The notes below the pieces were generated by a model. The model saw only the letters and a list, made by a program, of their open reading frames with translations, was not told where the DNA came from and did not search any database. Below, piece after piece: positions 1 to 64,000 of a stretch of 64,000 bases of DNA (its first letter is position 1; each line of letters opens with the position of its first letter). This DNA is from an uncultured Chloroflexaceae bacterium (GTDB lineage Bacteria > Chloroflexota > Chloroflexia > Chloroflexales > Chloroflexaceae). The translations under genes were made by a program, and so were the position numbers. The stretch lies in NCBI GenBank assembly GCA_964526735.1, contig CAZGLO010000001.1, positions 6,214-70,213 of the forward strand. The letters run 5' to 3'.

Positions 1-79
1 TATGGTTCGACAGGCTGTCCCTACAAACGTAGCATAGAGAGAAAAGTTACAATGTAGTTACGTTTTCTGCTTATCAAAG

Positions 80-895
80 CTAATGCAGCTCATCACCTGG
101 CGCAGTGTTGGCCGCACTCTCTGTCAGATATAGCCCTTTCCATTCATTCATCCGCACCGCAAACACGTCTCGCAAATTACGCAACGAATCTTTGAGTGGA
201 TCGACCTTGGTTTCCGTACCATAGCGCCAATGCACCGGCACTTCGGCGATGCGGTAGCCGCACCGGATGGCCAAAAAAAGCAACTCGACATCATATGCGG
301 TCACCGCCGCCCCTTCAACCGGCTTTGCCTCTTCCCCATAGATGCGCATGCGGTGAAATAGATCGCGGCTTGCCTCATATGTCAGCGCTTTGAAGCCACA
401 TTGTGTATCTTGGATGCCTTTTACGGCCACAGTACGCACAATAAAATTAAAAATGCGCCCCATCACATGGCGATACCACGGTTCGCCTAACCGCTTTGCC
501 CCTACCCCTTCCCGCGACCCAATTGCCACATCGTGCCCATTGAGCAGTTCGTGCTGGAGTTTCTCCCAATCTTCGATGGCAACCGCCAGATCGGCGTCGC
601 AGATGAGGATATATTGCCCTTGCGCCGCCAACACCCCCGACCGGACGGCAAACCCTTTCCCGCGGTGGTCGCACCGCAACACAATCACCCTATCGCTCTC
701 GGTATGGTGTGTTGCTGCCTGTTGTTCTGCTAAGGTGGCGGTGTCGTCAGTGCTGCCATCATCAACGACAATCGTCTCTGTGGAGTATGGCTGCTGCTGA
801 AGATAGGTGAAGACCGAGGTCAGGGTGGCGGGGAGGCGCACCGCTTCATTATAGGCTGGTATTACGACTGAAAGAAAAGGTTGCTCACTAGCCAC
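80..895 (-). CDS. Family 2 glycosyltransferase, polyprenol/dolichol-phosphate hexosyltransferase-like
   Basis: ORF 80..1111. GT2 motifs in the translation: LSVVIPAYNE, VVDDGSTDDT, ILICDADLA, QDTQCGFKA. The first ~70 codons of the maximal ORF overlap the upstream gene and look non-coding. GTG at 895 is my preferred start (uncertain). Confidence 0.8.
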   Translation of the reverse strand: MASEQPFLSVVIPAYNEAVRLPATLTSVFTYLQQQPYSTETIVVDDGSTDDTATLAEQQAATHHTESDRVIVLRCDHRGKGFAVRSGVLAAQGQYILICDADLAVAIEDWEKLQHELLNGHDVAIGSREGVGAKRLGEPWYRHVMGRIFNFIVRTVAVKGIQDTQCGFKALTYEASRDLFHRMRIYGEEAKPVEGAAVTAYDVELLFLAIRCGYRIAEVPVHWRYGTETKVDPLKDSLRNLRDVFAVRMNEWKGLYLTESAANTAPGDELH

Positions 896-1821
896 GCATA
901 CGCTCCTGATGATAAATTGCTTTGTGCCATTGTACCACGCTTCCGCAGAAAGGTGGGAAGGGCGAGTATTGCCGCTGTTTGCCCTCGCAACCGCGCTCGT
1001 GCGGCTCGTTCGCGGATGTGCCACAGCGAATGCAACGCAAACCGACTCTGCGAAAGGAGCAGATGTGGCCAATAGCGCAGTATCAGGGAAGAAGGGAGGT
1101 TTTTTGCCCACACCAACGCAAAATTACGGCCGCAGTAGTAGCTCGCCAACGCTCCGCCGCCGGTCGCACTTAGTTTATGATAAACGACCGCCTGCGGCAC
1201 AAATATCGTCCGCTTGCCCCGCAATCGCGCCCGCAGATTGAGATCAACATCCTCGCAGTACATCACGAGGTCTTCATCAAAGACCTTGCCACCCTCGCTG
1301 AGCGCATTGAGCGTCTCACGGCGGTAGGCGGCGGCTGCAGCACACGGGCCAAACACCTCACTCACGGCATCATATTGGCCATGATCGTGTTCCCACACCC
1401 CCCGACTCCCCGGTTCGCCATCCAGCCGGTAGAAATCACCCACAGAATGAATGTGATCGCGGCGGTTGAAGAGCAAAATCTTGCTTGCGGCAAAGTCGTA
1501 GAAGGGATAGCGTTCAAGCGCCCCCACCAGATGCGCAAGCCAATGCGGATCAGCCTCTGTGTCGTTGTTGAGCAGTACCACATATGGCCTATCAGTCACG
1601 CGGAGTGCTTCGTTCACCGCCGTCGCAAGGCCACGGTTCGTTGGCAGCACAACCAAGTGGACATCAGGGTAGTCGCGGCGGAGGAGCGTGACGGAATCGT
1701 CCGTGCTCCCGTCATCCACCACCGTCACCCGCATATCACGCCGCGTCTGGCGGCGAAGCGAGTCGAGGCAGGTGGGCAAGAGTGGCGCGCCGTTGTAGTT
1801 GGGGATAATAATATCTATCAA
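862..1821 (-). CDS. Family 2 glycosyltransferase (rhamnosyltransferase-like)
   Basis: 319-aa ORF. N-terminal IIIPNYNGAPLL, VVDDGSTDDS, NRGLATAVNEA, LLNNDTE and later YCEDVDLNLR are typical GT2 (GT-A fold) signatures. Confidence 0.85.
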   Translation of the reverse strand: MIDIIIPNYNGAPLLPTCLDSLRRQTRRDMRVTVVDDGSTDDSVTLLRRDYPDVHLVVLPTNRGLATAVNEALRVTDRPYVVLLNNDTEADPHWLAHLVGALERYPFYDFAASKILLFNRRDHIHSVGDFYRLDGEPGSRGVWEHDHGQYDAVSEVFGPCAAAAAYRRETLNALSEGGKVFDEDLVMYCEDVDLNLRARLRGKRTIFVPQAVVYHKLSATGGGALASYYCGRNFALVWAKNLPSSLILRYWPHLLLSQSRFALHSLWHIRERAARARLRGQTAAILALPTFLRKRGTMAQSNLSSGAYAWLVSNLFFQS

Positions 1822-1963
1822 TGGTTATGAATATCCATAAAATAGGCCATTATGTGGCTTGTCATTGGATTTTGTGCTCAAGGCCTGCTTGTGGTAGAGT
1901 AGTGCATCGGGTTCGTTTGGAAAGAAGCAATCGTACATTTCTACCGGCTCATGAGCCACTCCC

Positions 1964-1993
1964 CATTCTACCATAACGAACTATGGTGGAATG
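1964..1993. repeat. Imperfect 12-bp inverted repeat CATTCTACCATA-N6-TATGGTGGAATG in a divergent intergenic region
   Basis: Read directly; 11 of 12 positions complementary. Lies between the divergent GT2 gene (start 1821) and the transporter gene (start 2145). Confidence 0.6.
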
Positions 1994-2144
1994 TACCACA
2001 CTGCCTGCCAGACAATGGAGCGATGTAACCTAGCGCCAGTTTTTGCATCTAACCTAACGATCCCCACATATGTCAAAAGTGTTACTCGTTCGGTACTATG
2101 CACTATTTGGCGACCGCTGAAAAAACATTATAGGAGTACTCTTT

Positions 2145-3203
2145 ATGCAGCCTGCACAATCTGTTGCTCAACACTCAGATGGTTCTGATGGTGTGATGGA
2201 AGAAGAGCAACGATTAAAAAACTTTCCTATCTCCTTTTTTGCGACTATTCTTGGTCTCACCGGCACGACAATTGCCTTTCAACGGGCAGAGATGATCCTC
2301 AAATGGCCGTTTCAGGTCAGCCCTATCATCTTGACACTCACGGTGTTTCTCTTTTTCATGCTGCTGGTGCTGTACACCGTCAAAATCGTCCTCTACCCGG
2401 AGGAAGTCAAGCATGAAGCACGTCACCCTGTCCGCATCAACTTCTTCCCTACGCTGTCGATTAGCCTGTTGCTGATGAATATTGCGTTTCATTCCATCAG
2501 CGATCCGGTCTCGAAGTATTTGTGGATCATTGGGACGATCCTCCACGCCATTTTCTCGCTCTCGATTATGGCCTTTTGGATACAGCACCCCAATTTTCAG
2601 ATCAATCACTTCAATGCGGCGTGGTTTATCCCCGTGGTCGGGAATATTCTTGTCCCTGTGACTGGTGCAGAGCACGGGTTTTTGGAAGTGTCGTGGTTTT
2701 TCTTTAGTATTGGGTTTATTTTCTGGATTGTTCTGTTGACAATCCTGTTTAACCGATTGATTTTTCACCACCCTCTGCCACAAAAGCTGCTTCCCACGCT
2801 CTTTATTACGATTGCACCGCCGGCGGTCGGGTTTATTTCCTACGTCAAGGTCAATCATGAGCATGTGGACAACTTTGCGATTGTGCTCTACCACTTTGCA
2901 TTATTCTCTTTCTTCCTGATGATCTTCCAGATCCGTATGTTTTCGAAGATCAAGTTTTTCTTGTCGTGGTGGGCCTATTCCTTCCCCATCGCAGCCATGA
3001 CCATCGCAACGCTCTTCCGGCTCAAGCTTATTCGCGATTGCATAGCCAACGATGCTGCTTGTCCCTACATGCCTCTTCATGTCAATTTCTATACCACGCT
3101 TGCGTATGGTCTGCTCGCCTTCCTGACGGTGGTGATTAGCATGTTGGTCATCCGAACGATTTTATCGGTCATGGCACGCGAGATTTGTGTGGTGGAAGAT
3201 TAG
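2145..3203 (+). CDS. TehA/SLAC1 (TDT) family anion/C4-dicarboxylate transporter
   Basis: 352-aa polytopic membrane ORF with about 10 hydrophobic segments. N-terminal FPISFFATILGLTGTTIAFQRAE and AAWFIPVVGNILVP resemble the TehA/Mae1/SLAC1 family. AGGAG lies about 12 nt upstream of the ATG at 2145. Confidence 0.75.
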   Translation: MQPAQSVAQHSDGSDGVMEEEQRLKNFPISFFATILGLTGTTIAFQRAEMILKWPFQVSPIILTLTVFLFFMLLVLYTVKIVLYPEEVKHEARHPVRINFFPTLSISLLLMNIAFHSISDPVSKYLWIIGTILHAIFSLSIMAFWIQHPNFQINHFNAAWFIPVVGNILVPVTGAEHGFLEVSWFFFSIGFIFWIVLLTILFNRLIFHHPLPQKLLPTLFITIAPPAVGFISYVKVNHEHVDNFAIVLYHFALFSFFLMIFQIRMFSKIKFFLSWWAYSFPIAAMTIATLFRLKLIRDCIANDAACPYMPLHVNFYTTLAYGLLAFLTVVISMLVIRTILSVMAREICVVED

Positions 3204-3240
3204 GATTGTTTGTTTTTTCTTATAGAGAGGAGTTTCTATC

Positions 3241-3450
3241 GTGATTCGGTTTATTCGTATGGCTCATCGGTGGGTGGCCCCGCTCTTCATCATCGCCATG
3301 GTTGCGGTCGCGTTGACCGGCTTCCCAAAGCCTGCAAATATCGCACAGGTTGCGCAACAGGCTTTGATGATGCTCTTGGCGCTTTCGGGTCTTGTCTTGT
3401 TCTTCTACCCGCTGTTCGCAAAGAGAAAGCGCTCTAACGACTCTGAGTAA
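3241..3450 (+). CDS. Small hypothetical membrane protein (2 TM segments)
   Basis: 69-codon ORF with a GTG start preceded by AGAGAGGAG 8 nt upstream. Two hydrophobic stretches and a basic C-terminal tail. No recognisable family. Confidence 0.35.
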   Translation: MIRFIRMAHRWVAPLFIIAMVAVALTGFPKPANIAQVAQQALMMLLALSGLVLFFYPLFAKRKRSNDSE

Positions 3451-3495
3451 TGTCTTTACCATTCTGACCGCGTGAGTAAGGGCGAAGACACGCAA

Positions 3496-3545
3496 AAGGG
3501 GGAGAAGTGGAGGGTGTTCCAACACTTCCGCCCCCTTGTGTTTTT
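3496..3545. terminator. Hairpin plus T-tract between convergent genes (probably a bidirectional intrinsic terminator)
   Basis: AAGGGGGAGAAGTG (3496-3509) pairs with CACTTCCGCCCCCTT (3523-3537) with one bulge, followed by GTGTTTTT. Confidence 0.55.
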
Positions 3546-3558
3546 CCCCTACCAGTAG

Positions 3559-4986
3559 CTACCCGCGCCGATAGGCTTGATATGCCTCGTCAAGCAACTC
3601 CACCACGTACCGCACCTCGACAGCCTGGCCCTGCTTCCGAAGCTCTCCTGCCATCTGTACCGCACAACCCGGGTTGGTTGTCGCGATGATTGTCGCTCCC
3701 GTGGCGAGAGCATGGCGGATCTTGCGTTGGCCAAGCCGTTGCGCCATCTCCGGCTGCGTGATGTTATACACCCCCGCGCTGCCGCAACACACTGCACTCT
3801 CCTGCATCTCCCGCACCTCTAGCCCCGGAATGGCACGCAGTAGGTCGCGGGGCTGGACGCGGATGCGTTGGGCGTGGGCCAAATGGCATGCGTCCTGGTA
3901 GGTGACGGTGTGTGGCAAAGAACCAAGCGTGGCGCGATTTATCTCGATAGCGCAGAGAAATTCGTGGATATCCTGCACCTGCTGGGCAAATGCAACCGCC
4001 TCATCATGCCATTCGGGGTCGTCTGCCAGCAATTCGCCATACTCTTTGAGCGTACTGCCACACCCCGCCGCATTGACGATGATCGCATCAAATGGCCTAC
4101 TCTGGCCTTCCCCCGCCGCGGCCCGAAATGCCGCGATATTGTGGCGGGCAAGCGCACGCCCTCCCTCCAAATCGCCGCTGTGGACGTGCAATGCGCCACA
4201 ACACCCTTGATGAGGCGGCAACACCACTTCACACCCATTATGCTGCAGCACCCGTATGGTCGCCTCATGCACATGGGCAAAAGCCGTACTCATAATGCAG
4301 CCGGTCAGCAGTGCAACCGTGTAACGGCGCTCTCCGATGGCGGGGTAGACTTGCCCCTGCGGCGTCGTGAATGGGCGGCTCATAGGCGGCAAAAGCGCTT
4401 CAAGGTCGTTCAAATCGCCCATCCCAAACTTCTTGAGGAGAGGTATCGCTCGCACCAGCCGCTGTATGCCACTGCGTTGGTAGAGGGCTAGCAGGCCGGA
4501 AAAACGGCGAAACCACGTCATATCGGCGAAGAGACGGCGGAAGACCACCCATCGCAATACCCGTTGCCACCACGGACGCGGCAGAAGCTCATCAGGTGCG
4601 ACGCCAATCGACATCACCTCTGCCAACTCACGTCCTTGCTCTATCTGCGCGCGGCAGGCCTCAAGCATCACCCCGTAGCGCACCCCACTAGGGCAGACCG
4701 CCTCACACGCCCGGCAGTTGAGGCATTGGGCCATCTGCTCCTGAAACACCGCGCTGTTAAGGCCAATACGGCCCTCCTTCACCCCCCGCATCAGGTAGAT
4801 ACGACCGCGGGGCGAAGATGGTTCCACGCCCGTTTCGCGGTAGGTGGGGCATGAGGAGAGACACAATGCGCAGTGGATGCACGCATGGAGGTTGTCTGCT
4901 TGGGGGATATCAGTGCCATAGAACCCCAATGCCACCCGTGCATCAGTGGTGTGGGGAGTGTGTTGGAGGTGTTGCTGATCGGACAT
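3559..4986 (-). CDS. glcF: GlcF-like (Fe-S)-binding protein: two 4Fe-4S ferredoxin motifs plus two CCG cysteine-rich domains
   Basis: 475-aa ORF. CIHCALCLSSCP and CLNCRACEAVCP are ferredoxin-type clusters. The downstream CCGALH.. and CCGSAG.. motifs are typical of glycolate oxidase subunit F / heterodisulfide-reductase-related proteins. Confidence 0.8.
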   Translation of the reverse strand: MSDQQHLQHTPHTTDARVALGFYGTDIPQADNLHACIHCALCLSSCPTYRETGVEPSSPRGRIYLMRGVKEGRIGLNSAVFQEQMAQCLNCRACEAVCPSGVRYGVMLEACRAQIEQGRELAEVMSIGVAPDELLPRPWWQRVLRWVVFRRLFADMTWFRRFSGLLALYQRSGIQRLVRAIPLLKKFGMGDLNDLEALLPPMSRPFTTPQGQVYPAIGERRYTVALLTGCIMSTAFAHVHEATIRVLQHNGCEVVLPPHQGCCGALHVHSGDLEGGRALARHNIAAFRAAAGEGQSRPFDAIIVNAAGCGSTLKEYGELLADDPEWHDEAVAFAQQVQDIHEFLCAIEINRATLGSLPHTVTYQDACHLAHAQRIRVQPRDLLRAIPGLEVREMQESAVCCGSAGVYNITQPEMAQRLGQRKIRHALATGATIIATTNPGCAVQMAGELRKQGQAVEVRYVVELLDEAYQAYRRG

Positions 4987-5000
4987 TAAGTTACGTCACC

Positions 5001-5921
5001 CTATTGCTCTGTTTCACGACGCGGGGTGCCGGTCGCGATGGTCACATTGGCCGCATCCTGGTAGATCTTGCTGATGGAGCAGTAGTCTTGCCTGGCATAC
5101 CCTTGCCCCTCCGCCAACTCATAGAGCTGATAGGCAAGGCCAGTCATCATCATGGGCACGCCAAGCGATTTGGCCGTCTCAAGCGCCGCGCCAAGGTCTT
5201 TCTGCATCAGGTGGGTGGCGAACCCCGGGTCATAATTATCCTTGAGCATGCGGTCTTTGAGCCATTGGTCAAGGAGGAAGTTTGCCCCCGCCGATTGCAT
5301 AATCACGTCGCGCATGACACTCGCATCGCCGCCCGCCTTGGTGGCCAGGGTGAAGGCCTCTGCGATGCCGACCATCATCAGCCCAGCGATGACGTTGTTG
5401 GCCAGCTTAACGGTCTGGCCCATGCCGTTGGGGCCGAGGTGGGTGACACTCTTGCCAAGCACATTGAGAACCGGCTCAACCCGCTCAAAGACCTCCCGTT
5501 CTCCCCCCACCATGATGGCTAATTCACCTTTGGCTGCGCGCTCAGGGCCGCCGCTGATAGGCGCATCGAGCATGTGGATACCGTGTTCGGCCAAGATACC
5601 CGCAATACTCTGCGAATCGATGGGCGCGATGGTGCTGCAATCAATCACAACCGTGTTTGCCACCGCGCCGCGGAGGATCCCCTCCTCCCCAAGGCAGACC
5701 TCATCAACTTGCGGGGCATCGGGGACACAGGTGAAGATAATATCACTTGCCTGCGCGACCTCCTTTGGGCTGGCAACGACATGTGCACCAAGCGCGCGGA
5801 GGCGTTCGACCGGCTTTGGGTTGACGTGTCCGCACGTGGTGAGCTGATAGCCGCTCTGGATGAGGTGCGTGGCCATCGGTTCGCCTATCGTGCCGAGGCC
5901 GATAAACCCAATCTTTGGCAT
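5001..5921 (-). CDS. NAD(P)-dependent 3-hydroxyacid dehydrogenase (HIBADH / tartronate-semialdehyde reductase family)
   Basis: 306-aa ORF. N-terminal Rossmann motif IGFIGLGTIGEPMA; later LDAPISGG and the MQKDLGAAL family signature. GGAGACGA RBS upstream of the ATG at 5921. Confidence 0.85.
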   Translation of the reverse strand: MPKIGFIGLGTIGEPMATHLIQSGYQLTTCGHVNPKPVERLRALGAHVVASPKEVAQASDIIFTCVPDAPQVDEVCLGEEGILRGAVANTVVIDCSTIAPIDSQSIAGILAEHGIHMLDAPISGGPERAAKGELAIMVGGEREVFERVEPVLNVLGKSVTHLGPNGMGQTVKLANNVIAGLMMVGIAEAFTLATKAGGDASVMRDVIMQSAGANFLLDQWLKDRMLKDNYDPGFATHLMQKDLGAALETAKSLGVPMMMTGLAYQLYELAEGQGYARQDYCSISKIYQDAANVTIATGTPRRETEQ

Positions 5922-5991
5922 ATCGTCTCCCTCTTTCTAGTGTTCTTCGTCCGTATCATCCTCAATCGCTTGTACCGCTTGTATAGATGAG

Positions 5992-7230
5992 CTATGGAGC
6001 ACTTGAATGCACCTGATAGCTGTTGATGATCGCATTGGTTGTCTCTTGGAGATTGACAAATTGGTCTTCGGGGACAATCACCCATAAAATAGAGACGAGG
6101 TCGGCGTCCTGCTGAATAAAGCTATTGCCAAGCAGCGAGACCATCGTGTCGTCTATCCGCTCGTCGTAGGTGAACGACACCCGAACGCTGCCATCTGGCT
6201 GCAATTCCGGCTCATGCACCACCACATCCCCCCGCTCGGCAAACCCTTGCTGGATACTTTGCTGGAGGAGTGAGCCTAGTTCTCCTGTGGTACGCCGTGG
6301 CCCTTCCGCCGGAATGACCATCACGGAGATGAGGCCATTCTCCTGTGGCGCGACGAAGTTGATCAACGTCATATCATCATCGCTGCGGTCTTCAAGATTC
6401 CAGTTATTTGGTACGTTCACGGAGAACGTCCCATCAGGATGGGTGTAATTCCGCAATTCCCCAACGTCAACAGGGGTAGTCGGAGCAGTCATGCGCGGTT
6501 GGCCTCCGCCCTCCTCCACCAGCTCCTTGCCAAGCAGCCCAAAGAGGACGTTGTAGGGGGGGAGGTTTTCGGGGTGCAGCTCAAAGCGGGCACGCTCAAA
6601 CCATTGCACCGTATACTCTTCGCCGTCTAAGATTTCGGAGCGCGGCTCACTGACCGGCATGCCAAATAACGCCAGACTTTCGGCTTCGGAGCTACCGGCT
6701 ACCCCATCAAGCTCAAGCCCATTGGAGTTCCATGCCTGCAGAAAGTCATCGCACACGGTGTGTTCTGTCTCGGCGAAGTAGCGGCACCCCGTGACTGGCT
6801 CCCCTTTGTCAAGGGTGAACCAATTTACGCCTTGCTGCTCAAGCGCATCGACGCCAAGCCGCCCAAGCAGTACATCGTAGGGCGGGTCAAATTCGGGGTG
6901 GAGTTCAAGGCGGTTGCGCTCAAACCACTGCACTTGAACCGGCTGACCTTCGATGATCTCTTGATATTGTTCGGTGATGGGGTAGCCAAACACCGTTAAG
7001 CCGTCATTTTGCTCCCAAAACTCGCGTATCCGGCCTGAAATGCAGTAGCCCGTTTCGGGGAAACAACGCGCGTCATCTTGCTGTGCATGCGCCACCCCGC
7101 CCGCAGCAGAGGGGGCAAACGCCAACCAACACGTCATGATAATCACCCATATGGCCACCCATCGCGTCAGGGCGGGACGGCGGCGATTGGGGTGGCGTGG
7201 GTGGCTTGATACGAGGGGCAGAGATACCAT
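5992..7230 (-). CDS. Secreted/membrane-anchored protein with two ~70-aa FxETGxxx...QWFERxRxExHPE repeats and an unassigned C-terminal domain
   Basis: N-terminal basic stretch plus a hydrophobic helix (WVAIWVIIMTCWLAFAPSAAGG). The repeats end in VQWFERNRLELHPE and VQWFERARFELHPE. The ATG at 7230 overlaps the msrB stop (TGATG). Confidence 0.7.
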   Translation of the reverse strand: MVSLPLVSSHPRHPNRRRPALTRWVAIWVIIMTCWLAFAPSAAGGVAHAQQDDARCFPETGYCISGRIREFWEQNDGLTVFGYPITEQYQEIIEGQPVQVQWFERNRLELHPEFDPPYDVLLGRLGVDALEQQGVNWFTLDKGEPVTGCRYFAETEHTVCDDFLQAWNSNGLELDGVAGSSEAESLALFGMPVSEPRSEILDGEEYTVQWFERARFELHPENLPPYNVLFGLLGKELVEEGGGQPRMTAPTTPVDVGELRNYTHPDGTFSVNVPNNWNLEDRSDDDMTLINFVAPQENGLISVMVIPAEGPRRTTGELGSLLQQSIQQGFAERGDVVVHEPELQPDGSVRVSFTYDERIDDTMVSLLGNSFIQQDADLVSILWVIVPEDQFVNLQETTNAIINSYQVHSSAP

Positions 7231-7670
7231 CAATCCTTATCCTTATCACTCGGTGTATCGGGTGTATCGGGTGTATCGTCTGAAGTAAGGTTGAGCGACA
7301 CTGAATTGATGCAATAGCGTTGGCGGGTGGGCTGAGGGCCATCATCAAAGACGTGGCCAAGATGTGCGCCACATGCCCCGCATACCACCTCGGTTCGCTG
7401 CATGCCGTGGCTCGAGTCGGAGTGCATCTCAACGCTGTCGGGGGAGACAGGTGCGTAGAAGCTTGGCCACCCCGTGCCAGAGTCATATTTGGTGTCGGAG
7501 TGGAAGAGCGGTTTGTCGCAGCAGACACAGCGATAAACACCCTCCGCCTTGCTATCCCAGTAGATGCCGGTGAAGGGACGTTCTGTGCCTTTTTGGCGGC
7601 ACACTTGGTATTGCTCTGGCGTCAATTCTTGTTGCCATTGTTCGTCAGACTTCTTTATCTTCTTGGGCAT
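7230..7670 (-). CDS. msrB: Peptide-methionine (R)-S-oxide reductase
   Basis: Canonical SelR/MsrB motifs: [38 protein letters not shown]. Unusual acidic tail [18 protein letters not shown]. Confidence 0.95.
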
Positions 7671-7886
7671 AGGATTTCACCTTATTTCGATGCAAATATG
7701 CGTATCCTTCTCCCCCATGCTACCACGATTCTGGTTTTCCCTTCCCTTTCTGCCTTGCAGTGCGCCACCGATTATAGCATAGCGCTTCCTCTTGGCCGCC
7801 ACTCCAATAGAAAACCCGCCACAACCACGTACAGTCTCGTGGCTGGCGGCGGGTATGGCGCTTCGCCCTTCCACCTCTCCCGTACT

Positions 7887-8636
7887 CTACCGCTGGGAAG
7901 CCCTATACTTCTCTGGTATCTCCTCGATTGTATCAAAGCACTCTACATTTTCGTAGGTTCTATCGTAGAATGCCCCACCCGGCACGTGATAGATATCCTT
8001 GCTTTTATTGCCCTTTATTTGGCCTTTCTCGCACGGCCAATACGGAGGATCGACCTTGCACCCCCCGCCATCGTTGCCGCAATCATACAGCGTATGGTCA
8101 GAGAAGGTAGTTGGGTTGGGCAGCTCAGAAGCGGTTGAGGTTGGGGTATTGGTAGGTGTGTCGGTGGCGGTTTCATCCGCGTCGTCCTGCTCATTATCGT
8201 CATCTGGCGTGGCAGTGGGCGTATTGGTGGATCGGGGGGTATTGGTAGGGCGGGGCGTGTCTTCTTTTGATGCAGTAGTGGCGGCTGCCTCTGCCTCTAT
8301 GGTTTGTAGCTCTTCGGGGTGAGGCACAACACACCACGTCGAGGTAATCACCTGTGAAGTTCCTCTCACCCGCACCTCGACCAGATAATCGCCCGGAGCC
8401 TCGACCACCTCGATAGGAATGCGATAGTTGCCCTGGTCATTGGTCAGCCCGCCACCCACTGGTCTCCCATCCCAGTAGGCCACCAAGCTGTGGCGGGGCG
8501 GGCCACTCCCCTCAAGAAAGGCCATCGTTTGTGGTTCGCAGGTGCGGCGGGGGAACGTATCATTGTTGGTTCCCTGCGCGACGGTGATCGACACCATCCC
8601 CACAATGAGTATCAAGCCAGCGATGAGCTTTTTCAT
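7887..8636 (-). CDS. Secreted protein: signal peptide, Ig/carboxypeptidase-regulatory-like domain, Thr/Pro/Asp linker, C-terminal sunset-like domain
   Basis: N-terminal MKKLIAGLILIVGMVSITVAQG. Linker TPRPTNTPRSTNTPTATPDDDNEQDD.. C-terminal IKGNKSKDIYHVPGGAFYDRTYENVECFDTIEE matches the IKGN..YH.PG..YY motif of sunset/ComEA-associated domains (from memory). Confidence 0.7.
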   Translation of the reverse strand: MKKLIAGLILIVGMVSITVAQGTNNDTFPRRTCEPQTMAFLEGSGPPRHSLVAYWDGRPVGGGLTNDQGNYRIPIEVVEAPGDYLVEVRVRGTSQVITSTWCVVPHPEELQTIEAEAAATTASKEDTPRPTNTPRSTNTPTATPDDDNEQDDADETATDTPTNTPTSTASELPNPTTFSDHTLYDCGNDGGGCKVDPPYWPCEKGQIKGNKSKDIYHVPGGAFYDRTYENVECFDTIEEIPEKYRASQR

Positions 8637-8789
8637 GATATTTCTCCCAAAGTCTCTTCATAGATTGGTTTGCCACGAAAAGAGTCACCATATCGTCATC
8701 TTGTTATCTTGTTTTTCATCGCCTACCTACGTGGTCTGTGGTATTATTTGGATATCACAGCGACATTTGTTATGAGGAAGTGGGGATAT

Positions 8790-9617
8790 ATGAGAAAAAA
8801 CGTTCTTTCATCGATAGTTATCCTGTTCTTGTTGAGCATCATAGCGGGAGGATATGCTTCGCAGCAACTTACGAGCACCACAGCCAACGCCGCCAATCAG
8901 CCTGACCAAGACCTGCCACCCCGCCCGACGGTACGGCCAACCGACCCGCCAACCGCCACGCCGCCCGATCCACCAACCAATACACCACCGCCTATTCCGC
9001 CAACTGACACGCCAACATCTAAGCCTGTAGATCCAACCGATACGCCAACACCCGATCCTGTAGAGCCGACCATCACTCCAACCACCACCCCAACCTCTTC
9101 AAACAATGGCGATGACGATGGCGGCGGGAGCGATGACGATGGCGGCGGGAGCGATGACAGCGATGACAAGGGCGGCGGAGGCGATGGAGGCGATGGGGGA
9201 GGGCTAGAACCCGATCCGGCTGTCGTCGCCCGGCAGAGCCTCTTGACCGCGAAGGTCGGCGAAAGCGTGATATATACGTTTGTAGCGATGAATATGGGAG
9301 AAGGCGCGGCGTATGACGTGAAAGTGGTTGTTCCTCTCCCCTCATTTGCGACGCTGGTTGAGGCGACGACGAGTTGGGGGACGGTGAATGCAATCGGCAA
9401 TACCACGCGGGTCGATATCGGGAACCTCTACCCAGACGACCGCGTGACCATCCAGGTTGTGGCGAAGGTCGCCTATCACACGCTCCCCGGCAAAGCCGAT
9501 GTGACAGCAACTATTATGGCTGAAGGTGGCGATATGGATAAGACAAACAATCGGGCTACCTCAGTGTTGTGGACGATGATCTCCTCCGGCTGGGGGATGG
9601 GAGGACGGGGCGGGTAG
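8790..9617 (+). CDS. Secreted protein with Pro/Thr linker, Gly/Asp-rich tract and DUF11-like (conserved repeat) domain
   Basis: Start re-picked at ATG 8790 (GAGGAAG 9 nt upstream), giving the signal-like MRKNVLSSIVILFLLSIIAGGYA. PPTATPPDPPTNTPPPIPPTDTPT linker and DDDGGGSDDDGGGSDD tract. The C-terminal segment VGESVIYTFVAMNMGEGAAYDVKVVVPLP resembles DUF11. Confidence 0.7.
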   Translation: MRKNVLSSIVILFLLSIIAGGYASQQLTSTTANAANQPDQDLPPRPTVRPTDPPTATPPDPPTNTPPPIPPTDTPTSKPVDPTDTPTPDPVEPTITPTTTPTSSNNGDDDGGGSDDDGGGSDDSDDKGGGGDGGDGGGLEPDPAVVARQSLLTAKVGESVIYTFVAMNMGEGAAYDVKVVVPLPSFATLVEATTSWGTVNAIGNTTRVDIGNLYPDDRVTIQVVAKVAYHTLPGKADVTATIMAEGGDMDKTNNRATSVLWTMISSGWGMGGRGG

Positions 9618-9653
9618 CTGCGCCACCTTCTTCCTGACTATACCTTCGAGTGA

Positions 9654-10853
9654 CTATTCCTCTCTCTCAAATGCGCGTAATAACGTCTGAACCGCGACGG
9701 TTGGCGGGAGGGTGCCATCCACCACCGCCTGCTCAACCTGCGGCAGGGTCTGCTTGACGTGGGGATGTTGATAGAACCACGTCCGCAAATGCTCCTCAAC
9801 CATCGCATAGACCCAATCGCGGGCTTGAGCGCGGCGGCGGGCGGTAAACACCCCCGACGCATTTGTCTGCTCGTGAAACTGCTCTACCACGCCCCACACA
9901 TCGGCAATATGCTCTCCCGTCAGCGCGGAACAGGTCAATGCTTGGGTCTGCCAGCCTTCGGTGGCGGGGGAGAGGTAGTGGAGGGCGCGTTCATACTCTT
10001 GGCGGGCGGCTTGGGCACGGATTTTGTTCTCGCCGTCGGCCTTGTTGATGACCACGGCGTCCGCAAGCTCCATAATCCCCTTCTTGATGCCTTGTAGTTC
10101 ATCACCCGCGCCGGTCAGCATCAGCAAGAGGAAAAAGTCCACCATAGAGCGCACGGTTATCTCGCTTTGCCCCACGCCCACCGTCTCAACCAAGATAACA
10201 TCATAGCCTGCCGCTTCGCAGAGGAGAATCGTCTCACGGCTTTTGCGCGCCACCCCGCCAAGCGTGCCGCCGGAGGGGGAGGGGCGAATGAACGCATTTG
10301 GCTCACGCGAGAGCCGTTCCATACGGGTTTTGTCGCCAAGAATGCTGCCGCGGGTGATGCTGCTACTTGGATCGACCGCCAACACCGCGACATGATGGCC
10401 TTGTTGGCAGAGGGAACAGCCCAACGCTTCAATAAAGCTGCTCTTGCCCACGCCCGGCACCCCCGTGATACCCACACGGATGGCATTGCCTGTCTCTGGC
10501 AAGAGCTGGCGCAACACTTCCTGCCCAACCTCAAGGTGAGCCGCGGCATTGCTCTCGATAAGCGTGATCGCGCGGGCAAAGACCGTACGATCACGGGCGC
10601 GCACACCTTCGACATACTCCTCGATAGAGAGCAGACGACGGCGTGTTCCCGCGCTTGCCGAAGGGCCAGAGTCGGGAGTGGGAGAGTCGGCGGGGGCGGG
10701 GGGAGAGGTGGATGGTTCCTCCGCCTTCCCCCGCACAATGCGTGTCGTGAATGCATCGCCGCCCTGCGCTGGCACCCATTCCGGGCGGCTGTGAGCATCT
10801 TGAGCATCTTGAGCATCTTGAGCGTTCTGGTCTTCTTCGTGGCCTGCTGTCAT
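9654..10853 (-). CDS. meaB: Methylmalonyl-CoA mutase-associated G3E GTPase MeaB/ArgK, with ~85-aa low-complexity N-terminal extension
   Basis: P-loop GITGVPGVGKSSFIEAL, LVETVGVGQSE and INKADG motifs. Sits directly downstream of the mutase large subunit. Confidence 0.9.
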   Translation of the reverse strand: MTAGHEEDQNAQDAQDAQDAHSRPEWVPAQGGDAFTTRIVRGKAEEPSTSPPAPADSPTPDSGPSASAGTRRRLLSIEEYVEGVRARDRTVFARAITLIESNAAAHLEVGQEVLRQLLPETGNAIRVGITGVPGVGKSSFIEALGCSLCQQGHHVAVLAVDPSSSITRGSILGDKTRMERLSREPNAFIRPSPSGGTLGGVARKSRETILLCEAAGYDVILVETVGVGQSEITVRSMVDFFLLLMLTGAGDELQGIKKGIMELADAVVINKADGENKIRAQAARQEYERALHYLSPATEGWQTQALTCSALTGEHIADVWGVVEQFHEQTNASGVFTARRRAQARDWVYAMVEEHLRTWFYQHPHVKQTLPQVEQAVVDGTLPPTVAVQTLLRAFEREE

Positions 10854-10870
10854 CAGAAGGGACTCCGTCG

Positions 10871-13057
10871 CTACACCAACTCAAGTCGTTGGTTCAGCTC
10901 TTCTAGGATGCGTTGCGCGGCGACGGGGATGACCGTGCCCGGGCCGAAGATAGCCGATGCGCCTTGCTCTCGCAGGAAATCGTAGTCTTGCGCCGGTATC
11001 CCCCCGCCGATCACGACTATGATATCCTCACGGCCAAGCGCCCGAAGCTCTTGCACCAACTGTGGCAAGAGGGTCTTGTGGCCTGCCGCCAGCGAACTCA
11101 TCCCAACCACGTGCACGTCATTCTCAACGGCTTGGCGGGCAGCCTCGGCTGGGGTCTGGAAGAGCGGCCCAATATCGACATCGAAGCCCATATCGGCAAA
11201 GGCGGTGGCAATGACCTTTGCGCCACGGTCGTGGCCATCTTGGCCCATCTTGGCGACCATGATACGGGGGCGACGGCCTTCGCGCTGCTCAAACTCATCT
11301 GCCATTGCGCGCACGCGGTCAATCGTCTGAATATCGGTGAACTCGCTGCTGTAGACGCCGGAAATCGACTGTATGACGGCTTGATGGCGGCCAAACACCT
11401 TCTCCATCGCAGCAGAAATTTCGCCCAAACTGGCCCGTGCCCGTGCCGCCTCAATCGACAGCTCAAGCAGGTTACCTTCGCCAGTCTCGGCGGCGTGTGT
11501 CAGAGCATTGAGTGCGGCCTCAACCTTGCTATCGTCGCGCTGCTCGCGCAGTTGTGCCAAACGACGCCGTTGGGCCTCAAGCACGGCGGTATTATCCACC
11601 TCAAGGATATCAAGCGGGTCTTCCTTATCGAGCCGGTAGCGGTTGACGCCCACCAACGTCTCCTTACCCGAGTCGATGTGCGCTTGACGGCGGGCGGATG
11701 CTTCCTCAATGCGCATCTTGGGTAAGCCCGTCTCAATCGCCTTCGTCATCCCGCCAAGCGACTGGACTTCCTGGATGTGGCTCCACGCACGGCGGGCGAG
11801 CATATCGGTCAGCGCCTCAACGTAGTAGGAGCCGCCCCACGGGTCAACCACACTGCAGATGTTCGTCTCATTTTGGAGCAGCAACTGCGTATTGCGGGCG
11901 ATGCGGGCGGAGAAGTCTGTTGGCAGGGCGATGGCCTCATCAAGGGCGTTGGTGTGCAGCGATTGCGTGTGGCCAAGAGCCGCCGCCATCGCCTCAACAC
12001 ACGTCCGTATGACGTTGTTGTAGGGGTCTTGCTCTTGGAGGCTCCAGCCCGATGTCTGCGAGTGGGTGCGCAACGACATAGAGCGCTCATTTTTGGGGTT
12101 GAACTGCTTCATGAGCTTGGCCCACAACAGCCGTGCGGCGCGCATCTTGGCCACTTCCATAAAGTAGTTCATCCCAATCGCCCAAAAGAACGACAGCCGC
12201 GGCGCAAAGCTATCAATATCCATCCCCGCCTTGAGGCCGGTCTGGACATATTCAAGGCCGTCGGCCAGGGTGTAGCCAAGCTCAAGGTCTGCCGTCGCGC
12301 CCGCCTCCTGCATATGGTAGCCGGAGATGCTGATGCTGTTGAAGCGCGGCATATGCTTGGAGGTGTAGGCAAAGATATCGGCAATGATGCGGATAGATGG
12401 CTCTGGCGGGTAGATGTAGGTGTTCCGCACCATATATTCTTTGAGGATGTCGTTTTGGATGGTGCCGGTCAGTTGCTTCTGATCAACGCCCTGCTCCTCC
12501 GCCGCGACGATGTAGAAGGCCATCACGGGCAAGACCGCGCCATTCATCGTCATAGAGACCGACATCTCATCCAGCGGGATGCCATCAAACAGGATCTTCA
12601 TATCGAGGATCGAGTCGACCGCCACGCCTGCCTTGCCCACATCGCCCAGCACGCGTTCGTGGTCGGAGTCATAGCCGCGGTGGGTGGCGAGGTCAAAGGC
12701 AATCGACAAGCCTTTCTGCCCCGCGGCGAGGTTGCGCCGGTAGAATGCATTGCTCTCTTCGGCGGTGGAAAAACCCGCATATTGCCGGATAGTCCACGGG
12801 CGAGAGACGTACATGGTGGGGTAGGGGCCGCGTAGGAAAGGCGCTATCCCCGATACAAAGCCCAAATGCTCAAGGTGTTGGGTTTCTTCTTTGGTGTAGA
12901 AGGGCCGCACGGCAATTTGCTCGACCGTCTGCCAGAGATAGTCGTCAAGCGAGCGACCAGTCTCGCGCTCGACCGCCACGCGCCATTCTTCATAGGAGAG
13001 TCGCGGCTGCTCAGCCGAAAACTCCATAGTAGTAAAATCTGGTGTTGTAGGAGTCAT
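10871..13057 (-). CDS. mutB: Methylmalonyl-CoA mutase large (alpha, catalytic, B12-binding) subunit
   Basis: 728-aa ORF. TIM-barrel region [10 protein letters not shown]-like ([23 protein letters not shown]) and C-terminal B12 domain with [13 protein letters not shown] (DxHxxG). Confidence 0.95.
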
Positions 13058-13063
13058 AGCGAA

Positions 13064-15214
13064 TTACACCCCTATCCGTTTCTGAAGGGTTGCCAAGGTT
13101 TCGTAACAATTGGAGCGCAGGTGGATATATTCATCCACGCCCGCCGCCTTATGCGCTTCGATTTGGTCTTTGGGATAGCCCGCCAGCACCACAATCGCAT
13201 CGGGGTTCTGCTGCTTGAGAGCCGCCACCAATGGGGGCACGACATCGGGGTAGGTCTCATCCGTCGAGCAGATAGTGACGACAGGTGCTCCTGAGCGCAC
13301 CGCCGCGTCTGCTGCCTCTTCCGCGGTGGCAAAGCCATCGTTGGTGAGGACAGTAAACCCGCCCACCTCAAAGAAGCCGGTTGAGAAGTCGGCGCGGGGT
13401 TTGTGCTGCGGGATAGGGCCAATATTGGCCAGGAAGACCGTCGGACGTTTGCCTGTCCGCGCCTGATACTCTTCAGACGCCGCCCGCAACTGCTCAAATG
13501 GCTCGGTGCCGCGACGTAGGGTGATTGGCTGCAGCGTGTGGAACGGCCCAAGATCACTCGTTCGTAGGGTGGCCTTCAGTTGCCCAAGTGTCGCTCCGGC
13601 AAGCGCGGCCTTGATCGCCACGCCGACCGGCTGTGCGCTCTGCTCGCCGCGGCATTGGGTCAGCTCATTGAGTGCGCTGGTGACAATGCGCTGGTCAACC
13701 GACGATTGTGCCACGGTAAACGCATTGATACGCTGCTCATAGCGGGAATGGGTGGCGTCGGCAATATCGGCGGCACGGGGTGGCTTGGGCCGATTTTCTT
13801 GGCCGTTGGCGTAGATGTTCGTGCCGATGAATTGGTCACGGCGGTGGGCGATGTTCATAGCGCGTTGCGCAGCCACGTCCGCAATCGACTGTTGGGGGTA
13901 TCCTTCCTCAAGCGCGGCCAACATCCCGCCCCGGCGCTCCACTTCCTGAAAGACTTCCCACGCCTTTTTGGCGATGGCGTCGGTGAGATATTCAACATAC
14001 CACGATCCGCCTGCCGGATCGACAATCTTGGTCAGATGGCACTCATCTTGCAGGATGATGTGCGTATTTCGCGCAATACGACGAGAAAAATCACTCGGCT
14101 CTTGGAATGTCTCATCAAAGCAGCCAACGTGCATGCTATTGCAGCCCCCCGCCACCGCGGCAAACGACTCGGTCGTGGTGCGCAACATGTTTACGTATGG
14201 GTCGTAGATCGTCTTGTTCCACTGCGAGGTGCGGGCGTGGATGACCATCTTCTGGGCCTCTGCATCGCCCCCAAACGCCTCTACCACCTTCGCCCATATC
14301 AGGCGGGCAGCCCGCAGCTTCGCCACCTCCATAAAGAAGTTCGATCCGATGGAGAAATAAAATCGCATGGAAGTTGCGGTATCATGGAGAGAGATGCCTC
14401 GCTCTTGCATCGCCCGGATGTATGCAACTCCCGTAGCGATGGCAAACCCAAGCTCTTGAACCGAACTCCCGCCGCCGTTGTGGTAGGGATGACCTTGGAC
14501 AGCGATGGTGTGCATATTGGGAGCATTCGCGCGCACCCACTGCGTGAGTTGAGCCATGCCGTCGTAGCTATCGCTGATGGGGTGGGCCAAATTGCCCGCC
14601 TCCGCCAATGTCCCAAGCGGGTCACAAGCGAAGCCCCCTCGCAGCGTAGATAGGTTCCCCTGCTGCTGATGGGCGTGGGCGAGGAAGAGGGCCGCAATAG
14701 GCAGGCTACATGCACCAACCTTGAACGTACACGGCACATCGGCGATGGAAATGCCCTCAAAGAGCTGTGCGACATCGCGCAGGGTCGAGATTGACACCCC
14801 ACCCTGCCCCATCGCATCCGGCTTGGCATCAACGACGTTCGTCCCCTGGCGAGTCGGAGCATCGCAAACCACCAATAGTGCCGTCTGCCCACGTTCAAGA
14901 TCAGCACGTGCAGCGCGGTTCCAGTCGGTGGGGATGGCATAGGGGATTTCTTGGCAGATATCCCAAGGTTGTTCACGATAGCCGAGCGGGTGAATGCCGC
15001 GAACGTAGGGAGGGAAGCCGGGGAGCGTTTGGCAGTGAGTAAGGTGTTCGATGTCTTCGCGGCGGTAGAGTGGTTGAATATCTATGGTCTCGTACGTCTT
15101 GCTGAGGAGCTTTTTCTCAAATGATGCTCCTTTGAGCGACTGCTCTGCAACATGACGCCATTCTTCGTAGGTCGGGTACGCAAATTCTGGAAATAACCGA
15201 TCCGTTTCTGGCAT
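13064..15214 (-). CDS. mutA: Methylmalonyl-CoA mutase small (beta) subunit
   Basis: Homologous in layout to the alpha subunit, but the C-terminal Rossmann domain lacks the DxHxxG His. Start re-picked at ATG 15214 (MPETDRLFPEF..., AAGGAG 6 nt upstream); the 54 upstream codons of the maximal ORF look non-coding. Confidence 0.85.
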   Translation of the reverse strand: MPETDRLFPEFAYPTYEEWRHVAEQSLKGASFEKKLLSKTYETIDIQPLYRREDIEHLTHCQTLPGFPPYVRGIHPLGYREQPWDICQEIPYAIPTDWNRAARADLERGQTALLVVCDAPTRQGTNVVDAKPDAMGQGGVSISTLRDVAQLFEGISIADVPCTFKVGACSLPIAALFLAHAHQQQGNLSTLRGGFACDPLGTLAEAGNLAHPISDSYDGMAQLTQWVRANAPNMHTIAVQGHPYHNGGGSSVQELGFAIATGVAYIRAMQERGISLHDTATSMRFYFSIGSNFFMEVAKLRAARLIWAKVVEAFGGDAEAQKMVIHARTSQWNKTIYDPYVNMLRTTTESFAAVAGGCNSMHVGCFDETFQEPSDFSRRIARNTHIILQDECHLTKIVDPAGGSWYVEYLTDAIAKKAWEVFQEVERRGGMLAALEEGYPQQSIADVAAQRAMNIAHRRDQFIGTNIYANGQENRPKPPRAADIADATHSRYEQRINAFTVAQSSVDQRIVTSALNELTQCRGEQSAQPVGVAIKAALAGATLGQLKATLRTSDLGPFHTLQPITLRRGTEPFEQLRAASEEYQARTGKRPTVFLANIGPIPQHKPRADFSTGFFEVGGFTVLTNDGFATAEEAADAAVRSGAPVVTICSTDETYPDVVPPLVAALKQQNPDAIVVLAGYPKDQIEAHKAAGVDEYIHLRSNCYETLATLQKRIGV

Positions 15215-15366
15215 AAAAAACTCCTTTGTTTTAGCTGTACCGTGGAAGGATAATAGCATACCCACTATCGCAGTGCAAGGAATCAGGCAGAAGCCCGCAG
15301 AAACCCGCAGAAGCCCATGGTACAATTGGAAGACGCCAACTAGGCAATGCGATAGTGTTGGAAACC

Positions 15367-16812
15367 ATGACCACATCTACCCTCATCGAAGTAGACATTG
15401 ATGGAATAGCGCAGGGTGGTGATGGAGTAGGGCGATATGAAGGGCGCGTCGTCTTTGCGACCGGGGCACTCCCCGGCGAGCGTGTTCGCGTCCGCTTAGA
15501 GTCCGAAAAGCCATCCTACCTACGAGGGAGCGCGGTGGAGATACTCCATCCCGCCCCCGAACGCGTCTCACCCACGTTCCCATCAGCAAGCCATATGAGT
15601 TGGCAGCATATTCGCTATGATGCCCAGCTCCGGTTCAAGCATGCGATTGTCCGCGATCAGCTGCACAAGTTTCTCCGACCAGTGGTAGGAGGAGGCGAAG
15701 CGGCCAAAGTAGCCGACTCGGCCCCAGAAGCAAAGAACGCTGTGCAGCACCATCCGCTCGATCAGCTTGATATCCGCGACCCAATTCCCGCCCATTCTCC
15801 GTGGGGCTATCGAAACACGATCCACTTGCGTCACGACCCGCAAACCGGGTATATTGGCTATTACGCGGTGCAATCTCGGCGTGTGGTTGATCTCCCCTTC
15901 GATCCGCTTGCCCTTCCGGCTATCAATGAAGCACTGGCTGGATTGCGTACGGTGCTTTCGTCTCAATCGCCCAATGATTGTTCTCTGACGCATATCACCA
16001 TACGAGCCAGTGCGACCTACGGCTACGTCATTGGTTCGCTCAGCGGTGCCAACCTCGCAGATGTGCGCTCTATAGCACACCAGTGGCGTGCACATTGCCC
16101 GGCTCTTGCCGGGTGTATGGTGACGGAAGAGAGCGAGAGCGGTGGCGAGGTGGGCGGGGAGAGCAGAAAGAGGAAAGGGATCAGGGAGAGCATGACAACT
16201 GATGAAAACAGCGTTTTGCTCCACGAACAGCTAGAGGAGGTAACATTTTCTATTTCGCCAGAGAGCTTTTTTCAAGTACACACCGCGCAGGCCGAGAGCA
16301 TGCTACAGGTAGTTCGTTCGTTGTTGGCGTTGCACCCTCACGAGCGGCTCCTCGATCTCTACAGCGGGGTGGGGACGTTTGCCCTCCCGTTGGCACGTGA
16401 CGTGGCAGAAGTTGTCGCCGTCGAATCGCATCCGCGCGCGGTGGAAGATGGCCGTCGAAGCCAAACACTCAACGCCATTCCCAATGTCACCTTTCACCAC
16501 GCCCCGGCTGAGCAGGCAATGTCTTTCCTGGCAAAGGAGAGGCACACGCCCCCCTCCTATGCGGCTGCCATCCTTGACCCACCCCGACGTGGATGTCATC
16601 CAGCAGTCTTGCAGACAATGATCGAGCTGGCTGTGCCTCGGTTGCTCTATATTTCGTGTCATCCGGGGGTGCTTGCCCGCGATCTCGACATCCTCTGCGC
16701 TGGAGGGTATCGCCCCGTCACTATTCAACCAATCGATATGTTCCCGCAGACTCCCCATATTGAGTCTGTGGTACTGTTGTGCCGATACAAATTGGTCGCC
16801 ATTCCCATGTAG
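15367..16812 (+). CDS. TRAM-domain 23S rRNA (uracil-C5)-methyltransferase, RumA/RlmD family
   Basis: N-terminal TRAM-like GIAQGGDGVGRYEGRVVFATGALPGERVRVRL. SAM motif LLDLYSGVGTFALPLA, ILDPPRRGC and a C-terminal YISCHP nucleophile motif. Start is ATG 15367 or GTG 15355. Confidence 0.85.
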   Translation: MTTSTLIEVDIDGIAQGGDGVGRYEGRVVFATGALPGERVRVRLESEKPSYLRGSAVEILHPAPERVSPTFPSASHMSWQHIRYDAQLRFKHAIVRDQLHKFLRPVVGGGEAAKVADSAPEAKNAVQHHPLDQLDIRDPIPAHSPWGYRNTIHLRHDPQTGYIGYYAVQSRRVVDLPFDPLALPAINEALAGLRTVLSSQSPNDCSLTHITIRASATYGYVIGSLSGANLADVRSIAHQWRAHCPALAGCMVTEESESGGEVGGESRKRKGIRESMTTDENSVLLHEQLEEVTFSISPESFFQVHTAQAESMLQVVRSLLALHPHERLLDLYSGVGTFALPLARDVAEVVAVESHPRAVEDGRRSQTLNAIPNVTFHHAPAEQAMSFLAKERHTPPSYAAAILDPPRRGCHPAVLQTMIELAVPRLLYISCHPGVLARDLDILCAGGYRPVTIQPIDMFPQTPHIESVVLLCRYKLVAIPM

Positions 16813-16820
16813 GATGTGCT

Positions 16821-18356
16821 ATGAGGGCTGTTAATACGATACTCATCGTTGATGATGACAGAGGAACACGGGAGATCCTCCGGATATTGTTGCAATCGCC
16901 ACACTATCACCTCTCCTTCGCCAAAGATGGAGACGAAGCCCTAACCCTTGCCACACGCATCGTTCCCGATCTTATCTTATTAGATGTAATGATGCCTGGC
17001 ATGAGTGGGTTTGAGGTGTGTAGCAAGATACGAGCGACCCCGCTCCTCTCCGAAGTGCCGATTTTACTTATCACGGCGCTCAACGACTCCAATTCGCGTC
17101 TTCGCGGGCTGGAGCTTGGGGCCGACGATTTCATCACCAAACCGTTTGATTATGCCGAACTCCAAGCGCGAGTTCACACGATAACCAAACTCAACCGCTA
17201 CCGCCGATTGCTGACCCAACGCATTTGGTTTGAGTGGGTCGTCGATCAGTCAAATGATGGCTTTGTGATTGTTGATTGTCACGGGCACATTCTCTATCTC
17301 AATCGAAAGGCCCGTATCTACCTCAATATTTCGGCATGCAGTGGAGATCCCCCCATCTTGCCGCAGAACGAAACCTTTTTGCAAATTGCCCGACGATATT
17401 ATCATTGTGAGACAAAGGAGGCATGGGAAACATGGCACCATGATCTGAATGCAGAGACCGATTCATCCCCCTGCATCTCATCCACATCGCTTCCACGCTA
17501 TTTGGTTCGCCCTGAAACCAAACGCACACGTGAGCTATGGCTGCGGGTCGACCAGCTTGATATTCCCATGGGATCCCATGTAGAGCGGCTCATTCGGCTC
17601 AATGATGTCACCGAACAGATGACGAAAGAGCGTACCATCCGAACATTTCAGAAGCTCATCTCACACAAGCTCCGTTCTCCATTGGGGGCGCTGACCAATA
17701 GCATTCATCTGCTCACAGAGAACCGTGAACAACTCACCCCTGAGATGGCAAGAGAGTTTATTGAGATCGCCTCGCAAAGCATTGAACGATTGCGGTGTCA
17801 GGTAGATGATGTCTTGCTCTACCTCAAAACGCCCGACCTCGTGCAGCGCGAGCAGGGGTGTGAGCTTTCAGTCGTGAAGAAGCTGGTCACACAGATTTGC
17901 GAGGAATTGGAGGTCGTATCGTTAACAATCTTGTGCCCGGATGAACTCAACGGCTGTCGTTTGTATCTCTCGCAACAAGCGATCGAGCTGCTTCTCCGCG
18001 AAGTTATCGAAAATACCCGCAAGTTTCACCCGACTCAGTCGCCCTGTGTCGAAGTGTGTATCTCATGCCCCGAACAAGCCAAAGTCTCGTTGGTGGTGCG
18101 AGATGACGGGACAAGCCTCACACCGGAACAGATCACCGAAGCGTGGGTGCCCTACTATCAGGCAGAAAAGTACTTTAGTGGAGAAGTGCCGGGGATGGGG
18201 CTTGGGCTTGCGATGGTCGCGATGGTCTTGTGGAGTGTTGGAGGGTGTTATCATATCGCCAACCGCTACCCCGGCCCCGGAGTCGAGGTAGAACTCGTGG
18301 TGCCGCTAAAGCAGGAAGAACCCGATCAGAAACCCATTGTACTAAAGGCCGATTGA
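16821..18356 (+). CDS. Response-regulator receiver fused to a histidine kinase (REC-sensor-HisKA-HATPase)
   Basis: ILIVDDDRGTREIL..DLILLDVMMPGMSGFEV receiver, H-box ISHKLRSPLGAL, G-box GMGLGLAMV. ATG at 16821 follows the rumA stop. Confidence 0.85.
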   Translation: MRAVNTILIVDDDRGTREILRILLQSPHYHLSFAKDGDEALTLATRIVPDLILLDVMMPGMSGFEVCSKIRATPLLSEVPILLITALNDSNSRLRGLELGADDFITKPFDYAELQARVHTITKLNRYRRLLTQRIWFEWVVDQSNDGFVIVDCHGHILYLNRKARIYLNISACSGDPPILPQNETFLQIARRYYHCETKEAWETWHHDLNAETDSSPCISSTSLPRYLVRPETKRTRELWLRVDQLDIPMGSHVERLIRLNDVTEQMTKERTIRTFQKLISHKLRSPLGALTNSIHLLTENREQLTPEMAREFIEIASQSIERLRCQVDDVLLYLKTPDLVQREQGCELSVVKKLVTQICEELEVVSLTILCPDELNGCRLYLSQQAIELLLREVIENTRKFHPTQSPCVEVCISCPEQAKVSLVVRDDGTSLTPEQITEAWVPYYQAEKYFSGEVPGMGLGLAMVAMVLWSVGGCYHIANRYPGPGVEVELVVPLKQEEPDQKPIVLKAD

Positions 18357-18359
18357 GCT

Positions 18360-19730
18360 ATGCACCAAAAAAATACTATTCTCATCGTGGATGATGAACG
18401 ACTGGGACGTGCCACCTTGGAAGCACTTCTTCGCCATCCTCACTATCAACTCTTGTTTGCAAGCAATGGGAGTGAAGCATTGGAGCAGGCCCATATCGTC
18501 CCTCCTGATCTCATCCTGCTCGACGTGATGATGCCAGACATCGACGGATTCGAGGTGTGCCGCCGTATCCGTTCCGACACGTTGTTGAGCGAAGTGCCCA
18601 TTATTATGGTCACCGGCCTTGACGACCGCGAATCGCGCATTCAAGGCATTGAGTCGGGCGCAGATGACTTCATCTCCAAGCCGTTTGACCACACCGAGCT
18701 GCAAGCGCGGGTGCGGACAATCACCCGTCTCAACCGCTACCGGCGGCTGTTAGAAGAACGGAACAAGTTTGAACGAGTTGTATCGCTCTCTCCCGATGGC
18801 TTGATGGTCATCTCATCAACGGGGGAGATTTTGCTCGCCAACCCTGCCGTTATCCGGTTGCTCTATGGCGAGGAGGAGGAAGAAACCCCCCTTGTTGGAA
18901 ACACGATTAGGGTATTTGTACCCGAAGAGCATGTCGACCATTGTCTGGCGCGCCTCAACGCGATTGGCACGGGAAAGATCGCCATGGTGCGCTTTGAGAC
19001 GGAGATGATGCGCAGCGATGGCACGCGGTTTTCGGCAGAAATCACCAGCGGGCATATTGTGTGGGATGCCACTCCGGCTGCACAGGTCAATGTCCGCGAT
19101 GTGACCGAGCGGAAACGGGCAGAAAAAGAGATCCGGCGCTCCAAAAATGAGCTGGCACTGGCCTACGATGCGACGTTGGTGGGGTGGGTCAAGGCGCTTG
19201 ACCTCCGCGACCGCGAAACCGAAGGCCATTCGCAGCGCGTGGCAGAGATGTGCGTGCGGCTTGCCCAAGCAGTCGGCTATGAGGGTGAGGATATTGAGAC
19301 GATCCGCCGCGGTGCGCTGCTGCACGACATCGGCAAGATGGGCATTCCCGATCACATCCTCTTTAAGCCCGGCCCGCTCACCGATGAAGAGTGGTCGTTG
19401 ATGCGCAAACACCCGGAGTATGCCTACGAGTGGCTTGCACCCATCGAATACCTCCGCCCGTCGCTTGATATTCCCTATAGCCACCACGAAAAGTGGGACG
19501 GGACAGGGTATCCACGCGGCCTGAAAGGCGAAGATATCCCACTCCCTGCCCGCATCTTCGCCATCGTCGATGTGTGGGATGCACTACGCTCCAAACGCCC
19601 CTACCGCGAAGTGTGGCCGGAGGAGAAAGTATGCAACTATATCCGTTCGCTCTCTGGGAAACAGTTTGATCCGATGGTCGTGGAGGTGTTCCTTGCCAAC
19701 TACCACAACTTGACGAACGTCTCATTTTGA
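18360..19730 (+). CDS. Response regulator with PAS and HD-GYP (c-di-GMP phosphodiesterase-type) output domain
   Basis: Receiver ILIVDDERLGR..DLILLDVMMPDIDGFEV. HD-GYP signatures: HSQRVAEM, LLHDIGKMGIPD, HHEKWDGTGYPRGL. ATG lies 4 nt after the upstream stop. Confidence 0.9.
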   Translation: MHQKNTILIVDDERLGRATLEALLRHPHYQLLFASNGSEALEQAHIVPPDLILLDVMMPDIDGFEVCRRIRSDTLLSEVPIIMVTGLDDRESRIQGIESGADDFISKPFDHTELQARVRTITRLNRYRRLLEERNKFERVVSLSPDGLMVISSTGEILLANPAVIRLLYGEEEEETPLVGNTIRVFVPEEHVDHCLARLNAIGTGKIAMVRFETEMMRSDGTRFSAEITSGHIVWDATPAAQVNVRDVTERKRAEKEIRRSKNELALAYDATLVGWVKALDLRDRETEGHSQRVAEMCVRLAQAVGYEGEDIETIRRGALLHDIGKMGIPDHILFKPGPLTDEEWSLMRKHPEYAYEWLAPIEYLRPSLDIPYSHHEKWDGTGYPRGLKGEDIPLPARIFAIVDVWDALRSKRPYREVWPEEKVCNYIRSLSGKQFDPMVVEVFLANYHNLTNVSF

Positions 19731-19933
19731 TGCTCCAAATTGATGCTCCCAACCTTCAGGAGGAGAAGGGGGAAACACTTAAGGCAACAGCGTTGGGGGG
19801 ACTGAGAATGCGATTGCCTAGATGCGGCGCGGCGGGATGGTTGCCGTAAAGCCCTAATCGCTGTACAATGTCGCGCAGATGTATGATATTCAAGGATTTT
19901 GCATAGCGTTTGACCTGGCAAGGATATGCGCAC

Positions 19934-20584
19934 ATGTTGAGCTATGATGAGATTGTGATCAAGTTAGAGGAGGCATGGGTCGAAGCCGGGTTCCACGAAT
20001 ATCTGCTGACCGAGTCTGTCGAGCCAGAGACTCACACCCGCACCTTCAAAGTGGAGCTGTTTTCAAACCTGATTGAGATTCCCGACGAGGAAGTGATGTT
20101 GCCGTGGCTTGAGATTAGCTTTACGTGGTCTCCCGTACACCAACTCTTGTCCGACGGCTACAAGATCAAGAGCAACGATCCGGTCAACCTGACATGGGCC
20201 TACAACGTGATTGCGCAGGGCGATTTGAGTGAGCGTGGGGATCGAGAACTCGCGCGTCTCTACCGCAATGCGGTTGAACGGGCATTGCGCACGATGTTTT
20301 CCTCGAATGCTATCGTGGAGCCGGTGCAATTGCCGGTCGAAGTGCGCCGAACCTACCAATGTCTCCCCGACTCATCGGAGCAAGTCTTTGTGCAGTTGGT
20401 CAGCTCAACGCTCACCAACCTATCTGAGATGTGGACGAACCACGATTCCGATGCGCTGCAGGCGCTTATCAGCAACGATACCCACGTGGCAGGCGCTATT
20501 ATCCAGTCACTCGCCAAGACCTTCTTGCCATCGCGTCCCCTTGAACGGCACCAAAGCTCCTACCGCCCCGTGGATGCCGCATAG
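19934..20584 (+). CDS. Hypothetical protein
   Basis: 216-codon ORF from ATG 19934 (AAGGA 9 nt upstream). No family recognised. Convergent with the ParA gene. Confidence 0.5.
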   Translation: MLSYDEIVIKLEEAWVEAGFHEYLLTESVEPETHTRTFKVELFSNLIEIPDEEVMLPWLEISFTWSPVHQLLSDGYKIKSNDPVNLTWAYNVIAQGDLSERGDRELARLYRNAVERALRTMFSSNAIVEPVQLPVEVRRTYQCLPDSSEQVFVQLVSSTLTNLSEMWTNHDSDALQALISNDTHVAGAIIQSLAKTFLPSRPLERHQSSYRPVDAA

Positions 20585-20620
20585 ATGGCGGGTGAGCGGA
20601 AAGAAATCCACCATATTCCT

Positions 20621-21580
20621 CTACCGCAAACTCGCCATCAGTTGTTGCTGGCGGAATTTGCATCGGTCGCAATAGGCGATGCGGTGGCCAGCCAGCACAA
20701 AATGCCGTAACGTATTGCTGCAATGGGGGCAAACAGTCGGCAGCTTCTTGGGAGCAAGCGGCGGGGGAATTAACTCCGTCGAATCGATATCAGGGATGGG
20801 TTTTCGCTCATCCTGCTCATCTTCATCACCAGCCGGTTTCAGTTTCCATACTTTGGCCAGCCGCTCAACCAACCGCGCATAATCTTCCGCGCCCCGCGAC
20901 TTCTTCTTATACTCAAAGATCGTCTTGCCGAACGATGATGCTTCCGAGAGAGAAACATTGACGCGAATGGGCCGCGTGACCGCATTCCCGTAGGTCTCTT
21001 TGAGGTGATTGAGTAGGATGTCTGACTGACGAAGCCGAGCATCGTACATTGTAGGGATAATCATCCGCACTTTGACCGATCCCTGCGTCCGGTGGGCAAT
21101 CTGTTTGAGTAGGTTGTTCAGACCGCGGATAGAGAGATATTCCACGGCAGTCGGGATAATCACCTCGCTCGCCGCAAAGAGAGCATTGATGCTCATCATG
21201 TTGAGCGACCCGGGGGAATCGATCAAGATGAGATCGTAGTAGGGCTTCATTGGCTTGATGGCATGGTCAATTGTGCGCGCCCAATCAGACCGCTGCGGCA
21301 TAATGGGCAATGCTTGGACTAAACTCTCGTCGGCGGCAAGCAGATCGAGGTTTGGGCGGGCGCGCGTGATGCATTCAAAAGGAGAAACCCCCTCTACAAG
21401 CACATCGTAGAGCGAACGTTTCGGCTCTACCCCCAACGATAGCGCCAAGTTTCCCTGGGCATCAAAGTCGATCAGGAGGACACGCGACCCCCGTAGCGCA
21501 AGTCCCGCCCCAAGATTGACAGCCGTCGTTGTTTTGCCGACCCCACCCTTAATATTGATAATGGCAACGACTAGTCCCAC
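20621..21580 (-). CDS. ParA/Soj-family Walker ATPase with C-terminal acidic linker and CxxC-x16-CxxC zinc ribbon
   Basis: Deviant Walker A IINIKGGVGKTTT, then LLIDFDAQGNL and LIDSPGSL. C-terminus TVCPHCSNTLRHFVLAGHRIAYCDRCKF. GTG start 21580 with GAGGGGA upstream. Confidence 0.9.
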   Translation of the reverse strand: MGLVVAIINIKGGVGKTTTAVNLGAGLALRGSRVLLIDFDAQGNLALSLGVEPKRSLYDVLVEGVSPFECITRARPNLDLLAADESLVQALPIMPQRSDWARTIDHAIKPMKPYYDLILIDSPGSLNMMSINALFAASEVIIPTAVEYLSIRGLNNLLKQIAHRTQGSVKVRMIIPTMYDARLRQSDILLNHLKETYGNAVTRPIRVNVSLSEASSFGKTIFEYKKKSRGAEDYARLVERLAKVWKLKPAGDEDEQDERKPIPDIDSTELIPPPLAPKKLPTVCPHCSNTLRHFVLAGHRIAYCDRCKFRQQQLMASLR

Positions 21581-21647
21581 AGTTCCCCTCGTAAGCTATT
21601 TGCACTATGTGCGCTTTCACAGCCGGTGACGAATAAAGAAGTAATAG

Positions 21648-21724
21648 GCAAAGAACAGACAAAGAACAGGCAAAGAACAGGCAAAGAACAGGCAAAGAAC
21701 AGGCAAAGAACAGATAAAGAAAAT
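21648..21724. repeat. Head-to-tail 11-bp iteron array (GCAAAGAACAG x6 plus one degenerate unit)
   Basis: Read directly: five perfect units, one with a single mismatch (ACAAAGAACAG) and a degenerate seventh (ATAAAGAAAAT). Ends 67 nt upstream of the ParA start. Confidence 0.95.
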
Positions 21725-21764
21725 GCACACAGGGGACACAAACGCTCCCCACACGACAACACGT

Positions 21765-21773
21765 ATTATAGCA
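21765..21773 (-). promoter_or_regulatory. Candidate extended -10 element (TGCTATAAT on the minus strand) upstream of the iteron array and ParA gene
   Basis: The plus strand reads ATTATAGCA. I could not identify a convincing -35. Confidence 0.35.
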
Positions 21774-21834
21774 TAGCGTCGAATGATTGGTTGTCGTACG
21801 ATAAGGAGGGAAAAAAGTCTGAGAGACGATAAGC

Positions 21835-21867
21835 AGACGACAAGCAGACGACAAGCAAAAGAAAAGA
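21835..21867. repeat. Second 11-bp tandem array (GACGAYAAGCA x3)
   Basis: Read directly: GACGATAAGCA GACGACAAGCA GACGACAAGCA, followed by an A-rich tract. Confidence 0.9.
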
Positions 21868-21954
21868 AAAAGGGACGTACACTCGGCACGTCCCTCTCAC
21901 CGTTTTCGGCTTAAAATATTCTGATTTGCAGGTTTTACGGCCCTTTATACCAAG

Positions 21955-24393
21955 CTACCGCAAAATCACCGGCAAGAAGACTTCAGGCTTCTTCAGAATA
22001 GTGAAACCAGGCTCCAATTGGAGCGCGTTTGATGTCAGCAGGTGATCCGATGTATTCCCTGCCGCGTCCATGATGCGGGCATAGACGTAATACTCGCCAC
22101 TGGTTTGCAGATTACCCGGCAGATTGGTGAAGAGATCCCAATCAGCGATGGTGAAGGAGAAGTAGCCATTGCTTGCGCTTGGGTTCTCCACCTGCACCGG
22201 CACCCATTGGCCATCCAGCTTGGTGGTGTCGGAAATAAGCTCGCGGCTATTTGCCAGCATCACGCCCCAGAACGGCTGTCCAGTGGTTTCTTGTGTGCTT
22301 GCGCCGTCAAGGTAGTCCTTAACTTGCAGTTCATCGAACGACAGATCCACCCACGTCTCATGAGTAGAGGAGATGGGGCTACTCTGTTTGGCAGTGCGCA
22401 AGGTACCCGTATTGGAGATGACCTGCGGGCTGGCTGCATCATAGATGATAGTGCGGCGATATTCGTAGGAATGGTCAATCCCATCCGTCACCTCCACCAC
22501 GACACTGTGCTCTCCCGTTTCTTGGGGGTTCAGCGGTATCCGGCTGGAGGCGATGCTGCCATATTCCACCGGCACCTCTGTCAATGTGCTTTCGCCGCCT
22601 GTTGATTGTGCGGTCGTGGCTTCCTCGCCAATGCGCACCTGCTTGAGGCCGCTACATTCGCCAGCCCGTGCTTGCACATCGACCATGTAATATGGCTCGC
22701 TGGTGTAGATGGGGTCACCTTGGCTCGTGCCCTCAACATTTACATCCGCATCTACACCCGGGTCGACATTGATAGCCGCGGACATCTGCGCCGAGGTCTT
22801 GTCTGAGGCACTGTTGTAAAATTTGCCGTAGATGGTCTCTACCGAACAGGGGTTGGTCTCTGGGTTGCTATCGGTAGGCAGTTGCCAGTTTTGCACCGAG
22901 TAGGAAGCGGGAGCGGTCAATGCATTCATATCGGTGAACGTTGCTGGCTCAGAAGTACCGCTGTTCCACAGCCGATATTTGTCTGCCTTGCCCTGCTTCA
23001 ACATCAATGTGACCAACACCTTAGAATCGGTCGCCAAGTTTGCCCCATTGTTGACGGTGAGAGAGCCTTCCGGCTGATCTGGTGGCGGAGTGGGCGTGGC
23101 GGTTGGGCCAGGGGTCGGAGTTGCGGTTGGAGTGGCAGTCGGTTGAACGCTGCCGCCGCCGCCGCCCGGGTCAACGCTATAGCGCACACCGTCGGTATTC
23201 CCCTTGATCCACACGCCGATCTTGCCAGACCCGCCGCCGCCAATCGATGGTGCGGTACTCTTCTCGTTGCCGTCAATCTCAAGTGGCGAGGAGAGGGTGG
23301 CGGTGTTGGGATTATACGAGTTGTAGAACACCCGGTGGGTACTGAAGCCTTTTCCATCCCAATACTTGTGCTCAGAGACAATGTGTGCCACTCCGCCAGA
23401 TGAGTAGGCGTCGGAGTTGGCAGCCCACTTGTCGGAGCCAATCAACACCTGCCCAATCGGCTGCCAGTTGCTGCCCTGATCGTTACTCGTCAGCAGCACC
23501 AGCCGGTAGCCGCTACTTGTCCCGCCAGTCACGAACCCACCATAGATGCGGCCTGTCCCCTGGTCGACTTCAAGCAACGGCAAGTCGCTGGCCGAGTAGC
23601 CAAGTTGGGTGGTGATATCGACATAGCCGTAGGGGCCATCGCGTCCACCGCGGCTGTAGTAGACCCGCGCGCGTTCGCTCTCCGATTTGTGATATTCGTA
23701 GAGGACGTGCACCACCGCGCTGCTCCCTGAGCCAGTGACCGCGACACGGTTGTTGCGAACCAAGTAGCCCTTGGAGCCAACCACGCTTTGTGGGTTCGAC
23801 CACGACATCGGCCCACGGCGGTAGGCAACTTCGGCATAGGCTTCGCCGTCGCCCAGCCCAAGGCCACACGTCACAAATGGCGTGCCCGCCGCGTCGAGGG
23901 CAAGGTCAAGGCCCCACCCACATTCGTCAAGCGAGGTAGCTTCTTTGGCCCAGGTTCCAGAGTTCCCCGTCGCGCTGTAGAGGTAATAGACGCGGTGGTC
24001 TGTACTCAATACGGCGACGTGGACTTTATCATCTGGCCCCACCTCTAAGCTGATGCCATTATACTTGGTTTTGCTGGTGGTGACAGACTGCATCGCTTCC
24101 CAAGAAACCGAATTGCCGTCTGCCGCCAGCTGCCCGCGGATATAGCGGACATTGCCATCAAGATCGTGCCAAAGGACGTGCACTTTCCCCGAGGAGCTGA
24201 CCCGTACGTGGGGCCACAGCGCTTCCGGCGTGGAGCCGGGAACAAACATGATGTTCGTCCACGCAAAGACACTGCTCATTGAGCTGACGAGGAAGAGCGC
24301 CACAATGGCGGCCATCAAAATACGTTGTATGGAATGACGCGCCGTCAGTGCATTCACTGGGCGGTGTATGATGTGTATAAGAGAACGTATCAT
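21955..24393 (-). CDS. Large secreted protein: N-terminal sialidase/BNR-like beta-propeller-type region, Pro/Thr linker, C-terminal Ig-like region
   Basis: Start re-picked at ATG 24393 (GGAGGGG RBS). Signal-anchor AAIVALFLVSSMSSVFAW, recurrent V.V.W.. strands, and the linker PTATPTATPTPGPTATPTPPPD. The propeller assignment is an inference. Confidence 0.7.
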   Translation of the reverse strand: MIRSLIHIIHRPVNALTARHSIQRILMAAIVALFLVSSMSSVFAWTNIMFVPGSTPEALWPHVRVSSSGKVHVLWHDLDGNVRYIRGQLAADGNSVSWEAMQSVTTSKTKYNGISLEVGPDDKVHVAVLSTDHRVYYLYSATGNSGTWAKEATSLDECGWGLDLALDAAGTPFVTCGLGLGDGEAYAEVAYRRGPMSWSNPQSVVGSKGYLVRNNRVAVTGSGSSAVVHVLYEYHKSESERARVYYSRGGRDGPYGYVDITTQLGYSASDLPLLEVDQGTGRIYGGFVTGGTSSGYRLVLLTSNDQGSNWQPIGQVLIGSDKWAANSDAYSSGGVAHIVSEHKYWDGKGFSTHRVFYNSYNPNTATLSSPLEIDGNEKSTAPSIGGGGSGKIGVWIKGNTDGVRYSVDPGGGGGSVQPTATPTATPTPGPTATPTPPPDQPEGSLTVNNGANLATDSKVLVTLMLKQGKADKYRLWNSGTSEPATFTDMNALTAPASYSVQNWQLPTDSNPETNPCSVETIYGKFYNSASDKTSAQMSAAINVDPGVDADVNVEGTSQGDPIYTSEPYYMVDVQARAGECSGLKQVRIGEEATTAQSTGGESTLTEVPVEYGSIASSRIPLNPQETGEHSVVVEVTDGIDHSYEYRRTIIYDAASPQVISNTGTLRTAKQSSPISSTHETWVDLSFDELQVKDYLDGASTQETTGQPFWGVMLANSRELISDTTKLDGQWVPVQVENPSASNGYFSFTIADWDLFTNLPGNLQTSGEYYVYARIMDAAGNTSDHLLTSNALQLEPGFTILKKPEVFLPVILR

Positions 24394-24404
24394 GCTACCC
24401 CTCC

Positions 24405-25310
24405 TTATTTCCATGCATGGAAGTTGTCAAAGTAGGCATACCCTTCCACGCCCGCGTAAAGCCCAACCTTGCCCGCAATGGTCGCTGGCAATATGGCTGT
24501 CAATGGGGAAGCATCGTCCACGTATGCAGTGATAGTATCATCTTCCTGCTCAAGACGAAGCTGATACCACTCATCGCGCTGCATCACCGTATCTTCGTCA
24601 TTGGCGAGCACGGTCGCAACACCATCTTCCACCTGCACCAGCGACATGCCGGGCGAACCAAGGCCACGGCCATCTTCAGCGCTGAGCACAAGCGCAACGT
24701 AGGAAGCCCCCTGCTCATCTTCTCCCTCTCCCCCTTCTTGATAGCCCATTACGAGGCCAACTTTAGAAGCATTGCGCGACAGGGCGCTCACTTCAACCGC
24801 ACCATCGCCCTCGAATGACGCCGGGGCAAGCGCAAGCATATCGTTGAGCGGGTTCATCGCGCGGCTGTTTGCCGGTGGGAAGAAGGTGCCATCTTCGTGT
24901 CGCTGCCAGGTCGGGGCGGCGAGCGGCTCCCACGAAACGTGGTCGTAGCTCCATCCCGCGATATCGCTTTCAAAGTCGTTCTGGTAGACCATATCGGCAT
25001 CTTGCGCCGCGGCAAGCCCTGCCGGTACCGGAGCCGCTTCAATAGGGGCCGCCGTGGGCACCGGCGGAAGATCTGGGCCTTTTTCAATGGTTATGGGTTG
25101 GGTGGTGATACCGATTTCCATTGGGAACGCTGTGGGTTGATTTTTGTCAGAAGATGGCTTGGGAGGTACGGGGTTGAGTGCATTGACCTCTTGACGTACG
25201 TCATCCTCTGGCGGGGCGGCTATCCCTGTAAACCGTTGGGCTACAAGGAACCCAATCCCTCCAATCACCACAACGAGAACTATACCAATAATCCGATAGT
25301 ATCGTCGCAT
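24405..25310 (-). CDS. Membrane-anchored protein with Pro-rich stalk and LamG/DUF1080-like jelly-roll domain
   Basis: N-terminal TM IIGIVLVVVIGGIGFLV. The C-terminus ends KVGLYAGVEGYAYFDNFHAWK, reminiscent of concanavalin-like lectin/DUF1080 domains. Confidence 0.6.
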   Translation of the reverse strand: MRRYYRIIGIVLVVVIGGIGFLVAQRFTGIAAPPEDDVRQEVNALNPVPPKPSSDKNQPTAFPMEIGITTQPITIEKGPDLPPVPTAAPIEAAPVPAGLAAAQDADMVYQNDFESDIAGWSYDHVSWEPLAAPTWQRHEDGTFFPPANSRAMNPLNDMLALAPASFEGDGAVEVSALSRNASKVGLVMGYQEGGEGEDEQGASYVALVLSAEDGRGLGSPGMSLVQVEDGVATVLANDEDTVMQRDEWYQLRLEQEDDTITAYVDDASPLTAILPATIAGKVGLYAGVEGYAYFDNFHAWK

Positions 25311-25596
25311 CTTCTCATCCTGCCTTTCCGCGCTACGACAATAGACAATAAGGAAACCAGACTTGCCTTGACGTGGTCGTAGCGTGTTGCTTTATAGTAA
25401 TGTTGATAATATCTTACCGAAGTGGTTGTTTGACACCCTCAATGGCCGGGGTTTTCAAAAACACATCGGAATAACGTTCTTTCCTACTACAAACGAACCA
25501 TACACCTCTATGTTACACCCAAAATGGCAAAAAAACACTATTTTTCATCTTTGAAAGGGATATTTCAGCAAGAATTGACCTATTTTCTAGAAAAAA

Positions 25597-27846
25597 TTAT
25601 GGTGTATCGTACGAAACAGTTTCGTCGGACAAGTGTGGCCTATTGGGCGGGCTATCGGAAGGAACTTCTACCGGATCAAGTGCTGCCCAATCGATCAAAA
25701 TACCGCCTTCCCGCTCATCTTCAGGCCGATGGTTGAGCACGGAGAGGGGGATAGTGTCGCTGTGCAGCAGCAGGGTCACCCCATCGGACGACGGCGGCAC
25801 CATCATGCGGTAGATGCGCGGCCACCCGGGCGCGATGGTCGTTGCTATGGGCATTGTATCATTGAGTGTGATGTGCATATGGGGAGGGGGAGATGTGTGT
25901 GGGCGGGGGGCACTCGCGCGTAGCCGTACCACAGATGTGGGAGTAGGCGCGGTACCAAACCGCAATCCGGCATATGCTCCTGTCCACCGTGCCGGAGGAA
26001 GTACCTCTGGGGCATACTCCATATAAATCCCGAAGATATAACCATAGAGACATGCGGGTGGTGCTCCAAGGTCGAGCGTTTGACGTGGTGGGAGAAGAGT
26101 TGCTGCAAACCCAACCCGCTCCAACTGCCCCACCGAAAGTGAACTTGCTTGAAGCTGATCTACCACTGCTTCATTATACCCTTGGCGTTGCAATACCCGT
26201 GCCGACCCAATGCGGGCTTGAGGGGCATGGTAGGTCACGTGTGTTGCGCGCTGATACCATATATGGGCGCTATCTTCTCGGCCAAGTGTTTCGGCCACCT
26301 GCCCCGCCGCCACCAATGTCGTGATGCGAGTTGGGTACCACGCGACCGCCGTTTCATAAGCGCGATATGCTGCATTGATATCACCAGTATGCCAAGCAGT
26401 CGTGCCGCGCACATGCCACCATTGGCTCATTGCGAGGGGGACAAGATGAAGATACCACGAGCCAAAGAGAAAAATACCGAGAACAAGGAAGATACGCCAC
26501 CGTTGGAGAGTGAAACGTTGAAGAGATCCGAAGATATCATGGCTGGCTATTATAGCATACTCTTGCAATCCTTGCACCATGCGAATGATACGAATGATAC
26601 CCATGACCCCCAACGGAATGAGTACCACCATCAGGGGGAGGCGCAAACGGGGCTGTACCAACGTCAATATGGAGAGGAGAAAGAGCGATCCCCCCCATAC
26701 CACGGCAATCTTCGTAAAGCGGTCGTGCCACCTCCATGTTATTTGCACCACTGCGCCCATCAATAGCGGCACATAGACCACATCAGCGCAAAGATTGAGC
26801 CATCGCCACCAACATGGCGGCTGCACCTCTCCGAAGTTGGGGCCACGCTCTACCGTCGTCCTGATGCTGTATGTGCGCGGGCAGGTGAGGTAGAGATCGC
26901 CGTCGTGGCCGGACGCCAACACATCCGCCTCTGGCCGCCAAAACTGACGTGCCTTCTCTGCAAGCTGCTCTATAGTGAAGACGGGGTGTGAAAGCATATT
27001 GTTGCGGGCGAGCGCGGCAAATGCCCGGTCGCGGTCGGCGAGGTTGGGGTACACTTCCTGCATATCTGCCTCTATAGAGGTGATGCGTTGATCGGGCAAT
27101 CGGTTACCAAGCCACAGGTTAAACCCGCCGGTCGTATCGAGCACAACCAGCCGGTGGTAGACTATGGCATTGCGCACTGTCCACGGCGCGACGATCACCG
27201 CCGCACACGCCCCCGCCACCACGATCCGCCCAAGTCGTGCTTTCCACGGCCCTCCCGCAAGCCACGACGCAACGAAGAGCGCAGGAATTGTCCCCACTGC
27301 GATGGGCTTGATGAGCATCGCCAACCCCAAGACGACCCCTGCCACCGCCGCAAGCGTGAAACTTGGCGTGTTCATCAGCCGCAGGAGGAGGAGCAGGAAA
27401 AATGCCAGAACAACCAACAATAGCATTTCAGCCATCAGGTAGGAGGAGTAGGCAATGAGCGGGAATGAGATCGCCCCCACAAATCCACATAACAACGCCA
27501 CCCGCCACGTCCGCGACCCCAATCCCCCAATGCGGTAGAGCAAGTAAACAAGCACAACACCAAGGAAAACTTGGCCAAGTCGTGCCAGCAAAAGCGTAGT
27601 AGTTTTGTCAGTGGGGCCGAGAAAAAGAGCAAGCCAGGTGGGGAAGAGCGGCGGGCGGAGCCATCGCCCATTGTCGATGTATGAGCCTTCACGGAGCGCC
27701 CGCGCAATCTCTAGATATTCGGCCTCATCGAAGACCAGCGATGCGTCCCAGAGGAACCAAAGCCAGAGGAGCCGCAGTCCAAGCCCCACACCGAGTATCC
27801 AAAGCAGTGGGCGACGACGAATTGAGTGCATCAAATGAGAAATCAT
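25597..27846 (-). CDS. PMT/ArnT-like (GT39-type, GT-C fold) membrane glycosyltransferase with C-terminal TPR-like region
   Basis: Start re-picked at ATG 27846 (or 27831). LLWILGVGLGLRLLWLW...DEAEYLEIARAL..GRWLRPPLFPTWLA is the typical first TM plus loop-1 acidic motif. About 12 TM segments. Paralogous to 38775..40889. Confidence 0.75.
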   Translation of the reverse strand: MISHLMHSIRRRPLLWILGVGLGLRLLWLWFLWDASLVFDEAEYLEIARALREGSYIDNGRWLRPPLFPTWLALFLGPTDKTTTLLLARLGQVFLGVVLVYLLYRIGGLGSRTWRVALLCGFVGAISFPLIAYSSYLMAEMLLLVVLAFFLLLLLRLMNTPSFTLAAVAGVVLGLAMLIKPIAVGTIPALFVASWLAGGPWKARLGRIVVAGACAAVIVAPWTVRNAIVYHRLVVLDTTGGFNLWLGNRLPDQRITSIEADMQEVYPNLADRDRAFAALARNNMLSHPVFTIEQLAEKARQFWRPEADVLASGHDGDLYLTCPRTYSIRTTVERGPNFGEVQPPCWWRWLNLCADVVYVPLLMGAVVQITWRWHDRFTKIAVVWGGSLFLLSILTLVQPRLRLPLMVVLIPLGVMGIIRIIRMVQGLQEYAIIASHDIFGSLQRFTLQRWRIFLVLGIFLFGSWYLHLVPLAMSQWWHVRGTTAWHTGDINAAYRAYETAVAWYPTRITTLVAAGQVAETLGREDSAHIWYQRATHVTYHAPQARIGSARVLQRQGYNEAVVDQLQASSLSVGQLERVGFAATLLPPRQTLDLGAPPACLYGYIFGIYMEYAPEVLPPARWTGAYAGLRFGTAPTPTSVVRLRASAPRPHTSPPPHMHITLNDTMPIATTIAPGWPRIYRMMVPPSSDGVTLLLHSDTIPLSVLNHRPEDEREGGILIDWAALDPVEVPSDSPPNRPHLSDETVSYDTP

Positions 27847-30169
27847 TGCGTATATAGAGTTTAACCGCACGCCCCTCTGGGCCATCAAATGCGTTATAGT
27901 GGTAGTCTTCCTTGAACGACGGGTGGTGCCAGAATATCGACGAGCCTTTGTATGGCACAATCGCAGGCTCGCGCCCAAAGACGTAATCAGCATCCATCTT
28001 TTCGTGTCCGGCCTTGCCCGCCCCAATATCCGGCACCGGCAAATGAGCAATATGGAGGTCGGTCAGCCCAAGCGCATCAATCACTGGCCGGTCGGCGTAG
28101 TAGGGCAATGCGCCCGCCGTCGCCGCGATGAGGGTGTCGGGCGGGGTGTGGCTGTTGATCCACCGCCCCGTCTCGCGGTATTGCTTCACAATTTCCATGC
28201 CAGCCCATACTGGCGTTCCGGGGAGGTAACTACTCTCCCGCGGCAAGAGCAGGACAAGGATAATCGCCACGCCCGCAATCAGCGCCCCGCCCACAGCGGC
28301 CATTCGCCCATTCGCCCACTCTGCCATGCCCCACACGCCCAACAGCGTCAGGAGGGGCAGGAGCGGGATGAAGAACCGTGCGCCAGGTACCCAATCGCCG
28401 CCAACCGCCACGATATAGAGTGTAAAGATGGTGACCATGGCCGCGAGGAGGGTGCCTATTTGCCAACCTGACGGCAACCGCCTTGAGCGGAAGCATCGCC
28501 ACCCACCCGACGCCACCCCTCCCACCATCACGAGGAAGAGCACGTGTGTCGTGGCAAACGTCCAGAGGTATTCTCCCCCGCGGAGTGCTTGTGCCCATGT
28601 GCCGCCGACCTTCACATAGAACGTATTGGGCAGCAGATAGCCATAGTAGCTCCACCGCCACAGGAAATAGCTCCCATACAAGCCAATGAGTGGCAGTGCC
28701 AGGGTGAGCGCCGGTCGTATGATGCGTATGAGGCTGCGTCCACCCTGCGACCGCCACCCCTGCCACAGCGCGTATAATCCTGCTACCCCCGCAAATACCA
28801 CCCCATCAGGGCGCGTCATCATGGTCAGGGCGAGGAAGATGCCTGCCCACCCCCACCGTTCCCGCGTGAGCAGCACCATTGCCACAAGTAGGAGCGTGGT
28901 GAAGAGGGCAGTCTCCATACCGCTGCCGCGCGTGGTGTACATAAGGAATGGCCCGCTCACCGCCAACAACGTCGCACTTGCCCACTCCCACGGCATTGGC
29001 ATCAGCCGTCGGGAGAGCAGCATCGTCAGCGCAATGATGGCAAAGCCGAGAATGAGATTGATGCAGGCAGAGGCCAGGACGGGGTCGCCATCAAGCGCGA
29101 ACACCGTCGGAAAGAGCATTGTCCACAGGAAATTGGTATAGCCCTCAACCCGCTCCCCGACATTGTAGACCAACCCGTGCCCCGCCTCAAAGTGGCGCGC
29201 GTATTGGAAGGATACAAATGCGTCATCGACGATCCAGAAGCCAAGCAGTTGCGGGGAGAATACCAGCCAGAGGCTCAGCAGCGGCGCGGCGATGAGTGGT
29301 ATCAATCGGGTGAGCCGATTGCCATTGCGGGGCAGGGTGATGAGCCAAAAGAGGAGTATCCCCCCCACCGCCGCCGATGCGAGTACGGGTTGCGGCAGGA
29401 AATGCGGCTGATAGCTCGCCACCACCGCCAGCCATCCCCCGCCGACAAGCCCTCCCACCGCGAGCGACCGCCACCGCCAGACAGCAAACAATATCCCCCC
29501 TACCGCCACCGCAAGGCTCCCTATATCGCCAAGTGGAGTACCACGCGCTTGGCGGATGGCAAAGGCATCAATTGCCATCCCAAGCGTCCGGTCACTCGCA
29601 TCAACCCACGTAGGCGACCGCACATCAAGCATCACGCTGTAGTCGGGGTGGGTCAAGTCGGGCGGGGCGAGGATGTGGTAGCGTCGCCATTGGCTGGGAG
29701 CCGCCTCAACCAACATCGGCTCATTGTTGATGAGCAGGGTGAAGGGACGCGGCGGCGATTCCTCCCGGCACCCGCACAGCGTCACCTCCACAATCGATTG
29801 GCCCATACGCAGCGCGGCGGGGAAAGTGATTGTACCACGACCGTGTGTCCACCGAAACGTACGTTCTTCCCACTGCTCACGGGTATCAAAGCCGAAAAAC
29901 GTCTCAAAGGTGGCCGTACGCCCCTCCGCCAAGAACGGCGGCTCATTGCCAACATCGGCAGCCATCTGACGCGGCGGGAAGATAATCCCCCGTCCAAGGC
30001 CAATGACCACGGCACAGAGCACAACCGCTCCAATGAGCAGCAGCACGGTGGATGGGCTGTTTTGGGTGATGGGGGTGGCAGGTGGTTGTTGAGATGATTG
30101 CTGAGATGATTGCTGAGATAGTTGCTGAGATGGTTGCTGAGATGGTTGTTTGTGCTGCAAGCCGTCCAA
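27725..30169 (-). CDS. Large polytopic membrane protein, probable GT-C glycosyltransferase with N-terminal extracytoplasmic domain
   Basis: 814-aa ORF (TTG start, uncertain). Gln/Ser-rich N-terminus, single TM, ~200-aa soluble domain, then a polytopic core with [35 protein letters not shown]. Paralogous to 47697..49673. Confidence 0.7.
   Translation of the reverse strand: [814 protein letters not shown]
30087..30146. repeat. In-frame 12-bp tandem repeat x5 (encodes SQQx units at the N-terminus of the 814-aa protein)
   Basis: Read directly: TG(T/C)TGAGAT(G/A)(A/G)T units. Confidence 0.9.
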
Positions 30170-30175
30170 AGCCTC

Positions 30176-32278
30176 CTATTCCGCCGTGTCAAGCTCTAAA
30201 AGCACCGTCGCGCCGCTATCGTCAAGTACCCGTGCATCTGACGCACGAATCTCCTCTGGCAGAGACGCGACCGGATTGAAGTTGATAATGTAATTGCCAG
30301 TGTCACGCAGGTTGAGGCGCACTGTTGCCTGCTGCCGCCAAGGCCATTGGAGTGGGCTATCATCAAAGACAAGCCCTTTCAACGCCACATCTCCCCCGTC
30401 CCGCGGCAGGCCAAAATCCCATGCGGTTGCGCCGGAGATGTGGCCCACTTCAAACGTTAGCCAGCCTTCCCAATCGGCGGGGACATTTGCCCATTCCCCT
30501 GCATCGGCGAGGGTATTGCCATCTTGATCAATAGGAAAGACCCCGAGCAGGTCGCCTTTGCCATCATTCCGCACCCACACCTTCAGCTGATGTGGGGTGT
30601 CACGGCGGGGGAGCGGTTGGGGGATCTCTATCCGCATCCACTCCGCCGAACGGAGAAGCAATTCGCCATCGTGGTTGACCACATCGTAAGACAACATATC
30701 GTCGAGCGCCATCGTCTCAACCGGATCCGATATCACGGCGTGGGTGATGGGCAACAACTGCTCATCTCCCCCTTCCCTTCCCTTGATGAGCGGCGCGGCG
30801 ATGGGCCAATACACCGCCCCCGCCTTCATTGCGCCGTGGGTCAGGTAGAAGTCGCGCGGTATCTCATCACGGTAGAAAACCCGCGTGGTGTCTGTCGTGG
30901 GCATGGTCGAGCGCGTTGTGCGCTGGACGAGTATCGCGACCTGGTCGGGGTCGAGCGAGAGGTTGTGCCGGTCTCGCATATGCGCCTGCATCTCAAACAA
31001 CGCCGGTACCTTCTGGACGAAGCCCAATATCAGAAACACAATCAAGATCGGCAGGGCGATGCCTCCCACCATCCGCCCCGCCCCTTCCCTCCTAAGCCAC
31101 CTGGCCATCTGCCAGAGAACATGGAGATATGCCGCCAACCCCATCACCGCGCACGGTATCCACAGCCGGTAGAACAGGCTTGCGGGGAAGTAGGGCCGCA
31201 CGACGAAGATACTCGCCCCCGTCGCGCCCACCACCAAGATAGTGAGCCAGAGCGTGGGCAGGAAGGAGATACGTTGTTGGCGGTACAACAACGCATAGCC
31301 CACAACAATCCCTCCCAAGATGATGAGTGCGCCAAACCACCATAATGGGGCCAATAGCCCAACCCACGACCACCATTCCCGCTGCGCCAAGTGGAGATTT
31401 AGCATCATCTCTGTCTGCCAAGAAACACCTTCTGGATAGGGGTAGGGGCGGATGGCCATATCGGGGCTGGAGACCACCGTCGGCAGGACAAATGAGAGCG
31501 CAACAACCCCTCCCGCAAGCAACCCCGCCACCCACATCCTCCTATTCCTGAGTTGCTGTGGCGCGGCAAACAGAATGGCAATCAGTGCGTAGATGACCCC
31601 AATCGTGTGTAGGCCAACAAGCAGCATCGTCCCGATGACCAGGGTTAAAGGCGCATCGCCGGTGCGGGCAAACAGCCGTGCCCACATCAGCATCGCCAAT
31701 GCAAGGCAGATGTTCGATGGGACGACGTAGTGCAGCCCTTGCTCAGGAAAGACAACCACCGCCAAGATACTCAACACCAACCCCGCAGTCACCCACCCCC
31801 ACATCGCGCGCACCCACAGGGCGATGGCCACGCCAAACAGCAGCGGGCCAAGTGCCCATATCAGCATATACGCGCCTTCCCAGCTCAGCCCAACGTGGTG
31901 CAAGAGCCATAGGATGACTGAGAAGAGCGGCGTGTAGACAAGAAATACCCGTACATGAGCGCGCACCTGCTCATATAGGAGGTAGAGGTCATCGCCAGAG
32001 TCGGCGTGGATAGGGGTATCCACTTGGTGGCGGAGGTCGTTGAGCGCCGGACACTCCTGCCAAAAGCAGTCGTCTAGCTGTGCTGCCTTCAGCAGGTAGC
32101 CATAGCTATCATCCACCTCTGGCGGCAAACTCCGTACCGCCAATGGCTGCCACACGAGCATCCCCTGGAACACAAGCCACAATGCCGCGCCAATCCCAAA
32201 CACAACCCACGTCAGCCGCGTGTGATGAGGGCGTTCAGGAAGGATGGCAGGCGTGATAGGAGTGCTCACGGGTCTCAC
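30176..32278 (-). CDS. Polytopic membrane protein with C-terminal soluble domain (unassigned family)
   Basis: 700-aa ORF with a GTG start, about 12 hydrophobic segments, then a ~250-aa hydrophilic C-terminus. Co-directional and tightly spaced within the glycan locus. Confidence 0.65.
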   Translation of the reverse strand: MRPVSTPITPAILPERPHHTRLTWVVFGIGAALWLVFQGMLVWQPLAVRSLPPEVDDSYGYLLKAAQLDDCFWQECPALNDLRHQVDTPIHADSGDDLYLLYEQVRAHVRVFLVYTPLFSVILWLLHHVGLSWEGAYMLIWALGPLLFGVAIALWVRAMWGWVTAGLVLSILAVVVFPEQGLHYVVPSNICLALAMLMWARLFARTGDAPLTLVIGTMLLVGLHTIGVIYALIAILFAAPQQLRNRRMWVAGLLAGGVVALSFVLPTVVSSPDMAIRPYPYPEGVSWQTEMMLNLHLAQREWWSWVGLLAPLWWFGALIILGGIVVGYALLYRQQRISFLPTLWLTILVVGATGASIFVVRPYFPASLFYRLWIPCAVMGLAAYLHVLWQMARWLRREGAGRMVGGIALPILIVFLILGFVQKVPALFEMQAHMRDRHNLSLDPDQVAILVQRTTRSTMPTTDTTRVFYRDEIPRDFYLTHGAMKAGAVYWPIAAPLIKGREGGDEQLLPITHAVISDPVETMALDDMLSYDVVNHDGELLLRSAEWMRIEIPQPLPRRDTPHQLKVWVRNDGKGDLLGVFPIDQDGNTLADAGEWANVPADWEGWLTFEVGHISGATAWDFGLPRDGGDVALKGLVFDDSPLQWPWRQQATVRLNLRDTGNYIINFNPVASLPEEIRASDARVLDDSGATVLLELDTAE

Positions 32279-32399
32279 CGACTCTTACGCGGTGGAAGCC
32301 ACGCCGTTTTAACGGCAGTGGAGGAAACCGCGCTTCTCCTTTCTTGTAATAATCGGAAATCTATGTTATCATTCAATTCTAGGGTGGCTGTCATACCGC

Positions 32400-34142
32400 C
32401 TATTGTCTCGGAGACGGCTCTGCCGTCGCGCCAGGGACAAGTCGCCGCTCTTGAGAGCGTGCGGTATATGACGGGTCTTCGCTTCTCCCAAACGCGTCTT
32501 TGAGCTTGTAGATGGTCACGGCTTGGGAGGGGTCATTTGGCAAGGGCACTTCCTTGACCACCTCGCTCACCTCGGAGAAGGGGGTATGGACATGGTCGGC
32601 CTCGCGGACATCAAGCGCTACCCCCTCCCCAAACCCCGCCTTCGCTGCGACCAAACGCACATAGATCCACAGTTTGCCGAGCGACGAGATTTCGTGGTGG
32701 GCCGGGGCATCGCTGAGGTTGCTGCTATAGAATTCGATAAATGAGGCGACCCCCGGCACATCAACGATATACTCAACGCCCTTGGAGCGCAGATAGACAT
32801 CCAACTCTCGCTCCTCCAACACGGGAATAATCTCACTATTGAGCTTGCCATCGAAGTTGAGCACCACGCGCTCGCTGTAATATTGAAACACGCCCGAATT
32901 TTGCGCGGCGAGGCGGGCATCTTGCGGCAACTCCTCCGCAATCCACCGCGCGGCCTGATACATCGCCGGTTGCGCAAGGTAGGGAGCATTCATCACGACC
33001 TGCGTATACCCCCACGTCGTGAACATGTTGACCCCGATCGCCACCACGGCTATCCCTATCGCCACCGCACGTCGCAATTGCGGGCGGGGCGGGAGCGAGT
33101 CGAGGGCAACGCATACAAGCACGACCAATGCCACCGCCACGCCAACGTAATAACGTGGCCGCCCTTGCTGCTGCAGGTAGGCATAGAAGAAGGTCAGCGC
33201 AAAGGTGTAGAGCATGAGCGGGGTGAGGAAAAAACGCTTGACCGGCGGCAAGAAGAGGTATATCGCCACAATCGCCGCCACGCCAATCGCCAATAGCCAC
33301 GCCGGTGCCCATGTCATATCAAATGCGGGTTGGTAGGCGACAAGCTGCAAGCCACTCGTGAAGGCAAACGACTCCTTATAGCTGTGCATGTAGGACAACG
33401 CGCGCCCACTGCTTGGCGTCAGATGGCCAAACACCACCATATTGCGGATAAAGTAGGGCAGCAAGACCACGCCCACCGTCGCCCCGTAGCTGATGCTGAC
33501 CCACGGCACTTGACGCGCCCGCACTTCCTTCCACAGCCACACCAGGCCAAGCATCCCCGCGGCGATCATCGTATCTAGGCGCGCCAACGTCGCAAGCCCG
33601 CCTATCACCCCCATGATAATCCCCCCGCGTACGGTGATTGGCTCTCGGTTGAGTGCATACCACCACAGTGTGATAAGCAGGAGCAGCGCCAATGAGGTCT
33701 CCATCGCATTGACACTCACCCGAATGAGGAACGGGTTGAGGCTGAGGACGGCCAATCCTCCCAATGCGAGCGGGCGGGTGGCGACATGCGTCAGTAGCCG
33801 GTAGAGCGGGAAGAGCGCAAGGCTACTTAGAATGGCACATATCACGACATTGAGCCGAAAGCCAAGGTCGAGTATATTTGGTGCATCCGGCGCGAAAAGA
33901 TAGGGGATGGCTCCAAGCGTGAGCGGGTAGAGGGGGTGGAACCCGTTCGTTGGGAAGAGGCCATCCGCCGTGATGCCGTGCCCCATCGCCCAATGCCGCG
34001 CGATAGCCGTCACCATCCACGCATCGTCCTCCAGGAGGATGAAGAGGTATTCTCTCGGCAGCAGGGCGAAGGCAAGTCGGGCTATCACGCCCGCGCCGAT
34101 GAGGAGCAATACAGGGAGATCAAACGTCTGCTGTTGTTTCAT
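32400..34142 (-). CDS. Polytopic membrane protein, ArnT/PMT-like GT-C candidate
   Basis: 580-aa ORF. The first loop has LLEDDAWMVTAIARHWAMGHGIT (acidic DD motif after TM1). ATGA overlap with the upstream GT4 gene. Confidence 0.7.
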   Translation of the reverse strand: MKQQQTFDLPVLLLIGAGVIARLAFALLPREYLFILLEDDAWMVTAIARHWAMGHGITADGLFPTNGFHPLYPLTLGAIPYLFAPDAPNILDLGFRLNVVICAILSSLALFPLYRLLTHVATRPLALGGLAVLSLNPFLIRVSVNAMETSLALLLLITLWWYALNREPITVRGGIIMGVIGGLATLARLDTMIAAGMLGLVWLWKEVRARQVPWVSISYGATVGVVLLPYFIRNMVVFGHLTPSSGRALSYMHSYKESFAFTSGLQLVAYQPAFDMTWAPAWLLAIGVAAIVAIYLFLPPVKRFFLTPLMLYTFALTFFYAYLQQQGRPRYYVGVAVALVVLVCVALDSLPPRPQLRRAVAIGIAVVAIGVNMFTTWGYTQVVMNAPYLAQPAMYQAARWIAEELPQDARLAAQNSGVFQYYSERVVLNFDGKLNSEIIPVLEERELDVYLRSKGVEYIVDVPGVASFIEFYSSNLSDAPAHHEISSLGKLWIYVRLVAAKAGFGEGVALDVREADHVHTPFSEVSEVVKEVPLPNDPSQAVTIYKLKDAFGRSEDPSYTARSQERRLVPGATAEPSPRQ

Positions 34143-35446
34143 AGCCGTTTCGTTGGCGGGGGGAGGTGGTGTCCCTTCCTCGCAAGCACTTCGCGATAGA
34201 CCGTTTCAATCTTCTCGACGCACACCGTTTCGTGATAGACCTCGTGCAGCCGCTCCCGCCCGCGCGCCACCAATGCCGCCCGCCGTTCGCCATCGCCAAG
34301 CAACGTGACTGCCGCCTGCCCAAGCGCTTCGGCGTTGTTGTAGGGCACCAACACGCCATGTTCGCCATCGTGCACAATTTCTCGCACCACGGGGATATCT
34401 GTCGTGATGATGGGGCAACCAGCCGCCATTGCCTCAAGCAGGGGTAATCCAAAACCTTCATACCGTGTTGGGAAGAGGAAAACATCGCTTGAACGGTAGA
34501 GGTTGACTAACTGGTCATCAGGCAGGTAGCCCAATAAGTGGACATTTGCCTCAACCCCCAACTCCTGCGCCAATGCCAATGTCTGTTCACGTTGTGCCTG
34601 GTTCAGCCCCGACACAATCAGCAATGAAGCATTGGGGTAGGTCTCCACGATAGTCGGCAATGCCCGCAACGCAAGGTCATAGCCCTTCCGCGGGGTCAGC
34701 TGCCCCACAAAGAGCAACCATGGCCGCGGGTGAGGGAGAGAGGGGGGAAGGTGCGGCGTCTGCACTATATAGTCGGCATCAATCCAGAGCGGCACGACCG
34801 TCTGCGGCTGTATCATACCAAATTTGCGCATCATATCGGCCTCAAAGAGCGAACACGGGATGAGGCCATCTGCCGCGGCGAGTGGCCAATGCAGCCAGAA
34901 ATTGCGTAGGACATCCCGCGCATCCCATTCGCTGACCAACAACCGCGCCATATCGCTGACCGTGAACGCAAGCCGCTCATATGTCGGCTCAACCTCAAAC
35001 GGATGCTCTCTATCGGGGGTGGCGTAGTGGTCGTGGAAGGGGCCAAGCCACGTGTAGACACGCGGTATTTCGCGCCGCTTCGCCCACCACGTGATTTGCG
35101 CTGCCAAGACGTTGCGGGGGTGCATCAGGTGGATGATATCAGGCTGCGGCCCCTTGCCCAATGCCCGCGCCAATTCGCGGTTGGGCATATAGCCGGAGCG
35201 CACGCGGAAGACCTCTATGCCGTCAATCATTTCGTGGGCGGTGGCAAGGGGCGGACGTTGTTCATCCCGCGTCCCGATGGCCCACACCCGATGGCCGCGC
35301 TTCACCAAGGCTTTGGCCAACACCCGCTCTGGCCAGTGGTAGAACGTCGTTGTGACCCCGCCCAAGCCCGCAATCAGGATGGTGAGAGGGGTTTGGGCCG
35401 TCTCTATGCTCTCTATGGTGTATATGGCCTGTGTCGTTTCGCTCAT
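34139..35446 (-). CDS. Family 4 (GT-B, group 1) glycosyltransferase
   Basis: C-terminal FPTRYEGFGLPLLEAMAAGCPIITTDIPVVREIV is the EX7E-type GT4 signature. ATGA overlaps at both ends. Confidence 0.9.
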   Translation of the reverse strand: MSETTQAIYTIESIETAQTPLTILIAGLGGVTTTFYHWPERVLAKALVKRGHRVWAIGTRDEQRPPLATAHEMIDGIEVFRVRSGYMPNRELARALGKGPQPDIIHLMHPRNVLAAQITWWAKRREIPRVYTWLGPFHDHYATPDREHPFEVEPTYERLAFTVSDMARLLVSEWDARDVLRNFWLHWPLAAADGLIPCSLFEADMMRKFGMIQPQTVVPLWIDADYIVQTPHLPPSLPHPRPWLLFVGQLTPRKGYDLALRALPTIVETYPNASLLIVSGLNQAQREQTLALAQELGVEANVHLLGYLPDDQLVNLYRSSDVFLFPTRYEGFGLPLLEAMAAGCPIITTDIPVVREIVHDGEHGVLVPYNNAEALGQAAVTLLGDGERRAALVARGRERLHEVYHETVCVEKIETVYREVLARKGHHLPPPTKRL

Positions 35447-37065
35447 AGCCGCTCATGCACCCGCTCTAGCAACACAAATTCCCCCTCATCCACGACCGTG
35501 CGCCACCTATCGCTTGCCTGCCACGTACGCAGTTGTATCAATGCGTCTGGCGGTACCTCCCGCAAATCGGCTATCAGATACTCGCCCCGCTCTGCGAACG
35601 TTGGCGGGTAGATGATATTGCCGGGGAAAAAGTAGAGTTCACGGCGGCGGGCAAGATGTGCCCCAAATGCGCTCGTTGCCGTCACGGCAGCATCATCCGG
35701 CACCCGCTCTAGCAACCGATGTGCCGCAGCAATATGCTCATTATCGCGGTCACGGGTAAAGAGATGGATCAATGGCGTGCGGAGGGTCAGATTGGCGATC
35801 AACGTCGCCGCCACCAGCATACCTACTCCCCACCCCACACGTCGTTGAAGCCATAGAGCATTTTGCGCTTGGGAATGGGCTTGAAACTGTTTTCTGTCAT
35901 CAGTGTCGTCGTCCTGTCGTTGGGAGCGTTGACGCTGATGACGCTTCGCCGACACCCACCGACACCCATCAACCACCGCATACAGCGTTGCAATCAGCAG
36001 GAAGGGGATCAAGAATGCCTGGTAGTGATACCGGATACTCCAATGAATGTGGTCGGGAGAGAGCAGGTTGATCATCAGCGATGGCAGCGCAATCATCAGG
36101 ATATCGGGCTTCAGCAGGGGGAGGAAGAGGAGCGGGCCGAAGAGATCGACCAAGTACCTCATCTTCTCCCACGTTAGGATGTGCGTCAAAACGTAGCCTG
36201 GCCGCATCAGGATGGTCTGTATCATCGCGACGGGGCCATCGCCCAGCCAGGAAAAGAGAAACCCATAAAGAAAGCCATGATCGGCGCGGAAGAGCGGGAT
36301 GAGCACTTTAACGCACACCGCCACCCACCCAACTCCCAATACCACCGGCACAAGGCTCCACATCCACGGACGGCGGTGCCACAGCGCATACATGCCCATC
36401 ATCGCGAAGGCAAACCCGCCATCGGAGCGCGTCCACATCGCTAGGATACCCATTGCTAAGAACCACCACAGCCGTTTGCGCTCAAAGAAGAAAAATGCCC
36501 ATAGAAGGAGCACTGTCCCGACGGTGCGTATCTGAAACTCGTAAAGAATGGCATATTGCACCGGCAGTGAGCCAAGATAGAGTATCCCGCCACTCAACCC
36601 CACCCACTCACTCACCCCTATCCGGCGGGCAGTAGAGGGAGAAGGGATATCGCTCTCCAGCGCCACGCTCCGCCATCGGTCGCGGGCAAGGAGGAAAATC
36701 GGCACGGCCCCCGATGCGGCAATCGCCACTTGGAGGATGAGCAAGGTCTCTGTGCGCGGCACCAAGGCATAAATCGGCGCAAGCAGCAGCTCTGTAATGA
36801 TAATATCGACGCCAAGATAGCTGTGTGTGGCGGCTTTGGGCGATATTTCCGCAAGCCGACCGTGGATCGTATTCCAGATTGCCTGCTCGTGAACGGCTAA
36901 ATCGAACCCCATCCAGAACGAGTGGTGCTTGTAGAGGGCCGCGGCAGAAAAAATCACCGCATAGCCCACTACCATCGCGGCGAGCAGCCCATACCCCGAC
37001 CAAAAAGACCCTCTGCCCAACCATTGCCCTGAACATTGCCCTGAACATTGGCGCATGTGGCGCAT
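35443..37065 (-). CDS. DUF2079-family polytopic membrane protein
   Basis: FWMGFDLAVHEQAIWNTIHGRL near the N-terminus matches the DUF2079 signature (fDLgifdQalwn). Multiple TM segments. Confidence 0.8.
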   Translation of the reverse strand: MRHMRQCSGQCSGQWLGRGSFWSGYGLLAAMVVGYAVIFSAAALYKHHSFWMGFDLAVHEQAIWNTIHGRLAEISPKAATHSYLGVDIIITELLLAPIYALVPRTETLLILQVAIAASGAVPIFLLARDRWRSVALESDIPSPSTARRIGVSEWVGLSGGILYLGSLPVQYAILYEFQIRTVGTVLLLWAFFFFERKRLWWFLAMGILAMWTRSDGGFAFAMMGMYALWHRRPWMWSLVPVVLGVGWVAVCVKVLIPLFRADHGFLYGFLFSWLGDGPVAMIQTILMRPGYVLTHILTWEKMRYLVDLFGPLLFLPLLKPDILMIALPSLMINLLSPDHIHWSIRYHYQAFLIPFLLIATLYAVVDGCRWVSAKRHQRQRSQRQDDDTDDRKQFQAHSQAQNALWLQRRVGWGVGMLVAATLIANLTLRTPLIHLFTRDRDNEHIAAAHRLLERVPDDAAVTATSAFGAHLARRRELYFFPGNIIYPPTFAERGEYLIADLREVPPDALIQLRTWQASDRWRTVVDEGEFVLLERVHERL

Positions 37066-37071
37066 TATGGG

Positions 37072-37761
37072 CTATTTCGCCCGTTGGCCAGCAGCCACGA
37101 TACCATTGCCGATGACCGGCGGGTAGGGCACGTGAAGCCGCATCTTCAGCTTGCGAGAGGAGAGTGTCCACGCCGGTTTGAGGCCGGTCTTCCACCGCAC
37201 GCGCTCAAAGCCGACTGAGAACAGCTCATCCGCAAGCCGTATGGGGTCATAGAGATTGACGTGTGTCGGGTCGGTGTCGCCGCTCCACGCCTCGCCGCGC
37301 GCTTTGGCGATGAGCCGCCGTATATCCCACAGATTGGGCGTGGTGATGATAATATGGCCGCCAATACGCAGAACACGCATGCATTCAGACAGCAGCGGGC
37401 GACCATGCTTGATATGCTCAATTACTTCGCTCATCAGGATAATATCAAAGCTCTTGTTTGAAAAGGGAAGTGGCTTTTCAACATTTGCCTGCACCACATC
37501 GGCATTGGGCGCGGCGTGTTGCGCTTCGACGAGCGGGAAATGGATAAGATCAAGCCCCACCACGTCGGCCCCTTGCGAGCTGACGTAGCGGAGGCCCGGC
37601 CCCGCCCCACACCCCAGGTCGAGGATGCGACCGGTCGGCTTGACCTTGGCCATCGCAAAGATACGCCCATATTGCCAGGCCACCTTCGCATCTGATTTGC
37701 TGACCTGTGGAGCAAAATACTCCTGGTCATAGTCTTGAATATCTGGAGAATAGGTATTCAT
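37072..37761 (-). CDS. Class I SAM-dependent methyltransferase
   Basis: Start re-picked at ATG 37761. Motif I ILDLGCGAGPG, then FDIILMSEVIEH. Confidence 0.85.
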   Translation of the reverse strand: MNTYSPDIQDYDQEYFAPQVSKSDAKVAWQYGRIFAMAKVKPTGRILDLGCGAGPGLRYVSSQGADVVGLDLIHFPLVEAQHAAPNADVVQANVEKPLPFSNKSFDIILMSEVIEHIKHGRPLLSECMRVLRIGGHIIITTPNLWDIRRLIAKARGEAWSGDTDPTHVNLYDPIRLADELFSVGFERVRWKTGLKPAWTLSSRKLKMRLHVPYPPVIGNGIVAAGQRAK

Positions 37762-37792
37762 CGAGGTTCCTTTCAATAAGCACACCCGTGTG

Positions 37793-38737
37793 TTATTGTC
37801 GTTTGAGCGGCAAAAACCCCCCACCCAATGCTTGGTGCGCGTTTTCAATCACCAAAAAGGCCTTCGGGTCAACATCCGCGACGACTTCCCGTAATTCTAT
37901 CACTTGTGAGCGATACACCGTACACCACACCATCGACCGCGTTTGCCCCGTGTAGCCGCCGGTGACATTCCAGCTACTCGCCCCGCGGCTGAGCCTACTC
38001 ATCAGCGCTACCGTCATATCGGTGGGGTGTTCAGTGATAATCATCGCCGTGCGCACCATACTTGGCCCCTCGAGCACAAAATCGGACGCCAGCCCTGCAA
38101 AGAAAAGTGTTATTGCACTGTGGAGGGCGATTTCCCATCCGAACACCAGTGATGATACCATAATTGTCAGGCCATCAATGTAGATGTAGATCTGGCTAAG
38201 GGGGATGCCCGTCTTCCGCTGCAGAATCCGCCCTAAGACACTCGTGCCACCTGGCGTGCCACCGGCGCGGTAAACCAACCCCGTCCCCAAGCCGTAGATA
38301 ATGCCTGCATAGACCGCGCTGAGGAACATATCATCGGTGATGGGGAACTCGACAATGGTGGGTAAAAACCAGATAAAGAAGTCTGTCCCCACCGAAAACA
38401 CAATAACCGACAGGAGGGTATAGGAGACAAACCCCCATCGCCCTAAATGCCGAAACCCAAGCCAGAGCATGGGGAGGTTGAGGGTAAAGAAAAGTGTCCC
38501 CAATGGCCAGTCGGTGTAGTGGTTGATGATGATGCTTATCCCACTCAGCCCGCCCGCCGCCAGATCATAGGGCACTTGGAAGAGGGAATACCCAAGGGCC
38601 GCGAATAATGTCCCGATGATAATCACGGCAAACCGGCGAACGACGTAGAAATAGCCCGACCGAGCTATCTGATCACGCACCGATGTCAAATTGGGGATAT
38701 TCTGCAGATTAATGTTTTGTAACTTACGAGGCTTCAT
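37793..38737 (-). CDS. YitT-family membrane protein (with C-terminal DUF2179)
   Basis: AAGGLSGISIIINHYT.., five to six TM segments, and a C-terminal soluble domain typical of YitT/DUF2179. Confidence 0.8.
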   Translation of the reverse strand: MKPRKLQNINLQNIPNLTSVRDQIARSGYFYVVRRFAVIIIGTLFAALGYSLFQVPYDLAAGGLSGISIIINHYTDWPLGTLFFTLNLPMLWLGFRHLGRWGFVSYTLLSVIVFSVGTDFFIWFLPTIVEFPITDDMFLSAVYAGIIYGLGTGLVYRAGGTPGGTSVLGRILQRKTGIPLSQIYIYIDGLTIMVSSLVFGWEIALHSAITLFFAGLASDFVLEGPSMVRTAMIITEHPTDMTVALMSRLSRGASSWNVTGGYTGQTRSMVWCTVYRSQVIELREVVADVDPKAFLVIENAHQALGGGFLPLKRQ

Positions 38738-38774
38738 ATGTTCCTTATTAGCCTACCTGGTTTTGATGATATGA

Positions 38775-40889
38775 TTACTGTATCCACACTCTCGCCAACG
38801 CCACGTCTCGTGGATATGGCTCCGTCACGCTCTCAACCGAGAGTGGTGCTTCAAACGAAAGAATGATAGTTGATTCTTCTCTTCCCGCTATATTGCCCTC
38901 CTCCTCTGGAAAAGGAACCGTTTTGGTTTGCCAAGTGTCGCCCACGACCACCGTCGCGATGTTCTGCTGTTGGTAGAACACGTCTACGGGTGTATTGGGA
39001 ACAGGTGCTCGCACAAGAAACGAGATTGTCTGCTGATGTGGGTCGGTGGATGAGCGAGGAGATGATGGCCGGAAGCGCACATCTGCCCGTCCGGTCGTCC
39101 ACCGGAACGGGTGGCCTGCCTCATCCACCGTCAAGGCAGAGACGCCCCGCATCACGCCCGCCGCCGGTGCTGCCAATGAGAGATCGTGGTCTGCCGCGGC
39201 GGGGAATCTATCCCATGCCCACGCATAGAGCTGATTGTTATCCCACCCCACCGCCGCGATCTGCTGCATTGCCGATCGTACGCCTTCCTCATCGCCCAAC
39301 CGGCGCGCCGTATCAAGCAGGCGAAGCTGGATTGAGGTCAGTTGGGGGGCATATTCCGCCGCCGTGCGGTAGGCAGAGAAGGCCGGATACCACCGTTGAT
39401 GCTCATAATGCCAATCGCCGCACGCCACCGCAGGAGCATAGTGGTCTGGAGCCGCGGCAAATGCCTGTTCTATGGCGTGTGTGCCGCCGCCAAGCCGTGA
39501 TACCAGTAACCACCACTGGCTCTGCAGGAAGGGCAGGTAGGCGTGTGAGTAGAGGAGACCTGCCATCACCACCGCCCCGCCTATCGCCCCTGCTTTGCGA
39601 TACCACCTTCCCCACGCCACCCGTCGGAAGACGATGCGCGGGTGGGCAAGCGCATAGGCTGCATAGACAAGCAGCGTAATCATCAATGGCAGACGGAGGC
39701 GGGGGTGGCCCAATGAGACCGCGCTCAACAGCGTCCCGTAGAGCGGCCACATCAGCAGCGGCAGATTGACGTTTGCCCGCCGCATGCCCATCACCCCGCC
39801 CACGGCCAGAACGAGGATGAGGAGGTAGACCGCGTCCGACAGGAAGGCGAACCCAATCGACCGCTCATCCAGCGTGATGCCAATCGGCCCATTCCCCGCA
39901 AAGAGCCGTATATCAAACTGCCACAGCGAAACGGCTTTATAGCGCATACGGGTCAGGAATGTCAGCGGTTCGCGGGCGATGTTATCAAGCGCACGCGCCA
40001 TCGCCACCTGCTGTCGCACGGCAGAGTTGGGGATGGTATCATTCCACACGCCCTGAAGCTCGCGCTCATTGGGTTCTCGCAAGTTGCCCAACCAGAAACT
40101 CACCCCGCCGTTGGTATCGACCAGCACCACCTGATCATACACCAGGTAGTTACGGATAGACCACGGCGCAAGCACCACCACAAACCCAATCAGCAGCGCC
40201 ACCGCCGGTACTATCGCAAAGGGCGAGAAAAGCGAAGAGAGGCGAGTGCGGATGGTAGTGCCAAGCTGTTGAGGCATTTCTGTGGGTTGTTCCTTCCCTG
40301 CCGCCACCCACACCACCCATAAGATGAGCAGCGGTGTCGCATAGAGGCTGATTGGTCGGGTCAGCGTCGCGATGGCCCACACCGCCCCTCCTGCCAACAA
40401 CCACGGCCAATGCATCTGCCGTTTGCGCGCCATCTCAAAGAGCAAAAATGCTCCTGCCAATGCGGCAATGAAGAGGGTTTCGGAGAGCAGTTGGCTTGCA
40501 TAGCTAGCGTAAGGAGGGAAGATGGCTCCAAGCGCGGCGGCGGCGACACCAGCACGGCGGCTCTCAAAGATACTCCTCGCCAACGTGGCAAAGATGACCG
40601 TCGTCAGGACACTTACCACGCATTGGATGGCCATCGCGGCGGGGATATTCACCCCTACAATCGCAAAAACCGCCGCCAGGAAAAAAGACATGACCGGCGG
40701 GCGAAGCCATTGGCCATCATCGTAGTAGTTGCCCTGCAACAGCAGGTGGATGGCCCCACGGTAGTATTCATCCTGGTCGCCCGGGTAGATCATACCGGCT
40801 TGGCCCTGGTCGTGCCACAGCCATAGCCGAAAGACAAGCCCAATCAGAGAGGTCAGGACAAGGGATAGGATATAGGTGCGTCGGCTCAT
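38775..40889 (-). CDS. PMT/ArnT-like (GT39-type) membrane glycosyltransferase with C-terminal TPR-like region
   Basis: LVLTSLIGLVFRLWLW..DQDEYYRGAIHLL..GQWLRPPVMSFFLA. Paralogous to 25597..27846. Confidence 0.75.
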   Translation of the reverse strand: MSRRTYILSLVLTSLIGLVFRLWLWHDQGQAGMIYPGDQDEYYRGAIHLLLQGNYYDDGQWLRPPVMSFFLAAVFAIVGVNIPAAMAIQCVVSVLTTVIFATLARSIFESRRAGVAAAALGAIFPPYASYASQLLSETLFIAALAGAFLLFEMARKRQMHWPWLLAGGAVWAIATLTRPISLYATPLLILWVVWVAAGKEQPTEMPQQLGTTIRTRLSSLFSPFAIVPAVALLIGFVVVLAPWSIRNYLVYDQVVLVDTNGGVSFWLGNLREPNERELQGVWNDTIPNSAVRQQVAMARALDNIAREPLTFLTRMRYKAVSLWQFDIRLFAGNGPIGITLDERSIGFAFLSDAVYLLILVLAVGGVMGMRRANVNLPLLMWPLYGTLLSAVSLGHPRLRLPLMITLLVYAAYALAHPRIVFRRVAWGRWYRKAGAIGGAVVMAGLLYSHAYLPFLQSQWWLLVSRLGGGTHAIEQAFAAAPDHYAPAVACGDWHYEHQRWYPAFSAYRTAAEYAPQLTSIQLRLLDTARRLGDEEGVRSAMQQIAAVGWDNNQLYAWAWDRFPAAADHDLSLAAPAAGVMRGVSALTVDEAGHPFRWTTGRADVRFRPSSPRSSTDPHQQTISFLVRAPVPNTPVDVFYQQQNIATVVVGDTWQTKTVPFPEEEGNIAGREESTIILSFEAPLSVESVTEPYPRDVALARVWIQ

Positions 40890-40928
40890 AGAAATCTCGT
40901 GTTATTGGTATCACGATAGCGCATTATA

Positions 40929-42563
40929 TCATCTTTCAACAAGCTTCGTTATGAGCCGTCGGAAAGGCAAACGGCTCTCAATCAGCCGCCGTCGGTCATC
41001 GGCCTCCAGCCCGCCCAACTGCCGCAGCAAGACGCCGAAGCTGATCGCCCCCGCCGTCGTGATGACCAACACCAGTCCGGCAGCGATCAACCGCTCCCCA
41101 ATGCTCTCTCCGACCGTGTCTATCCCAAATGCATATTTCAGTCCCATCACCACGACGATCATCCCCAAGGCAGCAAGCGTCACCCGCCCAAAGAAGCGCC
41201 ACGAATAGCGCAGGGGGAAGAGCCGGTGTGCCAGCAAAAGCGTGACCAAGCCGGTCACCACCCGTCCGCCACCGACCGCCAATGCCGCACCAATCAGCCC
41301 ATACTGCGAGGCAGCCCATACCATAATCGGCACAATCAGCAGGGTGAGGGTGCGGGGGAGGATGAGGAACGTGTATCGCTCGTAGACTTGCAGGACGATT
41401 TGGGCGCTGCTCAGGAACGACTCGATGAAGAGGCACGGGGTTAGCACATAGACGACCATCGCCGCGTTGGCATATTGGGGGTATTGCACCAAGATAATCT
41501 CGTGGGCAAGCAGCATCAACCCCACCCCGCCCGGCACCAATATCAGGAAGAGGATGCGCCCTATCGCGGCATAGGCCTCTTCAAGCGTCCCATCGCCGCC
41601 GCGCACCCGCGTAAAGAGTGGCACCTGTATGCCGACAAGCGGCGTGTAGAGCAATGCCAACGCTTGCCGTACCATCGCGGTGCCGGTGGTATAGAGCGCC
41701 ACTTGCGCCAGATCTCCCAGCAGGAAAACCGCAAAATACCAACTAATCAGGTAGTCGCTGATGTTGAGGACGTTTGACATACCTGTGTAGAGCGTAAACC
41801 GCTTCCAGAAGGGCTGAGTAGGTAGGGTATCTGGTTTGCGAACAGGTGGGGGCGAGGGCGGGGAACGGTGGCCTTGGAGCACTTGCCACCCCGCCAACAC
41901 CACACTGAGTACCGGCGTGATGACCATCGCCGCAAGCACCCCGCCAATCCCCTTGCCAAGCAACACAAGGATAGAGGCAAGCAGCGGCTGCAAGACGCTC
42001 CCCAACAGCCCAATGAGGTTCCAGGCGCGCTGGCGGAAATAGCTGATGAGGTAGGCCATCAAGCCGTCGTAGAAGCTGCCCAAGATGACCAATGCAATCA
42101 CCACGGCAATCAGCCACGGCGTAAGTTGCACCACATCCTGCTCCAACGCCGCCCGCACGCTATCGAACCGTTCGGGGAGTTGGTGCACGCGCTCAATGAG
42201 ATAGCCCGTGAAGCGGTGGGAAAAGAGGAGGAACAGCACCGTAAAGCCAACAAGCAATGCCCCCTTCACAAGGAAAATTGCCGTCATAAAACGCCCGACG
42301 TGTGCCCGCCCTTGCTGTTGCTCTAGCTCTGGGATGAAGCGCGGGAGCGCGCGGTCAATGCCAAAATCCACCCAAATGCCCAAACTCGCCGCCGCAGAGC
42401 TGACAAGCCGCAAAAGCCCGACGTGGGGAAGGGGGAGGATGTTGAGGATAATGATGTTGGAAACAAGCTCTGTGATGGTCTTGAGCGGGGCGAGTAGGGT
42501 GTTCCACGCGACCGCACGCGATACTTGTTGGGCAAGCCCAGAAGGCCGAGTTGGTGTTGTCAT
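40929..42563 (-). CDS. MOP-superfamily polysaccharide flippase (Wzx-like)
   Basis: 544-aa ORF with about 14 TM segments and an N-terminal AWNTLLAPLKTITELVSNIIILNIL. Architecture typical of polysaccharide biosynthesis / oligosaccharide flippase proteins. Confidence 0.75.
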   Translation of the reverse strand: MTTPTRPSGLAQQVSRAVAWNTLLAPLKTITELVSNIIILNILPLPHVGLLRLVSSAAASLGIWVDFGIDRALPRFIPELEQQQGRAHVGRFMTAIFLVKGALLVGFTVLFLLFSHRFTGYLIERVHQLPERFDSVRAALEQDVVQLTPWLIAVVIALVILGSFYDGLMAYLISYFRQRAWNLIGLLGSVLQPLLASILVLLGKGIGGVLAAMVITPVLSVVLAGWQVLQGHRSPPSPPPVRKPDTLPTQPFWKRFTLYTGMSNVLNISDYLISWYFAVFLLGDLAQVALYTTGTAMVRQALALLYTPLVGIQVPLFTRVRGGDGTLEEAYAAIGRILFLILVPGGVGLMLLAHEIILVQYPQYANAAMVVYVLTPCLFIESFLSSAQIVLQVYERYTFLILPRTLTLLIVPIMVWAASQYGLIGAALAVGGGRVVTGLVTLLLAHRLFPLRYSWRFFGRVTLAALGMIVVVMGLKYAFGIDTVGESIGERLIAAGLVLVITTAGAISFGVLLRQLGGLEADDRRRLIESRLPFRRLITKLVER

Positions 42564-42613
42564 ATGAGTGGTATGGATGGTATGAATGATACGAATGGCA
42601 CGAAATACGTGCT

Positions 42614-42651
42614 ATGGAGCGATGTTGTATATGGAGCGATGTTGTATATGG
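42614..42651. repeat. 17-bp direct repeat ATGGAGCGATGTTGTAT x2.2 upstream of the flippase gene
   Basis: Read directly. Adjacent 9-bp periodic TGGTATGGA-like units at 42569-42595. Confidence 0.85.
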
Positions 42652-42732
42652 TTGCTGATATGAGCCTGCGCTATTGTACACCAACCTGGCCCCCTCACCC
42701 TATCGCGTTTGGCGGGAGAGGGATCTTCATGG

Positions 42733-44895
42733 CTAGTCAGAAACGTCCTGGCACCGCTCTAGCACGCGCACCAACTGCTCTATGTGCATCGGCTTGCTGA
42801 TATAGTCATCCATACCGGCGTTGAGGAGCCGTTCGCGGTCTCCCTGAAGCGAATGGGCGGTCATGGCGATGATGCGCGGTTGCTTATGGCGGGAAATTTG
42901 TTGGCGGATGATGCCCGTCGCTTCGATTCCGTCCATATCGGGCATCTGCACATCCATAAAGACGACGTTGTAGCGGAGCCGTTTGACCATATCAATCGCC
43001 TCAATGCCATTTGCGGCCAGATCCGCACGATACCCCATCCGATCCAGCAGCCGGGTGATCACTTTTTGGTTCACGGCATTGTCCTCAGCCACCAAAATGC
43101 GGAGCGGGATGGTTGTCGCGAGGTTCGGAATCTCCCGCCGTCCCTGGAAAGGACGCCCACGGCTGGTCTGCATCCCAGAACTCGTCTCTTGCTCCTTGGC
43201 GCAAACCGAAAGCAAACTTTGATAGAATGAGGCGAGTTTGACGGGCTTGATCAGGAAAATCACGTTCGGATCATCATAGGCTTCCGAATATTCGCGCGCC
43301 AGCCGGATCGGTATCCAGAGGATGAGCGGCGTGTCGTCGGAGGAGGTGCGGAGGGCGTGGATCATCGTCGGCTCATCATCTGCCAGCGGGTCGTTCATAT
43401 CGACCACAATCACGTCAAACGTTTCCCCCGACTCAAGCCGCCCAATGGCCTCTGCCTCGCTGGAGACAAGCGATAGCTGCATCCCCCACCATGTCAGGTG
43501 CTGCAGAAAGAACTCTTGCTGTGTTTTGTTGTTTTCAATGAGAAGCACCCGCTTTTTGGCCAATTCTGGCTGGTCACTTTTGAGGAAGTCGGGGAAATGC
43601 GGGGTTTGTTGGTCTTCCTCTACCTCGATAATGATATGGAAGCACGACCCCTGCCCCATCTCGCTCTCCACCCATATCGTCCCGCCCATCATCTCGGCAA
43701 GCCGCTTGCTGATGGCCAAACCAAGCCCTGTCCCGCCATATTTGCGCGTAGTCGATGCATCAACCTGCGTGAATGACCGAAAGAGGAGCCGGAGACGTTC
43801 GGCCGGAATGCCAATGCCGGTATCACGCACCGTGATCGAGATTTCGTAGCGCGGCGCGGGGGCGGTGTTGATAGGCAGCAAGTAATGCGATTCGGGGAGG
43901 ATGTCGAAATCGCGGTCGCGGATGCGCTTCACCCGCGACGAGACCGTCACCACCACCTCACCCTGATCGGTAAACTTGACGGCGTTGCTGAGCAGGTTGA
44001 CGATGATCTGCCGCAGCCGTGTCACATCGCCAAGCAATGAGGTTGGGGTGTGTTCGTCTATGATGTAGGACACATTGATCCGCTTCTCCGATGCTTTGTA
44101 GGCCACCAAATCCAGTGCTTCCTCAATGCAGTAGCGCAGATCGAAGGCATGGTGCTCTAATTCTAGCATCCCCGCCTCGATCTTGGAGAAATCAAGGATA
44201 TCGTTGATGATAGAGAGCAGAATTTCGCTACTTGCCCGCGTCGATTCGGCATAGTCATACTGCTCAGCATTGAGGTGGGTGTGCAGCAGGAGGTTTGTGA
44301 AGCCCAAAATCGCATTGAGCGGTGTGCGGATTTCGTGGCTCATATTGGCCAAAAACTCCGACTTGGCCCGCGTGGCGAGTTCTGCCTGCTCCCACGCCTT
44401 CTGGAGTTCTTCGTTCTTGCGAGAGAGGATATGCTGCGTTTTGTAGAGCTGGCGCGTGGTGGTGGAAAGCTCGTTGGTCAGCCGAAGATACTCTTGAGCG
44501 GCTTTTTCGTCAAGGGCAGGGATCGGCTCAGCAAAGAGGAGGATGTTGTGTTCTGCGGTGGGGGTGAGGTAGCACTCATATGTGGTTGGGAGATCTTGCT
44601 CGTTAACTGCAAAGTGGACATTGGCGTGTACAATGCGCTGTTCTTGTAGTGAAACATCCATCATCTCCCGAAACCGCACGACGCTGGTGCTCACCAACAG
44701 CTCTTTGATGTTGGTGGCGGTGGGGAGCTGGTTTTTTAGCCGGTCAATACTCGCATTCCATTCAAGGAGATTCCCCTGAGAGTCGAGGAGCGCGAATAAA
44801 CTTTTGCTATAGCGCAACAACACCCCCCTCCCATGACTGGCTATGGCTTTTACAAGCTCTGAATGAGCTTCGTCTGTATGATCCAAGTGTTCCAA
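42733..44895 (-). CDS. Hybrid sensor histidine kinase with two C-terminal receiver domains
   Basis: H-box FLANMSHEIRTPLNAILGF, G-boxes DTGIGIP and GGTGLGLAISKRL. Second receiver ILVAEDNAVNQKV..VFMDVQMPDMDG. TTG start with GGAGGTG RBS, 18 nt after the upstream stop. Confidence 0.9.
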   Translation of the reverse strand: MEHLDHTDEAHSELVKAIASHGRGVLLRYSKSLFALLDSQGNLLEWNASIDRLKNQLPTATNIKELLVSTSVVRFREMMDVSLQEQRIVHANVHFAVNEQDLPTTYECYLTPTAEHNILLFAEPIPALDEKAAQEYLRLTNELSTTTRQLYKTQHILSRKNEELQKAWEQAELATRAKSEFLANMSHEIRTPLNAILGFTNLLLHTHLNAEQYDYAESTRASSEILLSIINDILDFSKIEAGMLELEHHAFDLRYCIEEALDLVAYKASEKRINVSYIIDEHTPTSLLGDVTRLRQIIVNLLSNAVKFTDQGEVVVTVSSRVKRIRDRDFDILPESHYLLPINTAPAPRYEISITVRDTGIGIPAERLRLLFRSFTQVDASTTRKYGGTGLGLAISKRLAEMMGGTIWVESEMGQGSCFHIIIEVEEDQQTPHFPDFLKSDQPELAKKRVLLIENNKTQQEFFLQHLTWWGMQLSLVSSEAEAIGRLESGETFDVIVVDMNDPLADDEPTMIHALRTSSDDTPLILWIPIRLAREYSEAYDDPNVIFLIKPVKLASFYQSLLSVCAKEQETSSGMQTSRGRPFQGRREIPNLATTIPLRILVAEDNAVNQKVITRLLDRMGYRADLAANGIEAIDMVKRLRYNVVFMDVQMPDMDGIEATGIIRQQISRHKQPRIIAMTAHSLQGDRERLLNAGMDDYISKPMHIEQLVRVLERCQDVSD

Positions 44896-44913
44896 CAGTC
44901 ACCTCCCAAATGA

Positions 44914-46032
44914 CTATGGGGTGGCGGTTGTCTGCAGGTAGTGGATGAGCATGCTTGCACTTTGGAAGAACCTATCTGCCCCAACAGCCTTCCACGATGT
45001 GGGGTCTCCCACATAGGCTTGCCCCCCAACGATAACATGGACTGAAAAATCGGGCATAGACCGTACCTCGCGCACCATCGCCGCAACATCTTCTAGATGA
45101 GACACCATGGTGGTGGAAATACAGAGAAATTGCGCGTGGTGCTCGCGCAGGAGTTCTAGGATACCATCTACCGGCGTGTTTGCACCAGTAAAGTACACAT
45201 CCCAACCGTGGATTTCTAGCATATCGGCCAAAATACGGGCACCTATCTCGTGGAATTCATTGGGAGAAGAGGAAACGACAATCGTCCCGTGCTGCCGCGG
45301 AATTTCCAAGATCTTGGGGTAGTGCAGCGAGATGACGCGCTGAGTGATAGACGTGGCAACATGCTCTTGCCCGACCGTGATTTCGCCTTCGGCCCACAGC
45401 CGCCCTACTTCATACAGGGCGGGCGTAATGATGTGTTCCCACCATTCTGGGATATCCCACACCGTCTTGATGTATGCCTGTGATACCTCTACCGCTTTTT
45501 GGGTATTGGGTTCGAGGATGGCATCGAGGTAGGAACGAAAATAGCTCGTCAACGATTCCTCCTCCTCACTACTCGACATGGTTTCTGGTATGCACGAGAG
45601 GACAAAAAATTCAGGATGATGATCGATGAGGGTTTGGTAGAGCGTGAGAAGAGGGTGGTTCGGATCGAGGTGGATGGCGATGGCCCGTTTCCACGTTTCA
45701 AATTCAATAGGGAAGTAGATAGGTGAAAACCCTCGCCCGAACAATGTGGTGTACATCTGGATCATCCCCTGCACCAACGTTGAGCCATCTTGCGTTCTCA
45801 TATGTGTGAGCATAAACTCGCTGTGCGACCAATGATGATGAATCAGCAAGCTCCTCTCGTCGGGGCCAATCAAATATTGAAGATCCTCCCGCTTCTCAAT
45901 CTCGCGCGCGACCGATTGGATCAGTTGGGGAAGTCGTTCTTCATAGTCGCGTATCGCATTGGCGTCAATGCCTGCGAGGATCATAGAACAAAATGTGGAT
46001 ACGTGGTGCACCACTGGCTCACCTTGGCTCAT
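44914..46032 (-). CDS. Cobalamin-binding protein with CarH-type B12-binding_2 plus B12-binding domains and an unassigned N-terminal domain
   Basis: LWAEGEITVGQEH (W-x9-EH) and NEFHEIG ((D/E)xHxxG) are followed by a Rossmann-like ..VYFTGANTP..FLCISTTM..VIVGG. The start is uncertain: the maximal ORF reaches 46224 (GTG), with ATGs at 46134, 46032 and 45984. I chose 46032 because a plus-strand promoter-like TGGTATAAT sits at 46181. Confidence 0.75.
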   Translation of the reverse strand: MSQGEPVVHHVSTFCSMILAGIDANAIRDYEERLPQLIQSVAREIEKREDLQYLIGPDERSLLIHHHWSHSEFMLTHMRTQDGSTLVQGMIQMYTTLFGRGFSPIYFPIEFETWKRAIAIHLDPNHPLLTLYQTLIDHHPEFFVLSCIPETMSSSEEEESLTSYFRSYLDAILEPNTQKAVEVSQAYIKTVWDIPEWWEHIITPALYEVGRLWAEGEITVGQEHVATSITQRVISLHYPKILEIPRQHGTIVVSSSPNEFHEIGARILADMLEIHGWDVYFTGANTPVDGILELLREHHAQFLCISTTMVSHLEDVAAMVREVRSMPDFSVHVIVGGQAYVGDPTSWKAVGADRFFQSASMLIHYLQTTATP

Positions 46033-46180
46033 ACATCGTCTGGTTGAGTATCTCCGATCCTGCACAACACCATGCTTCTCTTTGGAGGAGGTGTGGATGA
46101 GAGATGTTCCGTGTGCCCATTCCCATGGTACCATTTTTTGGAGAGGGGAGAAGACTTTTCGGAAAGCGTGAATGCTACTG

Positions 46181-46189
46181 TGGTATAAT
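46181..46189 (+). promoter_or_regulatory. Candidate extended -10 (TGGTATAAT) for the VanW/GT-C operon
   Basis: Read directly; about 95 nt upstream of the ATG at 46284. Confidence 0.4.
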
Positions 46190-46283
46190 GCGGCGGCACG
46201 ATGCTGTTTTTGTAAAGATACCACAACCTGTTCAACGCAGTCTACCGCACATACCCTGACATATCCAAAACCCTATTATTCAT

Positions 46284-47690
46284 ATGAGGAACCTTATGCG
46301 TCATACCCGCATACTCGTTGTCATTTTCTCTCTTGTAAGTTTGCTCATCTCTACGGCTACATTTGCCCCACGCGCCGTTGCTGCCCCAACGGTTGCCCAA
46401 GAAGGCGAGTTGTTTGCCTACTTCCCGGAGACGGGCCACAATATCAGCTTTGAAATCAAAGATTTTTTTGATGCCAAGGGCGGCGTGGAGGTCTTTGGGC
46501 TGCCCGTCACCGAAGTCATCTCCGATAGCCTCACCGGCGAAACCCTCAACGTCCAATATTTCCAGCGGGCGCGGTTTGAGATCCGCCCCGACCGCCCAAA
46601 GGGAGAACGTATCACGCTCACCCGCCTCGGCTCTTTTTTGACCCATGGGCGGCGGGAAGCAGCATTTCAACGAGTTACCCATTCTCCCGACCCCAACCGC
46701 GACTTCTACCCTGAGACGGGGCATACCTTGGGCGGGGTGTTTCGCGATGTGTGGAGCCAATACGAGAGCTTGACCGTCTTTGGCTACCCCATTTCCGAAG
46801 AATTTCAGGAATATAACCCCGTCGACGGCAAATATTACACCGTCCAATACTTTGAGCGGGCGCGGTTTGAACACCACCCAGAGCATCAAGGCACACCCTA
46901 CGAAGTACAGCTTGGCCATCTTGGCTATGAGCTGCTTGCCTACCACCCGCGGGCGTTGGAAGTCAACCAGCCTGCAGAGCCTATCAAGCTGCTTGGAGAG
47001 GCCAAAACCAGCTATGCCGCCTCTATTGAGGAGCGCATCCACAATATTGGCCAAGCAACGGCTATGTTTAATGGCATGATGATCCCGCGAGGCACCGAAT
47101 TCTCGTTCAATGCGAGTGGTGAGTTTGATGAGGAGCACGGCTTTGTCGATGGCTATGCGATTATCGGTGACCGGCTTGAGCGGGTGGTGGCAGGGGGGCT
47201 GTGCCAAGTCTCCACGACGATGTTCCGCGCGGTGTCAAATGCCGGTCTGCAAATCACCGAGCGCCACGGTCATACCTTCATCGTCAACTTCTACGAGAAT
47301 ATTCTTGGCTTTGATGCGACAGTCTACGATCCGTACGTTGATTTTAAGTGGTACAACGACACCCCCGGGCCGGTCTACATCTCCACCGCGTCCAATGTCA
47401 ACGATGCGACGGTGACGTTCTGGATATGGGGCTATGATGATGGCCGGACGGTCAGCTACGAAGGCCCATATACCGAAAATTGGCAGCAACCCGGCCCCGC
47501 CATCTGGGAGTATGACCCCGATCTGCCGTATGGGGCGGTGCGTCAATTGGTGCATGGCCGCTCTGGCGTCGATGTGACATACATCCGCACGGTGACGATG
47601 CCGAACGGAACGGTATTACACCGCGATACATTCTTTACCCAGTATGAGCCGTGGGCCGACTTCTATATCTACGGCCCCGGTGCACGATAA
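46284..47690 (+). CDS. VanW-family protein with signal peptide and two N-terminal FxETGH...YF(Q/E)RARFE repeats
   Basis: Signal-like ILVVIFSLVSLLISTATFAPRAVAA. VanW core EFSFNASGEFDEEHGFVDGYAI..GGLCQVSTTMFRAV.NAGL.I.ERH.H. Confidence 0.85.
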   Translation: MRNLMRHTRILVVIFSLVSLLISTATFAPRAVAAPTVAQEGELFAYFPETGHNISFEIKDFFDAKGGVEVFGLPVTEVISDSLTGETLNVQYFQRARFEIRPDRPKGERITLTRLGSFLTHGRREAAFQRVTHSPDPNRDFYPETGHTLGGVFRDVWSQYESLTVFGYPISEEFQEYNPVDGKYYTVQYFERARFEHHPEHQGTPYEVQLGHLGYELLAYHPRALEVNQPAEPIKLLGEAKTSYAASIEERIHNIGQATAMFNGMMIPRGTEFSFNASGEFDEEHGFVDGYAIIGDRLERVVAGGLCQVSTTMFRAVSNAGLQITERHGHTFIVNFYENILGFDATVYDPYVDFKWYNDTPGPVYISTASNVNDATVTFWIWGYDDGRTVSYEGPYTENWQQPGPAIWEYDPDLPYGAVRQLVHGRSGVDVTYIRTVTMPNGTVLHRDTFFTQYEPWADFYIYGPGAR

Positions 47691-47696
47691 CACAGA

Positions 47697-49673
47697 ATGA
47701 CAAGCAACCCCCACTCCCCAACCCCCCCGCCGCAATCGGGACAGCAATCATCAACGCAACCAACCCGATCAGCCCGTCTCCTGCATGCCACTGCCATCGT
47801 GTTGTTGGGCGGGGGCGGGCTTGTCCTGCTCCTGATTGGCTATGCGGCATTGAGCGATGGGAAGGCCCATTCGCTCTTGCTGTCATTGCTGCTTGAGATG
47901 AGTACTGACACCCCCTCCACCGCCGACATGCAAGAAAGCCTTATTCTCGTTGGCAGGGAGATGGTGCTTCGGGGCGGGATATTGTTGTTGGCGGGCGGGT
48001 GGCTGTGGGGGAAGCCGTTATTCCCCGCCGCCGCACGTCGCCTCATCACGTGGCTCAATGCGCATCGTCGGTGGGTGCTCATCACCACGATGATGGCGGT
48101 GGCGGTGTTTTGGTTGCCGGTGATATGGGTAGGGTATAGCGCAGATATGGGCGGGGTGCGATATTGGTGGCTCTTTGACGACGCCATGATCTCAATGCGC
48201 TATGCCCGCCATCTTGCCATGGGGGTGGGGCTTGTCTGGAACCCGGGCGAATACATCGAAGGCTATACCAACTTCCTTTGGGTGCTGTGTATGGCGGTGG
48301 TGCATCTTTTCCCCATCTCCCTCGCCAAAACCTCACTGGTGATGCTGCTCATCAACCTGGCGCTTGCTGTTGCCGCCGTCGTGCCATTGCTGCGCTTGGT
48401 TGAGCTGCTGAACGGCGGGGCGATGGCGCGGGTGTTGGTACTCACCAGCTACGCTCTCAGCCGCAACATCATGTCGTGGACGACCGCCGGTGCAGAGACC
48501 GCGCTCCTCACCCTGATGCTGTTATGGGCAGTGGTGTGGGCATTGGAAGACCGCAATCAGCAGCAGATACGGTTGCGGACGTTCGTTTTGCTTGGCACGA
48601 TGACCCTCGTGCGGTCGGACGCGGTGATATTGGCGGGGCTTGTCGCGCTCATCTCCCTCGAAACGCTATGGAAACACCGTACCCGCGCTTTCCTGCTGAC
48701 GTTCGGCGCATATGTTGCTGTTTTGCTTGCCTTCCCGATAGGCCATACGCTCTTCCGGCTTGCCTACTACGGCGAATTGCTACCCAATACCGCTTATCTC
48801 AAGGTACTCAACTGGGATGAGAAGTACATCTATGGTCTTGCCTATGTAGCCCGCTTCCTGACCGACTATTTGTTTGTTTGTCTGCTGGCGTTGGCGAGGA
48901 CAGTCGTATCGCGGTCGCGGGTATGGTGGTGGCTTTTCGGCCTCTGCGCGCTCTTCGCGGGGTATGTGGCCTACGCAGGCGGCGATGTCTTCCTCCAATA
49001 TCGTTTCCTCGTGCCCATTATCCCGATCATCTTCGTGCTGGCATTTGTAGGCGTGCAGCAATTGGCGGTGCGTCCATCATTGCGCATGGTGTTGGTGGCA
49101 TTGAGCCTCGCCACGATACCGCTGATGGTGCCGGGCGAGACAACGCCACTCTACAGCCGTGAGAAGGCCATTGGCAACATCAAAATCGCCCTGCTGCTGA
49201 AGGAGAACGTACCGCCAGAAACACGAGTCGCCGATTTTTGGGCCGGCCTCCCGTTCTACCACTCCGATGTGTATGGGATCGACCTGCTTGGCAAGAACGA
49301 CCCCTACATCGCCCAACTGCCCGCAGAGCATGGCGGTGTCCCTGGCCATAACAAGTACGATTTTGATTACTCGCTTGGCGAATTGCACCCCGACATCGTC
49401 ATAGGGACGTTCCGTGTGCCCGTTGATGAGGAGGAAGAGGAGCAACTCCGCGAATATGTGGATAGTATTGCGCCATGGCGTGGTGCTCTCTACTTCAATG
49501 AGACCTTCCGAACGCATTGTCTGCCCTACCCCATCCCCGTCGGCACGTGGCGGACGCTCTTTGCCTGCGATTGGTCGCCCTACGTGGAGAGGCGGGAAGA
49601 GTGGACGGTGCCGTTTGAGCCGTTTGCCGAGCCGGAAGAGAACAACGAAAACCATTCCAAATCGCCATTTTGA
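47697..49673 (+). CDS. Large polytopic membrane protein, probable GT-C glycosyltransferase (paralog of 27725..30169)
   Basis: [38 protein letters not shown] and C-terminal [10 protein letters not shown] parallel the motifs in the 814-aa protein. The ATG lies 7 nt after the VanW stop. Confidence 0.7.
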   Translation: [658 protein letters not shown]

Positions 49674-49703
49674 CCATATCCAGCCGCTCAACCACTCTAC
49701 CAC

Positions 49704-51359
49704 CTACTCCTGGCGTGGGGTAAGGTAGCTACTCCACTCATCCTCGTACCGCACCTCCCACTCGGAACGCTCTTGCAGGGCTTGTAGCAATGGAGCTTGT
49801 TCTTCCTTGTGCAGCAGAAAGCCATCTATCTCATATTTGGCAATCAATTCGTCTATCTTTTCCCCGCTGTTGAGCGTCCGATAGTCAATCCACTGCTCAA
49901 AGGGGTAAAGCTCAATGCGCGTGTCGATAAAGACGGGTTGTTCGGGCGCAGCCCACATCATATAACTGCCAAACCGCATCGCGTGGTAGAGATGCGCTGG
50001 TCGCTCTGAAGATGGTTCCTCCTGCAGCGCCTCCACCGCCTGAACGGGCGTGTCGGGGGTGATGAGCGACCCAACCTCTGGTGGCAACCCAAGCATCGGC
50101 TTCACCCACGGCAGCCCAACGACAAGAAGCAACCCAAGCATCCCCACAACCAGCGCGTTGATGATGGGCTGCGGCGGGGGCGATGGCTGTGGCGATGAAG
50201 GATGGTGGTGGGTATTTTCACGGCCCGCCATGCCATTGGAGCCAAAATGAACCGCCACAACTGGCGCGAAGACCATCGCAAACCACACGATATTGCGGCC
50301 AGCCCCCAATGCCAGCCATAGGAAGGGCAAAACTATCACCATGTCGGCGATATTTGGCGCACGGCGGGAGTAGGTGAGGATCAAGGTCGTGATAATCAGG
50401 AAAAGGAAAAAGCGTACGCCATCGCCGGTGCGGATCGTCGGCGCGGCCCATTCCGTGACAAGATTGGTGACAGAAGAAGTGTTCAGTAGATCAAAGACAT
50501 ACCCCAAGACGCCAACACCCCGCGGGTTGAGGAACATCGCCGCCGCCGTGATTACTCCCCATACAAACAGCCACCGCAAGGAGACGGTATCGTGCAGGGG
50601 CGGGGCAGGAGGAGCTGTCGCCGCGGCACTGCGTAGGAAGGGAGAGAATAACTTATCAAGCAGCACGCCCACAAACGTCAAGGCAATGAGCGCCCCTCCA
50701 AGCACAAACGACCCGTGCACATTCACCCAGATGATCATCAGCAGCGGCAGCAGCCATAACCAACGATTGATGCCCCACCGCCATAGGGTCAAGATGGTCA
50801 GGAAGCCCATAAAAAGCGGGAATGCATAGCTTTGTGGCCGCACGAGCCAATTATCAAACGAAATGGGCATCACGCCAAGCAGTAGCAAGACGACACTCGC
50901 CTGTATCGCCCCGTTACTGCGCTTGATGCAGAGGGATAGCACAAGCCAATAACTCACCCCAATCACGGCAGCCTGCACCACGAGAATAAGCGGGATATTG
51001 CCAAGCGAATGCAGCCCATAGAGCAGCAATTGAGCAAGCCATCCTTGGTTGTAGAAGGGTTCTCCTGCCTGTGTGTAGGAAAAACTATCGACCGTGGGCA
51101 TGGTGCCAGTCTGCGCGATGAGCCGACCAGTCGCCATGTGCCACCAAAAGTCGTGCGGCGAGATGGGGACGATCAGGGGGCGGAAAAGTATCAATGCCAT
51201 CGCCACCACGACCCAAAGCTGATCGAGGGTCAGGCCAGCAATAGCACGAATAGGTGCTCCCACCCATTTCGTAGGCCAAGAGCGGGGGATGGGGAGATCA
51301 GAATGGTGGGCATTATGGTGTGCATTGCTGTTGTCGGTATTGTCCATAATTGGGTTCAT
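49704..51359 (-). CDS. Polytopic membrane protein (GT-C-like candidate)
   Basis: Start re-picked at ATG 51359 (GAGGAG RBS). PHDFWWHMATGRLI..DSFSYTQAGEPFYNQGWLAQ loop after TM1. About 13 TM segments. Confidence 0.65.
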   Translation of the reverse strand: MNPIMDNTDNSNAHHNAHHSDLPIPRSWPTKWVGAPIRAIAGLTLDQLWVVVAMALILFRPLIVPISPHDFWWHMATGRLIAQTGTMPTVDSFSYTQAGEPFYNQGWLAQLLLYGLHSLGNIPLILVVQAAVIGVSYWLVLSLCIKRSNGAIQASVVLLLLGVMPISFDNWLVRPQSYAFPLFMGFLTILTLWRWGINRWLWLLPLLMIIWVNVHGSFVLGGALIALTFVGVLLDKLFSPFLRSAAATAPPAPPLHDTVSLRWLFVWGVITAAAMFLNPRGVGVLGYVFDLLNTSSVTNLVTEWAAPTIRTGDGVRFFLFLIITTLILTYSRRAPNIADMVIVLPFLWLALGAGRNIVWFAMVFAPVVAVHFGSNGMAGRENTHHHPSSPQPSPPPQPIINALVVGMLGLLLVVGLPWVKPMLGLPPEVGSLITPDTPVQAVEALQEEPSSERPAHLYHAMRFGSYMMWAAPEQPVFIDTRIELYPFEQWIDYRTLNSGEKIDELIAKYEIDGFLLHKEEQAPLLQALQERSEWEVRYEDEWSSYLTPRQE

Positions 51360-51609
51360 CTCCTCAATTGGTGACAAGTAGAAGTGCCAGAGTTCTATCA
51401 AGAAAAACGTCACGATATCGTTTAATTCTACAATCGATAAAGAACGGGGATTGCATGGGGGCATAGAAGCCGTACGGTTAACACAACGATATTTAGCACT
51501 TGTCATTTTGTGATACCCAAAACAGTTGCCGTCCCCCTGCCGTTGTGCTATGATATCGCTATCCTCGCCATACACAATGAATGGTCAGAGATCACGAAAT
51601 AAAGCAATT

Positions 51610-52344
51610 ATGAACAACAAGACGATCACGCCTCCACCCGCCTGCGATTGCACGGTTATTATTCCGACGTACAACGAGCGTGATAACATTGGGGAGATTA
51701 TTCCGGCTATCTTGGCCTACCCGCGGTTTCAGGTGCTCGTGGTAGATGATAATTCGCCGGACGGCACGGGTGACTATGTGAGAGAGCTGCAAGAGGAAAA
51801 CCCACGTGTGGGGTTGCTCTCCCGACCGGGTAAATTGGGGCTTGGGTCGGCCTATATTGCCGGATTTCGGCATGCCCTCGCCGCCGGAGCATCATATATC
51901 TTTGAGATGGACGCCGACTTTTCGCATGATCCTTCCTACCTCCCTACGCTCCTCGACGCGGCAGAGACATCATACGACCTCGTGATCGGCTCGCGCTATG
52001 TGAAGGGCGGTGGGACGACCGATTGGGGGGTGTTGCGGCAGTTGATCAGCCGCGGCGGCAATCTCTACGCGAAGCTCATCCTGTGGATGCCGATTGCTGA
52101 TGGGACGGGAGGATTTCGTTGCTATCGGCGGTCTGTCCTGGAGACGCTTGATTTGGGGGCTATCCGCTCCAATGGCTACTCGTTTCAGATCGAGATGGCC
52201 TACCGCACCGTGCAAGCCGGATGTCGCGTTGGTGAGACACCTATCATCTTTCCCGATAGGCGCGTTGGTAAATCGAAGATGTCGCGCCGCATTGTTGTCG
52301 AAGCCTTGATAAATGTGTGGCGATTGCGTTTGGGGCTTATGTGA
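51610..52344 (+). CDS. Polyprenol-phosphate mannose synthase (DPM1/Ppm1-like GT2)
   Basis: VIIPTYNERDNI, VVDDNSPDGT and EMDADFSHDP are DPM1-family signatures. The start could also be ATG 51577. Confidence 0.9.
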   Translation: MNNKTITPPPACDCTVIIPTYNERDNIGEIIPAILAYPRFQVLVVDDNSPDGTGDYVRELQEENPRVGLLSRPGKLGLGSAYIAGFRHALAAGASYIFEMDADFSHDPSYLPTLLDAAETSYDLVIGSRYVKGGGTTDWGVLRQLISRGGNLYAKLILWMPIADGTGGFRCYRRSVLETLDLGAIRSNGYSFQIEMAYRTVQAGCRVGETPIIFPDRRVGKSKMSRRIVVEALINVWRLRLGLM

Positions 52345-52420
52345 CCATCCCTGCAGGGCGTAGGCCTGTTGGGGGAGAGGCTTCTCTGATTCGGAACCTA
52401 GAAAGTGTCGGGAACACCCC

Positions 52421-53515
52421 ATGGAAGACCAAGACCTTCAGCAAGAATTGACGGGCATACGCGGGCAATATCAACAAGAATACGAGAAGCTTGAGCGCGA
52501 GATCAAAGAGAGTGAGATCAATGCGCAGCAGCTTTCAACCGATATCGAGAAACTCGGCCAACGAGAGGCCAAAGTCTCTGGGCGTGTTCACGACTTTGAG
52601 ACCAACCTCGACCGCTACGAAAAGGCCGATGTCAAGAATATTTACTCATCACTGCTTGATATGCGTGTCCGGTTGCAGATGATGCGCGCCAATCTTGAGC
52701 AGTCAAAACTCAAACAAGAGAGCATGCGAGAACGTAGGGAACTCGTTGGCGATTTTGTTGAGATTCTTGACCAGTTGCTTGAGCTAGGCATTAGCGGCAG
52801 CGGGAATGGTAAGGGCGGGGGGGAGGAAATTAATGAACATGACCTCGTCACAAATATTATTCAGGCGCAGGAAGAGGAAAAAGAACGCATTGCCCTCCAA
52901 ATGCACGACGGCCCTGCTCAGTCGATGAGTAACTTGGTATTGCGTGCAGAAATCTGCCACCGTTTGCTCAACCACAACGCTGATCAAGCCAGCTCTGAGC
53001 TGACGAGCCTCAAAACGGCCATCAACAGCTCGTTGCAAGATATCCGCAAATTTATCTTTGATCTGCGGCCCATGACGCTCGATGACTTGGGGCTTGTCCC
53101 CACCATTCGGCGGTTTGCGTCGGAATTTGGCGAGAGCTACAACATCGAAATCAATGTCATGGAGAATGGGTTGAATGATCGGCTTGCGCGCCACTATGAA
53201 ATCACGCTTTTCCGGTTCATTCAAGAAGCACTCAACAATATTCAGAAGCATTCGCGGGCCAAGAAGGCTCGGGTCGTGCTTACCGCCTCCGAAGGGCAGC
53301 TGCAGATTATTATTGAGGACGAGGGCGAGGGGTTTGATATCAATATCCTCTCCGACAACGCCCACAACCGCCGTAATAAAGGCATCCCCAGTATGAAGCA
53401 GCATATTGAGATGTTGTTGCACGGCGAGCTTGGCATCCAGAGCACGCCCGGCCAAGGAACACGTGTCGTGGCGAATGTCCCCATTCAGTATGATGTTCCC
53501 AACGGGGAAGGGTAA
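52421..53515 (+). CDS. Cytoplasmic HisKA_3-type (DegS/NarX-like) sensor histidine kinase with N-terminal coiled coil
   Basis: H-box RIALQMHDGPAQSMSNL, HATPase GEGF, and GIPSM..L.G.L.I.S.PG.GT. No TM segments and no adjacent LuxR-type regulator. Confidence 0.85.
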   Translation: MEDQDLQQELTGIRGQYQQEYEKLEREIKESEINAQQLSTDIEKLGQREAKVSGRVHDFETNLDRYEKADVKNIYSSLLDMRVRLQMMRANLEQSKLKQESMRERRELVGDFVEILDQLLELGISGSGNGKGGGEEINEHDLVTNIIQAQEEEKERIALQMHDGPAQSMSNLVLRAEICHRLLNHNADQASSELTSLKTAINSSLQDIRKFIFDLRPMTLDDLGLVPTIRRFASEFGESYNIEINVMENGLNDRLARHYEITLFRFIQEALNNIQKHSRAKKARVVLTASEGQLQIIIEDEGEGFDINILSDNAHNRRNKGIPSMKQHIEMLLHGELGIQSTPGQGTRVVANVPIQYDVPNGEG

Positions 53516-53584
53516 ATTGCAGTCTTTGAGAGGCGATAAAGTAGGCACGAGTAGTACTAATAGCAAATTAGGATAATAAGCCTA

Positions 53585-53613
53585 TTGCAAACCGACTATG
53601 AGAGGTGTATACT
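53585..53613 (+). promoter_or_regulatory. Sigma-70-type promoter of flp copy 1 (TTGCAA-17 nt-TATACT)
   Basis: -35 at 53585-53590 and -10 at 53608-53613. The same hexamers, the same 17-nt spacing and a shared CCTATTGCAAA context occur before all three flp genes. Confidence 0.6.
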
Positions 53614-53668
53614 GTGATGTAGTTGCAGTAGTAATATAAAAATCCATTTCGGAAGGGGGTGTACGGAC

Positions 53669-53827
53669 ATGCTGCAGAGTTTCTTTGCGAAGGAAGAAGG
53701 CCAAGGCCTCGTTGAGTACGCGCTCATTCTCGTTCTTATCGCTATTGTTGTTATTGGTATCTTGACGCTACTCGGTGGGAAAGTAAGCCAAGTCTTCGGC
53801 AACATCAACGAAGGATTGGGTACGTAA
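53669..53827 (+). CDS. flp: Flp/Fap-family type IVb (Tad) pilin, copy 1 (52 aa)
   Basis: Not in the ORF track (below 60 aa). MLQSFFAKEEGQGLVEYALILVLIAIVVIGILTLLGGKVSQVFGNINEGLGT has the Flp G/xxxxEY processing motif and a hydrophobic helix. GGAAGGGGG RBS. Confidence 0.85.
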   Translation: MLQSFFAKEEGQGLVEYALILVLIAIVVIGILTLLGGKVSQVFGNINEGLGT

Positions 53828-53856
53828 AGATATCTTCTTATGTAGGTACAACCACG

Positions 53857-53892
53857 AAAGGTCTCGCACATCGGGTGCGGGGCCTTTTGTGC
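53857..53892 (+). terminator. Intrinsic terminator after flp copy 1
   Basis: AAAGGTCTCGCAC / GTGCGGGGCCTTT stem (two G-U pairs) followed by TTTTGT. Confidence 0.65.
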
Positions 53893-54018
53893 ATGTGTGG
53901 CACAGGTAAAACATAACATGTTTGGAGCATGGTGCGGGCGAATATGCATGGGTGTGGGTCAATACTCCCATGATCCCCCCTACTTGCTGGTTTGAGTATA
54001 TTTGGGAAAACACCCCTA

Positions 54019-54047
54019 TTGCAAATCAATAACACATCATATATACT
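54019..54047 (+). promoter_or_regulatory. Sigma-70-type promoter of flp copy 2 (TTGCAA-17 nt-TATACT)
   Basis: -35 at 54019-54024 and -10 at 54042-54047. Confidence 0.6.
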
Positions 54048-54096
54048 AAAACCATACCGTAGTAGTACGAACCCACCTTGAAAGGGGGGCGCACAT

Positions 54097-54261
54097 ATGC
54101 TACAAAGTTTCTTTGCGAAGGAAGAAGGCCAAGGCCTCGTTGAGTACGCACTTATTCTCGTTCTTATCGCCATTGTTGTTATTGGTGCCTTGACAGTTCT
54201 GGGGAACAGAGTTAGTCAAGTCTTCGTCAACATCAACGAGGGATTGAATACAGCTTCCTAG
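54097..54261 (+). CDS. flp: Flp/Fap-family pilin, copy 2 (54 aa, diverged C-terminus)
   Basis: MLQSFFAKEEGQGLVEYALILVLIAIVVIGALTVLGNRVSQVFVNINEGLNTAS. GAAAGGGGGG RBS. Confidence 0.85.
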   Translation: MLQSFFAKEEGQGLVEYALILVLIAIVVIGALTVLGNRVSQVFVNINEGLNTAS

Positions 54262-54285
54262 GATATCTCCACAAATATAGGTTGC

Positions 54286-54320
54286 AAAGGGTCTTGCACA
54301 TTGGATGCGGGGCCTTTTGT
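54286..54320 (+). terminator. Intrinsic terminator after flp copy 2
   Basis: AAAGGGTCTTGCA / TGCGGGGCCTTT stem (one bulge, G-U pairs) plus TTTT. Confidence 0.6.
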
Positions 54321-54406
54321 ACGTCTTCAGAGTGGTGAAGGAGTGCCGAGAAGATGAGCCAACCCTCCTCCCTACTGGAGTAAGTACGACTAGGACTATC
54401 AGCCTA

Positions 54407-54435
54407 TTGCAAACGAGCGACATATCGTGTATACT
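54407..54435 (+). promoter_or_regulatory. Sigma-70-type promoter of flp copy 3 (TTGCAA-17 nt-TATACT)
   Basis: -35 at 54407-54412 and -10 at 54430-54435. Confidence 0.6.
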
Positions 54436-54487
54436 AGCATCATAGTTATATACGCACTATTAAATCCTTTTAAGAAAGGTGACGGAC

Positions 54488-54646
54488 ATGCTACAGAGTT
54501 TCTTTGCGAAGGAAGAAGGCCAAGGCCTCGTTGAGTACGCGCTCATTCTCGTTCTTATCGCTATTGTTGTTATTGGTATCTTGACGCTACTCGGTGGGAA
54601 AGTAAGCCAAGTCTTCGGCAACATCAACGAAGGATTGGGTACGTAA
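54488..54646 (+). CDS. flp: Flp/Fap-family pilin, copy 3 (52 aa, protein identical to copy 1)
   Basis: The CDS differs from copy 1 only by CTG to CTA in codon 2. The 3' flank is also near-identical through the terminator. Confidence 0.85.
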   Translation: MLQSFFAKEEGQGLVEYALILVLIAIVVIGILTLLGGKVSQVFGNINEGLGT

Positions 54647-54674
54647 AGATATCTTCTTATGTAGGTACAACCAC

Positions 54675-54712
54675 GAAGGGCCTCGCACATTGGGTGCGGG
54701 GCCTTTCGTGAT
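54675..54712 (+). terminator. Hairpin after flp copy 3 (weaker T-tract)
   Basis: GAAGGGCCTCGCAC / GTGCGGGGCCTTTC stem followed by GTGATTCTT. Confidence 0.5.
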
Positions 54713-54764
54713 TCTTCGGACAAGTTTGGACACTTTCAGGCAGGTTTGGACAAGCAACGTTACC

Positions 54765-55802
54765 CTACAAAAGCGAGTCATCCTCGCTGAAGAGCAACTC
54801 TTCCAATGCTTCCTCTGCACTCTGCGCGCGGATATCGTCTTGGCTTCGCACCACCCGCTCCAACACCCGCCGCGCTGACGCTCCACCGACTTGCCCCAAG
54901 GCCCAAATAGCGGCTTGTGCGACCTCATCATCTTCATCGTCTACCAACCCAACAAGCATCGACAACATTGGTCGTCCATCTTCGTTGTGCTCGCCCACAG
55001 CACGGGCTGCTTCGTAGCGCATCGCTGGAGAACTACTTTGCAGTTCCCGCTCAATGTAGGGGTGCCAGATGGGGTTCATAGAGCGTCCCATTGCAACAAG
55101 CGCGCTCTCCCGCATAAAGAGTTCGGGGTGCCCATAGGCATCGTCGATAATATCTTCTACCTCAAGCAGATCGCTGAAATAGCCAATACTCTCGACAGCA
55201 CGGCGACGCACCTCTATCTCCTGCTCATCGTCCTCAATCATCCGCAAGAGTGTGTCTTGTAAGATGGTGGTCTCTTGCTCAGACAACTCCCCCAACTCCG
55301 AACGGTAGCTGAAACGACTGAGGCCCATTATCGCCACCGCACGCACGCGGGGCGAGGGGTCGTCTACAAGTTGTATCAGCCGCCGCAAGATCATTGGGCG
55401 TTCATCTTCCCACAGCCCATCAATCGCGACACTGCGCACTTCTGAATCGGGATCGTCAAGGCACAGCACAAAGATATCGCGAAAGTCAAGCGTAATGTTG
55501 TCTTCCGCCATTGACCGCAACGCCTTGACAATCTCAAGACGCTGCGGCTGACGTATCTGCTGCCATATCTCCCAAAAGAGCACACTGCGAGCAGGGGCGA
55601 GGCTGGAAAGCAAGGCCAATTGGCTCATTGAGAGGGAAAAGGGTTCTATTCCCTCATTCGCCGCCTCTTGAGTGATGAGCGAGCGAAGGTAGGCCAAGCC
55701 ATCTATCGGCTGCTGCTCCTGCTGCTTGTGCTGAAGAGCAGGCTGTTGCGGCTGCAATGCATATGTTCGTTCCTGTGGCGGCATACCGCCATTATTCTTC
55801 AT
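54765..55802 (-). CDS. HEAT-repeat (PBS-lyase HEAT-like) protein
   Basis: Recurrent D(P/E)..VR..A...LG units: DPDSEVRSVAIDGL, DPSPRVRAVAIMGL, SSSPAMRYEAARAVG, DEDDEVAQAAIWALG. ATG 55802 (GGAG 7 nt upstream) overlaps the upstream gene end by 11 nt. Confidence 0.8.
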   Translation of the reverse strand: MKNNGGMPPQERTYALQPQQPALQHKQQEQQPIDGLAYLRSLITQEAANEGIEPFSLSMSQLALLSSLAPARSVLFWEIWQQIRQPQRLEIVKALRSMAEDNITLDFRDIFVLCLDDPDSEVRSVAIDGLWEDERPMILRRLIQLVDDPSPRVRAVAIMGLSRFSYRSELGELSEQETTILQDTLLRMIEDDEQEIEVRRRAVESIGYFSDLLEVEDIIDDAYGHPELFMRESALVAMGRSMNPIWHPYIERELQSSSPAMRYEAARAVGEHNEDGRPMLSMLVGLVDDEDDEVAQAAIWALGQVGGASARRVLERVVRSQDDIRAQSAEEALEELLFSEDDSLL

Positions 55803-58215
55803 CGTCGTCTCCAAAGCTCCACCGTCTATTACCGACTGTTGTGACCTCTCCTTCTTCCTCTAGCTCTTCCTCTTCGTCCTCCACTTGCACAGGTTTAGGC
55901 TCATAGAGGTAGATTGGCGTGCTATCTGCGCTACCCGCACCATCCACAACCGTCATCTCATCATCGCTCTCGATTAGCGACATCAGATATGGCTTCGATG
56001 CGGGGCGGAGAATGTTGTATGCCAAGTAGAGCGTTTGCAGATCGAGGCGGTAGGCAGGTTCGTTTGCCGTGCCTTCGCGCTCCCCGATGACCTCAAATAC
56101 GTGGTGCAAGACGACTTCCCCCTTGCGCCGCTCACTCATAGGCAATGCTTTGAGATTTTTGGCCTTGCTAAGGCGTTTTTGTGAGATAAGCCACTCTTCA
56201 TCCACTACACACTCATAGGTGACATTGGTGAAGGCAAACTTCTTTTTCTTCTCGTCGAATGTTAGCAACCGGCCCGACTCTTGCGGCATCTCTTCGTAGA
56301 CAATCGTAAATGTGTTGGGATCGTCGGTGCGAGAAAGAGTGATCAGTGTACCTGCAACCACATGCTCGTGGAAAAACTCGCTGAAGCCTTGCACCCATCC
56401 GCCCCGATTGCCGGTTGGGTAGCGCAGCTCGACGAGGAAATTGGTGTAGCGTTGGGGCGAATCCATACGCAAGACGACCGTACGTTGATCCGGGAGCATG
56501 GGGCTGGGGAAGAGTGTGGAGAGAGCATCATCAAGCGGGAGAATGCCATATTCCCACTCAAAAAACGTCAACAGGCGGTTTGTGGTTCCTTTTTCTCCTA
56601 TTGTCTGGAGATCTTCCTCGCGTGTGCTCTCATCACAACCCTCAGTAAGGTATGATGTCAATTGCCCCATTTCACTGATCTTCACGCGCCGGTTCTCAAT
56701 GATGCTTAATCCCTTTGTTGACCATAGATTGGCCCCTTCTACTCCCACAAACTCAAAATCTTTCTTTTCCCGGCTCAGTCGATAGTTGAGCGAGAACCGA
56801 AATCCTTCAGGATCAGAATTGCGAGGGTCGTGGTAATACAAATCCTCAATGATTTTATTGTCGGAGAGTGGCTCACCCACTTCTACAATGTAGTTGCGGA
56901 TACGCCGGATATCATTTTTGCTCAGGGTGACAAGGCTGCTATGTGGGTAGCAGTTGCGCCCAAAGAGACAAATACGCTCCAGCGGATCTTTTTCCAGCCG
57001 CTCAATCAGTTCAGCTTCAAGCATATCGCCATGGGTTGCCAATATATCGCTGGCAGATTGCTCAAACTCAATGTTGCTGCCATCCAAAAGCTGAATAACA
57101 AAGGGAGCCCGCTGTTTTTGTTTGTGGGCCGTCTCCTCTGGGGGTTCCGCAGTCTCTGGAGGGGCGGGCGGGGGTGTTTCTTGGAGGGTGTCCGTGCCAC
57201 TCTCCGCCACTTCTGATATCGCCGCGGTTTCGGCTGCTTTTACTTCTTCTGTGTCTGCCGCGACGATGAGTGAAGCTTCAACTTCAGCTTCGGCTTCTTC
57301 TGGCGCATTGGTAGTTTGTCCACCACCTATTGCTTCGGCATCCTCAGTCACTTCCCCAGTGTTGGCGGTCACGTCATAGGGTTGTTCATGGTCAAGCGAC
57401 GTGGTCGGCTCTGCCAAGGCTGAAGGTTCTTCAGTATCCACCGGCTGCGTTACTGGCATCGGTTCCTCTTTTGTTGTGGGAGCTGTTGATAGTGTCGACT
57501 CAGGTGGTTCTTCAGCAGACGATGGGATGATCGTGTCGGGCGATGTTGCTTCTGCCTGTTCGGAACCAGAGACTGTCATAGATGGATCAGCTATGGCGGG
57601 CTGGTCATGCTGATCATGCTGGTCTTGTTGTTCAAGTTGGTCTTGTTGGCCAAGTTGGTCGCCCTTATCGGGCTGTCTCTTATGCTGACGTGATCGCTTG
57701 CCCTCATACTGATCTGGTTGATCATCTAACTGTTTTTGGCTACTTTCCTCGGTTGATAACGGCGCAGGTTCTTTCTCAGCCCGCTCTTGCCAATAGTCGG
57801 AGACAAAGGCAGGCTCGACTGAGGTGAGCGCCGGTCGCGAGGTTGATATCACCACGCTCAAATCATCGATAGGGAGAGGCTTTTCTGGCTCATAAAAGCG
57901 ACTCCTGAAAGAATGGCGAGTATCCTCTGCGGGAGTGTGGAATGTTCCCGAACGAGAGGTGCTGTAGATGACCTCTTCATCAGCTTCCTGGCGCAGGAAG
58001 ATATGATCGTTTTGTTGGATAGCCGCATCTATCTCCTGCGCAACTTCATCCCGATCCCGCTGATATTTGTTCGATAGAAAATCAGCGAGATTGGTAAGGG
58101 TCTGTCTGACAGCCGAGTGCGCGGCAAAGCAGTTGCCCTGCAAGCGCATCAGCTGAAAGACTTCACTCACCAATACTTGTTGCTCAGGAGTCCCACGAAA
58201 AACGGGTGCACTCAT
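55792..58215 (-). CDS. Large hypothetical protein: ~130-aa N-domain, ~250-aa acidic disordered region, ~420-aa C-terminal domain with acidic tail
   Basis: 807-aa uninterrupted ORF. Protein-like composition outside the low-complexity DQLGQQDQLEQQDQHDQHDQ / EEAEAEVEA regions. No family recognised. Confidence 0.7.
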   Translation of the reverse strand: MSAPVFRGTPEQQVLVSEVFQLMRLQGNCFAAHSAVRQTLTNLADFLSNKYQRDRDEVAQEIDAAIQQNDHIFLRQEADEEVIYSTSRSGTFHTPAEDTRHSFRSRFYEPEKPLPIDDLSVVISTSRPALTSVEPAFVSDYWQERAEKEPAPLSTEESSQKQLDDQPDQYEGKRSRQHKRQPDKGDQLGQQDQLEQQDQHDQHDQPAIADPSMTVSGSEQAEATSPDTIIPSSAEEPPESTLSTAPTTKEEPMPVTQPVDTEEPSALAEPTTSLDHEQPYDVTANTGEVTEDAEAIGGGQTTNAPEEAEAEVEASLIVAADTEEVKAAETAAISEVAESGTDTLQETPPPAPPETAEPPEETAHKQKQRAPFVIQLLDGSNIEFEQSASDILATHGDMLEAELIERLEKDPLERICLFGRNCYPHSSLVTLSKNDIRRIRNYIVEVGEPLSDNKIIEDLYYHDPRNSDPEGFRFSLNYRLSREKKDFEFVGVEGANLWSTKGLSIIENRRVKISEMGQLTSYLTEGCDESTREEDLQTIGEKGTTNRLLTFFEWEYGILPLDDALSTLFPSPMLPDQRTVVLRMDSPQRYTNFLVELRYPTGNRGGWVQGFSEFFHEHVVAGTLITLSRTDDPNTFTIVYEEMPQESGRLLTFDEKKKKFAFTNVTYECVVDEEWLISQKRLSKAKNLKALPMSERRKGEVVLHHVFEVIGEREGTANEPAYRLDLQTLYLAYNILRPASKPYLMSLIESDDEMTVVDGAGSADSTPIYLYEPKPVQVEDEEEELEEEGEVTTVGNRRWSFGDDDEE

Positions 58216-58539
58216 AGGATATTGGCGCGGGAGCCCACACCCGCCTTCATGCGGATGGAGCGTGCGCTCCTCCTTTCGTCCGTCTAGAGCAGTCTATTCG
58301 AATCCTCAAAAGATTGGATGGCAATCGCCAGTACCATTCCTTTGAACATATATGCGTTTGTCCTCACGCGGTTAAGGGTATTGTCCCCTGCACGATAGCG
58401 CCCTATCTCCAAGGAGAGACGTTCGGCAGCCGCCATATCCGTTTAGCTGGGGAGAGGACACGCAGGCATGGTAGCACGAGCAGGTAGTGTTGGCAAGAAT
58501 GCTCTGGGGCGGGCGAGAGTGGAGAGGGGTGAGGGGAGC

Positions 58540-59399
58540 ATGGCCGCCGCACCCTGCCCCTTGAGACAGGCGGGCGGCCAATCGTTTAATTGGTGTTGGA
58601 CGGGTCGGAAGGCAGGTCGGGCGGGTGGGCGTCGAGCCATACTTGGAGATCGGCCAGCTCGATGAAGTCCAGGAGGTCTCCGGCAAGGGTTTCCTGCTGA
58701 GCAAGCGAGAGCTGTTTGATGTGCTCCTCTGCCTCCGCAGGGAGTTCTCCAATCCGCCGTCTCAGCTGATGTTGGATCAGGATGAGAAAACCCTCTTGCC
58801 TACCCTCTTGTCTACCCTCTTGCCTACCCTCTTGCCTACCCTCTTGCCTACCCTCTTGTCTGCCTTGCTGCAGACCTTGTTGTAGACCTTGTTGCAGACC
58901 TTGTTGTAGACCTTGTTGCAACCCCTGCTTCAAGCCCTCTTCCTTCCAACTGGTTGTGAGTTCCATTGCGGCCTCCTGTTCCGTTGGGGTGAGGTACCAA
59001 TGATGGCCGCCACACCCTGCCCCTTGAGACAGGCGGGCGGCCAATCGTTTAATTGGTGTTGGACGGGTCGGAAGGCAGGTCGGGCGGGTGGGCGTCGAGC
59101 CATACTTGGAGATCGGCCAGCTCGATGAAGTCCAGGAGGTCTCCGGCAAGGGTTTCCTGCTGAGCAAGCGAGAGCTGTTTGATGTGCTCCTCTGCCTCCG
59201 CAGGGAGTTCTCCAATCCGCCGTCTCAGCTGATGTTGGATCAGGATGAGAAAACCCTCTTGCCTACCCTCTTGCCTACCTTGCTGCAGACCTTGTTGTAG
59301 ACCTTGTTGCAGACCTTGTTGCAACCCCTGCTTCAAGCCCTCTTCCTTCCAACTGGTTGTGAGTTCCATTGCGGCCTCCTGTTCCGTTGGGGTGAGGTA
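58540..59399. repeat. Tandem duplication (period 463 bp at the stop codons) of the 3' end plus 3' flank of the Rpn-like gene
   Basis: ATGGCCGCC(G/A)CACCCTGCCCCTTGAGACAGGCGGGCGGCCAATCGTTTAATTGG... starts at both 58540 and 59003. The copies differ mainly in the number of internal 12-nt units. Confidence 0.95.
58586..58966 (-). pseudogene. Duplicated 3' fragment of the Rpn-like gene: stand-alone DUF4351-like C-terminal domain, possibly expressed from Met 58966
   Basis: MELTTSWKEEGLKQ(GLQQ)5(GRQE)6GFLILIQHQLRRRIGELPAEAEEHIKQLS... is identical to the C-terminus of 59049..60125 apart from repeat number. AGGAGG lies 5 nt upstream of the ATG. Confidence 0.5.
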
Positions 59400-60125
59400 T
59401 GCCAATTCCTCCTCAAACTGTGCCTGCTCTTCTTCCGACAAACGCAGATAGGTATCGACGAAGCCGGAAATGAGGCGTTGTCGTGCCTTGTCCAGCCCTA
59501 AGTGGGTCAAGAGCCGCAAGCTTGTCACCAACACCTTCGGTCGTTCGCTGCGCTCCATTCCCATCTTCGGTAGCAACGCACTCGCAATCGGGTTCTCCTG
59601 TGTTGCGAAGTCGTGCCAGTTCAGTCGGCGGAGTTGTATCACCCGATAGTGGAAATGGAGCACGTCCAGATCTGGGAAAGAGACCTGATATGTGTTTGGC
59701 TCGTCGCGGCGAGTTGATTTGTCGGAAAAGAGTGCAATCGGATAGATTGGCAGCCCGTGTTTGAAGTGTAACAATGCGAAATAGCGGAACATCCGCAGGT
59801 TAAACCCCTCACAGGGCTGCGCTTGATGTTCCACATGGACAAGAAAGAACGTTGGTTGGTCTCGAAACGGTGCCTTGACAATGATATCAGCTTCATAGGT
59901 ATCACCGCTCGTCACGTCGGTGAACAATTCTTTGTCGAGAAACTCCAGCTGCTCCGTATCAAGATACGTCAGCACCTCTGGGAAGAAGAGTTCAAGAAAC
60001 TCGACAAAGAAGGTTGTCAAAAGTTCTTTAAATAGTCGGTCATGGTCAGTCACAGGACAATACTCCGTTGTCTTCCTTACTATTATATCACCAACTCCTT
60101 TGTCATGGTAGAACCTGTGACCCAC
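59049..60125 (-). CDS. Rpn/YhgA-like PD-(D/E)xK recombination-promoting nuclease / putative transposase with DUF4351-like C-terminus
   Basis: DHDRLFKELLTTFFVEFLELFFPE..., EADIIVKAP....FFLVHVEHQ core, and YRVIQLRRL. Then a GLQQ/GRQE repeat linker and a C-terminal helical domain. GTG start (uncertain). Confidence 0.8.
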   Translation of the reverse strand: MGHRFYHDKGVGDIIVRKTTEYCPVTDHDRLFKELLTTFFVEFLELFFPEVLTYLDTEQLEFLDKELFTDVTSGDTYEADIIVKAPFRDQPTFFLVHVEHQAQPCEGFNLRMFRYFALLHFKHGLPIYPIALFSDKSTRRDEPNTYQVSFPDLDVLHFHYRVIQLRRLNWHDFATQENPIASALLPKMGMERSERPKVLVTSLRLLTHLGLDKARQRLISGFVDTYLRLSEEEQAQFEEELAYLTPTEQEAAMELTTSWKEEGLKQGLQQGLQQGLQQGLQQGRQEGRQEGFLILIQHQLRRRIGELPAEAEEHIKQLSLAQQETLAGDLLDFIELADLQVWLDAHPPDLPSDPSNTN

Positions 60126-60127
60126 GC

Positions 60128-60319
60128 TTACGTACGAGCTTCCTGCGAGCCTCCTTCTTGCTCCTCATCGGAGGAAGTAGTATCTGGTTGACAATCCTGT
60201 AAAATTTCCAGATAGTGGTGGAGGACGTTACGTATATCTTGGGGTTCCCCCGTCGACTTCAACCATTGAACCAATTCATCTAGGCCCGTTTCACCAAAGA
60301 GAATCGTTTTTGTCTCCAT
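60128..60319 (-). CDS. Small hypothetical acidic protein immediately upstream of the Rpn-like gene
   Basis: The ORF 60128..60388 ends 2 nt before the Rpn GTG. Plausible start at METKTILFGETGLDELVQW (60319). No family recognised. Confidence 0.3.
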   Translation of the reverse strand: METKTILFGETGLDELVQWLKSTGEPQDIRNVLHHYLEILQDCQPDTTSSDEEQEGGSQEART

Positions 60320-60508
60320 AAGAACTGTATTTGCTTCTCGCATGCAACAGAATGAGGATATATCGTAATCGAACATGAAAGAGAACATTGTAAGAGTTGG
60401 TGATAGGACATGTTCTGGATCATGTTCTAGCTCACGTTCTGGGTCATGTGCTTAAATTATGTAGCAAACATCAATAGACATCAACAAACATGTCTCATCG
60501 TGCTTGGG

Positions 60509-61549
60509 TTACTCCCCCAGGCTCTCAAGCGCCAGGGCCAACGCACCAATCGCAATACTATCGGCACCCAAGACCGAAGGCACGACTTCGATGGGCCGAA
60601 CCACCGTTGGGGAGAGGTACACGCCAATATGCTCTTGCACCTTGCTGACGAACCTTTCCCCGCCAATGCGCACAACCACGCCCCCAAGCACAATCTTATT
60701 GGGGTCGAGCAATGCAACGATGTGTGCCAACCGCCGGGCCAAGATATTGACACTATCATCCACCACCTGCCGTCCGACGGGATGATCATTAAAGATATCT
60801 TCTAGTTTTTCGGCAGCAAGACCACGATCCCGCGCCCGTTGCAGCATCCCGCCCACCGAGAGTACTGCCTCCAACGATGGCGGTTTGCCGTGGTGCGATG
60901 GTTCGTCGCAGATGAGGGTATGGCCAACTTCACCCGCCATCGCCGATGCACCGTGATAGAGCCGTCCCCCGAGCACAAGCCCGCCCCCAACCCCCGTACT
61001 GAGATGGAGGTAGAAGAGATTATGGCAGCCGTGGCCTATGCCAAACGTCGCTTCTCCCAGCGCAATCAGGTTGGCGTCGTTGTCTACCATCGTGACGGTA
61101 TCAAGTGATTCTTCAAAGAACTTCTTGATATCAACGTGTTCCCAGCCGGTGCGGCGGGTAGAGGGCAAGACTTTTCCCTGCGAAGGGGCGACTGGCCCAT
61201 TGAATCCCACCCCGATACGCAAGAGGCGGTTCGATGTTACCTTTGCTTCGTCAAGCAATGATTGTGCCATCGCGAGCGTCGTCTGCAAGATATGCTCGGG
61301 TGTGTCGTTTTCAATATCCTGATGGACACTGGTGTAGACGTGGGTGTGGAGATTGATGAGTGCCGCCCGTAGGCCATAGCCACCCAGGTCTATCCCCAAA
61401 ATGTAGCCCTGGTTTCCAAGCAGCCCCCACGTGTCGCGGGCGAGCTTTTCGTGCACGAGCTGATCGATTGCGATACTCCGCGCGCCTCTCTCAACAGACG
61501 CAGTGACAGACGCGGCGGTTTCTTGTGGGGTATCACTCACAAGGATCAT
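60509..61549 (-). CDS. ROK-family protein (sugar kinase-like)
   Basis: ILGIDLGGYGLRAAL, GVGFNGPV, the H/C-rich ROK region GHGCHNLFYLHLSTGVGGGLV..GR.Y.G and GEVGH. Start uncertain (ATGs at 61549, 61573 and 61663). No obvious N-terminal wHTH. Confidence 0.8.
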   Translation of the reverse strand: MILVSDTPQETAASVTASVERGARSIAIDQLVHEKLARDTWGLLGNQGYILGIDLGGYGLRAALINLHTHVYTSVHQDIENDTPEHILQTTLAMAQSLLDEAKVTSNRLLRIGVGFNGPVAPSQGKVLPSTRRTGWEHVDIKKFFEESLDTVTMVDNDANLIALGEATFGIGHGCHNLFYLHLSTGVGGGLVLGGRLYHGASAMAGEVGHTLICDEPSHHGKPPSLEAVLSVGGMLQRARDRGLAAEKLEDIFNDHPVGRQVVDDSVNILARRLAHIVALLDPNKIVLGGVVVRIGGERFVSKVQEHIGVYLSPTVVRPIEVVPSVLGADSIAIGALALALESLGE

Positions 61550-61776
61550 CCTTTCCGGTAGCCGATATACCATACCGGCATCTATGCAAAGCCCGCAAGA
61601 CGACGCGGGGTTACGATGCGTGAGCTTGCTTCTCCAAAAAAAGCGAGGGCAGCCTGTGTACATTCACGTTTGGTGGTTATAGAAAAGGGAAAAGCCATAA
61701 ATATTGTAGCAGTACCCTGCCCCACCGTCAACGCCCAAAGAGGGCATTGACAGGACACCAATAGCAGGCCTCTCTC

Positions 61777-61814
61777 GATATCATGTAGATATCATGTAGA
61801 TATCATGTAGATAT
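61777..61814. repeat. 11-bp tandem repeat GATATCATGTA x3 plus a partial fourth
   Basis: Read directly. Each unit contains the GATATC palindrome. Confidence 0.95.
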
Positions 61815-61819
61815 TTGTG

Positions 61820-61841
61820 GGTATGATACAAATATCATACC
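61820..61841. repeat. Perfect 9-bp inverted repeat GGTATGATA-CAAA-TATCATACC
   Basis: Read directly. Begins 4 nt after the WD40 gene stop (minus strand). No T-tract follows, so I did not call it an intrinsic terminator. Confidence 0.9.
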
Positions 61842-61844
61842 GTG

Positions 61845-62957
61845 TTACAGATGCTTGCCATGGTGTTTGCGGCAGCGGGTTCGGGCAAGCATACGCTCCC
61901 AGAATTGAAGTGGTGTGCCGCATGCTTCACAACGGGCCAGCGCCCGCCACATCAGCCGTTGGCGTTCTTGAGCTTCTTGTTCTTGTTGTTGGCGTACGGC
62001 GGCTTCGCGCTGATCTTCCTCCTCACGTGCGCTCCACGCCTCGACCATCTGCTGCCACGTCTCATCGGGAACGTCAAGATTCCACACGGCAATGGTATAA
62101 TCATCGCTGCCGGAAAACAACATCGTGCCATCGTGGCTAAATGCAACTGCATAGATATCGCGCTTATGCCCTTCCAAGCGGCGCACTTCCTTCTTGGCGG
62201 CCACATCCCACAGCCGGATTGTCTTATCGGCGCTTCCCGACGCAATCATCGTCTCATCGGGGGTGTACACCGCACTCCACGAGGGGTAGGTATGGCCAAC
62301 AAAGTTGTCAAGCAACGTCCGGCTCTCGACATTCCATATACCGATAGAACCATCGACATTTGAGACCACAAACACCGCCCCATCGGAACGATAGACTACA
62401 CTATTGACCCCATTCGTGGGGATATCAAGCCGCCCCCGCTCTTCACCAGTCGCCACATCCCACAGCGCAATGGTGCAATCGCGGCTGCCAGAGGCCAGGA
62501 TCGTCCCATCTGGGCTAAAGACCACACTCTTGACATACTCTGGATGACCCTCGATACGGCGAAGTTGCTCGCCGGTCGCCACATCCCACAGCACAATAAA
62601 GCCATCTTCGCTGCCAGAGGCCAGGATCGTCCCGTCCGGGCTGAACACGACGCTGTAGACGAGATTGGTATGGCCGATGTTATTCCACAGCTCGCGGCCA
62701 GAGGCGACTTCCCACAGCCGTACCGACTGGTCAGTGCTGCCGGAAGCAAGCAGCTCGCCGTTAGGGCTGAAAGAGACCGTATACACCCGTTCGGTATGGC
62801 CCGTCAACCGATGTTGTTCGCGGCCAGAAGCGACTTCCCACAGCCGCACGGTTTTGTCCCAACTTCCCGTCGCTAGGAGATGCCCTTGCGGGTGCAGCGC
62901 AATACTATAGATTGTGGCCTCACCAGCAACACGCTGGAGTGCTTGCGTTTTCTTCAC
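61845..62957 (-). CDS. Seven-bladed WD40-repeat protein with C-terminal coiled coil and CxxC-x15-CxxH tail
   Basis: Seven units of the type GH...V.SV.FSPDG..LASGS.D.T..LW(D/E)V. Start re-picked at GTG 62957 (AAGGAG 9 nt upstream); the maximal ORF starts at TTG 62990. Confidence 0.85.
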   Translation of the reverse strand: MKKTQALQRVAGEATIYSIALHPQGHLLATGSWDKTVRLWEVASGREQHRLTGHTERVYTVSFSPNGELLASGSTDQSVRLWEVASGRELWNNIGHTNLVYSVVFSPDGTILASGSEDGFIVLWDVATGEQLRRIEGHPEYVKSVVFSPDGTILASGSRDCTIALWDVATGEERGRLDIPTNGVNSVVYRSDGAVFVVSNVDGSIGIWNVESRTLLDNFVGHTYPSWSAVYTPDETMIASGSADKTIRLWDVAAKKEVRRLEGHKRDIYAVAFSHDGTMLFSGSDDYTIAVWNLDVPDETWQQMVEAWSAREEEDQREAAVRQQQEQEAQERQRLMWRALARCEACGTPLQFWERMLARTRCRKHHGKHL

Positions 62958-63080
62958 CTTGTCATACTCCTTCGCAGCAAATACAAACACTTCAATTGTC
63001 CATCTATTACACGGTCTTACCTCATACCGATCTTACCCATACCGACATATCCCCGCCCCCGTCTTGCGGGGTGGAGGAGC

Positions 63081-64000
63081 TTACGAGTGTCCCGGTTGCT
63101 TGAGCGCTTTGAGCGGTGCCGCCCGTCCCCAAAGCCCCCGACCATTCATCGTCGCCAACACCCGCTCAAACCGGCTAACAGGGAGAGGTAAATCGAACAA
63201 TTTCCCTTGGATACCATCGCAGTCTACCCCCCGCAGCAGCCGTAACTGCTCAATCGTCTCCACCCCTTCGACCAACACACTGATACCAAGGCTATGGGCC
63301 ATCATGGTGATAGCCCGGATGATTGCCAGGTCGTTTGGTGTGATGTGGGGCCGCATATCTTCGTTGTTGCAGACGAACGAACGGTCAATTTTGAGCTTGT
63401 CTATCGGCAATCGCTGAATATGGCTCAACGACGAATACCCCGTCCCGAAGTCATCAATCGCCACGCCTACCCCCAACGCCCGAATACGATCAAGCTGCTT
63501 GGCAAGGTAATCGTAGTTGCGCATGATGATACTCTCCGTCAGCTCGATCTCAAGCCAACGCGGATCAAGGCCACTTGCGGTGAGTGCGTGCGACACCGTT
63601 TCGACAAAATCGGTCTGGGTAAATTGTACCACCGAAACGTTGATGGCAACGCGGAAGGGGTGATAGCCCGCATGTTGCCACACCCGCACTTGGTTACACG
63701 CCTCATACAGCACCCACTCGCCAATCGGGACGATAAGCCCGCTCTCTTCCGCCAATGGAATGAACTCCGACGGGGGGATACGCCCCAAGACACTATTGTC
63801 CCACCGTAGCAATGCCTCCACTCCCACCAGCATGCCGCTCATGTCGGTTTGCGGTTGGTAGTAGAGCGAGAACTCGTTGTGTTGAAGCGCTTGGCGGAGG
63901 TAGGTCTCCATTTCAAGCCGTTTGCGAGCGGTCTCGTTCATTTCTTGGGCAAAACACTGCAAATTATCGCCGCCGGGCATCTTGGCGCGGGTCATCGCGA
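63081..64000 (-). CDS. EAL-domain c-di-GMP phosphodiesterase (5' end outside the window)
   Basis: FSLYYQPQ, EALLRW, IELTES, DDFGTGYSSL, KIDRSF and EGVET are canonical EAL motifs. The reading frame is open to the window edge. Confidence 0.85.
   Translation of the reverse strand, partial: AMTRAKMPGGDNLQCFAQEMNETARKRLEMETYLRQALQHNEFSLYYQPQTDMSGMLVGVEALLRWDNSVLGRIPPSEFIPLAEESGLIVPIGEWVLYEACNQVRVWQHAGYHPFRVAINVSVVQFTQTDFVETVSHALTASGLDPRWLEIELTESIIMRNYDYLAKQLDRIRALGVGVAIDDFGTGYSSLSHIQRLPIDKLKIDRSFVCNNEDMRPHITPNDLAIIRAITMMAHSLGISVLVEGVETIEQLRLLRGVDCDGIQGKLFDLPLPVSRFERVLATMNGRGLWGRAAPLKALKQPGHS

Follow-up and report, generated by a model that had tools for sequence, protein, structure and literature searches.

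The window analysed here, a stretch of 64,000 nucleotides from an uncultured Chloroflexaceae bacterium (GCA_964526735.1 CAZGLO010000001.1:6214-70213), encodes on its minus strand a stand-alone sensor protein that, judged by its sequence, combines a photoglobin domain with a CarH-type B12-binding module, and directly downstream of it a hybrid histidine kinase. We hold with moderate confidence that this sensor, of the photoglobin/photocobilin kind, signals light to the kinase by contact with the kinase's PAS domain; here we infer that cobalamin is bound, that light is the signal and that the two proteins make contact, as well as the sign of the regulation. The photoglobin/photocobilin architecture was already described between 2021 and 2024 (PMC8717448; PMC10979010), and the photoglobin-type domain at the N-terminus places the window sensor in this described family rather than in a new kind of module.

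The mechanical sensor ORF runs over 44914..46224 on the minus strand, exactly as in the original prediction, and encodes 436 aa. It appears to be over-extended by ~70 codons, since homologues are 360-390 aa long and P0002, a relative 91% identical to the window sensor, is called from MVHHVSTF, the equivalent of GTG 46014. This GTG, with AAGGTGAG read 7 nt upstream, is the most likely start, ATG 46032 and ATG 45984 being the alternatives, so that homologue lengths and N-termini delimit a gene at 44914..46014 (minus strand) for a protein of ~366 aa. The N-terminal region that the original prediction had left without an assignment therefore measures ~140 aa instead of 150-220 aa, and it can be assigned, to a globin of the photoglobin type.

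The C-terminal part of the sensor carries the cobalamin-binding module that had been predicted. Pfam identifies a B12-binding_2 four-helix bundle, containing GRLW...QEH, at 45328..45537 (aa 230-299 in the numbering of the 436-aa ORF, E 2.3e-14), and a Rossmann-type B12-binding domain, containing GANTP, at 44971..45285 (E 2.3e-19; aa 314-418 of the same ORF), both on the minus strand. The W-x9-EH motif LWAEGEITVGQEH (45399..45361, minus strand) and the lower-axial His loop NEFHEIG (45261..45241, minus strand) are present as originally read, and their residues W197, E207 and H208, together with H245 and G248, are invariant in an alignment of 40/40 homologues, a constraint that spans the family and is no product of chance. 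With the W-x9-EH cap over the adenosyl group, the His-on loop with its lower-axial His in E/DxHxxG, and the bundle-plus-Rossmann arrangement, the module shares the features of CarH/LitR (PDB 5C8A/5C8D). One departure is the residue after the motif Trp, which is Ala in the window sensor, whereas TtCarH has His132 at this position, the residue that forms its bis-His light adduct. The elements that SignatureFinder uses for light-responsive cobalamin-binding domains (CBDs), namely GxxW, EH, GxxH and GxxxP (PMC11796333), occur in the window sensor as GRLW, QEH, NEFH and GANTP; only in NEFH is a defined position altered, Asn replacing Gly, and at this position 23/40 family members carry G and 7/40 carry N. 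The MerR helix-turn-helix of CarH/LitR was not found in the sensor by Pfam, and although the best NCBIfam model is CarH, its match is confined to the B12 part (60 bits against an equivalog cut-off of 400, profile positions 89-261 only). The claim of a light-sensor-type cobalamin module lacking a DNA-binding domain is thus upheld, and the output of the window pair would be a kinase where that of CarH/LitR is DNA binding.

Profile and structure comparisons point the same way. The sensor family profile matches the photocobilins 8J2X/8J2W best among PDB entries (~1e-40), followed by 8J2Y (4.5e-34), the light-sensing CtMerR CBD 8JBS (2e-28) and CarH (1e-16). An AF2 model of the sensor (pLDDT 92.7, pTM 0.86) has only light-sensing CBDs as its top Foldseek matches, with a TM of ~0.8 to the CarH B12 domain, a structural likeness that had been anticipated. 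As also stated originally, the mutase ORF at 10871..13057 lacks such a bundle: Pfam finds MM_CoA_mutase and B12-binding in it, and no B12-binding_2. Both subunits of the B12-dependent methylmalonyl-CoA mutase are encoded in the window, indicating, as regards cofactor supply, that the host has another cobalamin-dependent enzyme. JGI annotation automatically names several homologues 'methanogenic corrinoid protein MtbC1', and the sensor reaches 48 bits with TIGR02370 and E values of 1e-19 to 1e-23 with 4JGI, 1Y80 and 7XCN, which could suggest a methyl-carrying corrinoid protein of a methyltransferase system. We regard this as extremely improbable: the scores lie far under the curated cut-offs (48 against 215 bits for TIGR02370, 35 against 350 bits for MtbC), the corrinoid-protein matches are far weaker than those to photocobilins, W-x9-EH is invariant, and the protein has an N-terminal globin domain. 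Nor is a methyltransferase gene conserved near the sensor in 80 related loci, where the sole conserved neighbour encodes the PAS-effector; a methyltransferase-cognate protein (MtbC/MtaC/MttC) is disfavoured by the sub-cut-off scores and by this lack of a methyltransferase nearby.

The globin-fold domain of the sensor occupies 45592..45984 on the minus strand (aa 1-131, counted from M81), as delimited by AF2, Foldseek and hhalign. Modelled alone, it reaches a pLDDT of 93.6, and its best 50 Foldseek matches in the PDB are all globins or phycobiliproteins (TM 0.40-0.67). A profile of the N-terminal region matches globins and the C-terminal domain of photocobilins, and hhalign against the biliverdin-binding (BV, C-terminal) domains of 20 canonical photocobilins gives a probability of 91.3% (E 9.3e-7, 92 columns). 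On profile and model grounds, the sensor N-terminus thus has a globin fold and is a homologue of the photoglobin domain with which photocobilins bind bilin. The photocobilins SasPcob and AbDPcob (PDB 8J2W/8J2X/8J2Y; Zhang et al. 2024, PMC10979010) likewise join a phycobiliprotein-like globin to an AdoCbl module of the CarH type, in which W-x(9-10)-EH and E/DxH occur, but in reversed order, the globin of the window sensor being N-terminal; their authors list the N-terminal-globin group solely on the basis of predicted structures (PMC10979010). Photoglobins share a globin-fold domain coupled to B12-binding_2 and B12-binding in either order, and the alignment of the family includes members from Chloroflexi (PMC8717448).

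The pocket of this domain departs from that of the characterised proteins. His50 and Gln76 stand in the window sensor for the SasPcob biliverdin ligands Asp270 and Trp296; across 40 homologues the Asp270 position is N in 21, D in 6 and H in 2, while the Trp296 position is W in 37. In AbPcob, too, His replaces this Asp, and biliverdin binding is weakened (PMC10979010). The photoglobin CXQD motif, to which the conserved Asp D49 belongs (PMC10151467), corresponds to M-x-x-N in the family and to L-I-H-H in the window sensor, this Asp being mostly Asn in the subfamily and His in the window sensor; at position 47, 36/40 homologues have Met, Leu, Ile or Val, with Cys solely in the distant P0051 and absent from the main group. 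His54 (38/40) and His123 (36/40) are specific to the window subfamily as compared with photoglobins. Because the biliverdin-contact residues of SasPcob are absent, the window sensor may function with B12 only or bind a different ligand in its globin.

The kinase gene (42733..44895, minus strand; Pfam HisKA, HATPase_c and one Response_reg) is separated from the sensor gene, as originally read, by 18 nt (44896..44913, minus strand). The sensor stop TAG at 44916-44914 is followed by a Shine-Dalgarno sequence, GGGAGG, 6 nt ahead of the kinase start TTG at 44895, and the kinase gene is probably co-translated with the sensor gene. The kinase core consists of HisKA (aa 177-242, H-box SHEIRTP, Pfam E 7.9e-22) and an HATPase_c with an insertion (aa 289-425, E 7.4e-29) at 43621..44367 on the same strand. 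The two receivers that had been predicted are both found, though the first is degenerate in the window: receiver 1 (aa 447-562, 43210..43557, minus strand, local profile iE 3.7e-20), the weaker match of the two, shows E-N instead of the D-D pair when aligned with CheY and has neither Ser nor Thr at the T87 position, retaining the equivalents of Asp57 and Lys109, whereas receiver 1 of four orthologues keeps DD, D, S and K in the same alignment. Receiver 2 (aa 600-712, 42760..43098, minus strand, Pfam Response_reg E 5e-33) is canonical in the alignment, with E-D, D, T and K, and on this evidence is the presumed phospho-acceptor. The protein thus has the H-box HisKA, the HATPase_c and the C-terminal receiver with its D-D/D/T/K set that mark a hybrid histidine kinase. 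No Hpt gene or cognate response regulator was identified in the window; two kinase orthologues carry an added C-terminal Hpt.

The N-terminal sensor region of the kinase, considered unassignable before, resolves by profile matches into a divergent PAS domain and a conserved signalling helix (..AQEYLRLTNELSTTTRQL..) at aa 1-165 (44401..44895, minus strand). Searched alone, the window kinase N-terminus gives no Pfam PAS match above threshold, but PAS_8, PAS_4 and PAS_9 match 16/28, 13/28 and 9/28 members of the PAS family, whose profile finds the PAS domains of phytochrome A (3e-6) and, second best, PpsR (8.7e-6) in the PDB, as well as ThkA and PYP. By this family-level comparison, aa 1-~125 are assigned to a divergent PAS domain.

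The survey of gene neighbourhoods that had been proposed ties this PAS domain to the sensor. It adjoins the sensor gene in 66 of the 80 related loci, from several phyla (64 found by jackhmmer, 2 by tblastn). Across the 64 jackhmmer loci, for which position and outputs were tabulated, the PAS partner is encoded by the next gene downstream, on the same strand, in 62, by an upstream gene in 1 and two genes downstream in 1, and it is fused to GGDEF (36), HK (8), hybrid HK (5), SpoIIE (2) or no output (13). Sensor and partner genes often overlap by 4-25 nt, and P0044 and P0045 are natural fusions, single proteins with the layout B12_2-B12-PAS-GGDEF. Among the six closest sensor homologues that are followed by a kinase gene (L001, L002 and L004-L007), the kinase cores are 58-64% identical to that of the window; four of the partners share the window's PAS-HK-REC-REC layout, a fifth is PAS-HK-REC, and the L001 kinase gene was detected by tblastn only. 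Across the 80 loci, sensor and PAS-effector are the only conserved gene families, with no third accompanying them. Read from these neighbourhoods, the conserved unit is the sensor with a PAS-effector of exchangeable outputs, which supports signalling via protein contact, and since the sensor travels with one specific PAS whatever its output, the PAS domain is its likely docking site. Distances between sensors track those between PAS domains (r = 0.92, reached in 0/2000 permutations), a statistic confounded by the joint inheritance of neighbouring genes. Adjacency, co-divergence, tight spacing or overlap and the two fusions together lend comparative support to the proposal that the sensor signals to its neighbouring kinase through protein contact.

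Sensor and kinase might instead be mere neighbours, the sensor acting on another target and the kinase sensing through its own PAS domain, as PAS domains often bind ligands of their own and ~10 sensors have no adjacent PAS partner. This is very unlikely in our view, because adjacency has held across several phyla despite swaps of the output domain, natural B12-PAS-GGDEF fusions occur, and the genes overlap or, in the window, lie 18 nt apart. There is precedent for contact as a route: in their stand-alone form, photocobilins act in trans on a diguanylate cyclase through protein contact, depending on light (PMC10979010). Photoglobin operons are rich in PAS, HK, REC, GGDEF and SpoIIE (Schneider et al. 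2021, PMC8717448). PAS sensor domains are general in these operons, with no one PAS described as tied to the sensor across outputs in the available part of PMC8717448. The window sensor differs from photocobilins in its partner, a dedicated PAS-hybrid kinase, and the PAS profile gave no match to the SpoIIE protein neighbouring a Saccharothrix photocobilin. The same logic is seen in AerR/PpaA acting on CrtJ/PpsR, where a DNA-binding-free, CarH-like B12 protein exerts its effect through binding to a PAS-containing partner, but that partner is a transcription factor and AerR, which lacks a globin domain, is no more than distantly related (7TE2, E 4.7e-8). Bacteriophytochrome and Cph1-type kinases share a tetrapyrrole-based light input to a histidine-kinase phosphorelay, with sensor and kinase in one polypeptide and the bilin in a GAF domain, whereas the window has a separate B12/globin protein.

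In the favoured reading of light signalling by contact, the sensor would consist of a globin-fold domain packed onto the CarH-type adenosylcobalamin module, a bundle with W-x9-EH and a Rossmann domain with the His-on loop, and would carry AdoCbl in the dark. Light would break the Co-C bond and alter the conformation or oligomeric state of the sensor, as in CarH and photocobilins, and the kinase, predicted to be cytoplasmic and to comprise PAS, signalling helix, HisKA, HATPase, degenerate receiver and canonical receiver, would detect this change by direct contact through its dedicated N-terminal PAS domain. The signalling helix would then relay the signal and alter autophosphorylation, the phosphoryl group passing to receiver 2 and on to an Hpt and a response regulator encoded elsewhere, leading to the output.

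The nearest relatives of the window sensor belong to Chloroflexaceae, Oscillochloris and Chloroploca, which include phototrophs. Obligate anaerobes that live in sediments and digesters, such as Syntrophales, Syntrophomonadaceae, Smithella and Desulfuromonadales, account for many members of the family, and for them a light function is less obvious. The sensor could report something other than light to the same PAS-kinase, such as the availability or form of cobalamin, redox or oxygen via the corrinoid, or a globin ligand (bilin or heme), its CarH-type motifs being kept for cofactor binding and not photochemistry. The abundance of the family among obligate anaerobes of dark habitats, the non-canonical globin pocket with its own His54 and His123, and the detectable relationship to AerR, since AerR/PpaA-type B12 proteins respond to cobalamin form and redox, would fit such a role. 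We nevertheless consider it unlikely, as all elements distinguishing light-responsive CBDs are conserved (GxxH as NxxH in the window), the solved structures that come closest, ~20 orders of magnitude ahead, belong to demonstrated photoreceptors, and the nearest relatives fall in groups with phototrophs.

The original prediction further held that the pair may control the envelope-glycan locus around it, as a light or B12 switch dedicated to these genes. The pair does head a long co-directional minus-strand run of membrane and glycan genes (Polysacc_synt_3-like, PMT_2, DUF2079 and glycosyltransferases), and the 170-nt gap 3' of the kinase holds a perfect 17-bp tandem repeat and no predicted terminator-like site. 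Synteny with the flippase and PMT_2 genes is, however, confined to the 91%-identical relative: neither protein has a tblastn match in any of the 80 related loci, even where the hybrid kinase is shared. As the pair has no further conserved gene family beside it, and a hybrid kinase requires an Hpt and a response regulator, neither of which was found in the window, the evidence does not support control of the glycan locus, and such a switch seems rather improbable.

The study of B12-based photoreceptors other than CarH is still young, with only two photocobilins characterised, and the role of stand-alone photocobilins is unclear according to their authors (PMC10979010). The window locus and its 80 relatives offer, for one large subfamily, a concrete and testable answer to how a stand-alone sensor signals, and a minimal pair for biochemistry or optogenetic design, either sensor plus PAS-GGDEF or sensor plus PAS-kinase. 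They also indicate that these sensors carry the wrong label in current annotation, either 'methanogenic corrinoid protein MtbC1' or just 'cobalamin-dependent protein'. The subfamily with an N-terminal globin comprises at least 483 clusters at 50% identity, and the non-canonical pocket (M-x-x-N-H...His54 against CXQD) together with the abundance of strict anaerobes hints at more than green-light sensing by AdoCbl. Tentatively, and with low confidence, these sensors and their dedicated PAS-effectors could amount to a 'split' sensory system, widespread and so far uncharacterised, whose globin may bind a different ligand or which may sense something else; if so, a B12/globin protein would dock on its cognate PAS and thereby drive c-di-GMP synthesis, a phosphatase, a kinase or a phosphorelay. 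The window pair itself adds a member to a known family and points to the signal route of its stand-alone sensors.

The sensor and the hybrid histidine kinase, the latter lying directly 3' of the sensor gene, are encoded on the minus strand by the ORFs 44914..46224 and 42733..44895, where the original prediction placed them, and the 18-nt spacing it reported between the sensor stop codon and the TTG start of the kinase, containing GGGAGG, is likewise found on the minus strand. The C-terminal half of the sensor ORF matches the Pfam families B12-binding_2 (E 2.3e-14) and B12-binding (E 2.3e-19), and two motifs can be read directly from its sequence, W-x9-EH (LWAEGEITVGQEH, nt 45399..45361, minus strand) and the axial loop NEFHEIG (nt 45261..45241, minus strand). 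A homolog search among 5.8 billion proteins returned 51 relatives of the sensor, nearly all 360-390 aa long and originating mostly from Chloroflexales MAGs. The Trp, Glu and His of W-x9-EH are invariant across an alignment of 40 sensor homologs (40/40), as are the axial-loop His and Gly, so that the CarH-type motif claimed earlier holds and is no chance resemblance. At the positions of the light-responsive cobalamin-binding domain signature taken from PMC11796333—GxxW, EH, GxxH and GxxxP—the window sensor has GRLW, QEH, NEFH and GANTP. The mutase cited as a contrast behaves as described: two methylmalonyl-CoA mutase subunit genes lie at 10871-15376, the first having a B12-binding domain without the B12-binding_2 bundle, and because of these genes the organism is predicted to have another cobalamin-dependent enzyme. 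The ORF span of the sensor, however, stands only in part, its 5' end being too long when set against homolog N-termini. The mechanical ORF, through nt 46015-46224, is some 70 codons longer than any homolog, and this extra N-terminal stretch (VSLQKQHRAAALYH...) is without counterpart in the relatives; the N-termini of homologs, together with the start called for a 91%-identical relative, instead point to a GTG start at 46014, preceded by AAGGTGAG, and a predicted length of about 366 aa. This relative comes from a metagenome (ENA contig of 106 kb), where the genes are arranged as in the window. The closest sensor in the set of one genome per GTDB species is 52% identical, and the window's lineage therefore seems to be absent from that set.

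The N-terminal region of the sensor, previously left unassigned, is a photoglobin-type globin domain. When the PDB was ranked by the sensor-family profile, the photocobilins—B12- and biliverdin-binding globin photoreceptors—came out on top (SasPcob, 8J2X/8J2W, 1e-40; AbPcob, 8J2Y, 4.5e-34), followed by the light-sensing B12 domain of CtMerR (8JBS) and then by corrinoid proteins and CarH; in the same search, a weak second match linked the N-terminal region of the family with the biliverdin-binding globin at the C-terminus of SasPcob. The database label 'methanogenic corrinoid protein MtbC1' is unsupported, as photocobilins outrank corrinoid proteins in the PDB and no third gene family is conserved with the pair. 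Foldseek matches of the full-length AF2 model (pLDDT 92.7, pTM 0.86) were light-sensing cobalamin domains throughout, only the B12 half of photocobilins being aligned because the domain order is permuted. The N-terminal 140 aa were therefore modelled alone (AF2 pLDDT 93.6), and the top 50 PDB matches of this model were globin-fold proteins only, mostly with TM 0.5-0.67, including neuroglobin, globin domains of flavohemoglobins, phycobilisome subunits and smURFP. Globins, allophycocyanin and SasPcob were also the sequence matches of the N-terminal profile. A 61-aa fragment of the SasPcob globin was too short a query for a word-indexed search and found no match, and a profile search did not reach canonical photocobilins among the best 150 matches listed, all of which share the sensor's architecture. 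SasPcob and canonical actinobacterial photocobilins were instead recovered with the 197-aa B12 part as query and their C-terminal domains excised; it was hhalign, rather than profile search, that made the link, aligning these domains with the sensor N-terminal profile over 92 columns (probability 91.3%, E 9.3e-7). The Foldseek, profile and hhalign matches together support the photoglobin-type assignment. A heme-globin reading is not favoured, since the F-like helix (model residues 67-83) has no conserved His among the tabulated positions. The sensor is thus a stand-alone photoglobin and B12 protein with the globin first, and belongs to what this analysis shows to be a large subfamily, of 1,116 clusters at 50% identity (E up to 1e-3), or 483 at E up to 1e-10.

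Photoglobins were defined in 2021 by Schneider et al. [quoted passage not shown] Zhang et al. (PMC10979010) solved SasPcob and AbPcob in 2024 and demonstrated binding of AdoCbl and biliverdin, light activation of a fused diguanylate cyclase, and modulation of that cyclase in trans by stand-alone photocobilins, whose role they call "less clear". Both the sensor architecture and the notion of stand-alone photocobilins working via protein contacts are therefore already published. The pocket of the present subfamily, on the other hand, is non-canonical, which is an addition of this analysis. Numbering in 8J2W is that of the paper minus 6 (Trp61 is chain position 55), and with this offset the ungapped phmmer alignment and the hhalign alignment agree that SasPcob Asp270 corresponds to family position 50 and Trp296 to position 76. 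Position 50 shows 21 Asn, 6 Asp and 2 His among the 40 family members; the window sensor has His, as does AbPcob, where this residue weakens biliverdin binding (PMC10979010). Position 76 is Trp in 37/40 and Gln in the window sensor and its 91%-identical relative, and the CXQD motif reported for photoglobins (PMC10151467) is replaced by M-x-x-N in the family. His54 (38/40) and His123 (36/40) are peculiar to the subfamily. Given these departures at position 50, position 76 and the CXQD motif, bilin binding by the window sensor seems doubtful.

The neighbourhood survey suggested by the original prediction revealed a recurrent partner with varying outputs. One genome per GTDB species was scanned, yielding 373 sensor relatives, of which 80 loci were retained. 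In tblastn searches of these loci, the core and receivers of the window kinase recurred beside the closest sensors only, whereas its first 165 aa recurred directly 3' of the sensor gene in most loci. Of the 80 loci, 64 have a jackhmmer match to this region beside the sensor; in 62 it is the next gene downstream and co-oriented, L078 has it upstream, and L064 has it two genes downstream; with L001 and L021, added by tblastn, the partner is present in 66/80, and about four contigs among the remaining loci end too early to judge. The junctions are tight, frequently with overlaps of 4-25 nt. The region, left unassigned as the kinase N-terminus, proves to be a PAS domain, its profile matching the PAS domains of phytochrome A (3e-6) and PpsR (9e-6) as well as ThkA and PYP, and Pfam PAS models matching 16 of 28 members; its last element is a highly conserved helix, ..NNELxxxTRELxKKN.., in which one Arg is invariant. 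The domain following it is GGDEF in 36 loci, a plain kinase in 8, a hybrid kinase in 5, SpoIIE in 2 and nothing recognisable in 13. The last are short proteins of 205-270 aa (among them L036, L038, L041, L042, L047, L062, L066, L071 and L079) in which PAS and a signalling helix are followed by a tail of some 60 aa, and a Pfam scan of three short partners (L036, L066 and L025) gave no match. When genes within about 5 kb were clustered, only two families were common to the loci, the sensor (75 loci) and the PAS-effector (60 loci). Pairwise distances of sensor and PAS correlate with r = 0.92, a value reached in 0 of 2000 permutations and expected in part from the co-inheritance of adjacent genes.

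Two metagenomic single chains, P0044 (628 aa) and P0045 (606 aa), have the order B12_2-B12-PAS-GGDEF without a globin domain, and their B12 and PAS parts belong to the same families as sensor and partner, making them genuine natural fusions of the B12 module with the PAS-effector. A further candidate, L029, was rejected, as six-frame inspection resolved it into two genes in different frames. L003, L008, L014, L023 and L065 are orphan sensors without an adjacent PAS partner; L003 and L008 are additional copies, their MAGs also containing a paired one (L002 and L005), and downstream neighbours of the orphans are unrelated (Ig-like protein, UvrD, DUF3352, EcsC). In Saccharothrix coeruleofusca (L083, 4448-7940), a canonical B12-first photocobilin gene lies between a SpoIIE phosphatase gene (518 aa), with which it overlaps start to stop, and STAS and anti-sigma kinase genes. 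The profile of the PAS partner fails to match this SpoIIE protein, and the partner domain thus appears to be specific to the window sensor's subfamily.

The window kinase (42733..44895, minus strand) contains HisKA, HATPase_c and Response_reg domains in Pfam. The six closest sensors with a downstream kinase gene (L001, L002 and L004-L007) are 46-52% identical to the window sensor, and their kinase cores 58-64% to that of the window kinase; four of the six genes are PAS-HK-REC-REC like the window kinase, L005 is PAS-HK-REC, and that of L001 was detected by tblastn only. Since the L004 and L006 orthologs run into a C-terminal Hpt domain, the predicted output is a multistep phosphorelay. Receiver 2 of the window kinase has the full catalytic set; receiver 1 (43210-43557) has lost the acidic pair and the Ser/Thr, both kept by four orthologs, and is probably a pseudo-receiver. 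No Hpt gene or obvious cognate regulator was found in the 64-kb window. Domain searches identified three other signalling genes, REC-HisKA-HATPase (525 aa, 16779..18356, plus strand), REC-PAS-HD_5 (456 aa, 18360..19730, plus strand), which we take to be an HD-GYP-type c-di-GMP phosphodiesterase, and a HisKA_3 kinase (52421..53515), and no link between these and the sensor-kinase pair was found.

The pair stands at the head of an extended series of membrane and glycan genes on the minus strand, and control of this envelope-glycan locus had been proposed. The gene order is the same in the 91%-identical relative (VanW, sensor, kinase, Polysacc_synt_3, PMT_2 and so on), but adjacency confined to a single shallow lineage cannot count as evidence of regulation; neither the flippase nor the PMT_2 protein has a match in any of the 80 related loci, which share only sensor and PAS-effector, and the proposed link was rejected. 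A region resembling aa 31-258 of the divergently transcribed VanW-domain protein (46284..47690) recurs at 33-38% identity within a few kb of three orthologous pairs (L002 5399-5929, L004 11343-11927, L006 4547-5092). An Rfam scan of the whole window matched no cobalamin riboswitch or other RNA, and promoter and terminator scans around the pair gave site counts no higher than those of shuffled sequence. Between the kinase stop and the flippase-like gene lies a 170-nt gap with 2.3 perfect tandem copies of a 17-bp direct repeat (TATGGAGCGATGTTGTA, 42613-42651), and a 9-bp repeat array (TATGAATGG x4, 42563-42598) abuts the start of that gene; either could serve as a regulator binding site.

In the reading best supported by these sequences, the photocobilin-type sensor would bind AdoCbl and undergo a light-induced structural change, which would be passed, presumably by direct contact, to the PAS domain of the adjacent downstream kinase and so alter autophosphorylation and the phosphorelay. 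The main rival keeps this wiring with an input other than light, namely cobalamin form, redox state or a ligand of the atypical globin pocket. Hosts of the 80 loci include Chloroflexaceae, Oscillochloris, Chloroploca, Kouleothrix, Armatimonadota, Syntrophales, Syntrophomonadaceae, Desulfuromonadales, Halanaerobiaceae, Nitrospiraceae, Campylobacterota and others, and that many hosts of the family are obligately anaerobic lends the rival some support; light acting through AdoCbl is still the preferred input. In the text of the photoglobin and photocobilin papers, no mention was found of one specific PAS domain travelling with the sensor while outputs are interchanged. What the present analysis adds is that, judging from its gene neighbourhoods, this subfamily travels with just such a domain, to which interchangeable outputs are joined.

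Follow-up and report, generated by a model that had tools for sequence, protein, structure and literature searches.

A probable Rpn gene-within-a-gene toxin-antitoxin module in Chloroflexales with a recent tandem duplicate of its antitoxin part

The closest described counterparts of the locus reported here are the Rpn systems of E. coli, for which Zhong et al. 2023 described RpnS antitoxins made from internal starts, DUF4351 genes that stand alone, rpnSs duplicates lying downstream, and 4-aa repeats of variable number (PMC10400941). In RpnA, the member with biochemical and structural characterisation and with long and short forms RpnAL and RpnAS, M244 is the experimentally proven internal start and K240-E241 are the ribosome-binding-site codons mutated in RpnAL* (PMC10400941), while mutation of D11, D63, E82, Q84, or R94 abolishes or alters function (PMC5350276). 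The variable 4-aa repeats begin 8-20 residues after the internal Met and, in the case of RpnC, an RpnS with one extra repeat no longer counteracts the long protein (PMC10400941). In rpnE-ypaA (rpnE plus rpnESs), as well as in the rpnC-rpnCSs pair of some strains, a long gene with an internal start is followed by its own C-terminal copy (PMC10400941). In E. coli K-12, ypaA copies the S part of RpnE and adds one repeat, at 83.5% nucleotide identity.

The same arrangement was found in the 64-kb window analysed here (the whole stretch of DNA under study), which belongs to a Chloroflexales bacterium rather than to an E. coli host. All features at the locus lie on the minus strand, and the extent of the block that contains them is given without strand. 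The layout as such is not new, the architecture having been published for rpnE-ypaA, and the present locus is a Chloroflexales example of it, extending the Rpn gene-within-a-gene architecture to this order. It is probably a toxin-antitoxin module of this kind with a very recent duplicate of the antitoxin part. The intragenic toxin/antitoxin arrangement had been put forward in the sequence-only reading; the family membership, the conservation of the internal start, and a genuine tandem copy speak in its favour, the support being comparative in kind. Under this proposal, the long product RpnL (334 aa) would act as a PD-(D/E)xK DNA endonuclease, all the residues needed for RpnA activity being present, and the same frame would also be translated from an internal Shine-Dalgarno sequence (SD) and ATG to give RpnS (106 aa), a long repeat-bearing helix with a small helical bundle. 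On the E. coli model, RpnS would attach to the helix of RpnL that matches its own and hold the nuclease inactive until it is released by phage infection or some other trigger; toxicity, neutralisation, and an antiphage role are all expected rather than observed properties. Equipped with a promoter and a 3' hairpin of its own, the module arrived as an insertion of about 2 kb between two translationally coupled genes that belong to a conserved operon; a very recent tandem duplication of the SD-ATG-S-hairpin segment then made the stand-alone rpnSs, after which the 12-nt arrays changed by five units.

The long gene, rpnL, is assigned to 59049-60053 (334 aa from the GTG at 60053; N-terminal PD-(D/E)xK and C-terminal DUF4351 by Pfam, homologue starts, hhalign, and AF2), because its homologues all begin at residue 25 of the 358-aa open reading frame and the closest relative is homologous at the nucleotide level only from 60091 onward. 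The longer gene that had been read from the GTG at 60125 has therefore been set aside, none of the homologues having the extension. The segment 60054-60125 is a mechanical 5' extension of the frame, absent from homologues and probably non-coding, which holds a promoter-like element, namely an extended -10 TGATATAAT at 60082-60090, together with GGAG at 60063-60066; the compared locus L001 keeps the equivalent TGATACAAT/GGAG/GTG.

On profile evidence, the long gene is a PD-(D/E)xK protein of the Rpn/YhgA family, which corresponds to PF04754 and COG5464, as had been recognised from the sequence. Its product scores 23.8 bits against PF04754 (gathering score 21) over profile positions 1-94 of 203, and an hhalign comparison of a 79-homologue profile with E. 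coli RpnA gave E=3.8e-5 over 212 columns with the HD, D, ExQ, and R motifs aligned. The residues D11, D63, E82, Q84, and R94 of RpnA pair, respectively, with D5, D56, E75, Q77, and R87 of the 334-aa protein, five positions that vary little or not at all among the 79 homologues; the long gene keeps all catalytic residues, in contrast to the RpnE of K-12, which is annotated as inactive. PF14261 (DUF4351; cut-off 25) is found in rpnL at E=1e-16, with scores of 60.7 and 63.5 bits in the set formed by the long gene and the downstream copy. The AF2 model of the rpnL product (pLDDT 86) retrieved only weak PD-(D/E)xK matches in Foldseek at full length (the R.BspD6I small subunit, McrC, EndoMS, and Card1), and PDB sequence searches with the protein and with the 79-sequence profile gave no match. 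The NCBIfam Rpn model TIGR01784 scored 30.4 bits, below its cut-off of 52.1. The nearest relatives are the stand-alone DUF4351 (PF14261) genes and the cyanobacterial and Chloroflexi genes annotated as 'Rpn family recombination-promoting nuclease/putative transposase', which are 50-80% identical; these Rpn family genes share the domain order, the internal Met, and the SD, and most are single-copy. Several close homologues are named 'Rpn family…' by NCBI despite the sub-cut-off TIGR01784 score of rpnL. Within the 64-kb window, there are no other rpn or DUF4351 paralogues.

Downstream of the long gene, its 3' part recurs as a tandem unit of approximately 400-460 nt present in two copies, each composed of the SD AGGAGG, the ATG, the DUF4351 C-terminal domain, and a 3' hairpin. 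Unit A spans 59003-59399 and unit B, directly 3' of it, spans 58540-58996 (both by sequence comparison, unit B being present also in a JGI contig); the stop codons at 59049 and 58586 are 463 nt apart. The recurrence of two units, along with the stops, ATGs, SDs, and repeat counts, had been reported from the sequence and was confirmed almost to the base. When the two units were aligned base by base, a single difference remained outside the 12-nt arrays (T/C, in the 3' hairpin), the part beyond the array being identical at 252 of 253 positions, with identical stretches of about 100 nt on one side of both arrays and 250 nt on the other. The hairpin that follows the stop shared by rpnL and rpnS (59004-59043; RNA fold -30.6 kcal/mol, z=-3.7) has no U tract and was not called in a terminator scan; its second copy lies at 58541-58580 (-30.7 kcal/mol).

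Judged from its sequence, the downstream unit arose by genuine tandem copying and encodes the C-terminal domain as a stand-alone protein. This gene, rpnSs (58586-58966; 126 aa; PF14261 E=1.8e-17), has its own AGGAGG at 58972-58977 with a 5-nt spacer, and derives from its own upstream rpn gene, the units being identical outside the arrays bar one base. The 126-aa and 106-aa proteins are identical apart from a 20-aa block of five extra 4-aa repeats. The array in the long gene (59256-59339) reads GLKQ, GLQQ x4, GRQE x2 and that in the copy (58793-58936) reads GLKQ, GLQQ x5, GRQE x6, which amounts to 7 and 12 units, respectively, with the initial GLKQ included. The repeats begin at residue 11 of RpnS, inside the published range of 8-20 residues (PMC10400941), and their number varies widely among homologues.

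The duplication of the SD-ATG-S-hairpin segment is very recent, since the two units are identical at 252 of 253 positions, yet the same segment has only 93% identity with a relative that is otherwise 98% identical, a divergence 4-fold faster than that of its flanks. The event has been caught almost at birth, with one point difference against five repeat-unit changes, and the arrays change faster than the surrounding bases. The likeness to rpnE-ypaA extends to a copy that starts a few codons before the same Met, with the same SD and ATG and a differing repeat number; the present copy is, however, far younger, differs by five repeats as opposed to one, and is preceded by 83 nt after the first stop, including a strong hairpin, where E. 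coli has 12 nt. Microhomology-mediated duplication had been suggested from a 9-mer, CCTCACCCC (plus strand: GGGGTGAGG), found at 58526-58534, 58986-58994, and 59389-59397. The 9-mer is real and above chance (6 occurrences in the 64-kb window versus 0.67 expected); two of the three copies open units A and B, and the third (58526-58534), which is also present in the relative L092, lies 5 nt past unit B. The junction between the units, …GGCGGCCAT-CATTGGTA-CCTCACCCC, is nevertheless not the simple expected product: a plain crossover between 9-mers would leave GCTCC before the 9-mer, and the junction differs.

The role of the copy has been weighed between two main readings. The sequence-only reading took it for a working second antitoxin gene that would raise the dose of RpnS and allow its independent expression. 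The open reading frame is indeed intact with an identical SD and ATG, the E. coli downstream copy YpaA/RpnESs is synthesised (PMC10400941), and three of five cyanobacterial downstream copies have the same repeat number as their upstream gene. The copy is, on the other hand, too young (1 substitution) for its intactness to indicate selection, and unit B reaches only 30 nt upstream of the ATG, too little for a promoter to have been duplicated with it; a sigma-70-like promoter was not predicted just upstream of the copy either. Given this lack of room for a promoter of its own, rpnSs can be transcribed only if RNA polymerase reads through the U-less hairpin. A doubled antitoxin dosage is doubtful in view of the five extra repeats, as a single one sufficed to abolish neutralisation in RpnC (PMC10400941), an argument that is extrapolated from that one E. 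coli pair. With a helix that is 20 residues longer, rpnSs would, by the same analogy, probably encode a poor partner for the resident RpnL. A functioning second antitoxin gene is accordingly considered unlikely, and rpnSs is more plausibly regarded as a young by-product and a partner in recombination than as an additional antitoxin dose.

A more speculative proposal, with a rather small chance of being correct, is that rpnSs serves as a non-cognate cassette of different repeat length. As long identical stretches flank both arrays, recombination between A and B could swap or fuse the arrays and switch the helix length of RpnL/RpnS in one step; if so, the cassette would give the module a built-in means of varying its toxin-antitoxin specificity when phages exert pressure. 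Two observations are compatible with such a cassette and do not show it: the S segment diverges 4-fold faster than its flanks, and natural L/Ss pairs frequently differ in repeat number. In any case, the locus provides a naturally occurring L/S/Ss set in which the helix lengths do not match and which could serve to test the repeat-matching rule. Most of the related loci surveyed for the single-copy state are indeed single-copy, an independent downstream S copy starting near the same Met being found in 5 of the 79 analysed.

The predicted cognate antitoxin, rpnS (59049-59369; 106 aa), is an internal in-frame open reading frame proposed from the conservation of its start, the alignment with RpnA M244, and AF2. 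Its SD, AGGAGG at 59375-59380, is read from the sequence within the codons for Gln-Glu-Ala, 5 nt before the internal ATG. The conservation of this pair in orthologs was borne out: the start codon at the internal position is ATG in 79 of 80 homologous genes and TTG in the remaining one, and an SD core of at least 5 nt stands before it in 63 of 80, against 12.2±3.2 under synonymous resampling. The result stands after de-replication (33/42 and 14/18), while only 2 of 508 other internal ATGs have such a core. The hhalign comparison places the internal Met opposite M244 of E. coli RpnA, and the Gln-Glu codons opposite K240-E241, so that the likeness to RpnAL/RpnAS comprises the SD-forming codons as well as the catalytic motifs. 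The internal SD and ATG are kept, at the level of the nucleotides, in cyanobacteria, Chloroflexota, Acidobacteriota, Armatimonadota, Planctomycetota, and other phyla. Their position is the one aligned with the internal start of RpnA, which points to dual translation as an ancestral trait of the Rpn family and not an enterobacterial peculiarity.

It could be argued that the Met and its purine-rich codons are conserved for protein reasons only, with no internal initiation and a single product, and the motif P-x-E-Q-E-x-x-M-E-L-T-T-S-W is indeed conserved at the protein level. This is very improbable, as the synonymous codons are strongly skewed toward GGAG: GAG occurs at -3 in 65 of 72 cases versus 36% elsewhere, and the usage of GAG and CAG before the internal start is about 90% versus 36-39% elsewhere. 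At -4, the residue may be Q, R, K, or E although the nucleotides G-GAG-G are retained, the sole non-ATG case is TTG, which is also a start codon, six independent stand-alone copies begin at the same Met, and the position is that of the proven RpnA start. Unlike in E. coli, no sigma-70-like promoter was predicted just upstream of the internal start.

AF2 predicts for RpnS a single 51-residue helix (2-52) and, after it, three short helices (pLDDT 88). The fold described for RpnS is a long helix leading into a compact helical bundle that dimerises, and the predicted chain may be of this type. The RpnAS of K-12 differs in being 49 aa long and without repeats, against 106 aa, 7 repeat units, and a DUF4351-type bundle in the present S part. 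The two were not linked significantly by sequence (hhalign of the C-terminal profile against RpnAS, E=0.19), nor by Foldseek, where the S-domain model had no match below E<5 in the PDB, RpnAS included; a cluster look-up of both short proteins (106 and 126 aa) returned no match. The homology of the S domain to the crystallised RpnAS hence relies on position and on the published DUF4351 annotation of stand-alone RpnS genes (PMC10400941).

That the duplication might be an assembly artefact, for instance through collapse or expansion of a repeat or through the blending of two strains that differ in repeat number, deserves mention given that short-read assemblers break at such repeats and that both public contigs reaching the region (L085 and L092) end inside or near the repeated unit. 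The JGI metagenome contig L085 (2564 nt, 99.96% identical to the window) nonetheless covers the junction of the A end and B start, the whole of unit B, and the unique flank; its repeat counts are the same, and a single SNP separates it from the window. Hence the junction is not confined to the assembly of the window, although L085 possibly comes from the same sample. The metagenomes JGI 3300040791 and SRR17886269 carry the locus. Furthermore, the junction sequence CATCATTGGTA is unique, the hairpin SNP separates units A and B, and comparable duplicates occur in the complete genomes of Microcystis ichthyoblabe and E. coli K-12. An artefact is thus hardly credible.

The inserted rpn block of about 2 kb (~58216-60194, delimited by the empty-site order in relatives) contains the promoter, rpnL/S, rpnSs, and a 324-nt tail. 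The least probable of the explanations considered, that the gene encodes a mobile-element transposase, in keeping with its old annotation 'transposase_31', and that transposition left the duplication as a footprint, can draw on a block clearly inserted into a conserved operon and on homologues in unrelated contexts, but is scarcely tenable, as the block has neither terminal inverted repeats nor a target duplication at its ends, nor any inverted- or direct-repeat pair with arms at both ends, the duplicated segment is internal to the gene and not at an element end, and the same conclusion was reached for the family in PMC10400941. No known defence genes were found among the neighbours, PADLOC giving only a 'putative invertase' candidate model over residues 195-266; a defence-gene neighbourhood is an enrichment for Rpn, not a defining feature. 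The neighbours of the locus comprise ROK, WD40, EAL, HEAT-repeat, histidine kinase, and VanW genes.

The small acidic open reading frame (60128-60388) had been considered a possible part of the module abutting the nuclease start. It does not abut that start, and its conserved part, from the ATG at 60319, belongs to the conserved flanking operon. As a candidate Rpn partner, it was rejected, being absent from the related rpn loci examined and a member of that operon, and a weak resemblance that it bears to the C-terminus of DUF4351 (tblastn E=0.034) was put down to chance. The gene (60128-60319; 63 aa) was delimited by homologues, synteny, and a comparison of the tail, its last ~22 codons deriving from the insertion; its homologues are of about 50 aa, at 41-59% identity. 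In relatives, the small gene is joined to the large gene through ATGA with nothing in between, which represents the empty site. Sequence comparison accordingly identifies the small gene as the first of an operon conserved in Chloroflexales; the insertion of the rpn block replaced the 3' end of this gene. The locus as a whole illustrates three recurring errors of annotation, namely over-extended starts, unannotated internal products, and a flanking small gene taken for part of the module.

The arrangement in the window, in which a long Rpn-family gene (rpnL) carries an in-frame start for a predicted C-terminal product of its own (RpnS) and is followed by a stand-alone copy of that part (rpnSs), is real, and the core interpretation of the sequence-only reading is right, with corrections to the gene start, the dosage argument and a neighbouring acidic ORF. 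It is not a new kind of arrangement, as an internal RpnS and downstream copies have already been published (PMC10400941). The most useful outcomes are nucleotide-level evidence across phyla that supports the internal start, and a naturally occurring L/S/Ss trio whose repeat numbers do not match.

The minus-strand ORF, taken earlier in its entirety as a 358-aa gene, runs from 60125 to a stop at 59049, with a second stop 463 nt off at 58586. The ORF has more than 2,800 homologues, usually 300-335 aa in length, and nearly all of the 29 that were aligned begin at ORF residue 25 (M/V-x-D-H-D-R-L-F-K-E-L-L); the real start of rpnL is therefore GTG 60053, giving a protein of 334 aa, and the 72-nt extension to 60125 is, judged by this comparison, a mechanical artefact. 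The GTG is preceded on the minus strand by GGAG (60063-60066) and an extended -10, TGATATAAT (60082-60090), a layout (TGATAnAAT/GGAG/GTG) matched in L001, the contig with the closest homologue (80% identity), whose nucleotide homology with the window is limited to 60091 onward. In Pfam, the long protein matches PF14261 (DUF4351) strongly and PF04754 (transposase_31, YhgA-like) just over the cut-off, and its score against the NCBIfam Rpn model lies under the cut-off of that model. A profile of 79 homologues aligned to E. coli RpnA by hhalign (E=3.8e-5) pairs D5, D56, E75, Q77 and R87, all five invariant or nearly so across the family, with RpnA D11, D63, E82, Q84 and R94, where mutations abolish or alter recombination, toxicity and SOS induction (PMC5350276). 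An AF2 model of RpnL (pLDDT 86) comprises an α/β N-terminal domain, a helical linker region, a 59-residue helix and three short helices, with weak matches only in Foldseek, several of them PD-(D/E)xK nucleases. The PADLOC candidate model PDLC01084, ‘C3a178 putative invertase’, matches residues 195-266 of the 334 (E=2e-12), the part comprising the linker, the internal start and the repeats; a piece of this family thus seems to be filed there under a different name.

In the hhalign alignment with RpnA, the internal Met of RpnL corresponds to M244 and the preceding Gln-Glu codons to K240-E241; mutating exactly these codons, which form the start and the ribosome-binding site, was how Zhong et al. 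abolished RpnAS (PMC10400941). Conservation at the DNA level was examined in 80 genes, namely that of the window and those of 79 loci from cyanobacteria, Chloroflexota, Acidobacteriota, Armatimonadota, Planctomycetota, Verrucomicrobiota, Deinococcota and other phyla. The codon aligned with the internal start is ATG in 79/80. The sole exception, from a Chthonomonadaceae MAG (L051), has TTG, another bacterial start codon, with AGGA upstream. A Shine-Dalgarno (SD) core of at least 5 nt precedes the internal start in 63 of the 80 genes, against 12.2±3.2 (maximum 24 in 2,000 trials) expected from synonymous resampling of the seven upstream codons, and only 2 of the 508 other internal ATGs of these genes have one; after de-replication it is retained in 33/42 (<70% identity) and 14/18 (<60% identity). 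Codon choice is similarly skewed, with Glu at -3 encoded by GAG in 65/72 cases (36% elsewhere) and Gln at -4 by CAG in 48/53 (39% elsewhere), and the -4 residue varies (Q/R/K/E) though the nucleotides G-GAG-G are kept. Taken together, the comparison provides strong evidence for a translated internal ORF, as had been proposed from the SD and ATG of the window.

Repeat finding and base-by-base alignment place two tandem units on the minus strand, unit A (59003-59399) and unit B (58540-58996), each with AGGAGG, a 5-nt spacer, ATG (59369 in A, 58966 in B), a DUF4351-type coding region, a stop and a strong hairpin. Both units, with their stops and starts, stand as first described, and a JGI metagenome contig, 99.96% identical, covers the A/B junction, the entire unit B and unique flank. 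Outside the 12-nt arrays the units are identical at 252/253 positions, so unit B is either extremely young or undergoing homogenisation. The 106-aa RpnS and the 126-aa RpnSs differ solely by a 20-aa block (GLQQ x4 versus x5, GRQE x2 versus x6), amounting to five repeat-unit changes per one point substitution. Only 30 nt of the unit precede its ATG, so no promoter was copied along, and transcription of rpnSs would have to pass through the hairpin by read-through. The hairpins of both units (about -30.6 kcal/mol, without a U tract) were not called in a terminator scan.

In the published systems, rpnS lies within rpn or forms a separate gene annotated DUF4351, and ypaA after rpnE, as well as a similar gene after rpnC, are independently arisen copies of the upstream S part (PMC10400941). 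Our check of E. coli K-12 ypaA found 83.5% DNA identity to the 3' part of rpnE, the SD and ATG kept, and one repeat more than rpnE (KLEG). An independent downstream partial copy starting near the internal Met occurs in 5 of the 79 related loci (a Thermosynechococcaceae MAG, Microcystis ichthyoblabe, Pelatocladus, Crocosphaera and Nostoc ATCC 43529), with repeat numbers equal to the upstream gene in three and unequal in two; the locus in the window is therefore another instance of a recurrent, published arrangement. In a Crocosphaera MAG (L079, 4904-5353), the ORF after rpn has two tandem DUF4351 modules in one frame, so the S part has been duplicated internally once more. Three Microcystis loci (L019, L034, L038) have a second full-length and very divergent rpn paralogue (~26% identity to the query) about 80 nt after the first, so that different rpn genes stand there in tandem.

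The duplication had been thought to double antitoxin dosage. The 4-aa repeats begin 8-20 residues past the Met and are highly variable in number, and adding one repeat to RpnCS stops it from counteracting RpnCLS except where L has the same addition (PMC10400941). By analogy, RpnSs, whose partner helix is 20 residues longer, is predicted to neutralise the resident RpnL poorly, which makes a doubled dosage doubtful. Against the contig L092 (1-295) of a 98%-identical relative, the S-domain coding segment (58540-58792) is 93% identical, compared with 98.3-98.5% for the adjacent 324-nt tail and 807-aa gene; the S part has thus diverged at about four times the rate of the sequence around it, which points to locally accelerated divergence or recombination of the putative antitoxin part. 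That tail, between rpnSs and the 807-aa gene, also holds a minus-strand 50-aa ORF (58284-58436), which two public assemblies list as a gene, and a promoter-like site lies at 58468-58496.

The small acidic ORF, previously suggested to belong to the nuclease module, proves to be part of a conserved flanking operon. Its homologues (~50 aa, 41-59% identity, motif M-[DE]-x-K-x-I-x-[FY]-G-E-T-x-L-D-x-L-x-Q-W-L…Y-L-E-I-L) start at its Met24 (ATG 60319), and across Chloroflexales the small gene is joined by an ATGA overlap to a gene for a 600-800-aa protein, after which comes a HEAT-repeat gene; the loci with the closest synteny also have a ROK gene ahead of these. The large protein had no match in Pfam, and its family is found in Chloroflexales only, a distribution that assigns the window to this order. 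The same genes are present in the window (ROK, 60509-61663; 807-aa protein, 55792-58215, 45-47% identity; HEAT-repeat protein, 54765-55814, 47% identity) with rpn between them, which makes the rpn block (~58216-60194) an insertion between two translationally coupled genes; it gave the small gene a new acidic tail in place of its final codons. The block ends show neither terminal inverted repeats nor a target duplication, consistent with the published picture of rpn genes as mobile but lacking the features of transposons, and neither gene neighbours nor PADLOC indicated a defence island around it. The closest homologue (L001, 5964-7520) lies in an unrelated housekeeping context (cysS, prmA), where it retains the promoter-like 5' region and a comparable GC-rich 3' hairpin, followed by a putative tRNA-like sequence and an IS-type transposase gene; a promoter-gene-hairpin block moving as one unit would fit. 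A 12-nt unit (CATGTTCTGGAT on the plus strand) recurs in 3.4 tandem copies at 60409-60449, in the gap separating the small gene from the ROK-family gene, and may be a regulator binding array.

As for the origin of the duplication, microhomology had been proposed, and the 9-mer concerned, CCTCACCCC, stands at the opening of units A and B and a third time 5 nt past unit B. The sequence reads …AATTGGCATA-CCTCACCCC… before unit A, …GGCGGCCAT-CATTGGTA-CCTCACCCC… at the A/B junction and …GGCGGCCAT-GCTCC-CCTCACCCC… after unit B. A simple crossover between 9-mers would have left GCTCC at the junction, where it is absent; the junction resembles the sequence left of unit A minus 2 nt. The 9-mer itself is non-random (6 copies in the window versus 0.67 expected) and conserved in L092.
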